Positions 1 through 64,000 of a stretch of 64,000 nucleotides of DNA are shown here, in pieces; the stretch's first letter is position 1, and each line of letters begins with the position of its first letter. A program made the translations under genes and the position numbers. Below the pieces are notes generated by a model. It was not told where the DNA came from and did no database searches. It saw only the letters and a list, made by a program, of their open reading frames with translations. Where the stretch lies: assembly GCF_963676685.1 (NCBI RefSeq), contig NC_092348.1, positions 11,098,001 to 11,162,000 of the forward strand. Direction: 5' to 3'. The stretch comes from Mytilus edulis. Its lineage: Eukaryota.

Positions 1-870
1 ATGCTTTGTTTCATTCAAAATCATGGATTTTAGATGTAACCCTCCCCCTTTTTTCTTGCTCCTATACGATTTAAAAATTAAGTAAAAATTAGCCTCCGTA
101 TTAGTAAGATATGATTTGTTCAATTTAATAAGAGAAAAAGTACCAAATACTTGGTTACTTTTTCTTTTTTTCTGTATAAATATGTTAAACAAAATTTTTG
201 ATATACTCTTAAATAAGACCCCTTTTAACCCCTTTTGGACACTTTTTCAATAGTCTAACACCTCTTAAAATATTCCTCAGACATTACTCTTTAGATTTAT
301 GCAAAAAAATTGCGGTACCCTGGGGTGTAACACAGAACTGAAATTTTACCTTTCCAGCTGATGGACTATAAGAACAGAAAGTTGGATAGTTAGGATTTGA
401 CCTTTTAAAAATAAATATAATGTTATATATAGATATATACCTCAAAGTACTTTTCATTGAGACTAGTACCGTCTGATATATCGTTCTAAAAGAAAATAAC
501 TGTCGTAGATAAATACCATCAGAATGATTTCTCATATTGAAAAAAATCTCGTGAACGATAACATTTCTCAAATTGGAATTTGTTTGTTGGGTCACAAATC
601 ACTTGATTCAAGATATACACTAGATTCGTTGATCTTTCAATTTGTAATTATACAATGTTTTATAAAGTCTCATTTATACATTTTTTTCAAACTTAAATTC
701 CATTTCCCATTCGTCAGAGCTAGCATCAGATGTGTTTTAGTATTCCTTTTGGTCTCTTTACTCTTATTTATATTTTGTTTTGTTGTACTTTTCAAAAGTT
801 TGCGGCGATGTCCAATCTTAATTTGATTTATTACACATACGGATATTCTATGAAAGTTTTGGTTTTCGTA

Positions 871-1719
871 CTACGGTTTCAACCAGTCCTTGTGACATAA
901 CTCGTTACATTTATGGTTCGATAGAACTTCTTTAATACCTTCTTCGCCTTGGTCTTTTGGTCCAAATGACCTCTCAATTGAATGAACTGTTGGCACGGTA
1001 AGATGAAGGAAATTGCTTTTCTCCTCAGCTCCTTGAAAGTCGCACATAACCAATTTTCCTTCACTCTGGTGGTATGTGAAATGGAGAAACGCGTTCAAAA
1101 TAGCAGGACAGTCATCTTCGCAAGTCCCGTCGACGAATATAAAATGCCTGAATGGTCCTTCTATTCTGTCCTCTATCAAAACAATGTCATCCATGCTAAG
1201 TCTACCTTTATATCTACAACAATAGTAACAAATTGGGTTCCATACTGATGACATGTTGTCTATCTCCGCCAAATAAGATTTAGCAAAAGCAATTCCTAGT
1301 TTCTTTTCTGTGTCCATATTTAGTTCTTTCCGAAACAAACTGATATTGTCGTTCCCTGTGATAAACATTTTTCTAAACCACTGCGAATCCGTATTGCTTT
1401 TGTCGTTCATCATAATGTCGTCTTTACTTGCCGTTTTCACGACGCATTTTCGCTTTGACCAGTATGAATTGTCAATATTGTCGGTGGTTTTCACCCTCTT
1501 ACTCTTAGTTTTAGTACCTTTGCCATGGAAATTTCCATCTGTTGGTTCTTCGATCTCGTCAATACGTTTTGACTGGAATGAGATACCTTTATACACAATT
1601 CTACGTCTTCCGCACTTGAAAGGATAATATTCGAAACTAGACCACCGACGTATTTCCCTTTCATCGGAAGATATTGAATGGTATGTAGAATTCATGCCGT
1701 CTGAGTAATTATTGCCCAT
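871..1719 (-). CDS. Alpha-kinase (eEF2K/MHCK/TRPM7-type) family protein, probable pseudokinase, 282 aa, single coding exon
   Basis: Alpha-kinase motif order PFxxGxxRxVYKG, CVVK, LIEDRIEG, AFLHFTY..S.G.L..CDFQG, TVHS, FGPKDQG..GI, HKCNELC (Zn ligands). Canonical LTDP reads LTVP. N-terminus MGNNYS fits the MGxxxS myristoylation pattern. Confidence 0.85.
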   Translation of the reverse strand: MGNNYSDGMNSTYHSISSDEREIRRWSSFEYYPFKCGRRRIVYKGISFQSKRIDEIEEPTDGNFHGKGTKTKSKRVKTTDNIDNSYWSKRKCVVKTASKDDIMMNDKSNTDSQWFRKMFITGNDNISLFRKELNMDTEKKLGIAFAKSYLAEIDNMSSVWNPICYYCCRYKGRLSMDDIVLIEDRIEGPFRHFIFVDGTCEDDCPAILNAFLHFTYHQSEGKLVMCDFQGAEEKSNFLHLTVPTVHSIERSFGPKDQGEEGIKEVLSNHKCNELCHKDWLKP

Positions 1720-2989
1720 TGTAAATCCTTTTAATAAATTGATATAGTAAAGTCTTCTAATTGTTCAGTTGCACTGTTCAAATCTACCAAAAGGGAATTA
1801 TTTTAGTTACCAGCTTCAACGTGTAGATGGTGAGGATTCTGTGATTTCTAAAGGATAAAAAAAAACATACATGGTAAAACTGACGAAGAAGTTAGCTTTA
1901 ATTAAAACAAGATCCAATTAAAAACAGATGTGTGGACTATATGTTCAAGTATGACACATATTTTATGAATTAAATTACATAAAAGATTAAAAAAGATCTA
2001 AATATAGACTAATATATTATATGTAGGCCTTCTTAAATATTTATTTATATATTTATCATATTTTAACATATGATTCTATGTATGTGAGTCTATATTGTAT
2101 TTCACTTATCTAAGAAATGCGCTGTTGGAGCAGTAGGTTTGTAACAAACGAACCGACGCCTTAGAAAGAATTCTTGACATCCTTAATGCTTTTTTACCTA
2201 TAGAATTTAAGAGTGATTTGTATGATTTCACTTTCAATGTTATAAATACTTGGTACAATTCCAACAATGGGCGTCTTAACGCAATGCTAATTCAACTGAT
2301 TTCTGATTTCTGATATCTTAAACTTCTGTTTTCAGCGAAACATAAACATAATGAAAAGCCAATTGAGTGAAAGTATATTTTTTACTCATGTAGGAAATTT
2401 CAAAACCAAACGCTTGTCGCCATATCAAATTAAGTTCACGGCGAGTGCCTTGCGACAAGAAAGTTCTGTTCTCCTTCAGATGTAGATCCTGATTTTTCGG
2501 GATCAATTTTTCTTATTTATTTGTCTTTTGTTCATTGATTGCCCTTCTGTATTCTGTGAGTGTTGCATTCCTTTTGTAATTTAGAAATTTTGTTATAAAC
2601 TTGATCATGAGTTAAAAAAAACAGAAGCCACAGACTTAAAGGAGTTCAATAGTACAGAAAATAGATAACCTGTCCTCTTAGTTTACAAAAATTAATAACC
2701 GATCCAAAACAAATCCTCCTGTTTTGGAGGTCAAACTGTGTGGTGCAAGAATCTATGAAATATATTGGGATGCTATGAATAACAAAGAAGCTAAATTCAT
2801 TCAAGTATGGACATCACAATATGGCAACTAATTACATAACAATTAATTGTGTAATAATTATGTCATAATGAAATTATCACAATTTGTATCCTTCTTCTTT
2901 CTTTTGGTACCTCATTTATAAAATTTAAAGAATGATGAGTGGAATTACATCAGTTTAAAGATGTCTGATTGGGGATGAAAAATCTTTGT

Positions 2990-4500
2990 ATTGTGCTACC
3001 TTAATACTGTATTCTTACCTCTTACTCTTTTTTTATTCCTGTCTATCTTTTTCAATAATGTAATTTATACTGATAGAAATGTGTGTCTTATGTTTGATAT
3101 GATCATTGGAAAAACACAGTTATATTTAACACACATTTCGTTGAAATCTTGCCGAATTAATAAAAATAGTAAAATAATGATTGGTTATTTTTTTATATTT
3201 ATATTTATATAGAAAGTTATATATATTTGTATTATTCAAATACACAGAGATAATAGAAAAAAATTGTTTAGCTTAAGATGAAATTGACGAAAGCGGATTT
3301 AACATCGTTATTCATACAAACCTGCAATTTTCAGCTTAAGACAACAGATCGGGAGGTAATTGGTCTGAGTAAATGTTTCCTTTAATATACTCTGAATGAT
3401 CTATGTTTTCGATGAGATTTATTTTTTTTCATTTAAATGTTTTTGATAAAAACGCATCAGACACGCCTTAAGTCTGTATTATTATTAACAGTGAAAATTA
3501 CTTGTCTAATTTTAACCAGTATTCTTACCTGGCACTTATTATTTTATCCCTGTCTATCCTTCTCAATAATGTAGTTTATACAGATAGAACTATGTGTATA
3601 AATTTGATATGGTCAGTCATGTAAAATTTCAAAGTTCTATTTAAAAAATATTTCGTCGAAATATTGCAAAATTAATAAAAATAGTATAATAATTATTCGG
3701 TTATTTTTGTTATCTTCATATCTATATAGAAAGTTATTTATAGTTGTATTATTTAAATACACGGATAATAGAAAAAAAATATTTTAGCTTAAAATAAAAT
3801 GATGAAAGCGGTTTCTTCCTAAACGCAATCATGTGTGCTTTACATTATAAATCAATTTAATTGAACTATAATGAAAGTTGTCTATTATTTGTAAGTAACA
3901 CGCTTATTGTAAACTACATATCAATTTGTATTATCAATAAGAAAATTTCGACAACTGAAAATAAAAGTTTTAAGTTACAGACATTTATTCACAGCAACAG
4001 TGAAAATTGCTCGTCTTATTTAATACTGTATTCTTACTTCTCACTCTTTATTTTATTCCTGTCTATCTTTTTTGACAACGTAATTTATACTAAACGAACT
4101 GCGTGCATTTTATTTGATATGGTCAATTTAAAAAACACGTCATTTCGTAGAAATCTTGCCAAATTAATAGTATATAGTTATCAAAGGTAATAATAATAGA
4201 ATATAATATTATAATGATTGGTTATTTTTTTTATCTTCATATCTATATAGAAAGTTAAATATATTTGTATTATTTAGATACACAGAAAATAGAAAATTTT
4301 CTATTTTAGCTTAAACTAAAATCATAAAAGCGGTTTTAACGATGTAATTAATACAAATCTGTTATTTACAGAATAAGACATCAGTTAAATATGTGAATTA
4401 GTCAGAGTATGGAATTCCATCAATGTACTGTTAATGGTCTGTGTTTTCGATTTCAATTATTATTTCTTATTATAATGTTTTTCTTAAAAACGAATCGGAC
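2990..4500. repeat. Degenerate tandem repeat, about 510-bp unit, about 3 copies
   Basis: TTAATACTGTATTCTTAC...CTGTCTATC...GTAATTTATAC...TATAGAAAGTT...GATAATAGAAAAAA...AAAGCGG recurs near 3001, 3512 and 4020. A further fragment lies at about 8236-8345. Confidence 0.75.
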
Positions 4501-4553
4501 GTATCTAATGCATATATATTTACTTTTCAGCACTATCTCTATACCGTTACAAG

Positions 4554-5614
4554 TAGTGTTGACAAATCGTACGCTTTTGCCTAACCGGTTACTCGGACAA
4601 TCGTTCGACCGATTAACCGGTTAACCGGTAGTTTGAGTTGGTGTTTGAAAGCCTTATCAATATTACCCTACAAATAGATATAAGATGTGGTATGAGTGTC
4701 AATTTGACAACCTTTCATCCAAGTCATAAATTTACGCTTTTAGAATTAAAGTTCGTCCTTTGGCATTATAAGGCTTGTTTGTGAGGATTCCTGGCTAAGA
4801 TTGACTTTTAATATCCAACTACACCGTATCAACTATAGCGTTTGTACCAACTTCAGATTTATTCAGAAAATAAAATAAAAACTTCTTGATATCGTAGAAT
4901 TGAATATGTCTGAAACTGATTATTCTTTCCTTTTCACTTGTTGTCTCCGAAAATAATGTGGACTGTTTCAATTTGTATGATTAATTGTAAAAAAGAAGAT
5001 GTGGTATGATTGCCAATGAGACAATTCTCCACAAGAGATCAAAATGACACAGAAATTAACAACTATAGATCACCGTACGGCCTGTTTCTTTACTCTGTTT
5101 ACATGTTACTCGTACTATCACGTATACATTGAGTACATTCACATTGGTTTGCATTTCACAATTTTTTAGTAAGCATTTCGTTTAAAGTAAGACTAAGCCT
5201 TGCACGACGGAGGTTGCACATTTAGATGTAGGTTTGAACAATATTAGATCAGAAACGAAATAATGAAGTAAATCGTAAAATTTAATCGCATTACTGATTT
5301 AGAGTCACTGTTTCATGTTAAAAAAACATGTATATTAATTATGTTTCTTTAAGATCTTGCCCCGAGCTGAGAGACAAGTTCTAATTAATTTTTTGTTGAT
5401 AGGATTAACAGTAGCAATCAATATACTGGACAATTGATCTGCCAAATTAATTACCACGACGACAATTTTTTAATAAAACTTAACTATTTAATGAATGATT
5501 TCAATACAAATTTATTTCGGATCTATCAAAATTGGAAAAAAAGTCCGGTTAACCGGTTAGCGTTTTTGGTATTCGGTATTTGGTCGTTCGACCGGTTAAC
5601 CGTTGACAACACTA
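4554..5614. mobile_element. hAT-type non-autonomous element (MITE)
   Basis: TIRs TAGTGTTGACAA / TTGACAACACTA (11/12 match). Perfect 8-bp TSD GTTACAAG at 4546-4553 and 5615-5622. Clustered AACCGGTT subterminal motifs at both ends. Confidence 0.85.
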
Positions 5615-6269
5615 GTTACAAGTGAACTATTATCTGAAAATATTATTTTGATGTATTCTATCAGTAAGGTCAATTTACGGTTGTTTCTTTCGATGTTCAG
5701 AATTCAAGTTACTCTAACTTTATACAAAAAAATAAAATGTTAATGTTATAAAGAGAACCCGGCAATGACTATCATGTCAAAAGTCGAGAAAAGTTACAAT
5801 AAAGCCGAATGTAATATCAGGTGATCTGGAGGGATAGTAATAAAATACGTGTGGTTATCTAAACATAATAATCCTTTCTTGGTTTCGTTCTTACCATTGA
5901 ATTGTCAATGATAAATCTCCATGTCATTCCTTAACACGTACATGTATGCTTTACAATTTTGTTTTAATCAATTTAAATGAAATATTTTAAAAGTTATCTA
6001 TCAATAGTTATCAAAGGTACCAGGATTATAATTTAGTACGCCATCCGCGCGTTTCGTCTTGCAATGTGCATTGTGTTAAAATGTAATATCAGTATTTAGT
6101 TCTATTATAATCTTAAATCAATCCTAATTCTATCTTATTTTTGAGATATAGTTTTTCAAATGTGACGTCATTTTTGTGCTTTTTCATGAAATTCAAATGT
6201 GACTGTAATTTTTGTGCCTTTTCACCACTTCGTATGTGACGTCATTTTTATGACTTTTTGCGTTGAGGC

Positions 6270-8235
6270 CTGGACTAAGTCGGGTGTGTCTATTTTCTGT
6301 GTTGGTCTTTGTATTATGTATTCGGGTTTGTTTTCTGTAATTAGTTAAGACTTCAGTTACTGTATTATCATGTATATCTTTGATATTCATTTGTAAAATT
6401 TACTGTTTGCAATAGCATAAATTGTTCTAAATAATAAGGATGTTCTGATCACAAGCAGAAAACCCTATAGCCGTATTTGGCACAACCTTTTTCATCTTTT
6501 GATCCTCAGTGCTGTACAACATTGTACTTTTTTTTACTTTCGAACTTTTATATCTGGGCGTCACTGGTAAGTCTTGTGTGGACGAGGCGCGTTTTTTGGC
6601 GTATTGCATTTTAAACCTGATGCCTTTTGTTATCTATTATTCATGTGTTTCTTTGCATAATACGTTCTCCTATTTATTTGTATTGTAGTCCTGTAATATT
6701 ATGTTGTCATTTTAATGTTATATTTAACATTGCCATTAAAGTGCGAGGGTTGGCATGCCACAAAACCAGGTTCAACCCACCACTTTTCCTTTAAAAATGT
6801 CCTGTACCAAGTCAGGAATATGGCCATTGTTATATTATAGTTCGTTTTTGTGTGTGTTACATTTTAACGTTGTGTTTCCGTTGTGTCGTTTGTTTTCTCT
6901 TATTTTGTATTTTTATATTATCTTAAAGAGTTGACGTTCTTGGTATGTTAAGGCTAACTGAGATATCTCTCCAGAAAAATAGTTAAATTAAGGTAAACAC
7001 AATTGGAAATGGATAAAGATGTAGAAGCATGTGTAGAAAAATGACAAATGATAGAATTAAGAGGTTGATTGAGGGTCTACATGGTGTAGACACAGAATAT
7101 AACAGTGAACTAAAAACTCAAAATCAAAACAAAGAAAAAATGGCGTCCTACAGTGAAGCACTGTCCGGAAAAAATAATAACACAGAACAAAACAATGACA
7201 ACGATGTCACCACAAATGATACAAATGACAATCATCCCAACTCAACTTCAGCTTTAGCTTCAAATTCAAGTAATTTTGTAAAATCCATATTTCTTAAAGA
7301 TAGCAACGTTCATGGTTCTGTGAAACCGGAGCGGTCTATGTGGATAACAAATGTTGAAATTTATAAAGCTGTCGGAGAAAAGGTCCCCGCGGAATGTATT
7401 AAAGGCATCCAACGCATTAGAGAAATGTGGCGTATCTACATGGATAATGAGGAAAACAAACTGTCGCTGTTAGTGCAAGGTATAAACCTACGTGGCAGGC
7501 AGGTCACCTTGCATTCACAACACCCTCATAATCCATCTAACTTATTACAAACCTGATACGATACGCATAAAAGTGAAAAACGTTCCTCTTTCAGCGGATG
7601 ATGGACAGATTCATCGTGCTTTAACTTTACAAGGGTGTAATATTCAGGCTTTTTCTCGAGAAAGACTCAGGATTGATGGAAAAGTAACAAATTGTGAAAC
7701 AGGGGATAGGCTAGTTATAAGTAAATTACTTGAAAAATCCATTCCAAGAAATCTTCAGATTGGGAAGTACCTAGCAAGAATTTTTCATTCAGGTCACCCG
7801 ACTTTCAGGGAAGACCAAATTTAGTGAGCTATGAAGATGTCAAAAAGTGTCATAAATGTCTCAAACCAGGTCATGTAATGTACAATTGTCCAAATGATTG
7901 GGTCTGTAGGATATGTAACATAAGTGGACACAAAATGATAGACTGTCCAACAGAACTACAGTCTCTTATTTTGGAGTGTTAATTCACATTACTATAACGT
8001 GTCACGGTACTTATCTATCCCAAATTCATGTATTTGGTTTTGATGTTATATTTGTTATTCTCATCGGATTTTGTCTAATGCTTAGTCCGTTTCTGTTTGT
8101 GTTACATTTTAATGTTGTGTCGTTGTTCTCTTATATTTAATGCGTTTCCCTCAGTTTTAGTTTGTTACCCCGATTTTGATTTTTGTCCATGGATTTATGA
8201 GTTTTGAACAGCGGTATACTACTGTTGCCTTTATT
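6270..8235 (+). repeat. Interspersed retro-type repeat with a decayed hammerhead-like motif, split by the insertion at 6908-7961
   Basis: 6600-6907 plus 7962-8235 match the reverse complement of 43713-44284. Degenerate hammerhead-like GCGTCACTGGTAAGTCTTGTGTGGACGAGGCGCG near 6558-6592. Confidence 0.7.
6908..7961 (+). mobile_element. Isolated, frameshifted ORF1 (gag-like) fragment of an L1/Tx1-type LINE flanked by a 12-bp TSD
   Basis: ORFs 7029-7556 and 7492-7824 resemble Tx1 ORF1 (MASYSEAL, IKGIQRIREMWRIY, IKVKNVPLS, ETGDRLV). Two CCHC knuckles follow (CHKCLKPGHVMYNC, CRICNISGHKMIDC, about 7848-7946). TCTCTTATTTTG is duplicated at 6896-6907 and 7962-7973. Confidence 0.8.
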
Positions 8236-8583
8236 AAAATGATTAGGGTTGTTTTTATCTCCATTATCTTTATAGATATTATTTAAATACACAGATAATA
8301 GAAAAATATCTAATTTAGATTAAAATGAAATTGATGAAAGCGATTTGACCAATATCAAATCCATTCTTTAATTAAACTCAAACACAAATTACAAATACAA
8401 TACAATAAACGACTGAATAGACAGGAAACTAAAATACAAAAGTATACTATCTATAAAGATGATTCACTTTTTAATGTATATGATGTGTACAAGTTATCAT
8501 TTTGTGCAAATTATGCACACCATGTTATTTTCAGCATCATATATCAGTCTTTAGCATGTGATTCGGACATAGTATGGTTAGAC

Positions 8584-8870
8584 TAAAAAGTAAAATCACA
8601 AAATTACTGAACTTAGAGGAAAATCAATTCGGAAAGTCCATAATCACATGGCAAAATCAAATAACAAAACGCATCAAAAACGGAATGGACAAGAACTGTC
8701 ATATTCCTTACTTTGTACAGGCATTTTCAAATGTAGAAAATGGTGGATTAAACCTGGTTTTATAGCGCTAACCCTCTCACTTTGGTGACAGTCTCATCAA
8801 GTTCCGTTATATTTACATTGATGCGTTAACTAAAACAGACACAATAATTAAAATAGTCAGAATATGGGTA
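8584..8870 (+). repeat. Interspersed repeat (AAAAGTAAAATCACAAAA... family)
   Basis: Highly similar to 15329-15610. A related inverted copy ends near 12866. Confidence 0.75.
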
Positions 8871-9170
8871 CATAGTTATCAAAGGTACCAGGATTATAAG
8901 TTATAACCCCAGACGCGCGTTATCCTTCCAAGGTCAGTGTTTTGGCATTAACTTCTTTTGATTATTTAGAAACATTTTAGTAAACCGGCATCGGATGCAT
9001 CAGACTTTGTCAATATTGGTATTATCATAGAAATTATTTCCCCACCGATCTGTGCTTATACTTCTCTAAAGGTCTCATTTGGTCAAAATTATCCAGTGTG
9101 GGTTTCAGTAATCTATAGAAGCGCTTCACATGTACGATTTTTTTAGTGTTGAAATAATTCCTAGTATAGT

Positions 9171-10204
9171 TTTTATACGCCCGTCTTTTAGACGGGACGT
9201 ATTATGGTATACCGTTGTTCGTCCGTCTGTCCGTCCGTTGTCCACACTTCGGACAATAACTCAAACACTTTCACCAATTTCCATGAAACTTAAGTGAATT
9301 GTTTATATCTATTGACACAAGCTCCCTTTCGTTTTTTTTTTTAATTTCAGATTTTAAGTTTTGGATTAATGGGGCTTTATTCATAAAAAAAGGGGGTCCG
9401 TCGTCCACACTTCGGACAATAACTCAAAAACACTTTCACCAATTTCCATGAAACTTAAGTGAATTGTTTATATCTATTGACGTAAGCTCCCTTTCGTTTT
9501 TTTTTAAATTTCAGATTTTAAGTTTTGGATTTATGGGGCTTTAATCATAAAAAAGGAACATATCCGATATCATTTGTGAAACGGTTATTCCATAACGGTC
9601 AACCAACTCGTGATGGCGTCCGTAAAATTTACGAAGGGATGATTTCAACTTCACCATTTGGAACTCTTGGTTTAATAGCTTCCTTGTGAGCAGTAACCCT
9701 CTATCAAGAAAATCATGATAGGAAATGCAAGCACGGGAATATCGTATCAATTGGGAGATATATACCCCGTATGCAGGTGCTGCTGGAATGTTGCTACTTA
9801 GAAATGGAAAGTTCACAATTGGAAAGCTGAAATCATCTCTTTTGTCGTAAAGTTTTGTTTTCAACCGACCCTCATTGTCAATTTCTAGATGTAAGTCAAG
9901 ATATGAAGCCGACTTAACTGTATCTGTAGTATCCAATTCGATGGGATAGATGCGTTCCACATAGTCACCAAATTTTGAACTGTTTAGTGAAAGAACGTCA
10001 TCTATATAGCGGAAAGTAGAGTTAAAGGATAGTTAATAGTGCCAATTTTTTGTGCATTTTTATTTATTATTTTTTTTTTTTGGGGGGGGGGGGGTATTTG
10101 ACAGGGCTCACACTCTTTCTAGTTGATCATATAAATTCATTTAAAGCATAAAAGACAAGTTAAAAGAGCAACGGGCGTATCATGCGCTAAAGCGCAGCCC
10201 TTTA
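9171..10204 (+). mobile_element. Helentron-associated non-autonomous element (HINE/DINE-1-like) containing a Penelope-like RT fragment
   Basis: 5' TACGCCCGTC with adjacent inverted GACGGGACGTA, a (GTCC)n tract, two internal tandem units of about 170 bp, then 3' ACGGGCGTA and hairpin GCGCTAAAGCGC. T-rich flanks. Confidence 0.75.
9556..10032 (-). pseudogene. Penelope-like retroelement reverse transcriptase, C-terminal fragment
   Basis: FRYIDDVLSLN...IYP.EL...SASYLDL...KLYDKRDDFSFPIVNFPFLSSNIP..PAYGVYISQLIRYSRAC. Truncated at both ends. Confidence 0.8.
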
Positions 10205-11412
10205 TTATATATTTTCACGAAAATTTATGCAAAGCTTGAACCTGTTTCAACTAGTCTTATATGTCATTTAAAGCATTTTTGTATCCATTTAAATTTTGAT
10301 AATTCAAGGCCAAAATGCATGGCAAATAAAAGTGCTAAAACTGAGTCATTTTGAATTTTGTACATCTTTTTTCACCGTTTATTTACTACTTAAAAGGATT
10401 AATTCAAAAAATGAATATATGATAACTGCCATATCTAATCAACGTTAATAAGACCGAAAGGTCATGTCCATCAAATTTAATTTTAAAGTATGTGCGACAA
10501 AGGTTAAACATTTTTATTTTTTTGTTTTAAATTTAAAAATGATAAAACAAAATTAAAAAAATCACCCCATTGCTCTGTTTGCGCAAACAATTTACAAAGT
10601 AGAACAATTCTGTAAAATTTCTGCTAAAGCTGGAGAAAGATTTACCCGAACAAGACATATTTCCCGATTTATTTGTGGCATCGGCATAAAATTTGAAAAT
10701 TACATCATTTAACCTGATATAGACTTCAATTTGATGAAAGGTCGACCACACTATTGTGTTTGGGTGTTTACGTCATCAGTCACTGGCAATGATTTTAACG
10801 TTACACAACTTTTCGAACGGTCAATAGTTTGTTTTTTGTTGAACTTTTTTCTTTTTATTTCTTTTCCTGGGGATGGGAATTCATTATATGCTCTGTATTA
10901 AACCGATTTAGCATTTTAATACCAGTATGTAGAATTAAGAAGACTTACCGGGTTAAATATTGCAAAAAAATAGTGAACATAACTGTTTTGTTCTCATTCT
11001 ATAAAAACTTATAACTGTATAATAGGATTTTTTTTTATTTTCATACATGCATATTTTTTTAATGTATTAAAATTTGTATGACGTGATGAAACTAAGGAAA
11101 TTAAAATGTTACAATCTAAACGATACCATTAATATCAAAATACCTAACATTACTTTTAGAATATTCAAACTTAATAGTTTTAGGGGTGCCCAAACTAGTG
11201 ATTGTGGCCAGACACAAGACTAGATAGATATAGGAAGATGTGGTATGAGTGCCAATGAGATAACTATCTATCCAAATAACAATTTATAAAATTAAACCAT
11301 TATAGGTCAATGTGCGGCCATCAACACGAAGCCTTGGCTCACACCGAACAACAAGCTATAAAGGCCCCCAACATTACTTGTGTAAAACCATTCAAACGGG
11401 AAAACCAACGGT

Positions 11413-11797
11413 CATAGACAATGTATAAGCTACGGTGAGAGGCGTTTTGACAAGGCTGCACCCACACTCTGGAACAATTTGCCATCGTCTTTAAGGAGTG
11501 TACATTCTTTAGATGTTTTTAAAAAGCAACTCAATACTCATTTATTTCGTACTGCTTTTAAGGATTTCTTTTGTTTTGTATATTTTAGGGTACATGCATT
11601 TTTCATTTCTTTTATTTCCTTTTTCTTTTTTAAGTACATGTATCTTATATGCTTGTTTGATTCTTTTAAATTAGTGCTTTGTTATCTATGTTTTATGTAT
11701 TTTTGTATTTTTTATTTATTTTTTAAATGTGAAGCGCTTAGAGTAATTTTTGTTATTATATAATGCGCTCTATAAATATTGTATTTATTTATTATAA
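11413..11797 (+). mobile_element. 3' end of an L2-clade LINE
   Basis: Encodes YGERRFDKAAPTLWNNLPSSLR...FKKQLNTHLF, a typical L2/CR1 ORF2 C-terminus. Followed by a T-rich UTR, a GAAGCGCTTAGAG...GCGCTCTATAAAT stem-loop and a (TATT)n tail. Confidence 0.8.
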
Positions 11798-13239
11798 AGT
11801 TGTCATAGATTTCAGTACTGATATGACCACTAATATCCAATGTTTCAGTAGAAAGACAAGAGTTTCGAATAAACAAGACCATCAATGTCGCTAGAATAAT
11901 CAAGACGGTTAGCATGACAAATCAAATAAAGGATTATTTACATTTTAGGATAGAAAAAGCATCATGCTAAGAATGATTCTGAAATTTAAACTTTCGATAT
12001 AAAGATAACGGCAGTAGCTTTTGATTATATCGCTTCCCTATTGTTCAAACTTGTATTGCTACACAAGAGGATGTCAGAGTGACAGCAAACCTGATTTTCT
12101 TTCATGGAAATAATATTTGCAAACCTAGACCCCCTATAAACAAGATCAGGTAAAAAACATAAATGAATGTTTATAGGGTTCAGAATTGAAAAGCCAAAAT
12201 ATTTTCCCTACATAAAGATGTACAACAAAACAACAATACAATCTAAAGCTAAAATCGGCGAATTTAGTCACAGGAAACAGCATATCTAAATTTGAACAGA
12301 TTTTGTTAAACGTTTTCATGTTAATGAAAGGACACTATATTTGCACTATTTACATTTTTGTCAATGTGCTTCGTCTTTATGTCTTTTCATGATTCTTTGA
12401 GGCATATATGACGTGGCTTTGTACTATAGAATCCTTCATTGTGTTATTATTCTATGGTAAATTTGTGTAATCTTTTCTTTTATGTTTACTAATATGCTTG
12501 GTCTTTATGCCATTTTATGCTTCTTTGTTACATGTTTGTTTTACAGTGATTAAGATTATAACACAAAGTTGACTGCTGTACCCTATTATTGACATGTTTA
12601 CCAAGTATGTCTGTTTGTTTTGTTCATACATCGTTGTCAATATTTGAAATTTGATGCGACTGTTATACAAGTGAGAGGTTTAGCTAGCTATAAAACCAGG
12701 TTTAATCCACCATTTTCTACATACAAAAGGCCTGTTCCAAGTCAGGAATATGACAGGTGTTATCCATTCGTTTGATTTGTTTGAGCTTTTGATTTTGCCA
12801 TTTGATTACAGCCTTTCCTATTTGAATTTTCCTTGTAGTTCAGTATTTTTGTGATTTTACTTTTTACATTCACGATAGAGACATAGCAATATATAATTAC
12901 AGAATTTTGTTAGCGCAGAGATATGTGTTGGGTATATTTGTTAAAGTGAAGGAAAATTTACTTCTCGTTGATATATTAACATAAAATATATGTTTGTTTA
13001 CTTTTCCTATAAATTAGCATTGAAAATGTTGTATTTATTAGGTTTTAAAATATATTTTCACAATTTTGTTAGTTTTCATATTCGAGGCTGTTATACAATT
13101 ATCTTTTTTTTTAAATTTAGGACCATATAATCTAAATCCTTTAAACGACTTTTAAACATTGGTGAACTACAGGTTTTTAACATTCAACAACTGCGTCTTT
13201 TAACAAATATTTTGCTTTTGTGGTCAAATATCCGGTTAT

Positions 13240-15300
13240 TTTCTCAGGGTTCATTCCGATGTAGCAATTTGTCTTGTCTTCTGCTGTACACCATTTCAGT
13301 CAATTTATCCCAGTCTTTCACCTCTAATGCATGGTAACAGCGAAGGATTAATAGTTATCAAAGGTACCAGGATTATAAAAAAACATTTCATCTTTTGTTA
13401 CTTTCTTTATTTGTTTTTTTACTTGTTTTTGTGTTTGTTTTAGGTGGAGTTCCTTCAGTTGATGGTCCCGCTTTTAGAATCTTCACTGGTGTAGATGATT
13501 TAATAATTTTGGCTCAAAACGGGGCAGATTTGTCAAAGTCCTTATCTGGTTTTACATCCCCACCAAATGACACATCCACCTTCTTTCTTTATTTACAAAT
13601 GCATCTTCGAATTCAAATTCATACAAATTTCCACATAATAAATTAAAAGTACAAATTGAAACTCATATGAGGGATCGGGTGGGGTCCTTCACTTCTGTAT
13701 ATTTAAATTTTTTAGACCAATTATCTCAATTCTTTATATTTTTAGCCCATTATTCTCTATTTTTGTTATGTTTTAACACCCAATTATTCTCTATTATTAT
13801 TTTGGACCATTTTTGTCTATTCTTTATATTGTTTGCTCATTATTCTCTATTTTGTAAAACTCCATTCAGAAGACCCTCTCATTATATGTATATACACATC
13901 GCATGGTTTTTTTGGTTTTTTTTTAGTTTCAACACGATGCAAACTTAAACTATTTAGATATGTGCACAAAACTGAAATGACATGCATACTATTGTAAAAG
14001 TTTGGAATTTTTCAGGTTTAAAACGTTCCTGTTTTATGTGTTTGTGTTTCTTGTGGGTTTTTTTTAGGGGGGTGGGGGGGTAAGTTTTAATTGTAATGTA
14101 ACACCCAACGCCTTCATTAGATTCAATGTTAATAAAGGAAATAATTGTCATTTCATCAACTTGCTTAGAATATATTGTATTCTGTTAAGAGCTAATAAAA
14201 AAACCAGCAAGATTTATCGAAATCGAAATGATAAAATCAAACCAAATAATTACATTAGATGTATGTTTCATTATATTACGTTATTCTGATTGGCTAACTG
14301 CAATCTCTCGTCATTCCTTAATCAACTTCATTTTAAAATCAATTGTAACATTCATGTTGACACGTCAGTGCTTCTACAATAAAGTACACAGGTAAATAAA
14401 AGAAAATAAACTTCATAGTAAAGATTATAGCGAAAACATTTTGTTATAAATATTGAATGCTTCTTTTAGTAATTCCGTAAGGTTGTAAAAGTGTTGACAG
14501 TGCGCACATTTTAAGAATGAAGCGCAGAACAAAATGTACTTCGGTCAACGCTTTTACTACCCAATGAATTTACAAAAAGAAGCATTTAATTCTTAAATGA
14601 ATGATAACAATTACTTATTTCCTTACTGACAGGCGAAGAACCCAGACCTCTTTCAAGACTTGTGTAATAACTTTTTTTTCCTTTCCAAGTAATAAAGGAG
14701 TCCCGGATGCCAAGTCATTAATTAACTTTTTTACTAATTTCTTTGGCAGAGGAAAGTGAATATATGACTATTTTCTTTTTTAACAGCATTGCCATTTTTG
14801 CACAACAGCATCTTTAATGTGTTCTGCGATCTTCTTAATAAATATGTTCCATTCTTCATTTGTAAAATATGCATCATAAATTTGATTCTGGAATATTAGA
14901 CAATGTATAACAACTTACAATGGTAATAACGATATTATTATATTAGATTATTATTTATTTAACAACAATATAAACAAAATAAATATTCATTTCACCAAAT
15001 AGGTCCAATTTTCGAAATTTTCCATTCAGGTAAAACATTTGACCATTGCAGACGACTCAAATTTTTCAATTGCAGTTACCACTCCTCAATTTAAGAATCG
15101 AATAAGTTCTATTGAGTATTTATACTTAATCATTATATCTCCATCCGGGAATTTATATTAAAAAACATGATTTAAAAAAAATAAGGTTTCTCTCCACTTC
15201 CGTGAATATATCATTTGATTTATTATATGACATTTGTAACTTTTCTGAATACCCCTTTACCATCGATTCGCCTAGTCTGCATATTATATATTCTGGCCGA
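13240..15300 (-). pseudogene. Possible decayed coding remnants, OTU-domain-like
   Basis: Broken frames give FPDGDIM (about 15130-15150) and MAMLLKKKIVIYS...PLLLG...YYTSLE (about 14655-14800), reminiscent of OTU Cys and His boxes. Stops and frameshifts are present and the catalytic residues are absent. Confidence 0.3.
14255..14600. mobile_element. Non-autonomous palindromic element (Crypton-derived-like)
   Basis: Long imperfect inverted repeat ATTGAATGCTTCTTTT...GTTGAC / GTCAAC...AAAAGAAGCATTTAAT (about 14452-14590), preceded by a CTGATTGG motif. Confidence 0.5.
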
Positions 15301-15778
15301 CTGAAAGTGTTTGAGGTCAGACTGTGTAAAAAGTAAAATCACAAAAATGCTGAACTCAGAGGAAAATCAAATCAGAAAGTCCCTAATCACATGGCAAAAT
15401 CAAATGACAAAACACATCAAAAACGAATGGACAAAAACATATGCCTGACTTGGTACAGGCATTTTCAAATGTAGAAAATGGTGGATTAAACCTGGTTGTA
15501 TAGCGCTTAATCTCTCACTTTGTTGACAGTCTCATCAAATTCCGTTATATTTACAATGATGCGTGAACTAAAGAGATATAAAAAATAAAATAGTCAAAAT
15601 ATGGGCACAGCATTCATCATCGAGTGACAATTTTAAAAGAACAATTTAACAGAACACAAAAACATCTATCTACAAACACATACATTGGTTCGCGTGTCTG
15701 ACGTCAGAAAATTTTTAAATTAAACGTCACATATTTTTGTCGTTTTATATTTATACAAACAATTTTAAAATTTCAAAT

Positions 15779-15830
15779 AGTCTATTTCAAGGTTACCCAT
15801 AATACACCGCGCGCTGGCGGAGTTCCGGTT
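15779..15830 (+). repeat. Left TIR of the ISL2EU element (candidate promoter of the YqaJ gene)
   Basis: AGTCTATTTCAAGGTTACCCATAATACACCGCGCGCTGGCGGAGTTCCGGTT; ATG follows at 15884. Confidence 0.8.
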
Positions 15831-15883
15831 AAATGTAAACAAGGCGGCAAGAATGTAGAAATTGAAAAATTATACAGTGTAAA

Positions 15884-18800
15884 ATGTCTTCCGTTAGCAA
15901 AAAAAGCGTGTCAACATTAATCCAACCTCTTCCATTAACACCACAAACTTTTAAAGACGTAAAGAATTTAAACTTGAGGGACTTAAAACGCCTCTGTATT
16001 GATGCAAACATAAAAACTGATGGTGTTGGTCGGAACTCATTAGAAATCTTGTTATGTTTTGAGCTTAATATTTTGACATGTGGTAACAGCGAAAAAAACG
16101 ACTTTTGTATTAAGGAGCCAAAGATTGAAAATCATTTGTTAGATAAAAAGCAGCTACTAGAATTTCAGCAATTGTCCCCAAATTATCTTTTAAAATTGCC
16201 AGGATGGACAAAGCAGGTGCCAGATATAGACCTTGACCTGTCAATGGTAAAGAAGTACCTATTAAACTGTCAAGTGTCTGATTATGATAAAACCTCATTA
16301 CGACAGTATAAACTAACTAGAGCATATCAGCACCTTGATGCTAAACACCTCAATAATGTCTCCTTCAACCCAATTGTTGACAGTGACACATTTTGTGCTG
16401 TAAAAGCCAGCTGTTTGCCATCACAGAGTGGTGAAGAAGCAAAGACAAAGTATCTTCACATAATTATGGATCAGCACACATCAGAACCATATGGTGCATT
16501 TTGCACTTGCACAGTTGGGTAAGCTAAACTCTTCAGGGAAGATCATGAACATGGTCAATTAAATACATTTAGAAGTACATGTAGTATACATGTATAAGTC
16601 CAAATAATAATGACATATTGAAAGGCTATTTCATTTTTTACGCCTTCCTATGAGGACAGAAAAAAGCAAAAAAAAACAGCCTTTCAAGATGTCATAAATA
16701 TTTGTACTAATAAAATATATTTGGCCTAACCTTAACTCCTTATCTACATGTATAGTACCAAAATGCAGTGCTTGGTAAACAGTATTTATGTTTTGCATAT
16801 GACGAGCTTTCTGTTTCATGTGAATGGATAAAACTCAAATCTGGGGCTAATGCATTACCTAATACATGTATCTCTCAGCAAAATTGAAATGGTTTGTGCT
16901 TTCCCTTTATAATCAATATGAATTATTTAAATTTTATAGTTAAATGCAAAAACCTTTAATAAACCAGTTATGTTCTCCAAGGATAATTGCAATGTCTTTA
17001 TTAATAAAATGCAAATGTAAAGATATCAATAGCAGATAAAGATACATTTGAACAGAATGCATATATTTATAAATTTTGATCAATTAAAAACTGTTGTAAT
17101 GAGTAAAAATTGACTAATTTAACATAAGAACATGAACTGAAAAAAAAAATTCAAAGATCTTATGATGGTGTTAAATTGGTATCTTATTCAAATTATAATT
17201 AAAAATTGATATCCACATCATGAATAAAAAATCTATTTAATATGTTCTTTAATTTTTCAGACTGACTCAAGCATGTTCCCATATTGGGGCACTTTTGTTT
17301 TTATTGGCAGAAGTAGTATCAAGGGGGGAGAATTTACCAGAAGATAAGGCTGTTACAGAAAATTTATGCAGTTGGACAAATCCTAAAGGTTTTATTATGA
17401 GTTCCAATGACATTGACATTATTCCTTTTAAATTATTGTTTTATATTTTTACTGTGAAAAGATGCATGACGTTATTGTTTCAATGTTGAATTTTTTAAAT
17501 ATTGTTTTTCATGAAGAGTTCCTCATGATTGGTTGGGTTTTTAAGCAGACATGCACTAGTGCAGTTGTTTCACCCAGTTATACCATATACTCTCGCTGGC
17601 AATTTTTCATGAAGCTCAGTTATGTAAATTAAAAGTGGAAAAAAAAATTGTATTAGGTTTAACTCATGCATCTCTTTCATACAGTTACAAGTAAATGAGA
17701 CCTTTCATTGTTCATTTCCCCATAAAATTCATTTTAAACAAAACTTTATCTTCGTATTGATATCCAGATTTATAGTTATTTCTTTTTCCAATAATTATAT
17801 ATAAACAACCAAACATTTTTTTTTTTTTAATGATGTCAATGTCTGTTGCATTCATAATAAGGCTGACATAATTTGCAACTTTCCATTTTGAGCAACATGT
17901 TCTCCAGCTCAGAAAAATATAAGTCTACTCTTTGATAACAGCTCAGTCTACAGCCAATGACAGTTATAGCATTGTGTTTGAACTTAGTATACAAATAAGT
18001 ATATTCCAAAAAAGCTTTGATATTGATTCCCTTCTGTATTGTTACATGTATTAACTATCAGAGTCACCCATGCATTTATTGCACATGTTTAGCTACATGT
18101 ATGATCACCCAGGCTGATTTTTTTTTTTTTTTATCATATAATGGTATGTACATGTACAACGTAGCTGCTTTTGTCTGTTTAAAGCTCTCTGTTCCTGCAT
18201 CTATTTTCCTGTTGAAATTTGAAATAGTGTTAACTTGTTTTGTTGTATTTAAATTGTTGGCAATTTCACAGTGTTAAGAATATACAAGTAACATCATATT
18301 CTGTCAGCACATAAAGGAAAAAAGGATAAGAAACTTTTCTACATTGGCTAGAGGTATAGGGGGAGGGTTGAGATCTCATAAACATGTTTAACCCCGCCGC
18401 AATTTTGCGCCTGTCCCAAGTCAGGAGCCTCTGGCGTTTGTTAGTCTTGTATGATTTTGATTTTTAGTTTCTTGTGTATAATTCGGAGTTTAGTATGACG
18501 TCCATTATCACTGTACTATTATGCATATTTTAGGGGCCAGCTGAAGGACATCTACGGGTGCGGGAATTCTCGCTACATTGAAGACCCATTGGTTGCCTTC
18601 GGCTGTTGTTTGCTCTATGGTCGGGTGGTTGTCGCTTTGACATATTCACCATTTCCTTTCTCAATTTTATCATACTACTTAGTCACAGTGAAGGGGAGAC
18701 TACTCCTTATCAAATGGTGCAGGGAGTTTTTAAGTTATTCAGCATCATACTCTTTATATTATACATATATACCAGAAAGGAAAAGTGGTATTCTTTTTTG

Positions 18801-21800
18801 CCAATAGGACATTTATCCATCCGATTAGGCAGCAACCATTTGATTTTCTGGGGGGGGGGGGGGGGGGGCTATGGTTTTTTTTCCAGTTTTTGGAGAAAAA
18901 AATAATTTGTTTTTGATTCTGAGAAAAAAAAATTGTTTGTTTCACCCTCAGCTGCCACTATATGTTATGCTAAAATTGAAAGAAAAAAATTGTTTTCGAC
19001 TTGTCGTGAAAAAAATAGATTGTTTTTCGCTGCAGGTGAAAAAAATAATGTGTCAAAAAAAACCAACCATAGCCCCCCCCCCCCCCCCCCCCCCCCCCAA
19101 AATCAAATGGTTGCTGCCTTACATGAACTGTGGAAAAATATCAGTAATTATAATTCCCTCTCTTTCTCTCAATTTGATCTTTAAAATCAGAACTATTAAC
19201 AGTAAATTGTATTCTAGCATCAAATTGTCTGACCTATTTAAAAATCTTGACCTATTGTGTTTTGCTGTCCTCCTTTATCAATGAAATCTTCATAAAGATA
19301 ATTCACATCTAGCACATTTTATAACAAAAAAAATCCTTAGTACATGTATATATACATAGATATAGTCAGATATGGTATGAGTGCCAATGAGACAACTCTC
19401 CATCCAAATAACAATTTATAAAAGTAAACCATTATAGCTCAAATGTACGGCCTTCAACACATTGCCTTAGCTCACACTATAGTTTTAATTATTTTTTTTG
19501 GTACAAGTGGTTTTTTTTAATGGCTGTTCTATTTTTATTAAGGTGCCAAGGTTGAGCCTAAAAAAGGTGAAGACATTGATATTAGAAACAAACCTTCCAG
19601 TTTAAAAACACACATAAGTGACATTGCACCGAAGCTGTCTAAAGAGAGGCAATACCAAAGAACTCTTCAACTGTTGTATGACATAAGGAATGCTAATTCC
19701 AGAGATGCTATGCCTCCAATTGTCAACATTGTTGACCTTGCAAGATTCAGACCCGTGAAGCAACCAGAAGTGAAAGGACCATGGTCCATGCCAGACACAG
19801 TAACTGAATTTTATCCTGGTATTTGCTATGCAGAAAGTATAGATGTGGAAACAACACCACCATCATTAACGGAAATACCTCATCAACAGTTCCAATCTAT
19901 TGACGATAATGGTTACCAGGAGGGATTAAATACTTACATCAATTTAATTATGAAAACTTATAATCAAGCTGATATAAGCAAAATTGAAAACCTGACTAGA
20001 GGTCAATCTGCCAATGAAGAATGGTTTCGACATAGAATAGGGGCAATAACAGCCAGTAAGGTTGTCCGTGTACTAAGTAATAAGAAGAATCAAGATAATT
20101 TTTTGATTGATATTATGAAATACAAACCAGTTGATCTTTCCAGAGTAAAACCAATTCAGTGGGGTTTGAAACATGAAATAACTGCTTTAAAACAAATGAC
20201 AAAATTGTTTGAGCCAAAACATACAAATCTCCAAATTATTCAACCAGGATTGCTAGTAGATAGAACGTATTCATACCTTAGAGCGTCTCCTGATGCAATA
20301 ATGACATGTGATTGCCATGGTACAACTGTAATTGAAATAAAATGTCCCTATTCCAGCAGATATCTGACTCCAACTGTAGCTATATGTCAGAAAAAGATTA
20401 CATATGTTGGCATGGAGAAGGAAAACATGGTTTTGGTTAAGGGTCATCAGTATGGTTACTATGAACAAATTCAAACACAGTTAAATGTTTGTAAAGAAAA
20501 TAACGCAAAATTAGTTATTTGGACAACAAAAGGATTGCTTACGATAGATGTTCCATTTGATGAAATATATTGGACAACCATTATGTTACCAGCTATAAGA
20601 AGTTTCTTTGAGATGCATATAGCACCAGAAATTTTAACCGGCAGACTTAAAAAATCTTTGAACTCTCAGGACAATTTCAAAGACAAAGAGAAGTCTGACA
20701 GCAGTGAAGATTCTACAAATGAATCTTTCTCAGGTAATTTCATTTTCTGTGCTTTTTCCTTACTTAATCTGCGTTTGAACTTAATCACTGTAAGTAGACC
20801 CTAGTGCAAGTTTTTGTCATCACTGTGTGACATTATGTGTCTTCCCAAAATGGCAATATTCAAATTCCCATTTATATATATTTTTCCTTTGAATTGTTTA
20901 ACATTTATCATTCAGGTATGTTTCTTTGTACATAAATTAGGCCTTTGGTTCTCTCGTTCGAATTGTTCATATTTGTAACCTTTTATATGCAGTATGGGCT
21001 TTGCTCATTGTTAAAGGCCGTATGGTGACCTGTATTTAATAATTATAAATGTGTTATTTGGTCTCTTGTGGAAATTTGTCATATTGGCAATAATACCACA
21101 TCTTATTGTTAATATTTGATCATTATTTGAGGTTATATCTGTAAACTTCTATGTCATGATACATATGTAGGCTTTAATTGTCTCATTGTCAATCATATTT
21201 CATCTTCTAATTTTTTTTTATTTGATAATTTCAAATGCTACTAATTAGATATGGGGTTCTTTGATATGCCAAATCTAACTGTGTATGTAGTATTTTCAAT
21301 TGCACAGTATTGCGCAATAGCAAGAAATATCTAATTGCACAATATTGTGCAATAGCAAGAATTTCAATTGGAGTTATCTTTCATTGTCAAGAATAGGTAG
21401 TTGAATCAACTAAAATCATTGTTTTATACAATATATAATGTATATTCACTTTTACTACCAACTGATAAATTAAGACAATCTTTACCATTCAGTGATAACA
21501 AGCACATTTTTACATTTTAATATTTTATGATGTATTTAAATGAGTAATTATTGTTGCAAACTCCATTAGAAATTTTAATTGTGATTAGTTTTGGAATAAA
21601 TGATAGGGGGATGTGAAAAAAAAATGGGGGGGGGGGGGGGGGGAATTCAATTTTTCTCATTTGAAATTTCATAAATAAAAAGAAATTTCTTCAACCATTT
21701 TTTTGAGAGGATTAATATTCAACAGCATAGTGAATTGCTCAAAGTCAAAACAAAAATTTTAAGTTCATTAGACCACATTCATTCTGTGTCAGAAACCTAT

Positions 21801-23244
21801 GCTGTGTCAACTATTTAATCACAATCCAAATTTAGAGCTGTATCCAGCTTTGTGTTGTGTCCATACTTGCCCCAACCGTTCAGGGTTCAACCTCTGCGGT
21901 CGTATAAAGCTGCGCCCTGCGGAGCATCTTTTTGAGGTTGTTATACCACATTCATTCTGTGTCAGAAACCTATGCTGTGTCAAATATTTAATTACAATCT
22001 AATTCAGAGCTGTATCAAGCTAGATTGTTGTGTTTATACAGGCCTCAATTGTTCACGGTGCGCATGGCACAGCAATTTATTTTAATGATAGATCAAAAAC
22101 AATGTACACAACAAAAATGTTATTCAATACATAAAAAACAGGAGAACAAAGTATGAACATGTTTATAGAAGATGTTTCATATGCAAAACTATAATTATGA
22201 CAATTGATTACTTAAAATGGACAATGATGACATCATTCAACATGTTCAACTTAAATATATATAATGAATTAACAACCATTCAACTATGAAGGGGTATTTT
22301 CAATGTTTTGAAAGCATCAACTTATGGGTGTTTCTTTTTTTTTTTGCTGTGTGAATCAAATTATTTTTTTCAGCACTCACTTACATGTAACACTTTAATC
22401 AAAAATATTTTTTCAATCTGCTGCATCAAAAGATTTCTATCTTCAAAGGCAAAGGTTAGGAATAACAGAATAACAATATATTTTTAGAGAAAAAAAACGG
22501 AACCTACTTACAGTCGAATAGTTGTTCTTATAAACAAAGTACAGTTTATGAAATAAAAAAGATTTTAATTGCAAGTTAAATATCGGTAATCATAAAATTA
22601 ACTCCAGACCCCCCCCCCCCCCCCCCCCCCCAATATTAATAATACCGCAAGTATACATATACATGTATGGGCGTGTCACTGTGCTTAGTATTTTTTTAAT
22701 CAAAATCAATTTATAAATTTCAGTTGGAAGATGTATAAAATATGTATTTACGAATGATTTATTTGATCAAATTTCAGAAGAACAAGACAAGAATATTCAT
22801 CTTGAGGGCACCAATGATGATGATGAAGATAATAATGATGCTACTGATGATGTTGATGATGTTAATAATGATGCTGCTGATGATGTTGATGATGTTAATA
22901 ATGATGCTGCCGATGATGTTAATGACCAAAATTTGGCTGGTAAAGAATGTCAGGGATTAAAAGATTGTCAGAGTAAAAAAAGTGATTCGAGTCAGAACTG
23001 GAACTTAGGCTGTGCTTCTTACTGTAGAGACCACAAGGCACCTATATATTCCACAATTAAAGGAGAACTTATTGCATGTGACGCAAATATAGCATGTTCC
23101 TCCAATACATGGTACCATTTTTTCTGTGAAGGTTTTCGGAGGTTAAATATTGAACTTCACAGGGGCAAGAAGTATGTTTGTCAAAAATGTAGACCTTTGC
23201 ATGATCAGAGAGAGAATTTGAAAATGACAAATGGGTTTTTTTAA
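15884..23244 (+). CDS. Transposon accessory protein: SAP-like N-terminus, SWIM finger, YqaJ/lambda-exonuclease domain, acidic repeat, PHD finger; about 824 aa. Exons 15884-16518, 17261-17388, 19543-20733, 22724 (or 22778)-23244
   Basis: GT-AG joins keep the frame and rebuild the SWIM motif CTCTVG|LTQACSH. YqaJ motifs TRGQS..EWF..R.G.ITAS, ASPD, EIKCP, YYEQIQ. C-terminal C..C...C...C....H..C...C..C. No internal stops. Confidence 0.85.
18331..18672 (+). repeat. Interspersed repeat inside intron 2 of the YqaJ gene
   Basis: CCCGCCGCA...AGGAGCCTCT...GGCCAGCTGAAG...TTGAAGACCCA block. A degenerate second copy lies at about 53365-53690. Confidence 0.65.
18828..19118. mobile_element. Tourist/PIF-Harbinger-type MITE
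   Basis: TIRs GGCAGCAACCATTTGATTTT+polyG / polyC+AAAATCAAATGGTTGCTGCC; 3-bp TSD TTA (18825-27, 19119-21). Confidence 0.85.
21235..21932 (+). mobile_element. 3' part of a Helentron-type non-autonomous element in intron 3 of the YqaJ gene
   Basis: Ends in GCGGTCGTATAAA plus hairpin GCTGCGCCCTGCGGAGC. This sub-TIR is the reverse complement of TTTATACGACCGC, which starts the element at about 63945. Confidence 0.6.
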
Positions 23245-23673
23245 TTGATAATTGTGACAATTTAAATTCACTTTTCATACCATTTTAGAGTATGATAGAT
23301 ATGAATACATGTATTTGGTGCTTTTCAAAATCTGTTTACTTTTTGAATCTTCATGTAACTTAAAACACTATTTCAGGACACAAGCTCTAACAACTGATAG
23401 AATCTGAAATTCAAAATCTTTAAAAATTGCCTGATGTTCATTAAAAATTATAACCTGTTTATTGAATTATGGTTTTTAAGAGAGAGCATCATCTTGTTTC
23501 TTAATTTTATATAATAAATAAAAAAAAGACAAAAATTTCAAGACAATACAAACAATAACAAAACATGTAGATCTATCTGCAACTTGAAATAAATAAATAT
23601 TGAATGAATACAAAACATCTACATGTACAAGTATGAAATGGTCTTGAAATACACACACGACCAAGAAATCCAA

Positions 23674-26600
23674 CTACTTCTTCAAAATTGGGGTTTGAAA
23701 ATTCACCAAGAAAGCACATACGGTAAATATTTGTTCTGCCAAATCTTTCATTGATAGTTTTACCTCGCCATCTAGAATGTGGAAAGTTTTCACTCTCTGA
23801 ATGGCACGTTCGACATGAATTCTAACCTTTGAGATATCTTCAGACGTTCTGGCTTCTGAGCTTTTCAGTTGTGCTCTTTCTGTTCCCTTGAAAGACGGCA
23901 TGTGCAGCTTAACACCCATGTCATTTAATATACCACTTATCAAAAATCCCCTATCAGCCATTACAGAACCTTTATTGACTTCTAAATTATGAAGGAGATC
24001 AACTGAGTCGCATGTTATAAATTTATCTGATGCTCGACCACCATACATCCTGCTTACATAAGTTATCCCCATCTGTGGGCTAACACCAATCAAAAACTTG
24101 AATGTGTTGTGGTGCTTATAATTTGAGAAAACCTGTTTTCTTGCATCAAGTTTGCTTGGATTTTGAACAAATATTTCAGTGCAATCAATAATAACCCTTA
24201 CATCTTCAAAATCCTTCATAGCGTGTGATTGATTTTCATTCAATACCTCTTTTGAAGGTAGTTCACATAACTCCTTGAGATCAACATACATTAGATTTAT
24301 CCAAGAGCTGAAAATTTGTGAAACCAAACCAACACTGATTGAAAACCTGATTGCTAAATCTTCAACCAATAAGCCAACTTTGAGACGCACCATAGTTAAA
24401 AAGAATTCATCAATTAACGAAAGCTTCCTCTCTGGACCTCTTTTCCTATCAGAAAATGTATCAGGCATGCCTGCATCACCTTTCCAATATCTCATGTTTG
24501 TAGCCCTTGGTTCAAAATATTGAAATAAAGCATAGAAATTCTCATAATTTGAAAAGCCTGTCCAAAAAACCATGCGTTTAGGATTGTCCTTCATGTTTTG
24601 TAAGCTTAAAATCTGCTTAGCTTGGCTTTCATTAATTTTTTTCAGACGTTCAAGTTCATTCATTTTTTCTTTAATTTCAGGTAGATATTCTTTGATTAAC
24701 CAATAATTTCCTTTTTCTGTTTCTGTATTTATGTAATCATGATTATTAATCTGAGGTATTATTGGTTCATATGGCTTCTTATCTAATGGACGCCCTACTT
24801 GATTATTGGCGACAGTGATATCTTGAAATAATCTTTTTTTTCTCTGTCTGGTCTTGTTTTCTAACTGCCCTGTAGGACGAGATGTATGTGTATTTGTTAA
24901 AGGTATATTATAGTATAGAATAGATATATGTAGATTATCAGGTTTTCTGCACCTCTTTATTTGAAATATCATCTATTATCCAAAATGTGAACTTTTGTAA
25001 CGATAAAGTACCAAAAAAAGAAGCCTGCTTTATCACCATTATTTATGACTGTTTTTAAATTTTGCCTAAGTATTACATTGTATCTGGAAAAAATACTTTA
25101 TCTTAATTTTCAAAGAACTGGTTTAAAATCAGAGTTTTTGTTATTTAACCTCAAATATTGTATTATTTTCTTTATATCGGAGATCAACTATGGAAATATT
25201 TGATTTTTTCAACTATAACTTAATATTATTAAGTGCCAAATATTTGCTCACTTGACCAAAGGGCCAGTTGAATTTTTACTACATGTATCACTTGGTGTCA
25301 ATGATTGATGTTTATGTTGTTTTAAACTTGATAATTTGATAGGATGTATGTCATATAATTTCATTTCATCAGTGTTTTCTGTTGTAAAGATATAGAATGT
25401 CTAATAAGGACTCTGATGCATTCATGTCAGTTTGCACATCTTTTTTATGAAATAATTAATTTAAGCCTCAGGGACACAAAAGTGTGTGAGGGATGTACAT
25501 GTGTATGAGTAACTAGTGAAATAATTACTGTCTGTCTATTTTTTATTTGTTCTTCCATCACATTATTTTTATTGTAAAATATCAATAAAACTTGTCTATT
25601 GACAATTGTTATTTTGACAGTTTTGACTATTTTAACAGCACAGCTGATCATGATCAATAATTTGCCATTAGCGTCATTTAATCTAAAATTTTAAAAGAAG
25701 TTTGATTTTTTGCAATGATGAATTGACCCGTTTGACAAAATTTTCTTGGATTTAAGCAAATTGATTGTAAACCAAATAATATAGGTCAAGGTTTCAGCAT
25801 TTTAAATGCAAGAAATAATTTGCTGATGGTGATATTAATTGTGTATCACTAGATAATATTGTTGTACTTTTTACTGTGTTGTTGTTAATATATTTGGCAG
25901 AATATTGTATTTTTACATGTATTAAATTGTACTAACCATCAATTACTTGTATTTCTTGTTTAGTTGAATTACTTGTTTTTCTAGCTGGTGTTTTCTTTTG
26001 ATATGGGAACAGAGTAGGTATGTAACCTTTTTCTGTTGATGATGTCTGTTTCGTGCCTATAAGATATGCAACAATCAGTACTTTAGAAACAAATAAATAA
26101 CCTCCTGTCAGACTTGAACTGACATCCCTTGATGAAATGGTATCACCAAGTGTACTTCCTTGTACTAAGAAGGTTTCTTAAAAACAAGTACTTAACTGAT
26201 GCAATCTCTAGCATGTCTAGTTATGAGCAAAATATATGGTACATTTGTATAAGGCCTCCACAAGTTACAATCTGGTATGGAAATGCACTGATCTATATTA
26301 CTGTTTAAAGATATCAAGACTTTCTATACTAACGGGACTGATTACTTATAACAATGTCTATACAAATTATCAAACTGATCTCGGCTGTAGCGGATACATG
26401 TAGTATAGAAAGTCCCTGTTTAAATCTATGAAAGGTTAAAGTCCCTGTTTAAAGCTATGAAAGGTTAACAAGCTGGCTGTGGTCCTATATTTTTGTTATT
26501 ATTATATTGATATGTGCACTTAAAAACAAACAATGAACATGATAAACCAAACAATTGACAAATTATCATTGTGAAAATGATTCACCATTTAGTTGTATCA

Positions 26601-27027
26601 CTCAGATCTTATCTGGTTATAACTTCCCATACAATCATAAAATTATCAAGTGGTCAAGACTATTTGTAAGTATTCAATCACTCATCAGCTATTTAACACT
26701 GTCTGAAAAAAATTATGTGTCGCTGCAATTAATTCAATACCTATGGTTAGTATACAAACGTAACTTGCCTCCTTCAAAATGATCGGAACATATCCGATCA
26801 AAGGGTCTTGGTTCCCAATGATCTCTCCTTATCATTTTGGTCCAGGTACTTTTCTGTTTCTCGTCTTTGGGAAACCTGTAGTACGACCTTTTAACTTCAC
26901 TGCCCTTGTCTTTCCCCCTTTGATTGCTGCATCCAGGGACACAACAATAATCTCCATAACTAGTCTTTTTCTTTCCACATAATTTGGGTTGCAAATTCTC
27001 AGACTCGGATAACTGGGCGTTTTCCAT
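23674..27027 (-). CDS. THAP-HTH-DDE (DDE_Tnp_4, Harbinger/ISL2 family) transposase, about 524 aa. Exons 27027-26769, 26056-25937, 24869-23674
   Basis: THAP motif CCVPGC...RFP...W...R...ICSDHF is completed by YIPTLF in exon 2. HTH region (EFFLTMVRLKVGL..EDLA.RF.IS). Catalytic IIDCTE, MADRGF and RIHVERAI are intact. All joins are phase 1. Confidence 0.88.
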
Positions 27028-27039
27028 CAGTTATCTGTA

Positions 27040-27091
27040 AACCGGAACTCCGCCACGACGCTGAGGATTATGGGTAACGGTGAAAGACAGT
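27040..27091 (-). repeat. Right TIR of the ISL2EU element (candidate promoter of the transposase)
   Basis: Reverse complement reads ACTGTCTTTCACCGTTACCCATAATCCTCAGCGTCGTGGCGGAGTTCCGGTT; transposase ATG at 27027. Confidence 0.8.
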
Positions 27092-28159
27092 ATGGGCAAT
27101 ATTAGCATACAGTTTTAAAAAATCAAAAGTATGTAAGAATTAATTACAGAAATAGACCGAGATTTATAAATAGAATTTATAAGAATCCACAAATAGTTCA
27201 TTCCACTTCGTGATTGAATAATTTTGACGTTTGTGGTTCAACGTATTTTCTAATTAAGAGCTAACGCTCAGGATAAAATTCGAATATCACGGCCCAGGCC
27301 ATGTGTAAATTTCCAACAATATATGGCTTCAATGAATTATTTCGATTCTAATAGGACAAATACGGTCATTAAAAAACTGAAGCGAGGGTGGGTATGCTGT
27401 GAGTGTGGCTGTTCATTTTTACTCCCTGTTAGATAAAGCTCAAACATCTTTATAAATATGTAGCTTGCGTAGGTTATTCGATTCCATGAATAACTGCTAG
27501 AAAAAAACTTTTTAATTCTTTAAATTCTCAAACCCAACATTTGCCATTTTTAATTTACATGTTTTTCTCGTAAGCTTCCATCAAATCCAAAGTTGACATT
27601 TTGTAACTAAGGAGCCGCCATGTTGACTTGCTGAAATGAGTAAATATGCGAATAATGCAACAGAATAGAAAATAAAACAAAATATACCTCAAAAATCAGT
27701 TTTAATACAATATCATACGATTTCCGATGGTTCACGTAACAGAAAACTTTCAACTTTAGCGGTTTCATTTGTATGACATCTGTTTTGAAATGACTTAAAA
27801 GCGCCAAAAAGATTAATAGACTTTCGCGGAATTTTATTTAATTTTTATTTTGTTGATTTCTCCGAGCTCTTGTGCACTACTTCTTTTTATCGTTGTCAGT
27901 TTGTTTTAGATTTATGAGTTTGACTGTCCCTTTGGTATCTTTCGTCCCTCTTTTATTATGCATACGAATAAGAAAAAAAAATATTTTGTCTTTTTTTAAT
28001 TGCCCTTTTTAAAACAATAAAATCGGCAATGGGTCTGCAAGTAGGTTCCAATACATGTAGATTTACGTGGGAAGTTTATTGTTACAGCCATTATTATGTA
28101 TATCGCTGAGTCTGCGCTAAGTATATTTTATCGCGAATTTTATCCCAGTGTTGTTTACA

Positions 28160-29000
28160 ATGCTAAAGAAGCACGTCATGTTAGAATTCATAATAGAAAT
28201 ATACCATAATTACATATTATAGAACAATAACATACTGACAGGATCTTTTAAAGTACCGAGTCACGTTAAATGAACCAAAGAAACACAAAAAGTCGCATAT
28301 ACAAAACACACCAGCAAAAATGAAAGATAATACAAACACATTGACGGGATGTTTAAGTACCGAGCCACGTTAAATGGAAATCACATAAAACAATCCAACA
28401 GTAAAAGTAATATTAATAGTAGAACAAAGACAAATGATCGAACAATTTAACACATTGTTAAGATGATAAACAACATCAGTACGCAGAATATATACATCAA
28501 GACCATCATGTATTATTTGTGAAGTTGATACGGAATATTTATCAACAAGGTCTTTGTACCTTCCGATGAACTTTTTTAGAAAAAGGACGAGACGGTCTTT
28601 AATTGACATACCCCTGGTTCATCAACTTTCTGCTCAGACACTGATGACGTTTAACAAAGTCTGAGTAGGAGCTGTAATCTCTTGAATATCGAATAAGTTG
28701 GGAAATGTATATCTTATATGCAGGTGCTGTTGGTATATTGCTACTAAGGTGGGAGAAATTTATAATTTCAAAATTAAAATCGTCTCGTTTGTCATAGATT
28801 CTGGTACTGAGATGACTGTGTAAGTCAAATTCGAGATACATTTATAAGTTTAAAAAAATGGGTCGGAGGAAGCCGTGTCTGTTCTTTTATTTCTAGTTCT
28901 GGGGGATATATTAATGGAACCCAATCAGAGAAGTTCGGATTGTTTATGGAAAGAACATCATCAATATATCTGAAAGTGAAATTAAACAATCTGGCTTCAT
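28160..29000 (-). pseudogene. Decayed Penelope-like RT 3' fragment with downstream UTR
   Basis: FRYIDDVLSINNP...IYPPELEIKE / YDKRDDFNF.I.NF.HLSSNIPTAPAY..YISQLIRY, split over three frames. Confidence 0.78.
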
Positions 29001-32000
29001 AAATAAAGCAATACGAAATGCATTTTCTTTTTATATTTTTATCATTTATGTTCATTAGTCTACACAACTGTTACTGTTAGCTGTGATAGTGGTTATCATT
29101 AAATTATGGTCATCATACGACTTGTTATTGAGAAAAATATTTTTTTGTCAATTCTTTTAATTGAAAAGTTGTTTATTTATATCTCTGGTTTAATACAGGT
29201 AAGATACAGACATTTCCACATATATATTTAGCATACCAGTAAGATTTCAACTCGGGTAACATCCGGGTCCCCTAGTGTCAGCTCCATTTTGGATACCACA
29301 CTGCTAGCTGATTTGCTCTGACACGGAAAGGACCTTCCAGGATAGACAAATTTATAAATTCATATAACTATGCATACTATTTTGGTTTGTAATATGTAAA
29401 TATATATTTTTTTTACATATTTGTAAACCTAATATCAGTCACAATTGCATTATGTTTTATAAAAGCTTGAGCTGCTTCAAAATATTTCCTTAAGAAAATT
29501 CATATTACTAGGTTTTATTGAATGATGACTGCTATTCGTTTTTCTCAAAAGTCATGTCTATGCCTATGCCTCGGGGTCTTATTTGGAAGAATATTCTTCT
29601 TCTATAGTGGAACGGTTGTATCTTGCTGAAATTGAAAAAAACGTTTAAGAAATGTATCTTTAATGTTTTCACATATATAAGCGGAATTGATAAGATGGTC
29701 AGGGGTAGACTCTTAACATTTGTTAGTAACAAGGAACTGTGGCAGATTGCCGAATAATTTATTTCAAAGTTGTTTTAAAATCAGAATGAGATGATAGCTA
29801 GTTAATTTAAAATCCATACAGTTGAATTGTTATTCGACAATAATTGGTTTCAAAAGGCAACTTTAAGTTTGTAAAATGTACTTGCTTTTGTCAAATTAAA
29901 CGTCTAAGATCAAACACGTAAGCAAACAGTATTTAATGTAAAAATTTGTCTTTGGTAACTTAAACTTTCTGGGATACTGTATACATTTTATTAAAATATT
30001 GAAAGGCCCTGGTGTTCGAACATAATCATATAGATTAAATAAAATCCTAGTGAAACCACGCTCATTTTTTATTATTAGCTATATTTTTATTTTTTTGTCG
30101 TTTTTTTTATATATATAATCTCCCTTCATAAAGATGGAAGTATGCTCTGCTCAGCCCTTTAGTTTCGACCTACTAGTATATTGTTTTATTGCATTATAAT
30201 TATATTATTATTACCCCAAAAAATGTCTTAATTAAGCATTACTAACTTAGTCACATAATCTTTTCCCTAGTTCAGTCAGACGTCGTCAGTCCAGTCTTCA
30301 ACAAGCATGCGCATTCTCTACAGTCGCGTTACAATGCAGTCGACGTCAGCGTGCAGCAGCAGCGAGCATTTCGGGATTGCGCAAAGCTTGTTACATGAGA
30401 TGAACGACGTGAACACTGAAGCATAAACACTGGGAGTTACTTGTGGAAAGAAATGTCATTCAGACAGGAAGCAACACAGAAAAGAAATTGCTTTGATAAG
30501 GTTTGTTCAGAGACTTAGAAACATATATCATAAGAACAGAGTCGTACCTTTTAGCGAGCCAGAATCACGTGCTGTATCAAGTGTTATAAGTAACTCGACA
30601 GTAATATTCCAAAATAATAAAATAAGAGCAGACGTCTCTCCATGGAAGAAAGAAAGTGTCAAACGGCATTGAACAAGCCCTGTATAGATCTAAATTCAAC
30701 ACCACTTCTTGATAATGTCGAGTTCAACAACGATGACCTACCTTCCGCCAGAGATCAATTGAATAGTTTACGCGACATTCGGAGAAAAGGAGAAGAAAAA
30801 AAGAGGCTAACGAAATGCAGTCAATCGCGGTATAAATACATGTTATGCAAAATTTGAAAAACACGTTGATGAACTGTTGTCTGGTACAAATGATACACTG
30901 AACAGAAGTCGCAGACCTAAAGCAGCGAAGGGTATGAGAACAAGTATGACTATAATGTTGGCAGCCAACTCAAACATGGATGTTAGGTTACCGGGAGAAG
31001 TTATTCCATCCTCAAACACATCAAATGTCTCAAGACCACAGCTTACAGCCCCTGAGATACCCTATTTCTGGATAAATGAAAGTTTATGTTTTATTTCTAA
31101 AACAATTCATGAAGCAGAGGTATTTTCCATTAAAATATACTGTGATAGCTAGGCGGATACAAATATTGTTAATGGTGTACTTCTGACTGACCATGCCACT
31201 ACATTTGTTTGTTTTATTCATCGGTAATATATGGCTTACAAAAGCAATGCCTGCATTCTACTTGGGACGAGTCTTTTCTATATTATTTTTTTTCATTACC
31301 AAAGTACATTTCCTTTTAACGTATACTCTTTGAGGTTGTCTATTTTTTTTCCTACAGTTTCTTGTGAAGTTGTGTCTTTGTTTTATCGTTCATTTCAAAT
31401 GTGCTCGAGACATACTTTAATCTTTTATGATTCAACGCGAGATGTCAGTATTTTATTTGTTGGCAGTCTTAATCATTCTATTTTCATCTATAAACTCCAT
31501 TTATTTTTGTTTATTTTGGGGGAATCCCTGTTTCCATTTCCTCCTTAGTTCCAGTTATTGCGTCGGTCTTTTTTTAAGACATCATTATCTCGTTTTACAT
31601 AACTCAGTACCTAGGGGTAACCGAAAACCTTCATCTTATACTACTTATTTCTTTTTTATTAAAGAAATAATTTACAGCCAACATCATCTTAAATAATTTA
31701 TTTTCATCATCTCAGCAATACAATAAATATCATATAATTACACATTACACCGCTTCAAAGAATATAGAAGTTATCATAATCTATCAATATAACTGTAATG
31801 AATAAGAGAAGCCCTATTCACAAGAAGTACAGAAATACAAATATCATAGTAGTTCTCATATTGTATACGTAGTCGCTTTGGCAGGATTGATCAAATATTT
31901 AATATCATAAATATACCTATATAATTAACATCACAGAGACCACATTGTGCATCTGGAACTTGTTAAATTGCATCAGTGAATAAGGGAAGCCCTGTTCACT

Positions 32001-32931
32001 TCCGAAAAAACATGACATTAATACAACAAAATACCCAAATATCGCAGCATATTGGAGAAACTCAAGATGGGAAACAGCAGAATCCAAACAACTCCAAACA
32101 AATACAAACTAAGGATAAAAGATGTTGTGAACTTAACATTGAGAAGTCATTAGAAAAAACTCATTGCTGCAAAAAGAGTTAAAAACCTGAAATATGAATA
32201 TACAGGTGGAGGTATTAATGCAGAAGCTGATGCAGCAACCTATGAACTTCTGAAAATAGCTGCAATTCCATACTATAAAAACTATTCAAAACTAAATGAA
32301 ATAGCCCATATAACTGATGTTACAGATAATTCTGGTAAATCCATCGTACACAATACCATCCGTGTTTGTGAGCAGTTGGGGAAGAAATCTTATACTATAT
32401 TTTTTTTCATACTACATCTAGAATGCTTGTAAAAGGCAAAAACATTCAGAAATTTATCAATGAAGACCTAATTTTCATTCATAAAACTATCAATGAATCA
32501 TAACACAATCACAAGAATAGTGACATTAAAACCTTTAAAAATGAACTGCTGTCAGCACAAATAGAAAATTTACTAGAAAAACTGAGAAGAAAGTCTGATG
32601 CAAATAAAACAAAAGTAGAGATAGACAAAGTAGGTATCAATTGCTTAAAATGCAAAAGACCATGCAGAAAAAGAGCATCATTCTGTGATACAGGATCACA
32701 TTGGATACACTACAAATGTGAAAAACTTAATCCCTCAGAAAATGAAAGGATTGAAAATGACACAAGCTCCGATTACCAGTGCTAAATTTGCTTTAAAGAA
32801 CAAGACACTATCAGAGATTATATGTCAACTGACAATACTAATTTAGTTATAGCTTTAATAGACGAAGAAAAAGCCACCTCCAATCGTGGAAATACTCTAG
32901 ATGCCTGCAGTCTGTGTGATATTGTTATTAA

Positions 32932-33320
32932 GGATATTCGCTGCTCAGTTTCAAAATAAATAACTTTTCATAAAACTAGTATGTATTGATAGGGAATAAA
33001 TTAAGGAATAAAAAAAGCAAAAAAAATATAGGGGTCAATGTGCTTGTTTTCGAGATATTAGCCATTGGAGTTTTGGCGGGAAAATGTTCTCTCTTGATTT
33101 TTCATAGCTTTATCATTGACCAGTTAAAGTTCTCAAATACTATTAAAAAATAAATAAAATTTTATAAAACTTTTACAAATGACTTATAATTATACATGTA
33201 ACAGATTTATAAAAAGAAAAATTGGGGTTCATGGGCAAATTTCTTAAGGCATTCAAATGAATAAAACCAGAGGATTCCGAAAATCTGACAAAAATTCCAA
33301 AACATGACAAGCAGACATCC
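32932..33320. mobile_element. TTAA-targeting MITE (Kolobok-like GG...CC ends)
   Basis: TTAA|GGATATTCGCT ... AGCAGACATCC|TTAA. Removing it restores the host frame CSLCDIVIN-QQNLEYKNDVPTCFSC. Confidence 0.75.
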
Positions 33321-36300
33321 TTAACCAACAAAATTTAGAATATAAAAATGATGTGCCAACCTGTTTTAGTTGTATAGGGATTGAAGATCAGGAAAAAGAA
33401 CAAAGTTAACAAAGCAAAGTATCAAGTATTACAAGTACAGTTACGCAACTACCAGATCAACCCGTAATTAGACAAATTTTACCTGATGGATTAGTTAAAG
33501 AAAGCATTCCTACTCCAGTAACTGTAGCAGATGAGTATCAGTCAATCAAATACAAACAAGAATGTTATTACAACAACTGTTCCAATACTACAGACTGAAA
33601 AGAAGCAACAAACAATCCCCAAAGAGACTATACCAACAGCCAACATCAAAATGTTGTGAACTTCGTCAAAAAGAAATTAAGATGAGAAAATGGGAAGAAG
33701 ATTTGAAAGTACGAGAAAAAAGCTTACTCGATAGTAATGAGAGATACATACGTCTAGAAACATATATAAAAAGACTAGAAAGTGAGAAGGAAGAATACGA
33801 AAACACAATCAGAACACTGAAAAGAAAGATTTTATATATGGAAGACACACACTATTATCCCATAAGCAACAATAATGTACAAGACCAGGGCAGATCAACC
33901 AACGTTCCAGAGAACACTGAATTGCTTGAAAATATCCACAAGAAAGTCACAAATTATATCTTGCGCCAAGTTGACATACAGTTTCAAAAAATCGAACATG
34001 TTCATCTTGAGCCGAATGACAGCAAAAATAGAATTAACCAACATAAACAGCCCAACCAAATCAACCCAATGACAACTTCGTCTTGTGCAATGGAGGATAA
34101 TAACACTGTAACTTGAGACAGTAATAAACCCAATTTAAAAACTGAAAGAGCAAAATCTCATTGTGATACTGACAGTTCAGCAAGACCAAACAGTCTTCAA
34201 AACATCCGAGATCAAACATCAAGACCCAGCTGTACAACACCTGAGAAACAATATATTGCTGTTCCACAACAGACTCTGCCTTGCCATTTATCAGGTCAAA
34301 TTATAGTGCATATTCCAATAAACAATAGAAATGCAGGATACTATCGTTCAAATTTGCCACCAACAATATCCCAAAGAACAAACTCCAACTATGAAAGAGC
34401 ATTCACTCCACTAATTAATTAAAGTCAAAACTGGAATGGTGGTAGTAATATAAAAGGAAATATGTCAAGTAGAACACAACATATAGAACAACAAATTTAA
34501 TACCCATGAGGCATCCAACTAAATCCAAAATAGATAACGCTACTATTCTAAAAATGGTAGCATTTAACTGCAAGAACATCAAAACCAGCACTACTGCAGT
34601 TAATAAATTATTGGAGAATAATAACATAATTCTCATTCAAGAACATTGGTTGTTTCAAATACATTTAATTAATGAAATAGACACTAATCTAAATTTTGAA
34701 TTTTGAAGGTAACGCAGTTGATACGTACAATAACATACATCCAGCCCAAGTACCCAGGGGATATGGGGGAGTTGCAGTTATTTTGTTAGACTAATCAAAA
34801 TGTGTGAAATAAGACATATTACAAAATTGTCAATGTCAGTTGTTTGTAAAGTTTGCTTCAAAACTGTTGTATGAAATCTTGAAAATCGTTGTAGAATGGC
34901 TTTGGCAAAAAAATGATTGTACATTTCTTTTTTCTATGAAAATAATGTTCTTGGATAATCCAGAAATGTCACAGTTTTTATTTTACTGCTATTTACAAAA
35001 ATGTAGAAGTTCACATACAACATTTTGGAAGCATGCATTTTGCCAAAATTTTCAAAGCCTGTTTGTGAGATATTGTTTTCTTGAAAAATTTGTAATTTAC
35101 AACATTTTAGAAGCCCAGCGACGTTATAGATTCTAAACATCAAATTCTAGTTTACATTTTCAAAAAGGATTAATTCCAGATCTACTTAAAACAGGACTTC
35201 TCTCTCCAGTATTTAAGAACAAGGGATCAATTTTGGAAATAAAGAATTATCGTGGCATAACAGTTTTCCAAGTATTTTGTAAGATCATCGAATCTATCCT
35301 GAAATTAAGAATTCGTCCAATAGCTTTACCAATTCAATTTACTTTACAAAGAGATTTCGCACAGAACTCAGCTCCATTAAATGCGTCATTCATTTTAGAA
35401 GAGGTAAATAGAGAATCGTTAGATTTGGGAAAACTCCTGATAATAGTTTTATTAGATGCAAAGTCAGCCTTTGATGTTGTGGTTCATCAAAATCTAATGC
35501 TAATTTATATCATCTTGGAATACAAGACAGACATTGGAATCTCATCAACAATCTCCATAAACATGCTTCATTTGTAATAAAACTTAATGGAAAAATGTCA
35601 AATGAATTTATCATTTCACAAGGAGTGCGTCAGGGCGGTTTTCTCAGTGCGGATTTTTACAAGATGTATATATAGACCCACTGCTACACCATTTACAACA
35701 CCCTAAGGTAGGAAACAAGATCGGTCATATACCATGTTGTGCAACAGCCTGTGTGGATGACGTTACTTTAAACACGACAGATCCAAACGAAGCGCAAATA
35801 CTGCTAAACATGGCTTATGAATACAGTTGTAATGAACACTACAAAAGAGGGACGAAAGATACCAAAGGGACAGTCAAACTCATAAATCTAAATAAACTGA
35901 CAACGCAATGGCTAAAATAAAAAGACAAACAATCAACAGTACACAACATAGAAAACTAAAAAACACAATTACAACCACAAAAAAAGTGTTATTGAGATAG
36001 AGAACAACAAAAAAAGACATAATTGTAAAGATCTGATATTGAAAGACAAGAAGTTACCAGTTGTAAAACAAGCAACACATACAAAGATCAAAGTCTAAAA
36101 AGAAAACGTTAAATAATACCATCAATGAGAACATAAAAAAGCAAAAAGAACAGCATATAGTCTCATGGCTGCAGGTTTTCATGGAAACAATGGTTTAGAT
36201 CCAAGCAACTGTATTCATATTATGAAAACATATGTCTTTTTTTTTTTTTTTAACGATAACAAATATTTTTATTCAATTATTTCCTGCTATATAAATACCT

Positions 36301-36600
36301 AAGTAGCCCAGGTCGCATACTTAGGGACCCCTGCTTTTTAACAGCCTCACTTGACCAGGGAAAATATCAAATGAGTTTAAACTTCCCATAGTTTACATAA
36401 GTATACATTTAAAAATAACCAATACAATTGATTTTACCTGCTACGCATCACTGGCACTGTAATTCATAATAATTAACGTATATCCGGTTTACTGACTTAC
36501 ATTATACATGTGTTGATTTAAACGTGAAAACTATATATTTGATTGAAAAAATAATAATAGTTATAGTTAGAATTAGAAATTAAAAACCAATTGTTCAGAG

Positions 36601-37515
36601 AACAATTGTAGGTCTTTCCACTAGAAAAGATCTTTTTTGATATTGAAATATTAAAAATCAGTTTAAAATGTTAGTTCCTATGGCTGTATGATGTATTTAT
36701 ATGAATTTAAAGCAAAGGTCAAAATCTAGAACGTCATATTAACCTATGACCTTGACCTCAATTTCAAGTTCACAAACCAAGGACCTTAAATCAAAAGACC
36801 CAAGGTCTTTAATATGTTTGGTTTATTAGTAATATCACTTGACGCGTAATTCTAAATGTAAGATGGGCAAAAACTCCTATTTATTGTCTGCGCACCCTTT
36901 CAATCAAAATATACAAGTAAGGACATGTCGCAACTAACAATTTATGAAAAATTATTTGTCGATATGTCATAAGGTATTTGAAAATAAATGAAAATAAGCC
37001 AAAATCAAAATTTAGAATATGACCTTGACCTTTGACCTTGACCTCATTTTTATTATTTTCGACCAAGGACCCCAAATCTAAAGACCCTATGTCTTTATCA
37101 CTTATGGTTTACCATTTAGAAATGCATATCACTTAATTTAAGGGAAAAGGGGGAATAACTCTCATATGGAGTCTCCGTAAAGCTTCGGTCCAAATGAATA
37201 TCCTAATCCTGAAGATGTAACGAGCAATTTGGTAAAATAAATTTGTCGTAATCTTTAACGGTTGCGAAGGAGTAGTGGCCACAAGAAAAACAGTGTTTGG
37301 GGAGGTAACTCTTACAACGTAAAGTATTTGGTTACGCAGTTGTCAGTTTTTAAAGCGCATACACTTTACGATATCATATTTCATATATCTAAGCGACATC
37401 TTGTGAAACAACAATACTACGCAAGAAAGAAATTAGGCGGAAGAAAAAAAAAAATAATAATAATAATCAGAACAAAATCAATAGGTCTTTCCACGGAAAA
37501 GTGGAAAGACCTAAT
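36601..37515 (-). mobile_element. Helentron-type non-autonomous element inserted in the LINE 3'UTR
   Basis: Terminal hairpin TAGGTCTTTCCAC-GGAAAA-GTGGAAAGACCTA (about 37482-37513). Matching sub-TIR TAGGTCTTTCCAC at about 36609. (AAT)n tract and internal GACCTTGACC repeats. Confidence 0.65.
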
Positions 37516-37808
37516 TATTGAATTAATGTGAATGAACAAAAGTTGAAATGATTCTGTGACTGACGTATGGATTATAAAAGTATAAAGCACATGTGGTGAG
37601 TACTGATGTATAAGAAACGTGATGTGTGTAATTTACAAATAAACATATTAATATGCACAGACATAGATTCAAATATCAATTACAGTACAAAAAAACCAAT
37701 ACCAAACAAACATAGTGTTCCCTACGTTCTTCCTAAGATATAGTATTATTATTACATATGGAATCAAACACACCTTTAGTTTAGAGCAGTTGAACTAAAA
37801 ATATTTAC

Positions 37809-40800
37809 CTACATATTTCCGATAAAGAGTTCAATTTTTAATCTACATATATATTTTATATCTGACCGTAGTAAAAGTAATTTTAATTCGTTTTTCATAT
37901 GCAATTTTAACAAAGCCTGTATAGACTGCATACTCAGTTTATTTTTTTCGAATTTGCATTTATTACGTATTTTCCAAATAGCCCATTTAAAATAAAGTAT
38001 TATTGCGTTAACAATTATATTATTCGAATTATCTAAACAGATTCCTAATAGAATATCTTTTTCAACGAGTGCATCGTTATTTATTAAGTTACACAGTTGT
38101 AAATTTCTGATAACTGTTTCTATCAATGGTTTAACATTGTTACATTGGTAAAATAAATGCTCAAGAGTTTCAATGTTATTGTTTTCATCACATAAGTGAC
38201 ATTTTCCATTTGACATACGCATTATTTGCAGTCTGTTTTCTGTATATATAATCCTGTGTATACATTTCCATTGAAACTCTTTAACTTTTCTATTAATATC
38301 CAGTTTACTGAGATTTAGCCAAATTTTTTCCCAATTTATGTACTCGCTATACAAATTTTCCCATTTTGTTTGACATATAGGGGTCTCAGTTATGTTTAAG
38401 TTTAACTGAAGATATTTTAATGTCAAATCTTTGATTTTAATGATTTTGTTATCTGGATTTATAAATTCAAAGTTTTCAGAAATTTTGATTTTGTAGTTTT
38501 TTAAAGTGCGTTGTACATCGTTATTTCTTAAAACCTGTATAAAAGTTTGCGGTACGGCACTTTTAATTCGTGAATATTCCGAAATACAATTGCGTCTATC
38601 TATAAGTTGTTGATATATTTCATTGCACGATTTAAACTCATTGGTATTATCATCCCATATATCACCAATGGTTTTTATTAGACTTTTTGAAAAAGAAGAA
38701 TAAAATATAGATTTTCTTTGAAATAAAATATTTGAGTTTCCAAATAAAGGCTGTTTTTTTACTTCCATTTTATTAGTTATTATACCCTGTGTGATCCTTG
38801 TCAATTTTGACCACGATTGTAAAGCGTTTTTGTAATAATGTGGTAGTTTTTTTATCTCAAGACCTGAAAGGTCTGAACATCTACACAGAAAAAGTTTATC
38901 TGCAAATTTTTTATCATATTTTTTTAACCAAAATTTACCTATCGCATTCCAACTTGATAATGGCTTGTGTAATATTGAATATATCGATTTGATATATTTA
39001 CTTTCTATCCAACTATCCAAATTTACCATCCCCATGCCCCCCTTTTTGCCGTCTAAACAACAAACCTTCCGGTCTACTTGATTCACTTTACCATCCCAAA
39101 TAAAATCCCATATTATCTTATTTAAGTCTTTTTTATGTTTTTCAGGTATACCTCTTATTTCTAATTCATAACCACACACTGAAATAATTAAATTTTTAAC
39201 AATAAGGACTTTTCCAGAGTATGTCAATTTTCTACTTTTCCAGATGTGTACACAATTTTGTACTTTTTCCAATATTGATTTCCATATTTTATCGTTATCA
39301 ATGTTATAACCATGGTGAATACCTAATGTTTTTATGTTATCTGTTGTCCAGCTTATCTTTTTAAAAGTAGGCCGTTTGCGTTTATTTGCGCCAATATTTA
39401 TTCCCTTAGTCTTTTCGTAATTAATTTTTGAACCCGAGGCCTTTTCGTATTTGTCTAATATTTCGAAAGATTTTCTAACGGAACTTTCATTTTTATTAAA
39501 TAATTGCGTGTCATCAGCAAACATATTCAATTTGGTTTCTATTAGCTCCCCATTTTCTTCCCCGGGCAGCATAATACCTGCAATGTCTTTGTCTGCCCTT
39601 ATTGCACAGGCCAGGGGCTCTGCTTGTAATATATATAAAAAAGGGGCTATAGGACACCCCTGCCTGGCTGATCTAGAAATTGAAAAATATTTAGAGACGT
39701 AACCATTTGTTTTTATACATGTCTTAGCACTTTTTAATAGCATTTGAACCCAACCACGAAAATTGTCCCCAAAATTAAATTCCTTCATAACGAAGTCTAG
39801 CCATCCCCATTCCATCCTATCAAAAGCCTTTTGTTGGACAAGAAAGACAATTATACCCTCTTCATCCTCACTATCAATATATTCTATGATATCCTGTATC
39901 ATTCTATTTGCTTCCGTTATATGTCTGCCTTTTACAAACCCTTTTTGATCGGGATGTATAAGCTTAGGAAGGACTATTTTTAATCTTTCTGCTAGTATTT
40001 TTGCTATAATTTTATAATCACAATTCAGTAATGTAAGAGGGCGCCAGTTACGTATGTTTTCTCGTTCCCCGCCCTTAAATAGTAGTGTTAAAACTCCTTT
40101 ATATTGTGAGTCCGACATTGTTTTTTTATTAAATATTTCTTGCAATAACGTTAAAAATTCCTCTTGAATTGTATTCCAAAATAATATATAAAATTCTGAT
40201 ATGATCCCGTCCTCCCCTGGGGATTTATTTGTTTTTATAATTTTTAGAACTTTCATTATTTCCTCCGCATTAATTTCACGGTCTAGTAATTGTTTGTCGT
40301 CCTCATTTAGTTTGTTTTCGATATGGCTTGTTAAATATTGAGCATTTTCCAAATGCCATCCTTCGGAACTAAATAAATTTGAGTAAAATTTAACTTGTTC
40401 ATTTAGTATTCCGTCTATATTGTGTTTATAATGCCCATTTTCTGTTTTTATTCGACTCCATAATTTATTTTTACCGTTTTGCTTTTCAAGATTGAAAAAG
40501 TAGCTAGACGATTTTTCACCTTCTTCCGCCCATTTTACACGCGCCCTTATTTTTGACGCCTCTGATTTGTTCTCATAGTATTTTTTAATTAGCGCTTCTA
40601 TTTCTGAAACCTTATTTTCAACCTCACCAGAGTTATTACTGTTTAAATTTAGTTTTTCTAATTTCTGCTCAAGGTTAATAATATAACTTTTTTGAGAATT
40701 TTTGTTTAATGTTTTACTTACTTCCATTGTTAATTTTTTTATTTTTAATTTTGTGACATCCCACCAATCTTGTATTTTTTCGAACCTTTTTTTTTTCAGT

Positions 40801-41637
40801 TTTCCAGGTTTCCCACCAAATTTTGAATGCATTCTTAAATTCTTCACTTTTGATTGTATTTATATTCATTATCCATATACCCGGGCCTCTTTGTATTTCA
40901 TCAAGTTTTAATTTTACCGACACAAGATCATGATCGCTAAAAGGACAATTCGATATACCAACATTGTAAACTTTATTTGAAAGACTTTTGTCACAAAAGA
41001 TATAGTCGATTCTAGACTTAGAATTTCCTCTCTGAAACGTATACCGTTTGTCTTTTGGATACCTATCTCTCCATATGTCTGTAAGATCATATTGTGACAA
41101 TAAAAAAAGTAATTCCTTTGTACCAATATCATCACGAGAGTGAGAAGGATTTCTATCATTTGTTTTGTTAAGAGTACAGTTAAAATCACCTACCAAAATA
41201 TTGTAATGATCTACACTATCGTCTGTAAAATTACCCAAAAAATTATGAAATGATTCAAACAGCCGTTTCCTGTCGACGCCGCTATTGTTAGCATAAATAT
41301 TTGAAATATGATAAATCGCACTTTCCGTTTTTATGCTACATTTTATTATTCGACCGTTTTGTGAGTTAGTATTATCAAACACAACTTCGCCGGGACAATT
41401 TTTTGTTTGTAAAATAGAGACACCACGAGAATCACTAGTTCCGCAGTTCCAAACACTTGTATTGCCCCCATTTATTTTCCATTCATTTTGCCACTGTATT
41501 ATATCATTCACTGTGCAATGTGTTTCTTGTAGACAAATCAAATCATATTTTTTGTTCGCTAACCAATTGAAAACTAAGTTACGTTTTTTGTTATCACGTA
41601 AGCCGTTTACATTCAATGTTATGATTTGGATCGACAT
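37809..41637 (-). pseudogene. LINE ORF2 (AP endonuclease, RT, CCHC), about 1275 aa once one frameshift is corrected
   Basis: APE motifs TLNVNGL, LQETH, GDFN, SRIDY, FSDH. RT motifs KSPGEDG, NWRPLTLLN.DYK, RQGCP, FADD. C-terminal CHLC...ETLEHLF..C. Frames shift in an A10 run (40787-40796). Confidence 0.9.
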
Positions 41638-42663
41638 TCTTATTTAAAGTACTTGATTTGGTTTACATTTTAACACCGCTATGCCTCGTTGATTTATTTG
41701 AAAGTTTACGATCAACGACACCGATTTATATTTACTTTTAATTTTACGAGTCATTGACCAATTATGGCAATACACTAGTAGTGAACACATTTCAAATTGT
41801 CTATATAAAAATATAACAATACAGATACAAAGATTCAGTTTGAAGTACAATAGATTGAAAAAAAATCTATAATAATAATTCAAAATCTGCAATTCAGTAA
41901 AATAAAACATATTTACAAATAACATTTTGGATTAATTTTTTGTTTCATAGTTTTACATAAAAGTCACAAAACATATGTCTTACTAACATTACTTTATGGT
42001 CTAGTGATACTGATACCAACTAAATTAAACATTAATAAATGGGTTTTTTTTCAAAAACTGCTTAAACAGATTTGGTCTCTACCGCAAAATGCTCCTGATG
42101 TTGTACCTTACATTACATCTGGAATGAAACCAAGTGAGGGACAAATACATATACTTTTACAGTATATGTTTACTATCAGAGGAATCAACTGAAAAAAAAA
42201 TTGCCAAATGACAGTTAGCAGTCAAAGATCAAAATAGACACAGTTGGTTTATTGAAGTAAAGAAAATTATTTGGAAATATGATCTTCCAGAAATTTATCT
42301 TTTTTTAGACACTCCACATACCAAAATTCAGTGGAAAAATTTAATGTATAATAATATAAATAAGTATTGGAAAAAGTACTATACAGATATCTCCAAGCTA
42401 AATAGCTCTATTTAGAAATATAAATTATTTAAATGTTGATGCATACCACCCTGGAAAACAACACCCGTTAATTTATATCAAAACATCATCTTCAAGAAAC
42501 ATAAACCGTCTACCTATTAAGTTAAAACTAGTTTCTGGTACATACATTCTCCAAGAAAACAGATCGAAATTTAATCAGAACAATATTGAAGCCACCTGCC
42601 TTCTGTGCGGACAAGAAATTGAAGATTTACCTCACTTTTTATTGTAATGTACATTTTCAGAAT

Positions 42664-43101
42664 AAATTGATTGATTAATTGTTGGTTGCTTAACGTCCAG
42701 TGGCAAATATTTCATGCATATTCAGGACGAGAACAAGTTCATAATAAATACAATAGGTAGGTCTTATCATAATAGAGGCCATTTGGGATGATGGTCGGGA
42801 AAATGTAGACTGCCACTGGAAAATAAGGAGGTATTGGATAGGGACAGAAATTTTGCCTTGCAACAGGCCACCTACGGGCCCTCAAAAGAGTTGTTGCAAG
42901 GGTTCTTAACGTGCAAAGAGCGTGGCACTCTCTTTACACGAGACATCGGATTTAACGTCCCCATTCTGACCGGACGTAACTGCGAACTTGATACATCCCG
43001 CACAGCCAAACGGACGCCCCACTTCGGCAAGCGTTTTACTGCCGATCGGGAGAAGACCAAGCGACCATATTTCTATTCCCCAGTCACCCTTGGGTTCAAC
43101 C
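42664..43101 (-). mobile_element. 5'-truncated SINE (Deu/Nin-core-like) with a (TCAA)n tail
   Basis: Minus strand reads GGGACGTTAAATCCGA...GCACGTTAAGAACCC core, then CCTGAATATGCATGAAATATTTGCCACTGGACGTTAAGCAACCAAC plus a TCAA tail. The same 3' end occurs at about 58562-58626. No tRNA head is visible. Confidence 0.65.
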
Positions 43102-43689
43102 AGAAAAGCGTCTTTAGAATATCTTCAGAAGGAATATCATAATCTGACAAGTAGAGAAATGGAATACCTTACTGAAAATGATAAAATCAAAATTATACTG
43201 GACTGCTCTTATCTCCTTACGGAAAACGTTGGACATAGCAACAGAAAAGTAAACATCAAGATGTTACCTGCATTGCAATTTCAGTGTCGCAGATATCTAT
43301 TTAACATTCATAGAGCCAGATATAGGATGCTGTTTGATATGAAAAACAGGAAACGATAGGGTCCTTTGAGAAAAGAAAGAATTAAAACCTCTCAAGTTAG
43401 CATTACCCCCTTAAATATACTATTTAAAACATATGTATTTAACAATGAAATAACTTTTATGGAGAGACACTTTTATTGACTGTATATAGAAAATGTGTTT
43501 TTAGCCAAATGTACATGATGTTATATAACTGGTGATGGATTCTTTTTAACATCGATACATGTATTCATACTTTAGTGAGAAATCACTGATCTATAAAGAA
43601 GGTGAAGATAATATACAGATACAGATACTACTTCCACTGTTATTAACATCTCTAAAACAGCCGTAATCTGTTTACATAAACTTTTTAAC

Positions 43690-44548
43690 TTATTTGGATT
43701 CGAGCGTCACTGTTGAATAAAGGCAACAGTAGTATACCGCTGTTCAAAACTCATAAATCTATGGACAAAAAACTAAATCGGGGTAACAAACTAAAACTGA
43801 GGAAAACGCATTAAATATTAGAGGAGAACAACGTCACAACATTAAAATGTAACACACACAGCAACGGACTAAGCATTAGACAAAATCCGATGAGAATAAC
43901 CCATATAAAATCAAAACCAAATACATGAATTTGGGATAGAAAAGTACCGTGACACGCCTTATAGTAATTTGAATTCACACTCAAAAATAGGAGAAAACAA
44001 ACGACACAACGTAAAAATGTAACACACAGAAACGAACTATGATATAACAATGGCCATTTTCCTGACTTGGTACAGGACATTTTTAAAGAACAAAATGGTG
44101 GGTTGAACCTGGTTTTGTGGCTTGTCAAACCTCGCACTTTGATGGCATTGTTTAATATAACATTAAAATGACAACATAATAATACAGGACTACAATACAA
44201 ATAAATAGCAGAACGTATTTGGCAAAGAAACACATGAATAATAGATAACAAAAGGCATCAGGTTTAAAATTCATTACGTCAAAAATGAGTCTTTTGTAGA
44301 CGAAACGAGCGTCTTTCGTAAAAACAAAACTTAATCCTGGTATATATGATGAGTTTATTTACAACCACTGGGCCGGTCACCGCTGGTGGAGTTTTATTTC
44401 CTCGAGGGTATCAACAGCCCAGTAGTCTGTGCTGACATGGTCATATTTATAAATTAACTGTTTAAAAAAAATAGATGATTCTTTTGTAGACGAAACACGC
44501 GTCTGACGTAATTACAAAATTTAATCATGGTATCTATGATGAGTTTGT
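43690..44548 (+). mobile_element. Retrozyme-like unit with two tandem hammerhead remnants; the first is split by a 572-bp inverted repeat insertion
   Basis: GAGCGTCACTG (43702-43712) + insert + ATGAGTCTTTTGTAGACGAAACGAGCGTC (44285 onward). Second remnant GATGATTCTTTTGTAGACGAAACACGCGTCTGACGT at about 44474-44509. Confidence 0.65.
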
Positions 44549-44723
44549 TTAGTTGAATGGTCATTAAGGTACCTCAAATAATATGTGTGTCCCCCGCGTA
44601 ACGTGTTGAGGGGGAGAAATACCGCACATCACTTCGTCTGGTCTTGTGAACGCTCTCACAGGTACAATTATTGCCAGACATTTTTTAAACTTATACTATA
44701 GATTAACATGGTGACCGAGAGAG

Positions 44724-45003
44724 TTTTTATGTCCCATTTATGGGCATTATGTTTTTCGGTCTATGCGTCCGTTCGTTCGTCTGTCCAGCTTCAGGTTAAA
44801 GTTTTTGGTTAAAACTATAGATCAAGGTAGTGTTTGATGAATTTGAAGTCTAATCAACTTGAAACTTAGTACACATGTTTCCTATGGTATGATTTTTCTA
44901 ATTTTAATTCCAAATTAGACTTTTGGCCCCAATGTCATGGTCCACTGAACATAGAAAATAATAGTGCGAGTGAGGCTTCCATGTACCATAGACACATTTT
45001 TGT
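44724..45003 (+). mobile_element. Short Helentron-type non-autonomous element
   Basis: Same family as 62453-62900 (GGCATTATGTTTT, GCGTCCGTTCGT, CTTCAGGTTAAAGTTTTTGG core), with one core unit. Confidence 0.65.
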
Positions 45004-46310
45004 TTTAAAAGAGTTATGCCCATTTGGAAATTTATGAGAAATAGCATCGTTAGCGCCAGACGTGTACATTTTTTTATATAAAACTTGTAGTATACTATAA
45101 GTAATGTCATCGAAGGTATGTTTCAAAAATTTAGTAAACAATAAAAAAAAAAAAAGTTTGTTTCCCGCACACACTTTTAATTCATAAATTGTTTTTCTCA
45201 TTTATTGCCCCTGAACAGATAAAAAAAAAAGTGCAACGCGGGGGACATTGCAAATCTGTCCTTTTATGTGTTTTGTTTTTGTTTCAGTCAACTTATATTA
45301 TATTGCAGGTGATAAAACGAGAACAATTGTCTAATATCAGGAAGACCATGCCTACATAATACATAAACACATCTTCCAAGTAAATGAGGCAAAAGAAATG
45401 CACAGAATCTAATCTATGTGTTGTCTTTCTCTACGAACAAAAAATGTACACAGCAAAAATGATCCGCAAAAAAATATAAGGAAGTCGTGATTCCATTAAA
45501 AAAATGACTCTAGCGGTTTAACTCTGAAATGACTACTGTAAATTAAGATATTATTGCGTGCATTTTTGAAGAATGGACAACAATGCGTGGTTAAATTATT
45601 GCGATATCAAGGAAAACTGCATTCAGATATATTTATAAGATATCACTGTAACCATATCTGATGGCAATTTTTGTTCGCGTATGATACTGAGAAAAGTGAA
45701 CGCTCGTCAGCAATGTCGTACAAAATCTCAGCTGGTTTAAAGCATAAACCACAGGCGCACCTTGGTGATCTCCAAAAATGATGACGTTAATTAACTCACA
45801 TTATTACTTTCCCATGTAAACTAAAAACGAAAACCACTAACAAATAATTCACACTTGGGTATCGTCGTTCAAAACTTAAATCCCATTCAACTTCGAAGTT
45901 TGGAAACTTAGATTTACTATATGTATCTAATTATAAGCAGATACCATGCCAAGAAATGCCTCCGTTGAAATTCTGCATACATCCCATAAAGCAAATTACA
46001 TGGATGATTGATATTGACCATTTGTTATATGGCCGTGTTCTAAGCGATACGTACATGGAGGTCATAAATTAATTTGTTGAATGAAATCAAAAAAGTTAAA
46101 CTACTAATGGGTGCCGTGTGAAAGTCCACTGGAATTTTTAGTGAGTATTTCTTGGCATGAACTGCACTAGTAACTATAACCACAAATATTCGAAGGCCCT
46201 TGACAAAGCATATTTAGAACTAAAGATGACATGTTTTATTTTTATCATATTTTTTTTTCATCACTACACATTGAAATACAATAATGATATCACTCATACA
46301 ATATAAATAA

Positions 46311-46410
46311 TCTTTACGAATAAATTATGATAAATAATAAACTTTATGAATAAATTATGATAAATAATAAGCTTTATGAATAAATTATGATAAATAATAA
46401 ACTTTATGAA
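46311..46410. repeat. 30-bp minisatellite, about 3.3 copies
   Basis: CTTTATGAATAAATTATGATAAATAATAAA repeated, downstream of the second alpha-kinase ORF. Confidence 0.9.
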
Positions 46411-47054
46411 ACTGAACTAAAACAAGACTAGATGTATTGACAACGCCACAATGTATAAATAAACACTATGATAAATAATGTAATAATGATTAACACAAAT
46501 AATTAATTAATTGTATAAATTCTATTGCACATGCGTATTTCACATCAATATGTATATTGAATATATCACAGAATTTTAATGATAGATGATGCAAAAGAGT
46601 ATAAAAGTATGATTTGTCATTTTTAAAATACTGATCTCTTATTTCTGAAGCTGCCATTTACATCACATTATAAATACAAACACAAAACCAGACGACTAAC
46701 ATTGAAAACAAATTATATAAACAGAGATTTCATCATTTGTCAGAGAAAAAATATAAAGATGACTTAACATTAAGCCGCCATTTAAAATTTGCGAGATTCT
46801 ACAGTGAAAATGAGATTCGATAGATCTTTAAATACACACAAAAAACGTAGAAATAATTAACATACATGTACAAAGCCCCATTTACGTAAAATAAAGTGGT
46901 AGGGTGAGAAATAAATGAGACTGATAAGCATTTACTTTGCACATTTCGCCATCTAAAACATAATTAGTATGTAAAATTAACTATGCAAGATATAAAATAA
47001 AATACATCAAAATTTCATTATTTAGTAAAAATGTCAAAAATGTAAAGTGTTTGG

Positions 47055-48005
47055 TCATACTTTTTGGATACACTGTCCATGAACCATTGGTCTGCCTTCG
47101 ATCTTACGGATATCGGCATTCGTCAAATTTTCGTACGGCGGAGGACTAACCAAATCGGTTTTGCTTGAAAACAACACTGCCGCTTCACTTTTGAGAATGT
47201 CCATGATGTCAATTTTAGTTTCGGATCCTACGGGTGCACTTGGAACAAGACCAAATGCTGGTGTTGGCCAGTTCTTACAAATGTCATTACATCTGTGGTT
47301 CTTAAAAACGTTTAGAATACCTTGTTCGCCATGGTCACAAGGTCCAAATGACCTATTTCGAGAATGGATAGTGACTCCGGATAGTTTGATGTCCTTATCT
47401 CTTTCTACACCTTCCAGTTTGCATATAACAAAGTCGCCGTTGCTTTCTACATAAGAATAATGTAGAAATGTGTCGAGAAGTTCGGATTCTTGACGTCGTA
47501 TGCCATCACTGTCGATAAATAATTGGTAATCGCCGTCTATGAATTCTTCAATAAGAACATGTTCATGTTCGGCGAGTTGTTTTTCGTATCCTTTTATATA
47601 TCGAAAAGGTGTATTAAATACGGAAACAGAATCCATTTCTGAAAGACATGGCTGGGCAAACTTCAAATGTTTGGTGTTTGGAAATTCATCCTTAAAAGTA
47701 TCAGCTAAGGAACGGGTATTTTCTGAGCAAGTTATCGCAGACTGGAGGTTGTTTTCGGATCCGATTTCATCGTTCAAAGATTTTACAACAGCTTTTGATT
47801 GGCTCCAATATCCATGTTGGTTGTACATACGTCCTTCAAAGACGGTATGACGCTCGCCGACAGCAAATGGATAAAACTCGAAGCTGACCCACCAATTGTG
47901 GCCATCCTCACATTTGGTTTTGGAAAAGAATGTTGAGTTGTTTGTTTTTATTTTTGAAAATACTCCCATTATTTCTGAAAGAGAACAAATGATGTTACCA
48001 ACCAT
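47055..48005 (-). CDS. Alpha-kinase family pseudokinase with a PSAP and PPPY tail (316 aa; real start may be the ATG at 47969)
   Basis: Motifs SFEFYPFAVGERHTVFEG, AVVK, LIEEFIDG, FLHYSY..SNG, TIHS, FGPCDHG..GI, HRCNDIC. DLQG reads KLEG and LTDP reads LSGV. An acceptor-like TTCTCTTTCAG lies just before the second ATG. Confidence 0.85.
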   Translation of the reverse strand: MVGNIICSLSEIMGVFSKIKTNNSTFFSKTKCEDGHNWWVSFEFYPFAVGERHTVFEGRMYNQHGYWSQSKAVVKSLNDEIGSENNLQSAITCSENTRSLADTFKDEFPNTKHLKFAQPCLSEMDSVSVFNTPFRYIKGYEKQLAEHEHVLIEEFIDGDYQLFIDSDGIRRQESELLDTFLHYSYVESNGDFVICKLEGVERDKDIKLSGVTIHSRNRSFGPCDHGEQGILNVFKNHRCNDICKNWPTPAFGLVPSAPVGSETKIDIMDILKSEAAVLFSSKTDLVSPPPYENLTNADIRKIEGRPMVHGQCIQKV

Positions 48006-48786
48006 TGCACTTCAGTTATAATACGGATAACTACCTTGGACGCTTATATACTAGGATAGTATTTGTTATTTTGACCATAAATGAATATAATTCTACCTTT
48101 TATATCACCTGCCAACATGCAAGTTAAAACTTGGCTATGCAGTCGGAGTACTTTGAATTGTAAAAAATCGCAATACGCGGAAATGTGTTATTTTGACATG
48201 CATAGTCTCAAGGATTTTCAATGATTGAGGTATATAATCTATCACTTTCAAGTCTGGATAATAAACATGAGTGTCCCATTTGGTCCACAAAAAATAATTC
48301 GAAATCAAAATAAAACATAATTTATAGCCGGTATAAATAGATAAAGTATGCGTCCTAGTTTATAGAAAATAATATAGGTTGATTAGTGTATGATAACAAA
48401 CTCGGAAAACATTTTGTCGATTAAAAAGTGAAACATTTTGATAAATTCTAAATTTCTGAGTAATATAAGTTACTGGAATAGATTAGGTTCTATATATACG
48501 AGTATGATTTCTTCGACGTCCCTTGTAGGACACGAAACCAATATCTTCGTGTACCAGATTGTATAAACCCTTCGATAATATGCCCTAAATTTATATTTAC
48601 AAAAATAAAACTCGAAGTCAAGCATGCATCAAATAATTTATAATGGCCATTCGTATGTTTTCTGCAAACATAAATGTTATTGCTCATTGAAGACTTATAT
48701 AAAATTGAGGTTCGCATGATGCATCTTTTAGCGTATTGAAGTTGTGAAGTAAATATTTATCAAAGGTACCAGGATTATAATTTAGT

Positions 48787-48830
48787 ACGCCAGACGCGCG
48801 TTTCGTCTACATAAGACTCATCAGTGACGC
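48787..48830 (-). ncRNA. Minimal type I hammerhead ribozyme with an intact core
   Basis: Minus strand reads GCGUCA CUGAUGA GUCU-UAUGU-AGAC GAAAC GCGC GUC^UGGCGU. Helix I is 6 bp, helix II is 4 bp, helix III is minimal with a palindromic GCGC loop. Predicted cut between 48793 and 48792. Confidence 0.8.
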
Positions 48831-49378
48831 TCATATAAAAAAAAGTTATTAACTAAACAATTACAAAGTATGGAGAAAATAACCTTAAAACGGCATCTTT
48901 AAAATGGAAAAAAAAACAACAGAAAATTTTGAAAATCAAAAACTACTTCACTTAAACCAAAAACGTTAGATATAAATCCTTGCTATATCTAAATCCAACA
49001 ATTGTGTAAAGTTTTATGTAAATTTCTCCAAACACACTCAAGTCAAATTGCCTAAAATATGCAGTTAAGTCCCATAACTCTGGAACAAAAAATAAAAAAA
49101 ATCAAAGTAAGAAACGAGCTTTCCATTATCAAATCCAACAACAGCAGTGAAGGTACAGGTTTAATAAGTAAATTGATCTAAGCAAAGTTGCATACTTGAT
49201 TCTGTGAAAGACATACTTATGACAAAAAGGAGAAGGAAAGAACGACCAAATAAATAGACGGATGGACAACAGTATATTGTAAAAATCCGTCATTTATACG
49301 TCAAATGACATTACTTAATTTGTCCCAAACTCTGAATTGGACAAGAAAATAGAATGCTTCCATTACTGTTCATCCGTG

Positions 49379-50311
49379 ATAGAGGTAATATGTAAATGAT
49401 ATACGATTGACTATTGAATTGAATAAATCATATAGGCAATAACTGTTTAGTGTCTTTAAATATCAGCTGTATTTGTACGAGGCTAGGAAACAAGGTGTGT
49501 GTGAGCTTTAAGCGAGCTATTACACCTGTTTCGAGCCGAGTACAAATACAGCTGATATTTAAAGACACTAAAAAGTTATTGTCTTTATCCTGCAATTAAT
49601 CCTGTATATTATTTGTGTTTTTAAAGACACAAAAGCACATGTTTTGCATTTATTTTCGATTTGAAATCCCTTGAGGCCGTGTAGTAAGTAATACGATACA
49701 GTAATCACACATTCAGATGAAGAAGGGTTCGCAAAAAAAAGAATCTCGAATGGTCAACAATAATACATCGCTAAAGGTAAATAATTATCTATTTTAACAT
49801 AACAACTAATTTCAACAATAAAAACAAATAACAAAACATTGTCCAATTTGAAACAGGAGTGTACAAGTTGTCCTACGCTTCAGACTCGACATTCACTAAA
49901 CATACATGCTAAAATTGACATGAGTTGTTTTTGTTACACAATCATACACATTCAAGTTTTGAAATCGATAGTTGTCACCGTAGAAAAGACTGCTGTTCAT
50001 CAAAAAATTGGTGTGATTCTTATTGCTCTACAGAAATGTTTGAAAACAAACAAAACGTATAAAAGTAACCGTTAATTCGCAATTAATACGTCATTGGAAT
50101 GCGACTGCAATACACATTCTGAGGTCACGCAGGTTCATACAATACTCAGTCTGGTAATGGATGGAGCTTTAAAGCGATATCTGTATAGTATACAGATACA
50201 GCATAGCGATATCTGTAGGGCTGTATCTGTATAGTAGAACACCCAATTGCAGGATAAATAGAGGTAATATGTGAATGATATACGATTGACTATTGAATTG
50301 AATGAATTATA
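49379..50311. mobile_element. Unclassified element with 54-bp terminal direct repeats, a palindrome of about 150 bp and an internal 14-bp inverted repeat
   Basis: Direct repeats 49379-49432 / 50258-50311 (3 mismatches). Palindrome 49435-49583. TTTATCCTGCAATT at 49584-49597 and AATTGCAGGATAAA at 50245-50258. Confidence 0.7.
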
Positions 50312-50785
50312 CAGCAACCCAATGACGAAAATAACCAAACCAATCTACAGAACATATGATATTCGACGTTGTTTACCATATCGCTCGGTGTTATTTACTT
50401 TCACCATTATAAGTCGACTATTAGTCCGAATAAATGGTCTTCCAACGTATGAAAAACCAGCATGTGCTAAACTCTTTGAAACAGGAATCATGAAGAATAA
50501 ACTGATCGCTAAATGATTGGTATTTGAATCCTTTTTCGTCTTTTTTTTATAACCCCAATATTACAATTATAGAGGTCAAATTATCCGTTGTATATAAATT
50601 ACACGGTACACGAACCGTACTATATATATATATCAATACAGTAATAACTTGTATATAATAATTAGTGTGATCGGTCCGTGACAAGTTAGTAAAAGTTATT
50701 ATTTTTACCGTAGAATATTTAAACCTTACATAAGACTCTATATTTAAATGTTTTATATATACATGTAAGATGCACGCGTCATATG

Positions 50786-50819
<34 letters not shown>

Positions 50820-52931
50820 ATAGAACTGATGTAAATTACGTATACTATCAATATCATTTACTACCAGGTAAGTTTGTATTTTATCAGCGGACAAAACGTA
50901 CTTTTATATAGAAACTTATACGAAAAACGAATATTCAGGTTATCAGGCTATCAAGTATGTTCTGGTTCTTGGAAATTTTAGTTTTTTGAAAAACAAAACA
51001 TGGATCAAACTATACTAGGATGATTTATGATTATAGATTATCACAACCTTGAACTGGTTTAAAAAGCGCAATCTCATTCTGTATCGTTCATTTGCGGTGG
51101 CGGGCTGGAGCTTATTGTCTAACGACTCAAAGACCCACCACTTCCCCTTCTATTTAAATATATACAATAACAGTTAAATCGAACCAAAATAAACGCTGAA
51201 ATGTTCACAGTAACTGCAGTATAACTATAATGAATTCTAATATCGGCCGCTGCACTCAATCATATACAGACTATGGTATATTATGCCTTTTTTGTGGCTA
51301 GGTTTCTGACTTAGTTTCTGATACTCTACTTTGTTCCTAACTGAGGCTGTCACCAAATAACTTAAGAAAAGAATTTTATACTAAAAACGTAATTTTACAC
51401 CGCGAAATGGGTGCTTAATACAGCTTCACACCAGAACCTTTACTTTGAAAATTACTACAATCCTTCTGTACCTATATCTGTCGATTACATGTATTATCTG
51501 ACCGATGCAAATATATATATATAAATAAATAAATTCTTTTTTTTTGGGGGGGGGGGGGCAATCTTTTTCGCCAAAAAATATAATGTGTTTGAATGACATT
51601 ATAAATACTTATGATATCCTTTAATGTGGATTGACCTTTTCTACTTTTTAATATGCTTCACATGCTTGCTTATTTATAAAGTTTACATCCGTATATCAAA
51701 GCGTATAACACCTATATTACTGTTAAGTGAACTTATACTTTAATAAATAGAATTGTTGTAACTCCTTCCATATACTTACTCGTTTATTCTATAAATTTCA
51801 CTATGCAGTGAGATAAAATAAATAGTGAAATTATCGAGGCATTTCTCCGATTGTGAAAAAAATACGAATGATTCTTTTTTTAATTTCTTGACACTTAAGA
51901 ATAGCAAATATTGGTGAAAACAAAATCGAACACCCATGTTTTAGTACACAACGATTATTTAATAAACAAATAAGAAACAATCGTCTAGTACACACCAAAG
52001 ATTATGGTAGTAATCACCATTGTTGATTTATCTTTACCATTAGGCATTTCAAATGTGATGGTGGTGTAGTATATAGGGAAAAGCCCAAAAGGCATCTTTC
52101 CTGCTTTTTACGAAAGGCAAGAGAGGAAGGATAACAGATTTGTTGACGAAAAGAGGTGTTTAATGTATAACATAGGCCAAGAAAAAAGATTCACAGTTGT
52201 GACAAACAAAATCATCTACTTTGTTACCTGATGTTTTTGTTCTTTTCTGCTCAATTCTTGTACTGCAATTAAATATTAAAAAAGAATTACAAATCAATCA
52301 TGTTGAATGAATCATGTTGAAGTATATTTGCCTTTATTTTGTTTATAAAAAAGATTGGCAAGATATCAGATATATTTTAAGAAAACGGTGTTTACCAATC
52401 TTTAAATTGTACATGATGTAACATTTATTACTTATATCACCTGAGCATATATATTTTTACCTAAAGGTAAGTGAATTCATTAATCTATTTATGTATATAT
52501 TGATGATTGACTTTTATTTAAATTTTCTGCTTTATTCGTGCTTTGATTGGTCTCACTCCGAAAAAGAAAAGATAATATTGCGTACTATTTACTGCATATA
52601 AATAACTCTTTTGTAATGTATACGTTAACTATCATGACTTGGTGAAAGATGTTCATATTCCCATTACAGGAATCTCACAATATACTAGTATGGACTTATT
52701 ACCATACCAACTGCTTCTTTATTTCACGTTCTACTGTGTGAACATGGCTATATGGCTATAGGGCACGGGTATGAAACATTTTTACTTCTACCCTTTTCGT
52801 ACACAAACCAAAACGTTGTGAGGTAGCAAAAGGTTTCGTTTTTCTTTACACTTTATTGTAAATCGAAAATGACTACTCATTGCGTCTAATAGACGACATA
52901 TTAAAAATATAGTATACAATTTTACATTTTG

Positions 52932-53040
52932 TATGAGGTCGATACAAGGATATAGTGACCTGAAAGAAGAATATTGACTAAGGACGAAGTCCGAGGTCAA
53001 TATACTTATTTGGGTCGATATATCATGTGTTGACCTCATA
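52932..53040. repeat. Imperfect palindrome of about 110 bp centred on a GGAC-GAA-GTCC hairpin
   Basis: TATGAGGTC...ATATTGAC..GGACGAAGTCC..GTCAATAT...GACCTCATA. Confidence 0.7.
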
Positions 53041-56000
53041 AATAGGCTATAATTGTTATATTATTAATTTCCGACCATATTTGTATCAATTGACTGTTCG
53101 AATTTTATAGATATCTTATTGTCTCCTAGACTTTAACAACATATAAGTTGTTATTTCATTTACTATCTCGTGTATTTTAAGATTTTTTTTCTTAAAATAA
53201 TCGATCATAGATATTTTTTATAAAACTTTAAACAATATCATGAAATTCATTACATGACGGTAACAAAGTATGTCGGTTTTTATATATTCTAAAAATAACC
53301 GAGCAATATGCATATTGCTGTGCAAGGTTGTTGTAACATTTTTAGAAAACCAAAATTTTTGCTTGTACCCGCCGCATTTTTGTGCATATCCCTAACTAGG
53401 AACCTCTAGCCTTTGATAGTATTGTGTGTGTTCGTATTTTATTTTGGTTCATTTGTATGTTTTGGAGTTTAATGTTGCGTCCATCTCACTTAACTACGAT
53501 ACATTATTGTTTAATAGGGGCCAACTGAAGGCCGCCTTCAGGTCGCAGAATTTTCACGCTGCGTTGAAGATCCATGACAGTGGGCTGTTTTCCTCGGAGA
53601 TCAGTATTTTTGTGATTTTTACTTTTTTTACTCTTCGGTCGAGTTGTTGTCGCTATAACATATTCCCCGTTTTCGTTCCCTATTTTATCTATTCGCCTAT
53701 ACGTAATATCTGGCAACTACATGTTCTAGTAAATCAAACAGAGTGAAATTCATAAATCGAAACATAACGATTATACTACCATACCTTATAATACATGTAA
53801 TATAAGCATATTTTAAAACATTTGAGGCTCTCGTGGTCTATAAATGCTTAAGACAAAAAGAATTCGAAACGTGCTTCGCTAGGCGTAGAATTTTTCACGT
53901 TTAAACCATGCGTTATCAAAAGTATGCATCACATAAAAAAGATAAACTATAATAGCGAGTGTTCTAATGATTTAAAACGTTTGGAATCTTGATATGTATC
54001 GCACGTGCCGCTGATACGTGAATGTTATCGGCATGTGCAGTTAATAGTTATTGTATAACTTGAACAGATGTTGGTAGAAGATATATATAAATCAATAGTA
54101 CATTGTAAGGCAATACACAAAAAGGTAAGTATAAATCAATACGTATACAGACCTCAGCAGTATCGACAGGATTTAGACAGTGTGATGGTGATGATCAGTT
54201 TAGCCTTAGTTAATTTATAATCAGTTTAGATTCATCTTATTTATATTTCCGTTTTCTTTATTTTAAGTGTTAAAAAAAGATTATAAAACGTAACAAAAAA
54301 TGTATTTAATTCCCTGTCTTAGAATGAGGCCATAAAACAATCAATAACACATCCTTCCTTGTATTCATATCTAATACACATTTATTATTTCAGTAAATTA
54401 CAATTTCCTGAACTTTTGCCTTTTTTCGCAGAACCTATTATACCCGCAGATCCGGTGTTAATCTTTTAATTTTTTTTAAAGTAAAGTTACAACATTCGAA
54501 TTTCAATTACTAGTTTAAATAAGAGCTAATATCAATCATGTAAATATACTTTTTACTAAGTTTGAAACCTGTGTATCTTTTGTTACTGGCTATTCTACAA
54601 CAAAAATATTTTTTAAAAAGGTATATTTCTATGGCCATTATCAGGTTATCGTCACTTGGGTCTTTCCCATTGCGACTAGGGGTATAAATCGACATACAGA
54701 GGTTGGTTTGTCAGCCTGCTAAACTGAGGGGTAAACGGATACACTCCTTTTTTTAACTGATATATAACAAGAGGTTTTTTATGTAATTATTTGAATTATC
54801 GGTTTGCTGCTTCTCTGACATATATTCCATTTCATCGTAAATTCACAATGTTCTTAGAAATTAATTTTGGAACTTAACTTCAACACATAACTAAGTGTAT
54901 GAGTGTTTAGGTTATCTCATAATTAAGGTAACTAATAGTTCGTCTTACCTGCAGTTTTTCTAAGCTTTGGTGTGTCGACTGTTACAACATCTTATAATCT
55001 ATATAATGAGTAAAACATAAACAGATGTAGTCACGAATCTACTTGGTAAGTAGTGATGATTGCTGTGTACTATGAAGTTAAACAGCACACTTTTGTTTAA
55101 ATATACTGTAAATATAATGCAGCTCTATTTTGTTTAAAGTAATGTAATTTATCATATTGTTTGTTATCTCATTCACGGAATTTTTCAAGTGTACTTTCCA
55201 TCTATAAGAACTTTCGTTTTCATGAAAAGCAAAAATTTAAAGCAATAAACATTACAACAATAAAAACATTTTGTAACGTATGTATCTACAAAATCAAAAG
55301 TAAAAAATATCTGTAACTTTAGCAGTGTAATGACTTTTTCATGAAATAATTTAACAAAAACGTGTTAGAATATAATTTCATGTTTGATCTTTCGAGTAAT
55401 GGGAAATTCGAGTAATTTCAATATCTTGTAGAATGTTGGAAAACAAACCCCTCTCGTAATTATTGACATTATAATGCAATACTTTAATATACATATGATG
55501 AATACACATGAAGTTTATGAGGAAATACTTTATTCAATAAATTCAAAAAATGTATGTGTTTAGAAACATTCAAATCTGAAGTAAGTCTTACCAAGATTGA
55601 TCCCAACTGTATTTATTCTCTCTTTCTGTTCTTCTGTGATGATCTCTGATCTTTTTATCTTCCTGTATGTATTTTCTCTCCTCCTTTGATCTATGGAAAC
55701 AAATCATTAACATTTATCAGTACGAGGCTGAAGTATCAATCAATACACATAACGGTGAAACAGACTTCGATTTGTGTATTGGAAATGAGGAGATTGACAT
55801 AACAGATCTCACGCTGAATTATATTATTGCTATTGATTGGATAAATATGAAATATAAATGAATAATCATTAGTTATCAGGTTTCTTGAGTATATCAATGA
55901 ATGACCTGTTAATTAGCACCTTGCCTTCTGGTTTGGGAGTGTATTGAAATTTGATGCAGGATCAATTGAAGATATTATTACGAATTATATCGATGATTGA

Positions 56001-57969
56001 TCGTTGCTGTGGTCCAGAGTAATCCTAATAGATTTAAACAAGTGCCGAATTAGTTAAGATATCAGACGGTTTAATTCGTGTTAATGAATTTTAGCATATG
56101 GTAATTTGATCATACTTCATCATGGAAAAGGGAGAACACTATAATATCAAGTTTGTATTAGATACAGTAGAAAAAAATCAAGGAAATGTATATTAAACCA
56201 ACCATTTTATTAAACAATTATTTATTTAGTTTATAGTGCAAAGTCTTAGTATATGAATCCTCCATTTCATGATGTTTTAATAGGGTGATTTCATATCAGC
56301 GGATTAAATTAATGTAATAATTACTTTTAGTGTGGCAGTAATACTCCGAGCGTTTAACTTTTTTTTGTTTTTTTTTTACATTTAAAAAATATCACCCTGT
56401 CACATACTCATGTGGCTGCCTCGAGATGGGAACCTCGTTGTCTTATTTCATATTTCTCATAATTTCAGCTATTTGATGGATTTTTATAGTTTCAACGGTT
56501 TTTAGTGGATACCTTTGACAGTTTCGCTTAATTTATTCATGACTATTTAGACTCGGCGATTAACAAACATACTTAAAATTTCCATAAATATCAAAATAAA
56601 AACGGGTAGGGTTGACTTCTTCCAATATAGATTGCCATGTCAAATACGAATATAATTATACAACTCTCTATATTTCTCATTGAATTTCTGTACCTGTCTG
56701 TACATTTGAAAATATAACATTATACTAAATAGATTTTCCTTTTGAAATACCAGTAAATGGAAAACGATCTATAGATATATTTGATTTATATAACTTGACA
56801 AATTATTCCAAAAACGTTGGACCTCAATATGTACTTTTCTTTTGTAATTGTTGTTGGGTTGCGGTCCTGTTGAAGTACACGATACAGTTCAATTTATCCG
56901 AATACATATACTAAATGTTAACATTGTATTATCGAATTGTATAGCTTGACATAGGCATATATAGAAACTAAAATGTTGTCAGTAAGACTGTATGCAAACC
57001 TCTTTTCCTGGGTTATATATAGTTGTAGTTTGTGCATGAGCTGTTTCGTTGAAGCATACCACACATATAAATCTTGCATATATGTGACACCTCATATCAA
57101 ATTGATAAGTTGTAATATTGGGGCACATATTTATATTCATTCGGATAATCGTGACATTTATTTTCTAAAACTTTTAACTAAGTAAACAGATACAAATGAA
57201 TAAAAGATATTTACCTTTCTGTCTTCTTTTCTGTTCTTCGTTTAAATCCATTTTCTTTCTTTCTATTCGAGTTTTTCTAACATTTTTTCAAATTATTTTG
57301 TCTAAAATTGTGTCTATGAAAGGCAAAATGTAAAAGGGGACGGGACAATTTAGAAAAAACGCGAGTGTTCCTGACTTAAATTTCAATTGATAAATTAAAA
57401 GAAATGCTAAAATTCAATGAATAAAAAAGTGCCGAAACTTAAAGAAAAAAAATTACACACAATTAATAAAAAGGGAAGGGGAGGGGAAGGGACGACTTGC
57501 TCTTTGAGAACCAAAGTTTCAGATGGTATAACGGAAGTTGTCGTTGTCCGGCAGAACCTTGGCAACGTCATAGACGACAATAAGTAATAGCGTTTACTTA
57601 ATAATTGATAAAGCATTCCAAATGTATATCAAAGACGACATAATTCACCTTTTTCGTTGAGAAACCAACAATGAAAAAAGAGGATAAAACAGGAAAACGA
57701 ATGCCTACAAAGTATACTTTATATCTTTTAATAAAAATATCGTTAATCTAATATATAAACAGCAACAAATATTCTTTTGTTAAATGTTTGTAATTCAGTT
57801 TTACCTTGGATATACTATATTGACAATAGTCCCGGGTTTAACACGTGATACTCTATATGCTAAGTTTTAGTGACAAGAGACAACCATTCTTTTACCATGA
57901 TTGCTTATTTTCTCAGATTACTTATTGCACGTTTGTGTTGCTTTTGATCGTATATACTTATATATGTGA

Positions 57970-58197
57970 AAAAGGAAGAGGTACGATTGCCAATGAGACA
58001 ACTGTCCACAAGAGACCAAAATGACACAGAAATTAACAACTATAGGTCACCGTACGGCATTCAACAATGAGCAAAGCCCCATACCGCATATTCAGCTATA
58101 AAAAGCCCCGAAATGACAATGTAAAACAATTCAAACGAGAAAACTGACGGCCATATTTATGTACAAAAAATGAACGAAAAACAAATATGTTACACAT
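57970..58197 (+). repeat. Abundant interspersed repeat (AGATGTGGTATGA.TGCCAATGAGACAACT family)
   Basis: Related copies at about 4683, 4995, 11235, 19367, 58968 and 60540, and inverted at about 20990-21105. Confidence 0.75.
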
Positions 58198-59641
58198 ATA
58201 CTTGTTCTATATGCCCATGTCAATAATGAGGTTTTTCGATTTCAATCAATCTTTTGTCAGGAAAGCTGCGGGTAAATCAGTTGTGGATTTCGTTACCACA
58301 CATGCATAAGTTAAAACCTTTACTACTATTTTCTTAGATTCAATGATTTGTTATATAGTTTGAAATATTAACTGTAGAAATCTTATAACAAGAGACATAT
58401 CATAGTATTATATGTCTCTGTTATAACTAACGAGATATCACATCCTATAATTTATGTCATGTAGGCATTTCAGTATACTGTAATTTATAATTTTATGTTT
58501 GTTCATGCTTTTAAGGGGGTAGAAATTTAACTATGCCATAGTTTTTTTTAGTTTTTTAATTGTTGATTGATTGATTGTTAGTTGCTAAACGTCCAGTGGC
58601 AAATATTTCATGCATGTTCAGGACGCATTTTTTTAAATTGTCTCCCCGGCGTCGGTAAGAAAAGAGACGTTTCCAATTCCATTATGATATCAAGCCATAT
58701 CGCAACTATATTGACATTTGATTTTCGGCCACACATGGAAAATATGACGGGTTTCACTAGTGGTCTGAGTTTGGACTTTTAACCCTTCCGAAGCAACTAT
58801 GATCGCATACCGGCTGAGCTAAATATTTAAAGGCTTTTTATTCAATAGTCCATTATGTTTTTTATTACAATCTTGAGTATCATCTATCTCCTCCAGTCGG
58901 TCAGTCACACAATACAACTTAGAAATATACCGTTTATAGAAACTGAGACTAGTCTCAGATAGAAATAAGAAGATGCAGTATGAGCGCCAATGAGGCAACT
59001 CTCCATCGAAGTCACAATCAGCTTGTAAAAGTAAACCGCCAATATAGAAGTGTAATGCATATCCATAATCTTAGATTTGTTTCGAACACCTTTATGTATC
59101 ATAGAGGTTTTTGATTTGGGTTTTGATTTATTTTAAAGGAAAAGGGACCCGGCTGACTTCATGCAAGCGTTCCAAAAACAAAATAAATCCATAACTTGAA
59201 TTTGGGTTTTTCTTTCTGCTCTTTTTCCCCCGACATATCCTTTATTTATTAATAATGATTCCGCTAAACCTGAAGACCTAAAATCTTCCACTGTTAAGTT
59301 TTTAAATTGTTTACAGCCTTTACAAAGTTTTATTTTTTAAAGAAATCAGTGTAGGACTATTTCTCAGTTGGGGTTATAGTCTATATGTTATAGTGGTCTC
59401 AGGTTAGGTATTTTATAAATAAAATGAATTCTAATTGACATTTGTTTTGAGCTGCATAACCAATAAAGCTTATATCATTAAACATATTTGACAAACAAAT
59501 TTAAATGTTAGTGCATTTCTTAGATATCAAAAATGAATTTGGATAATACGTTCTAAGGGAAATAACTGTATTTTCCCGCTGTTTTTTTTTTCTCTCAACA
59601 GCATCAACCGATAGATGGCGTTAACATTCATTTGTATCAAA

Positions 59642-62600
59642 ATGGCTGCCAATGGTCAGTGTTTGTTTTCTTCTTATTTTCTTGATTTTCTTATGCTAAC
59701 GTTATTATTTTAATGCATGTCACAAAAGAAAGATATATAACAATATCCCTTTGATCAAACAAAATAGGTGACATCATGGATACATCCACAGAAATTGCTC
59801 CACACACTGGCAAAGTAGCCGAAAAGGCTACATGTGTTGTACTGTCAGTGCCAAAATGAAATGTAAATTATAATAGACTAAGATATACAAATTTCAATGA
59901 AGTTAAACTCAAACGAACGAAGTTAAGAACTAGATTTTTACTTTCATCTCTCTTACTTTTAATTGTTTTTATCAACATGAGATGTATAATTAAATACACT
60001 TGTGTATTTGTATTATAACTTTGGTGGTGTTAGGTTGAGTCATTTATATACAGAGTATCTGTCTCATTAGAATTCTGTATAGGCATCAAACTCTATAGGA
60101 ATATGTGGGTAACGGATCAGTTTAAATGCACAACACCTGGTCTTTTATATATAATGACATCTTTATTATAAATTTATAAAGGACAATGAATTTACAGTAA
60201 AATGTATTTGGTTTTATATGTTTTACACATTTGTGTAATTGAGTATTCAAGGTAAACTAATGGGAGAAAGAATAAAACACATTTATTTGCTTTATTTTGA
60301 AATGAGTACTTTTGTGTAATATGAATCGATTCCAACATGTTCAAAGTTTTCTCATTGCCATTGATACTTGTTTATGTGCAATGCTGATTAGATATTATGT
60401 TATTCATTATTATTTTATTAGTATTATGTGATTGATCATCTTGTTAAAATAAATAGTTATAGATTTGCTCATTAAATTTATATATATATTGTAAAAATTT
60501 TGTAAGGTTAATTATAAAAATAAGAACATGTACATGTACATGTAGTGTGATTGCTGATGAAACAACTTTCCACTAGAGACCTAGTGACATGTTTAGAACT
60601 TGTAGAAGTTAACTAGTAATTACTTTCAAGTATGTCATGTATGATGTACATGTAGAAAGGTTAACAAAATAAAATGTATACCGACATGACATGCATGACA
60701 GAATGTTAATAAAAATATGTCCCGAAATTTATGCTTACAAATATATGCTCCAAAGACTATGTTCAAATTTTCAATTTTAACTGTTAAGTTAATATATTCT
60801 TATTATTTATATAATTGCCCTTTTATGTAACTAAAGAAACAAAAGAAGTAATAATGTGTGCAAACAGCCCAGGAGTGAACATGGCAAAAGAGAACATTTT
60901 CAGACCTATTTTATGTGTTCCATTTTATATTTTTCAGGTAACTCTGTAGTTTGTGATTCATATGATAGAACAGTGGAGAAAACCAGATTGGTTAGAAATG
61001 TGATAACAGAATTCACAGGTATATTGGCTTCCAAGTTCCTATTGTATTTTACTTTCATTTATTTTTTTGCAGTTATGAAAACAAATGTTTTTGGGGCTCA
61101 TATACATGTAATATATACATGTACAATGTAGTTAAAATGAAAATAAAGTTTTCAAAAATTCATCAACATTTGTTTTATCCACAAATATTGTATTAGTTTG
61201 ACTTTATTGATCTAGTTAGACATGTTAGAAGTCAAAAATTGCTATTCACTAAGAATAATTGATATTCATCAACTTTTAACTACGTTTGTTGCGAAACCAC
61301 ATTATGTGGTGTTATTTCAGTAAGGAGGTTTGCTTTACATCATATTACCTTATAACAATTACCACTCTGAATCTCCCTGTTACAGGAAATCCTCCTAAAG
61401 ATTATCAGCACATCTATGGTGTAAAGACGGTAATAGAGAATTATCCACATCCAAATATTCACAGCGTACCTACAAGTCACACAATACCAGTAGGACCTGG
61501 AGATGTTTGGGAGAAAATGACTGGTAAGTTAATCCAATCAAATGTTTGTGTTAACTGATATAGACAAGGATTATCCCCCTTACCAACAAGTCACACAATA
61601 CCAATAGGACCTAGAGATGTTTGGGAGAAAATGACAGGTAAGTTAATCCAATCAAATGTTTGTGTTAACTGATATAGACAAGGATTATTTCCCTTACCAA
61701 CAAGTCACACAATACCAGTAGCACCTGGAGATGTTTGGGAGAAAATGACAGGTAAGTTAATCCAATCAAATGTTTGTGTTAACTGATATAGACAAGGATT
61801 ATCTCCCTTACCAACAAGTCACACAATACCAATAGGACCTGGAGATGTTTGGGAGAAAATGACAGGTAAGTTAATCCAATCAAATGTTTGTGTTAACTGA
61901 TATAGACAAGGATTATCTCCCTTACCAACAAGTCACACAATACCAATAGGACCTGGAGATGTTTGGGAGAAAATGACAGGTAAGTTAATCCAATCAAATG
62001 TTTGTGTTAACTGATATAGACAAGGATTACCCCCCTTACCAACAAGTCACACAATACCAATAGGACCTAGAGATGTTTTGGAGAAAATGACTGGTAAGTT
62101 AATCCAATCAAATGTTTGTGTTAACTGACATAGACAAGGATTATCTCCCTTACCAACAAGTCACACAATACCAACAGGACCTGGAGATGTTTGGGAGAAA
62201 ATGACTGGTAGGTTAATCCACAAACGTTTTGTGTAAACTAACATAGAAATGGATTGTCTCCCTTTCCCTTACAAGCATTGCTTATAAAAAGTAGGATTCA
62301 AAAGAAAATGTCTAAACATATTTTTGTCTTTAGAATTGGAAGAAAATCTCAAATAAATGTAAAACATAGTACACTCGAAATCTCCTGAAAAATTGATTAT
62401 AAATCAGTATCAGTTTGAGTATATACCATGTATATACTGACATAGAAAAGGATTTTTCTGCCCCACCTACGATAGTAGCGGGGCATTATGTTTTCTGGTC
62501 TGTGCGTCCGTTCGTCCGTCTGTCCCGCTTCAGGTTAAAGTTTTTGGTCAAGGTAGTTTTTGATGAAGCTGAAGTCCAATCAACTTGAAACTTAGTACAT

Positions 62601-63466
62601 ATGTTCCTTATGATATGATCTTTCTAATTCTAAAGACAAATTAAACTTTTGATCCCTATTTCACGGTCCACTGAACATAGAAAATGAAAGTGCGAGTTTC
62701 AGGTTAAAGTTTTTGGTCAAGGTAGTTTTTGATGAAATTGAAGTCCAATCAACTTGAAACTTAGTACAAATGTTCCCTATGATATGATCTTTTTAATTTT
62801 AATGCCTAATTATATTTTTTACCCATTTTCACGGTCCATTGAACATGGAAAATGATAGTGCTAGTGGGGCATCCATGTACTTTGGACACATTCTTGTTTT
62901 CCCTTGACCTCGCAAGTATTGCTTTTAAAGTAGATTTTTAACTTAAAATGGAAGAAAAATCTAATAAATTTGTAAATTATACTAAACTTGAACACTCCTG
63001 AATAAATTATCTTAAATCAGTATCAGAAAGAAGTAAATAATCTAAGAAACAATCTTTAAAGTTTAAATGCAACCTTGTACAATTGCACATGTCTGTGAAT
63101 AATTATCACAAAAAGAGCAGATTCTTCTCAAAGATTGATACTGATTTCATATTGTTAAGTATCATATATATTATTATTTTTATATATATATATATATATA
63201 TGAGTTTGAATTGGAAAATTTTGAATCTTTTCAAAAATTCAAATTATCTCCCCCTTGATAAGAATGTGTGACCTACATTATTGCCTATTATGTATGCAAA
63301 ACTTGTTTATCGTTATTAATAAAACTTTCAACCTAACTTGTATTGTTTATTATAGATTGGGATCAGATAACTCCAGCAGAACAAAATTCAGTTAAAAACT
63401 TCCTTCTGGAAAGATTTGCAGTTGATGATTTGGAATTAGCATATGATGAGTTCTATCCAAAATTTG
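59642..63466 (+). CDS. 5' part of an unidentified multi-exon host gene, continuing beyond the window. Exons 59642-59654, (59768-?, uncertain), 60938-61018, 61386-61523, 63356-63466
   Basis: AAAATGGC start context, followed by frame-preserving phase-1 exons of 81, 138 and 111 nt with polypyrimidine-AG acceptors and GT donors. Translation MAAN..GNSVVCDSYDRT...GNPPKDYQHIYG...DWDQITPAEQNSVKNFLLERF. Family not recognised. Confidence 0.6.
61468..62270 (+). repeat. 114-bp tandem array (7 units) made of an exon 3' end plus the intron start
   Basis: Donor G|GTAAGT at 61524, 61638, 61752, 61866, 61980 and 62094; G|GTAGGT at 62208. Confidence 0.92.
62453..62900 (+). mobile_element. Helentron-type non-autonomous element (intronic)
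   Basis: 5' TGCCCCAC with nearby inverted GGGGCA, a (GTCC)n tract, two core units of about 170 bp, then 3' GTGGGGCA and a short hairpin. T-rich flanks. Confidence 0.7.
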
Positions 63467-63943
63467 GTATGATTTAAAATAGTTGTTGAACATAGTTTAA
63501 AAGTATGCAGTGTTCTCCCCAGATATTTCTTATAGCATCTTGGTAAAATATGAAATTTGAAATACCATCTTGTTTCAAAATATTATAGCATCACATCCAT
63601 AAGGCATAACACAATCTATAAGATAACCAATTCAGATAGCATCACATTACCATGATGCTAAAAGACCCTAGGGAGAACACCTGATTATGATATTATTTTA
63701 CATAAAACTGAATATGATTTATTGATTTGTATAATTGAATATAGTCTTACTATTTGCATGTCACCAGCAAAATTGAATTTTAAAACAAATCTGACATTAA
63801 TAATTGCGAAAAAGAGAACAAAACTTATTTATTCACATCAATTGTCATGATTATTCACTCTTCAAAAAGGAAATGCTGCCTTTTATAAAATTTGCTCTTC
63901 ACAAATTCTAAATGAAATTTGCTGGTAATGACATGAAAACCCT

Positions 63944-64000
63944 ATTTTTATACGACCGCAAAAATTAAAAAAATTTTGGTCGTATATTGGTATCACGTTG
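63944..64000 (+). mobile_element. 5' end of a Helentron-type non-autonomous element
   Basis: TTTTTATACGACCGC...GGTCGTATA inverted pair; complements the 3' sub-TIR at about 21896-21908. Confidence 0.55.

What the first reader, a model, noticed from the sequence alone, without database searches (positions are those of the whole stretch)
15779..27091. Complete two-gene ISL2EU-type transposon pairing a DDE transposase with a SWIM-YqaJ-PHD exonuclease
Seen: both ends, an AT duplication, and two convergent spliced genes with all catalytic motifs intact (D-D-E; PD...EIK...Q). Known: ISL2EU elements encode a THAP-DDE transposase and a YqaJ protein; YqaJ belongs to the phage lambda-exonuclease family, and PHD fingers commonly read histone tails. 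To my knowledge the role of the exonuclease in transposition has not been established. Inference: a candidate active system in which a chromatin-reading 5'-3' exonuclease resects donor or target ends, or steers insertion. It is the best candidate in this window for a reconstitutable, poorly characterised system.
Basis: partly seen in the sequence, partly recalled or inferred. Interest (0 to 1): 0.75.

Follow-up and report, generated by a model that had tools for sequence, protein, structure and literature searches.

The report
Intact ISL2EU transposon with PHD nuclease
This is a complete copy of an already described type of two-gene jumping element (ISL2EU) in what is likely a mussel genome; its second gene codes for a predicted DNA-end-chewing enzyme with a likely histone-reading finger, the enzyme's job is untested, and the finger is missing from many relatives.

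Summary
Observation confirmed. 15779-27091 is a complete ISL2EU DNA transposon: 53-bp imperfect inverted ends, an AT duplication shown by uninterrupted copies of the host repeat, and two convergent genes that splice into open frames (524-aa THAP-HTH-DDE transposase; 806-aa SAP-like/SWIM/YqaJ/acidic linker/PHD protein), collinear with scallop homologs. The DDE triad and the lambda-exonuclease catalytic and 5'-phosphate residues are intact. It is mobile, not domesticated, but rare: one full copy and one 97.8%-identical half copy were found in the assembly. The family is published, and this scan met intact ISL2EU elements before in other genomes. Additions here: (1) the PHD finger is optional (58 of 121 database homologs; 1 of 4 other young families in this genome), so chromatin reading is not the core mechanism; (2) contigs of runs guessed to be RNA skip exon 2, which shifts the frame, and run unspliced across the transposase's catalytic exon, so this copy may be held off. 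Likely mechanism (inferred): the nuclease resects the broken donor site so that repair from the sister chromatid restores the copy. New member of a known kind.

The parts
15777..15778 (+). left copy of the AT target-site duplication
15779..15831 (+). left terminal inverted repeat (starts AG; 41 of 53 identical to the right one)
15884..16518 (+). partner gene exon 1: SAP-like helices, beta-sheet module and first half of the SWIM finger (C207, C209)
   Evidence: SAP and SWIM labels by homology only
17261..17388 (+). partner gene exon 2 (128 nt, not a multiple of 3; weak donor AAG|GTTTTA): second half of the SWIM finger (C217, H219); skipped in the spliced contigs seen
19543..20733 (+). partner gene exon 3: YqaJ / lambda-exonuclease domain (W415, R419, E466, S503, D505, E519, K521, Y560, Q563)
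22778..23244 (+). partner gene exon 4, coding part: acidic linker (43% D/E over aa 650-700) and PHD finger (C730, C734, C752, C758, H765, C768, C786, C789; W763)
23245..25889 (.). stretch covered without splicing by contigs of guessed-RNA runs, across transposase exon 3 and into transposase intron 2; inferred long 3' end of the partner gene, antisense to the transposase (strand not shown)
   Evidence: table 8 (X17 record 13: 22921-25889 in one piece; X6 record 30: 23555-25646)
23674..24869 (-). transposase exon 3: coiled coil, HTH_Tnp_4, DDE_Tnp_4 (D355, D432, E480); acceptor predicted
25937..26056 (-). transposase exon 2: end of the THAP domain (YIPTLF)
26769..27027 (-). transposase exon 1: THAP zinc finger; GC splice donor
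   Evidence: junction spacing equals that of scallop P0167
27039..27091 (-). right terminal inverted repeat (starts AC)
27092..27093 (+). right copy of the AT target-site duplication
18177..19480 (.). nested high-copy repeats in intron 2 of the partner gene (includes a 42-bp inverted pair 18827-19119); bounds approximate
21251..22062 (.). nested high-copy repeat in intron 3; the half copy on C6 begins inside it

Best explanation
This is a structurally complete, low-copy ISL2EU cut-and-paste transposon whose THAP-DDE transposase likely cuts it out and inserts it at AT, and whose second protein is a predicted 5'-phosphate-dependent 5'-to-3' exonuclease that would chew back the broken ends left at the donor site so that repair from the sister chromatid restores the copy. 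Shown: ends, AT duplication, a second insertion site, two open spliced frames, intact catalytic residues, lambda-exonuclease fold. Inferred: (a) THAP binds the inverted repeats and the DDE core excises and integrates; (b) the SAP-like/SWIM module ties the nuclease to DNA or to the transposase; (c) the nuclease acts on the unprotected donor ends, turning cut-and-paste into net copy gain; (d) the PHD finger is an optional lineage add-on that would bias the protein to H3K4-methylated chromatin; (e) in the tissues sampled this family is probably damped, because exon 2 is skipped and the partner transcript likely runs antisense through the transposase. Odds: ISL2EU member and recently mobile about 0.95; nuclease catalytically needed in the life cycle about 0.8; donor-end resection as its job about 0.45.
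For: Ends, duplication, empty sites. Family signature D(22)K(29)D(23)D(18)P(24)R(3)E fits the published PHIS spacing (against passages of PMC4122938). Nuclease: W415, E466, D505, E519, K521, Q563 are unchanged in 122 of 122 aligned rows, R419 in 113, S503 in 110; these align to lambda Exo W24, R28, E85, D119, K131, which PMC7496540 names as 5'-phosphate pocket and active site (passages). AlphaFold model of the scallop homolog (mean pLDDT 79.7) matches LHK-Exo and lambda Exo best (E 2.3e-7, 7.2e-7). All four other families examined in this genome keep the convergent pair and AT. Other superfamilies carry lambda-type exonuclease, RecQ or DEDDh partners (passages of PMC9587614); 5'-3' exonucleases and RecQ helicases are the tools of end resection (own knowledge). 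Mobility: C6 copy with another right flank; X6 record 24 has 333 foreign letters left of 15776. Splicing: X17 record 10 joins 16517 to 19542; all four runs stop at 20729 with 102 further letters, the expected leftmost cut of the exon 3-4 joint.
Against: No result here shows which DNA ends the nuclease acts on, or that it is needed; the resection step rests on family logic only. The homologs were collected with a profile of the same protein, which favours conserved motifs. Only one full copy and one half copy were found, with no family of short non-autonomous copies, so present-day activity is not shown. The exon-2-containing mRNA needed for the full protein is supported by homology and by one M. 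coruscus gene model (P0159), not by a contig seen here. Target context is A-AT-G, not the published A|AT|T, and the ends start AG/AC, not GG. The transposase exon 3 acceptor has a poor pyrimidine tract, and the M. coruscus model P0162 appears to use an acceptor 27 nt upstream, where this copy reads AA. The runs are only guessed to be RNA, and contigs show no strand.
Confidence: 0.5

Rival explanations
1. The nuclease works inside the transposition reaction: it trims the non-transferred strand or donor flaps at the element's ends or in the strand-transfer product, so that the transposase alone cannot finish a jump.
For: Both Harbinger genes are needed for transposition (passage of PMC9179366). 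Nuclease residues are invariant and the pair is kept in all four other families examined. Precise 2-bp duplications suit a short, controlled trim better than long processive digestion.
Against: Related Harbinger, Spy and IS5 transposases have no nuclease partner. Lambda-type enzymes are processive on free 5'-phosphate ends, whereas element ends are expected to be held by the transposase (own knowledge).
Confidence: 0.25
2. One reading: the partner is chiefly a chromatin reader that steers insertion or cutting through its PHD finger, like RAG2.
For: The PHD is closest to ING1/ING2 fingers (E about 0.001); the tryptophan before the zinc-binding His/Cys is present in 43 of 43 fingers found with a pattern that allowed W, Y or F; an acidic linker precedes it and the genes are convergent, as in RAG1L/RAG2L-A (passages of bioRxiv 2023.08.20.553239).
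Against: PHD found in only 58 of 121 database homologs and in 1 of 4 other families here; F1 and F2, with copies up to 99.8% and 99.3% alike, stop right after the nuclease. The ING methionine is leucine (L749) and the N-terminal tyrosine is missing. A strongly acidic linker occurs in 3 of 45 PHD-bearing homologs. This copy sits inside a repeat.
Confidence: 0.12
3. The partner is a brake: it degrades excised elements, or its exon-skipped 215-aa product and antisense 3' end repress the transposase, and the family persists at low copy for that reason.
For: Exon 2 skipping stops the frame at codon 216; shown in X17, implied by piece ends in X6 and X18. One piece covers 22921-25889 unspliced. Copy number is low.
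Against: A pure brake would be easy to lose, yet the nuclease is conserved across phyla. Skipping may simply follow from the weak donor of exon 2. Strand is not shown.
Confidence: 0.1
4. A domesticated, fixed gene pair kept by the host.
For: Only one full copy found in the assembly; exon 3 is held in 20 listed runs of 15 studies under five organism labels plus a metagenome; introns are long.
Against: Ends and duplication intact inside a high-copy repeat; second copy 97.8% identical, introns included, at another site; a third left flank in X6; the M. coruscus model is fused to a sacsin-like host frame that is not beside this copy.
Confidence: 0.03

Closest known systems
ISL2EU group of the PHIS superfamily (Han et al. 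2014 PMC4122938; Han et al. 2015 PMC4482050, including oyster ISL2EU-1 to -4_CGig in Table S2)
   Same: AT duplication, short inverted ends, THAP-HTH-DDE transposase of about 525 aa, second gene with YqaJ exonuclease, animal host, PHIS residue spacing.
   Different: 11.3 kb against an average of about 4.8 kb (4.0 kb coding; the rest introns with nested repeats); partner of 806 aa against 200-646 aa in the Table S2 rows seen; SAP-like, SWIM and PHD parts are not named in the passages and supplements searched; ends AG/AC and target A-AT-G.
PIF/Harbinger transposons
   Same: DDE_Tnp_4 transposase, two genes, AT-rich target.
   Different: TWA duplication and a Myb/SANT partner instead of a nuclease.
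KolobokE (Kojima and Bao 2022, PMC9587614)
   Same: Animal DNA transposon with a PD-(D/E)xK lambda-exonuclease-like nuclease of untested role.
   Different: [quoted passage not shown]
Phage lambda exonuclease and LHK-Exo (YqaJ family)
   Same: Fold and the W24/R28 phosphate pocket and E85/D119/K131 active site.
   Different: Eukaryotic multi-domain protein without a Red-beta annealase partner; trimer ring not tested.
RAG1L/RAG2L-A transposons
   Same: Works-like analogy only: convergent gene pair, partner ending in acidic hinge plus PHD.
   Different: Unrelated transposase, kelch core instead of nuclease, 5-bp duplication; no homology.

Membership tests
ISL2EU | 2-bp AT target-site duplication | tested here: met
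ISL2EU | transposase with THAP, HTH and DDE domains | tested here: met
   (PF05485, PF13613, PF13359)
ISL2EU | PHIS spacing D(19-29)K(29)D(18-40)D(11-19)P(18-28)R(3)E | tested here: met
   D355, K378, D408, D432, P451, R476, E480 (motif)
ISL2EU | second ORF with YqaJ exonuclease domain | tested here: met
ISL2EU | terminal inverted repeats of 6-259 bp | tested here: met
   53 bp, 41 identical
ISL2EU (published tendency, not treated as defining) | ends usually begin GG; target usually A|AT|T | tested here: not met
   Ends AG/AC; target A-AT-G here, AT-C on C6. Families F2-F4 of this genome also start AG or AC, F2 with T|AT|A; a 74.6%-alike sister end on C10 starts GG.
ISL2EU | transposase groups with Repbase ISL2EU in a tree; six group-specific residues | not tested
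   No labelled Repbase sequences at hand; the figure with the residues is not held
PIF/Harbinger | TWA duplication and Myb/SANT partner | tested here: not met
KolobokE | TTAA duplication | tested here: not met
lambda-exonuclease (YqaJ) family | catalytic E/PD/ExK and 5'-phosphate pocket W, R | tested here: met
lambda-exonuclease (YqaJ) family | fold | tested here: met
   model of homolog P0013, TM 0.75 to 3syy by target length
lambda-exonuclease (YqaJ) family | trimeric ring and processive 5'-3' activity | not testable with these tools
   needs biochemistry
H3K4me3-reading PHD finger (ING type) | Cys4-His-Cys3 zinc ligands | tested here: met
H3K4me3-reading PHD finger (ING type) | methyl-lysine cage (Tyr, Met, Trp; ING roles recalled) | tested here: inconclusive
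   W763 kept, Met is L749, Tyr absent
H3K4me3-reading PHD finger (ING type) | binding to methylated H3 tail | not testable with these tools
   needs peptide assay

The most novel reading that the evidence does not exclude
A large ISL2EU subgroup has independently built a RAG2-like partner (convergent gene, acidic hinge, H3K4me-reading PHD) on an end-resecting exonuclease, and this mussel family is switched off P-element-style: skipping the 128-nt SWIM exon makes a truncated repressor while the same transcript runs antisense through the transposase, with the full protein made only in the germ line.
Probability: 0.15. Interest if true: 0.72.

Novelty: new member of a known kind. Interest (0 to 1): 0.36.

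Why it matters
Several animal DNA transposon groups carry their own nuclease or helicase, and the papers searched hold no test of what it does. An intact element with mapped exons and residues makes that testable. If the nuclease resects donor breaks, it would explain how cut-and-paste elements secure copy gain. The optional PHD finger offers a natural with-and-without comparison inside one genome. The element itself is an ordinary member of a published family, and simpler, younger families in the same genome are better test objects.

Tried and rejected
No RNA holder was listed as on record; the four runs laid are RNA by guess only. In one search no listed contig joined the transposase exons or contained exon 2 spliced to its neighbours, and 26397-26807 had almost no cover; the tables were cut (111 joints and 12,638 pieces not shown), so this is no evidence either way. 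A closer second look at the exon 1-2 region was not obtained, so inclusion of exon 2 and the source of the 29-71 foreign letters left of 16201-16203 stay open. A second structural aligner for the N-terminal module was busy; Foldseek listed no clear match for that module. Single-sequence fold of P0002 failed (pLDDT 33) and was discarded. phmmer of the transposase against solved structures found nothing. Alternative exon 4 acceptor at 22724 is also in frame (824 aa) and cannot be told apart by the contigs; 22778 was preferred because M. coruscus models use it. A THAP-type TxxGGGx(A/T) site lies in both ends (motif recalled, seen only in a search listing) but in only 1 of 4 other families, so it was not used. 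Substitutions between the window and the C6 copy or the contigs are too few for a selection test. My first two exon 3 boundaries were off and were corrected. The PHD count (43 of 101 with a strict pattern) and (58 of 121, looser pattern) both depend on gene models that may lack a last exon and on a profile that included the PHD.
Full report
Setting. The window lies in a 1.37-Gb assembly (G000:C5). The nearest named proteins are from Mytilus coruscus (89% and 97% identical), so the host is likely a Mytilus mussel.

1. The observation. The two ends match at 41 of 53 positions as inverted repeats; none of 20,000 random pairs from the window reaches this. AT stands on both sides. The flanks belong to one high-copy repeat: of 19 other copies read (of 40 listed), 17 run from the left flank straight into the right flank, 15 of them with one AT, and none has two. 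Contigs in runs X16, X18 and X6 show the same uninterrupted form. The duplication is therefore exactly AT and the boundaries 15779 and 27091 are right. A second copy on C6 ends at the same base, followed by AT and other DNA.

2. The genes. The minus-strand gene splices through a GC-AG and a GT-AG intron into 524 aa with THAP, HTH_Tnp_4 and DDE_Tnp_4. The spacing across the GC junction equals that of a scallop protein. D355, D432 and E480 are kept in 102 of 105, 106 of 106 and 106 of 106 aligned rows with a letter there (106 rows, chosen from 120 listed hits). The plus-strand gene has four exons and 806 aa and is collinear end to end with the 808-aa scallop protein P0013 (named). Its order is SAP-like helices, a beta-sheet module with the SWIM motif, YqaJ nuclease, acidic linker, PHD. 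SAP and SWIM rest on homologs, not on a Pfam hit in the window's exons. In the nuclease W415, E466, D505, E519, K521 and Q563 are unchanged in 122 of 122 rows; they align with lambda Exo W24, E85, D119, E129, K131, and R419 with R28. PMC7496540 (passages) names W24 and R28 as the 5'-phosphate pocket and E85, D119, K131 as active site. The fold of P0013 (pLDDT 79.7) matches LHK-Exo and lambda Exo best. The PHD is nearest to ING1/ING2, keeps the key tryptophan, but has leucine for the ING methionine and lacks the tyrosine (roles recalled).

3. Mobility and copy number. DNA and pattern searches of the assembly found the full element once, a right-half copy on C6, short or old fragments on C9 and C11, and one diverged sister end on C10 (these searches give lower bounds). 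The C6 copy is 97.8% identical over 5 kb, carries a 1352-bp insert in the transposase and begins inside a nested repeat. Exon 3 is held by 20 listed runs from 15 studies under five organism labels and a metagenome; the best holder may be the source. One contig in X6 has 333 foreign letters left of the element, a further insertion site. The family is mobile on a recent time scale but rare, and not domesticated.

4. RNA. All four runs laid are guessed RNA and are unstranded contigs. All four stop at 20729 with 102 more letters, the leftmost cut expected for the exon 3-4 joint. X17 record 10 joins 16517 to 19542, exon 1 to exon 3. Pieces in X6 and X18 also begin at 19542, whereas an exon 2-3 joint would begin at 19540, so the same skip is implied there. 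Exon 2 is 128 nt; skipping it stops the frame at codon 216, though an ATG at 16491 in another frame could give a 561-aa nuclease-PHD protein. Exon 2 is real: the long homologs have its sequence, and of two M. coruscus models at one locus one includes it and one joins exon 1 to exon 3. Its donor is weak. Contigs also cover the PHD exon, the gap, transposase exon 3 and most of transposase intron 2 without splicing (X17 record 13, 22921-25889). The simplest reading, about 0.65, is a long 3' end of the partner gene antisense to the transposase; unspliced minus-strand RNA or DNA carry-over are not excluded.

5. Is the PHD part of the mechanism? A protein search of the assembly gave 149 YqaJ-like matches. 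I read ten copies of four multi-copy families. All four have the same convergent pair and AT targets; ends start GG, AG or AC. Only F3 showed a PHD; F1 and F2 end right after the nuclease although their copies are up to 99.8% and 99.3% alike. Among database homologs 58 of 121 have a PHD, and its presence is patchy on a quick tree (28 changes, 9 forced by well-supported branches, shuffled mean 42; gene models may be cut, and the profile favoured PHD bearers). The constant part is SWIM module plus nuclease; the PHD is optional.

6. Mechanism. Shown: anatomy and residues. Inferred: the transposase excises and inserts; the nuclease, with an intact pocket for free 5'-phosphate ends, most likely resects the donor break and pushes repair to the sister chromatid, which restores the copy (0.45-0.5). 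The reasons are indirect: other superfamilies carry lambda-type nucleases, RecQ helicases or DEDDh nucleases (PMC9587614, passages), and unchecked notes of this scan report an Exo1/XPG nuclease with the same SAP-SWIM module in algal elements. Rivals: trimming inside the transposition reaction (0.25), chromatin targeting as main job (0.12), a brake (0.1), domestication (0.03).

7. Comparison and literature. ISL2EU is defined in PMC4482050 (parts 1-2 of 4 read; supplements searched, 30 of 41 places in file 1 seen) and PMC4122938 (passages); PMC9179366 (passages) reports expression in fish and says no proof of activity had been reported. Searches for ISL2EU with YqaJ (3 papers) or exonuclease (7) and two searches on SWIM, PHD and accessory nucleases (listings only) showed no functional test and no title or abstract on a PHD in ISL2EU; the Han 2015 supplements hold neither 'PHD' nor 'SWIM'. 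Repbase and most subscription journals are not searchable, and UniRef already labels the M. coruscus proteins SWIM-type and PHD-type. The RAG2L-A likeness (bioRxiv 2023.08.20.553239, passages) is analogy, and a strongly acidic linker occurs in 3 of 45 PHD-bearing homologs. This scan has noted intact ISL2EU elements in other genomes.

8. Verdict. Real, intact, correctly named; a new member of a known kind. The open question about the nuclease is real but belongs to the whole family. The optional PHD and the exon-skipping and read-through pattern are modest additions. Interest 0.36.

Noticed in passing
window 16201-16203: Contigs of three runs (X16, X17, X6) leave the element here with 29-71 foreign letters to the left; an AG after a pyrimidine run lies at this place, a possible cryptic acceptor inside exon 1. 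M. coruscus models likewise fuse a sacsin-like host frame into exon 1.
   Followed up: partly
G000:C6:45122321-45123672: 1352-bp insert in the transposase of the half copy, with 12-bp inverted ends starting GGG and a CAA repeat at the borders; likely a non-autonomous DNA transposon.
   Followed up: partly
L064-L083 (G000 C8, C10, C4, C7, C6, C5, C3, C2): Four other young ISL2EU families (6.4-13 kb) with near-identical copies; F3 has a PHD fused straight to the nuclease and asymmetric AC/AG ends like this element.
   Followed up: partly
L102 (G000:C10:16435566): Left end of a sister family, 74.6% alike, starting GG after AT.
   Followed up: partly
G000: 149 YqaJ-like matches in the assembly, several in open frames of 600-1050 aa that may belong to another transposon group such as KolobokE.
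   Followed up: no
window 871-1764 (-) and 47055-48011 (-): Two single-exon alpha-kinase family frames (Pfam PF02816).
   Followed up: partly
window 37809-41643 (-): LINE with endonuclease and reverse transcriptase in two overlapping frames, i.e. one frame break.
   Followed up: partly
window 27905-27954 and 35843-35892: Perfect 50-bp inverted pair 7.9 kb apart, just right of the element.
   Followed up: no
window 61353-62336 and 3028-4500: Tandem arrays with periods of 114 and about 515 bases.
   Followed up: no
P0002, P0003, P0006, P0009 and kin: One branch of partner proteins has a PHD-like finger with Cys in place of the zinc-binding His.
   Followed up: no

Follow-up and report, generated by a model that had tools for sequence, protein, structure and literature searches.

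A predicted α-type pseudokinase of Mytilus edulis with PSAP and PPxY tail motifs: a molluscan family and a candidate NEDD4/ESCRT-I adaptor

What could be the role of a protein that retains the fold of an α-kinase, has both catalytic aspartates replaced, and ends in a tail with one PSAP and one PPPY motif? The question is raised by a reading frame on the minus strand of Mytilus edulis contig NC_092348.1, within the window analyzed here (the whole stretch of 64,000 nucleotides from position 11,098,001 to 11,162,000). P(S/T)AP binds the UEV domain of TSG101 and PPxY binds NEDD4-like ubiquitin ligases (PMC7995964, in excerpt), and the initial annotation had proposed a pseudokinase repurposed as a cargo adaptor for ubiquitin/ESCRT sorting or vesicle budding.

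The gene and its kinase domain

The transcription unit and a second family member in the window consist of the following elements:

47055-47969 (-): coding sequence, 304 residues in one coding exon, a dead α-kinase with a PSAP/PPPY tail (open reading frame, Pfam, Mytilus orthologues)
46381-47054 (-): 3' UTR up to the end of contig X1, with a polyadenylation-type hexamer at 46580
47975-52227 (-): intron of the 5' leader with GT-AG splice sites (spliced in contigs of X9, X2 and X1)
52228-52262 (-): leader exon of 35 nt (transcript contigs)
54949-55143 (-): alternative upstream exon, with a stop codon in frame (transcript contigs)
55592-55690 (-): alternative upstream exon after an AG acceptor, the leader being covered as far 5' as this exon (transcript contigs)
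871-1719 (-): paralogue with an MG start, the first aspartate kept, the second lost, and no tail

The proposal presupposed a transcribed gene, and spliced contigs with a GT-AG intron show that it is one. Contigs of runs X9 (recorded as RNA) and X2 splice out the intron at 47975-52227, and X1 has a variant of the joint; the contigs link 47974 or 47978 to the exon at 52228-52262 and then to either of the two upstream exons. Contig sets from three of the four runs examined span the coding sequence and then fall to near zero within the next 400 bases. At least half of the words of the stretch are present in 20 of the 24 listed runs, from 9 studies (one of these runs is recorded as RNA), and the raw RNA reads of run X24 reach a depth of at most 1.4 over the gene. 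The MG start, previously given as likely, is fixed for the leader through 54949-55143, since a stop codon but no ATG lies in frame there, and MG lies at the same position in 7 of 8 orthologue clusters; the leader through 55592-55690 is, as far as it is covered, an open frame that lacks an ATG, and the database models that extend through it use a different frame. The 90%-identity cluster of the protein comprises five Mytilus species, labelled “alpha-protein kinase vwkA-like” or left without a name.

In the tail-less paralogue at 871-1719 (-), the MG start looks canonical and the insert is acidic/basic, and a same-score copy of this paralogue on a small contig (G000 C1253) is probably a haplotig. 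Elsewhere in the window, inspection by eye identified a LINE-type endonuclease/reverse-transcriptase element in two overlapping frames (37809-41643, -), and, within 15866-24972, a YqaJ-type nuclease-like ORF (19542-20804, +) and a PIF/Harbinger-type transposase-like ORF (23674-24972, -), which may together be one DNA transposon.

The domain features of the protein are as follows:

47259-47948 (-): α-kinase fold, about residues 8-237 (block pLDDT 83-98; VIA)
47781-47783 (-): Lys63, the ATP-binding lysine, retained (alignment column with intact members)
47418-47420 (-): Lys184, where the catalytic aspartate of the DxQG motif is expected (alignment)
47376-47378 (-): Gly198, where the metal-binding aspartate of the TDP motif is expected (alignment)
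47277-47297 (-): zinc motif H225-x-C227-x3-C231, with the fourth ligand, His170, at 47460-47462

Pfam Alpha_kinase (PF02816) is the only family matched (residues 38-231, E-value 9e-26, 91.5 bits against a curated cut-off of 21.3). A structure model built from an alignment of 142 family sequences has a mean pLDDT of 84.8 and is confident over approximately residues 8-240; the tail is of low confidence, as expected for linear motifs in a disordered segment. The top matches of the model in Foldseek and VIA are α-kinases throughout, the best in VIA being eEF2K, EhAK1 and MHCK-A with Z-scores of 20.9-21.2 (eEF2K 8gm4: Z of 21.2 and rmsd of 2.9 for 210 residues), and an Atlas search returned α-kinase clusters only.

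The conserved elements of α-kinases include two cleft aspartates (D1767 and D1777 of TRPM7), a cleft lysine and a zinc finger (PMC2827801, in excerpt), and the MHCK-A mutants D756A and D766A are inactive according to the titles of PDB entries 4zs4 and 3lmi. The mussel protein has the invariant lysine (Lys63) and neither of the cleft aspartates. Aligned without gaps to 4kuj, an α-kinase of Entamoeba, the protein reads KLEG for DIQG and LSGV for LTDP, such that Lys184 and Gly198 align with the two aspartates and Glu186 with the conserved glutamine. The zinc ligands His170, His225, Cys227 and Cys231 are all present; among the 142 sequences, His170 and Cys231 are invariant and His225 and Cys227 are conserved at 90% or more. 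The alignment, the model and the ligand check thus bear out the earlier reading, that both aspartates are replaced while the fold and zinc residues are kept, and the protein is likely, by this residue criterion, an α-type pseudokinase.

It is conceivable that the domain still binds nucleotide or catalyzes an atypical reaction, with a tail that simply localizes the enzyme. Lys63 and the hinge glutamate are retained, and bioinformatic assignments of pseudokinases are imperfect (PMC9698156, in excerpt). However, both aspartate positions vary freely among the 96 dead members of the family described below, which indicates that no catalytic constraint acts on them, and the closest orthologues also lack the P-loop arginine. 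We therefore consider residual activity very improbable.

Tail motifs in the orthologues and in the molluscan family

The tail beyond Cys231 is 73 residues long, rather than about 65 as first estimated, and contains, at the positions originally reported for PSAP and PPPY:

47232-47243 (-): PSAP, residues 243-246, predicted TSG101-UEV ligand (motif conservation)
47133-47144 (-): PPPY, residues 276-279, predicted WW-domain (NEDD4-family) ligand (motif conservation)
47124-47135 (-): YENL (sequence position)
47076-47093 (-): third conserved tail motif, RP[LM][VI]H(G) (87.5% pairwise identity, 8 clusters)

Among 427 candidate proteins, 8 passed as orthologues (60-98% identity); a profile version of the word-based homologue search again gave 8 matches, none of them new. 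The resulting 8 clusters include the query, and P0002 was left out as the query's own cluster. PPxY is present in all 8 clusters and P[S/T]AP in 6, and the orthologues use both variants of each motif (PSAP or PTAP, PPPY or PPSY). Pairwise identity across the clusters is 73.9% for the domain and 31.5% for the linker between the motifs, compared to 100% for PPxY and 75% for PSAP at fixed positions. The motifs are thus conserved within otherwise variable tails, as the initial annotation required. In a wider set of 22 closer and farther relatives, which are partly non-independent, PPxY occurs in all 22 and P[S/T]AP in 15; the seven relatives without PSAP include three scallop sequences, and the scallops have two PPxY motifs. 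YENL, which overlaps PPPY and had been listed alongside it, was rejected as a sorting signal: YxxL follows the PPxY prolines in only 2 of the 8 clusters, and by this distribution YENL is incidental. C-terminal PDZ or CaaX signals were also discarded, as the last residues vary among the orthologues.

Searched with a profile, 1.84 billion representatives yielded 2178 hits with E ≤0.001, of which the best 150 were examined. Eight without an alignable zinc motif or catalytic columns were removed (P0057, P0058, P0121, P0156, P0157, P0183, P0184 and P0197), and the 142 retained sequences comprise 96 that lack at least one aspartate (80 lack both) and 46 that are intact. The residues found in the 96 dead members are diverse: Gly (48), Asn (27), Asp (14) and others (7) at the first site, and Thr (31), Asn (26) and others (39) at the second. 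Twenty clusters were looked up; organism names are attached to 8 of them, each a mollusc (scallops, unionids, Mya, Gigantopelta, Haliotis, Elysia, Arion and Nucella), and the family may range more widely. Contig C5 of M. edulis carries five single-coding-exon family genes, all of which start with MG and lack at least one aspartate; of the four paralogues of the mussel gene there, two have neither motif, while the other two bear a single one, PSAP in one case and PPSY in the other. An intron-containing eEF2K-like gene on contig C9 keeps DIQG and TDP.

Among tails of 40-400 residues, P[S/T]AP, PPxY and both together occur in 39, 43 and 31 of the 69 dead members, compared to 3, 4 and 2 of 37 intact members, the intact set being defined by residues without taxon labels. 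In 1000 composition shuffles of the 69 dead tails, the corresponding means are 0.85, 3.3 and 0.06 and the maxima 6, 12 and 2. Decoys behave differently from the true motifs: seven of the eight permutations of PSAP occur in 0-2 of the 69 tails and the eighth in 11, where it overlaps true sites, while PPxF occurs in 4 and PPxW in none. PSAP precedes PPxY in 30 of the 31 tails with both, and an unbiased scan of three- and four-residue patterns ranked PPPY, PSAP, PPSY, PPxY and PTAP as its top five. As the tail was itself part of the search profile, the count was repeated on the 39 dead tails outside the profile match; 21 of these have PSAP, 21 have PPxY and 16 have both. The motifs are absent from 15,058 domain residues, and 39 of the PSAP type and 63 of PPxY are found in 8,431 tail residues, with up to five PPxY copies in some members.

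Short motifs may also arise by chance in proline-rich, disordered tails. The null used here consists of shuffles of the family tails rather than a background of unrelated molluscan tails, which leaves that explanation some room. In the mussel tail itself, both motifs appear together in 7 of 200,000 shuffles (a post-hoc test), and the shuffle, decoy, order and orthologue tests all speak against a chance origin, which is largely refuted and, in our judgment, hardly tenable. This is, on the evidence of the sequences, a real family of bivalve and gastropod α-type pseudokinases in which ESCRT-I and WW-ligand motifs have been selected.

Other signals in the tails were also considered. The ALIX-type pattern YPx(1-3)L is not enriched (5 of 69 dead tails compared to 5.2 expected). 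The acidic dileucine-type pattern [DE]xxxL[LI] occurs in 17 of the 69 (5.9 expected; 200 shuffles reach at most 14) and, as one among several patterns tried, provides no more than a lead for clathrin-adaptor sorting in the tails of P0052-P0200. Two dead members, P0101 and P0130, have tails of 3072 and 1305 residues, that of P0101 with many short Gln-rich repeats. At locus L036, two convergent dead paralogues (1989-3806, +, and 6131-9166, -; frames of 606 and 1012 residues) have long low-complexity tails, one with PSAP only and the other with PPSY only.

The distribution of the motifs over the family bears on what they do. In trees of 135 rows and, with short or incomplete rows left out, 129 rows, most intact kinases form one clade, and five intact members that bear motifs group among the dead motif-bearing members; the motifs thus do not require catalytic loss. 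By Fisher test, the gain of motifs is strongly coupled to the loss of catalytic residues, yet the 129-row tree offers only 3 independent pairs for it (and 7 for the co-occurrence of PSAP and PPxY), none of these tests is significant, and we therefore do not claim co-evolution of the two. Neither motif is found in 38 of the 96 dead members, many of which have tails too short for one.

These patterns would also be expected if the protein were its own cargo, such that the motifs bind NEDD4 and TSG101 but serve to control the level, or the export in vesicles, of a signaling or decoy pseudokinase. All of the conservation data fit this possibility equally well. Some intact relatives bear the same motifs, as they would a regulatory tag, and the existence of tail-less dead members, including the paralogue at 871-1719, implies that the dead domain has a role of its own that is free of the motifs. 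On the other hand, the pairing of the motifs, their fixed order and the multiple PPxY copies resemble adaptors such as ARRDC1 and SIMPLE more than simple degrons. We regard the self-cargo explanation as unlikely, although it deserves serious consideration, and continue with the adaptor reading.

Membrane contact and partners in the mussel

An adaptor of this type would be expected to act at a membrane, for which two regions of the protein are relevant:

47943-47969 (-): MG start and short hydrophobic/basic helix, residues 1-9, possible membrane anchor (conservation; model, helix 3-6)
47565-47627 (-): basic amphipathic insert, residues 115-135, with a helix at 119-126 (identity, charge, model)

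Across 22 close relatives, Gly2 and Lys6 are conserved at 90% or more. The MG start had been noted with an implied myristoyl anchor. The PROSITE-type N-myristoylation consensus, applied to the N-termini of the family, does not match the mussel protein (P0001) or 12 of the 13 near relatives listed, and such an anchor is therefore doubtful for this orthologue group; N-myristoylation of the mussel protein may nevertheless occur, since Gly2 itself is conserved. Across the family, the pattern is present in 15 of 90 dead members compared to 16 of 33 intact ones, and an MG start in 25 of 90 compared to 19 of 33. The insert has a pairwise identity of 85.7% over the 8 clusters, compared to 73.9% for the domain, and its median net charge and hydrophobic moment, obtained without a shuffle control, are +3 and 0.56 in dead members compared to +1 and 0.43 in intact members. 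We suggest that it is a candidate surface for binding to a membrane or a partner.

On the partner side, exons of a TSG101-type UEV are found at three places on contig C10 and represent at least three loci (L014, L015 and L016, at about 50.0-50.9 Mb of G000 C10). The matching Mytilus TSG101 (P0230) gives a gap-free alignment with the human UEV and keeps all 12 residues that contact the PTAP peptide (list from PMC7650771, in excerpt), including Met95, mutation of which abolishes PTAP binding (PMC2172688, in excerpt). HECT domains are plentiful, with 97 matches in the genome counted over the HECT class as a whole, all subfamilies together; tandem, near-identical HECT exon matches at 76.7-77.5 Mb of G000 C10 suggest a local expansion of E3 ligases. 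A complex prediction for residues 1-146 of P0230 with tail residues 232-263 gave a score of 0.00; it was run without alignments and with peptides outside the tested range of the tool, and counts neither way. In Mytilus trossulus, P0242 is a UEV fused to a RING finger (PF13920) that has 10 of the 12 PTAP-pocket residues and is possibly an E3 ligase that reads P[S/T]AP.

The partners could also differ from those assumed, with PPxY binding a WW protein that is not a ligase and PSAP another UEV protein, such as the UEV-RING paralogue, rather than serving ESCRT sorting. Scaffolds of the YAP/Yorkie or MAGI type are examples of non-ligase WW proteins. The greater constancy of PPxY relative to PSAP in the 22 close relatives, the presence of several TSG101-type loci and the largely preserved pocket of the UEV-RING fusion are in keeping with such an arrangement. 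Against it, P[S/T]AP extends to gastropods and distant bivalves among the dead tails, its permuted forms are not enriched, and the UEV-RING fusion is found in just 1 of the 34 UEV proteins listed. We consider these alternative partners distinctly unlikely and retain NEDD4-family ligases and ESCRT-I as the predicted ones.

Proposed function and relation to known systems

We propose that the catalytically stripped α-kinase is a peripheral-membrane trafficking adaptor for NEDD4 and ESCRT-I, a reading that we regard as, on balance, somewhat probable. From the known biology of the motifs, PPxY in the tail would recruit a NEDD4-family ubiquitin ligase and PSAP would recruit ESCRT-I via TSG101. The dead domain may, as a more tentative part of the model, dock on the membrane via the N-terminal helix and the basic amphipathic insert, and might also hold cargo, which would be ubiquitinated and then sorted to multivesicular bodies or shed in vesicles, by analogy with ARRDC1 or SIMPLE. 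As PPxY is never lost in the close relatives, the main function is probably the link to the ligase, with that to ESCRT-I as an accessory. For the original suggestion of a cargo adaptor, motif conservation, transcription and recurrence across the family offer support, while the adaptor or budding step itself is one that we infer.

The closest functional parallel is ARRDC1, an α-arrestin of ARMM vesicles that likewise combines a non-enzymatic folded domain with a tail of PSAP (for the TSG101 UEV) and PY motifs (for NEDD4-family ligases) and is a soluble protein acting at membranes (PMC9105457, in excerpt). It differs in having an arrestin fold rather than an α-kinase fold, and for the mussel protein binding is a prediction and budding a possibility. 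LITAF/SIMPLE is a small zinc-binding protein. Its PSAP is needed for TSG101 binding and for sorting from endosome to lysosome, and it has a link to NEDD4 (PMC3514783, in excerpt). In contrast to the mussel protein, with motifs C-terminal to a 230-residue kinase fold, SIMPLE has a cysteine-rich domain and is a membrane protein of endosomes.

The tail had also been described as retrovirus-like, which holds as an analogy. Retroviral Gag late domains share the PTAP/PPPY motif plan (PMC7995964, in excerpt), and the arenavirus Z protein combines an N-terminal glycine, a zinc-binding domain and a C-terminal arm that is disordered and contains PTAP and PPPY, of which PPPY is also the dominant motif (PMC3509680, in excerpt). 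Unlike these viral proteins, the mussel protein is encoded by a gene of the host, the leader exons of which are spliced, and departs from the myristoylation pattern. No viral relative was found by sequence (viral contigs gave 130 pattern matches, none of them a relative) or by fold (the best BFVD match is a generic kinase with a TM-score of 0.28), both of which are weak evidence. A further reading, which we consider rather doubtful, is that the family represents host-encoded, matrix-like budding proteins, in which the dead domain would bind the membrane via the insert, cluster, select cargo and, unaided, bud off extracellular vesicles by means of PSAP and PPxY. If true, an ARRDC1/ARMM-like vesicle pathway would have arisen independently on a kinase scaffold and been kept since the split of bivalves and gastropods.

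Among kinases, the fold and zinc site are shared with Dictyostelium VwkA and with EhAK1, MHCK-A and eEF2K, and the database name “vwkA-like” refers to the first of these. VwkA differs by its vWA domain, which is absent here (one Pfam family is matched and the fold begins at about residue 8), and the active α-kinases differ in keeping the catalytic aspartates and, in 41 of the 46 intact relatives, in the absence of a motif-bearing tail. A “VwkA” of the Mytilus shell field was considered as this gene and rejected: the published primer (PMC9283884, in excerpt) has no match in the window, and its site is in a vWA-type ORF of contig C1. The expression data of that study do not apply here, since its “VwkA” is another gene. 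The primer lies in a 457-codon frame at 652-2022 (-) of L013, which by eye looks like a secreted, stand-alone vWA protein; as the frame shows a hydrophobic leader and no kinase motifs, its product is probably not a kinase.

A second comparison is with ALPK3, the inactivity of which is reportedly disputed. It has been called the α-kinase family's first pseudokinase and resembles the mussel protein in using the α-kinase domain as a scaffold, but it is a large muscle protein that keeps the predicted catalytic aspartate and varies in four other residues (PMC9698156, in excerpt). The proteins of the molluscan family are, by comparison, small, lose both aspartates and bear trafficking motifs. The oyster kinome lists molluscan α-kinases without known function (PMC4883820, in excerpt). 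The full-text literature, which excludes most subscription journals, yielded no description of the family, although the supplements of the oyster kinome (PMC4883820) may list members; within the same limits, the initial statement that no α-kinase of this architecture has been described stands.

The pairing of PSAP with PPxY is known from few cellular proteins, and the examples named in the papers cited here have folds of other types; NEDD4/ESCRT adaptors would thus have been reached by a new route if a kinase fold serves in this role. The label “vwkA-like kinase” on these genes is misleading. Beyond the single described case of ALPK3, the family represents a phylum-level radiation of predicted α-type pseudokinases with a readable clue to function, and it may give testable access to the release of vesicles and the down-regulation of receptors in molluscs.
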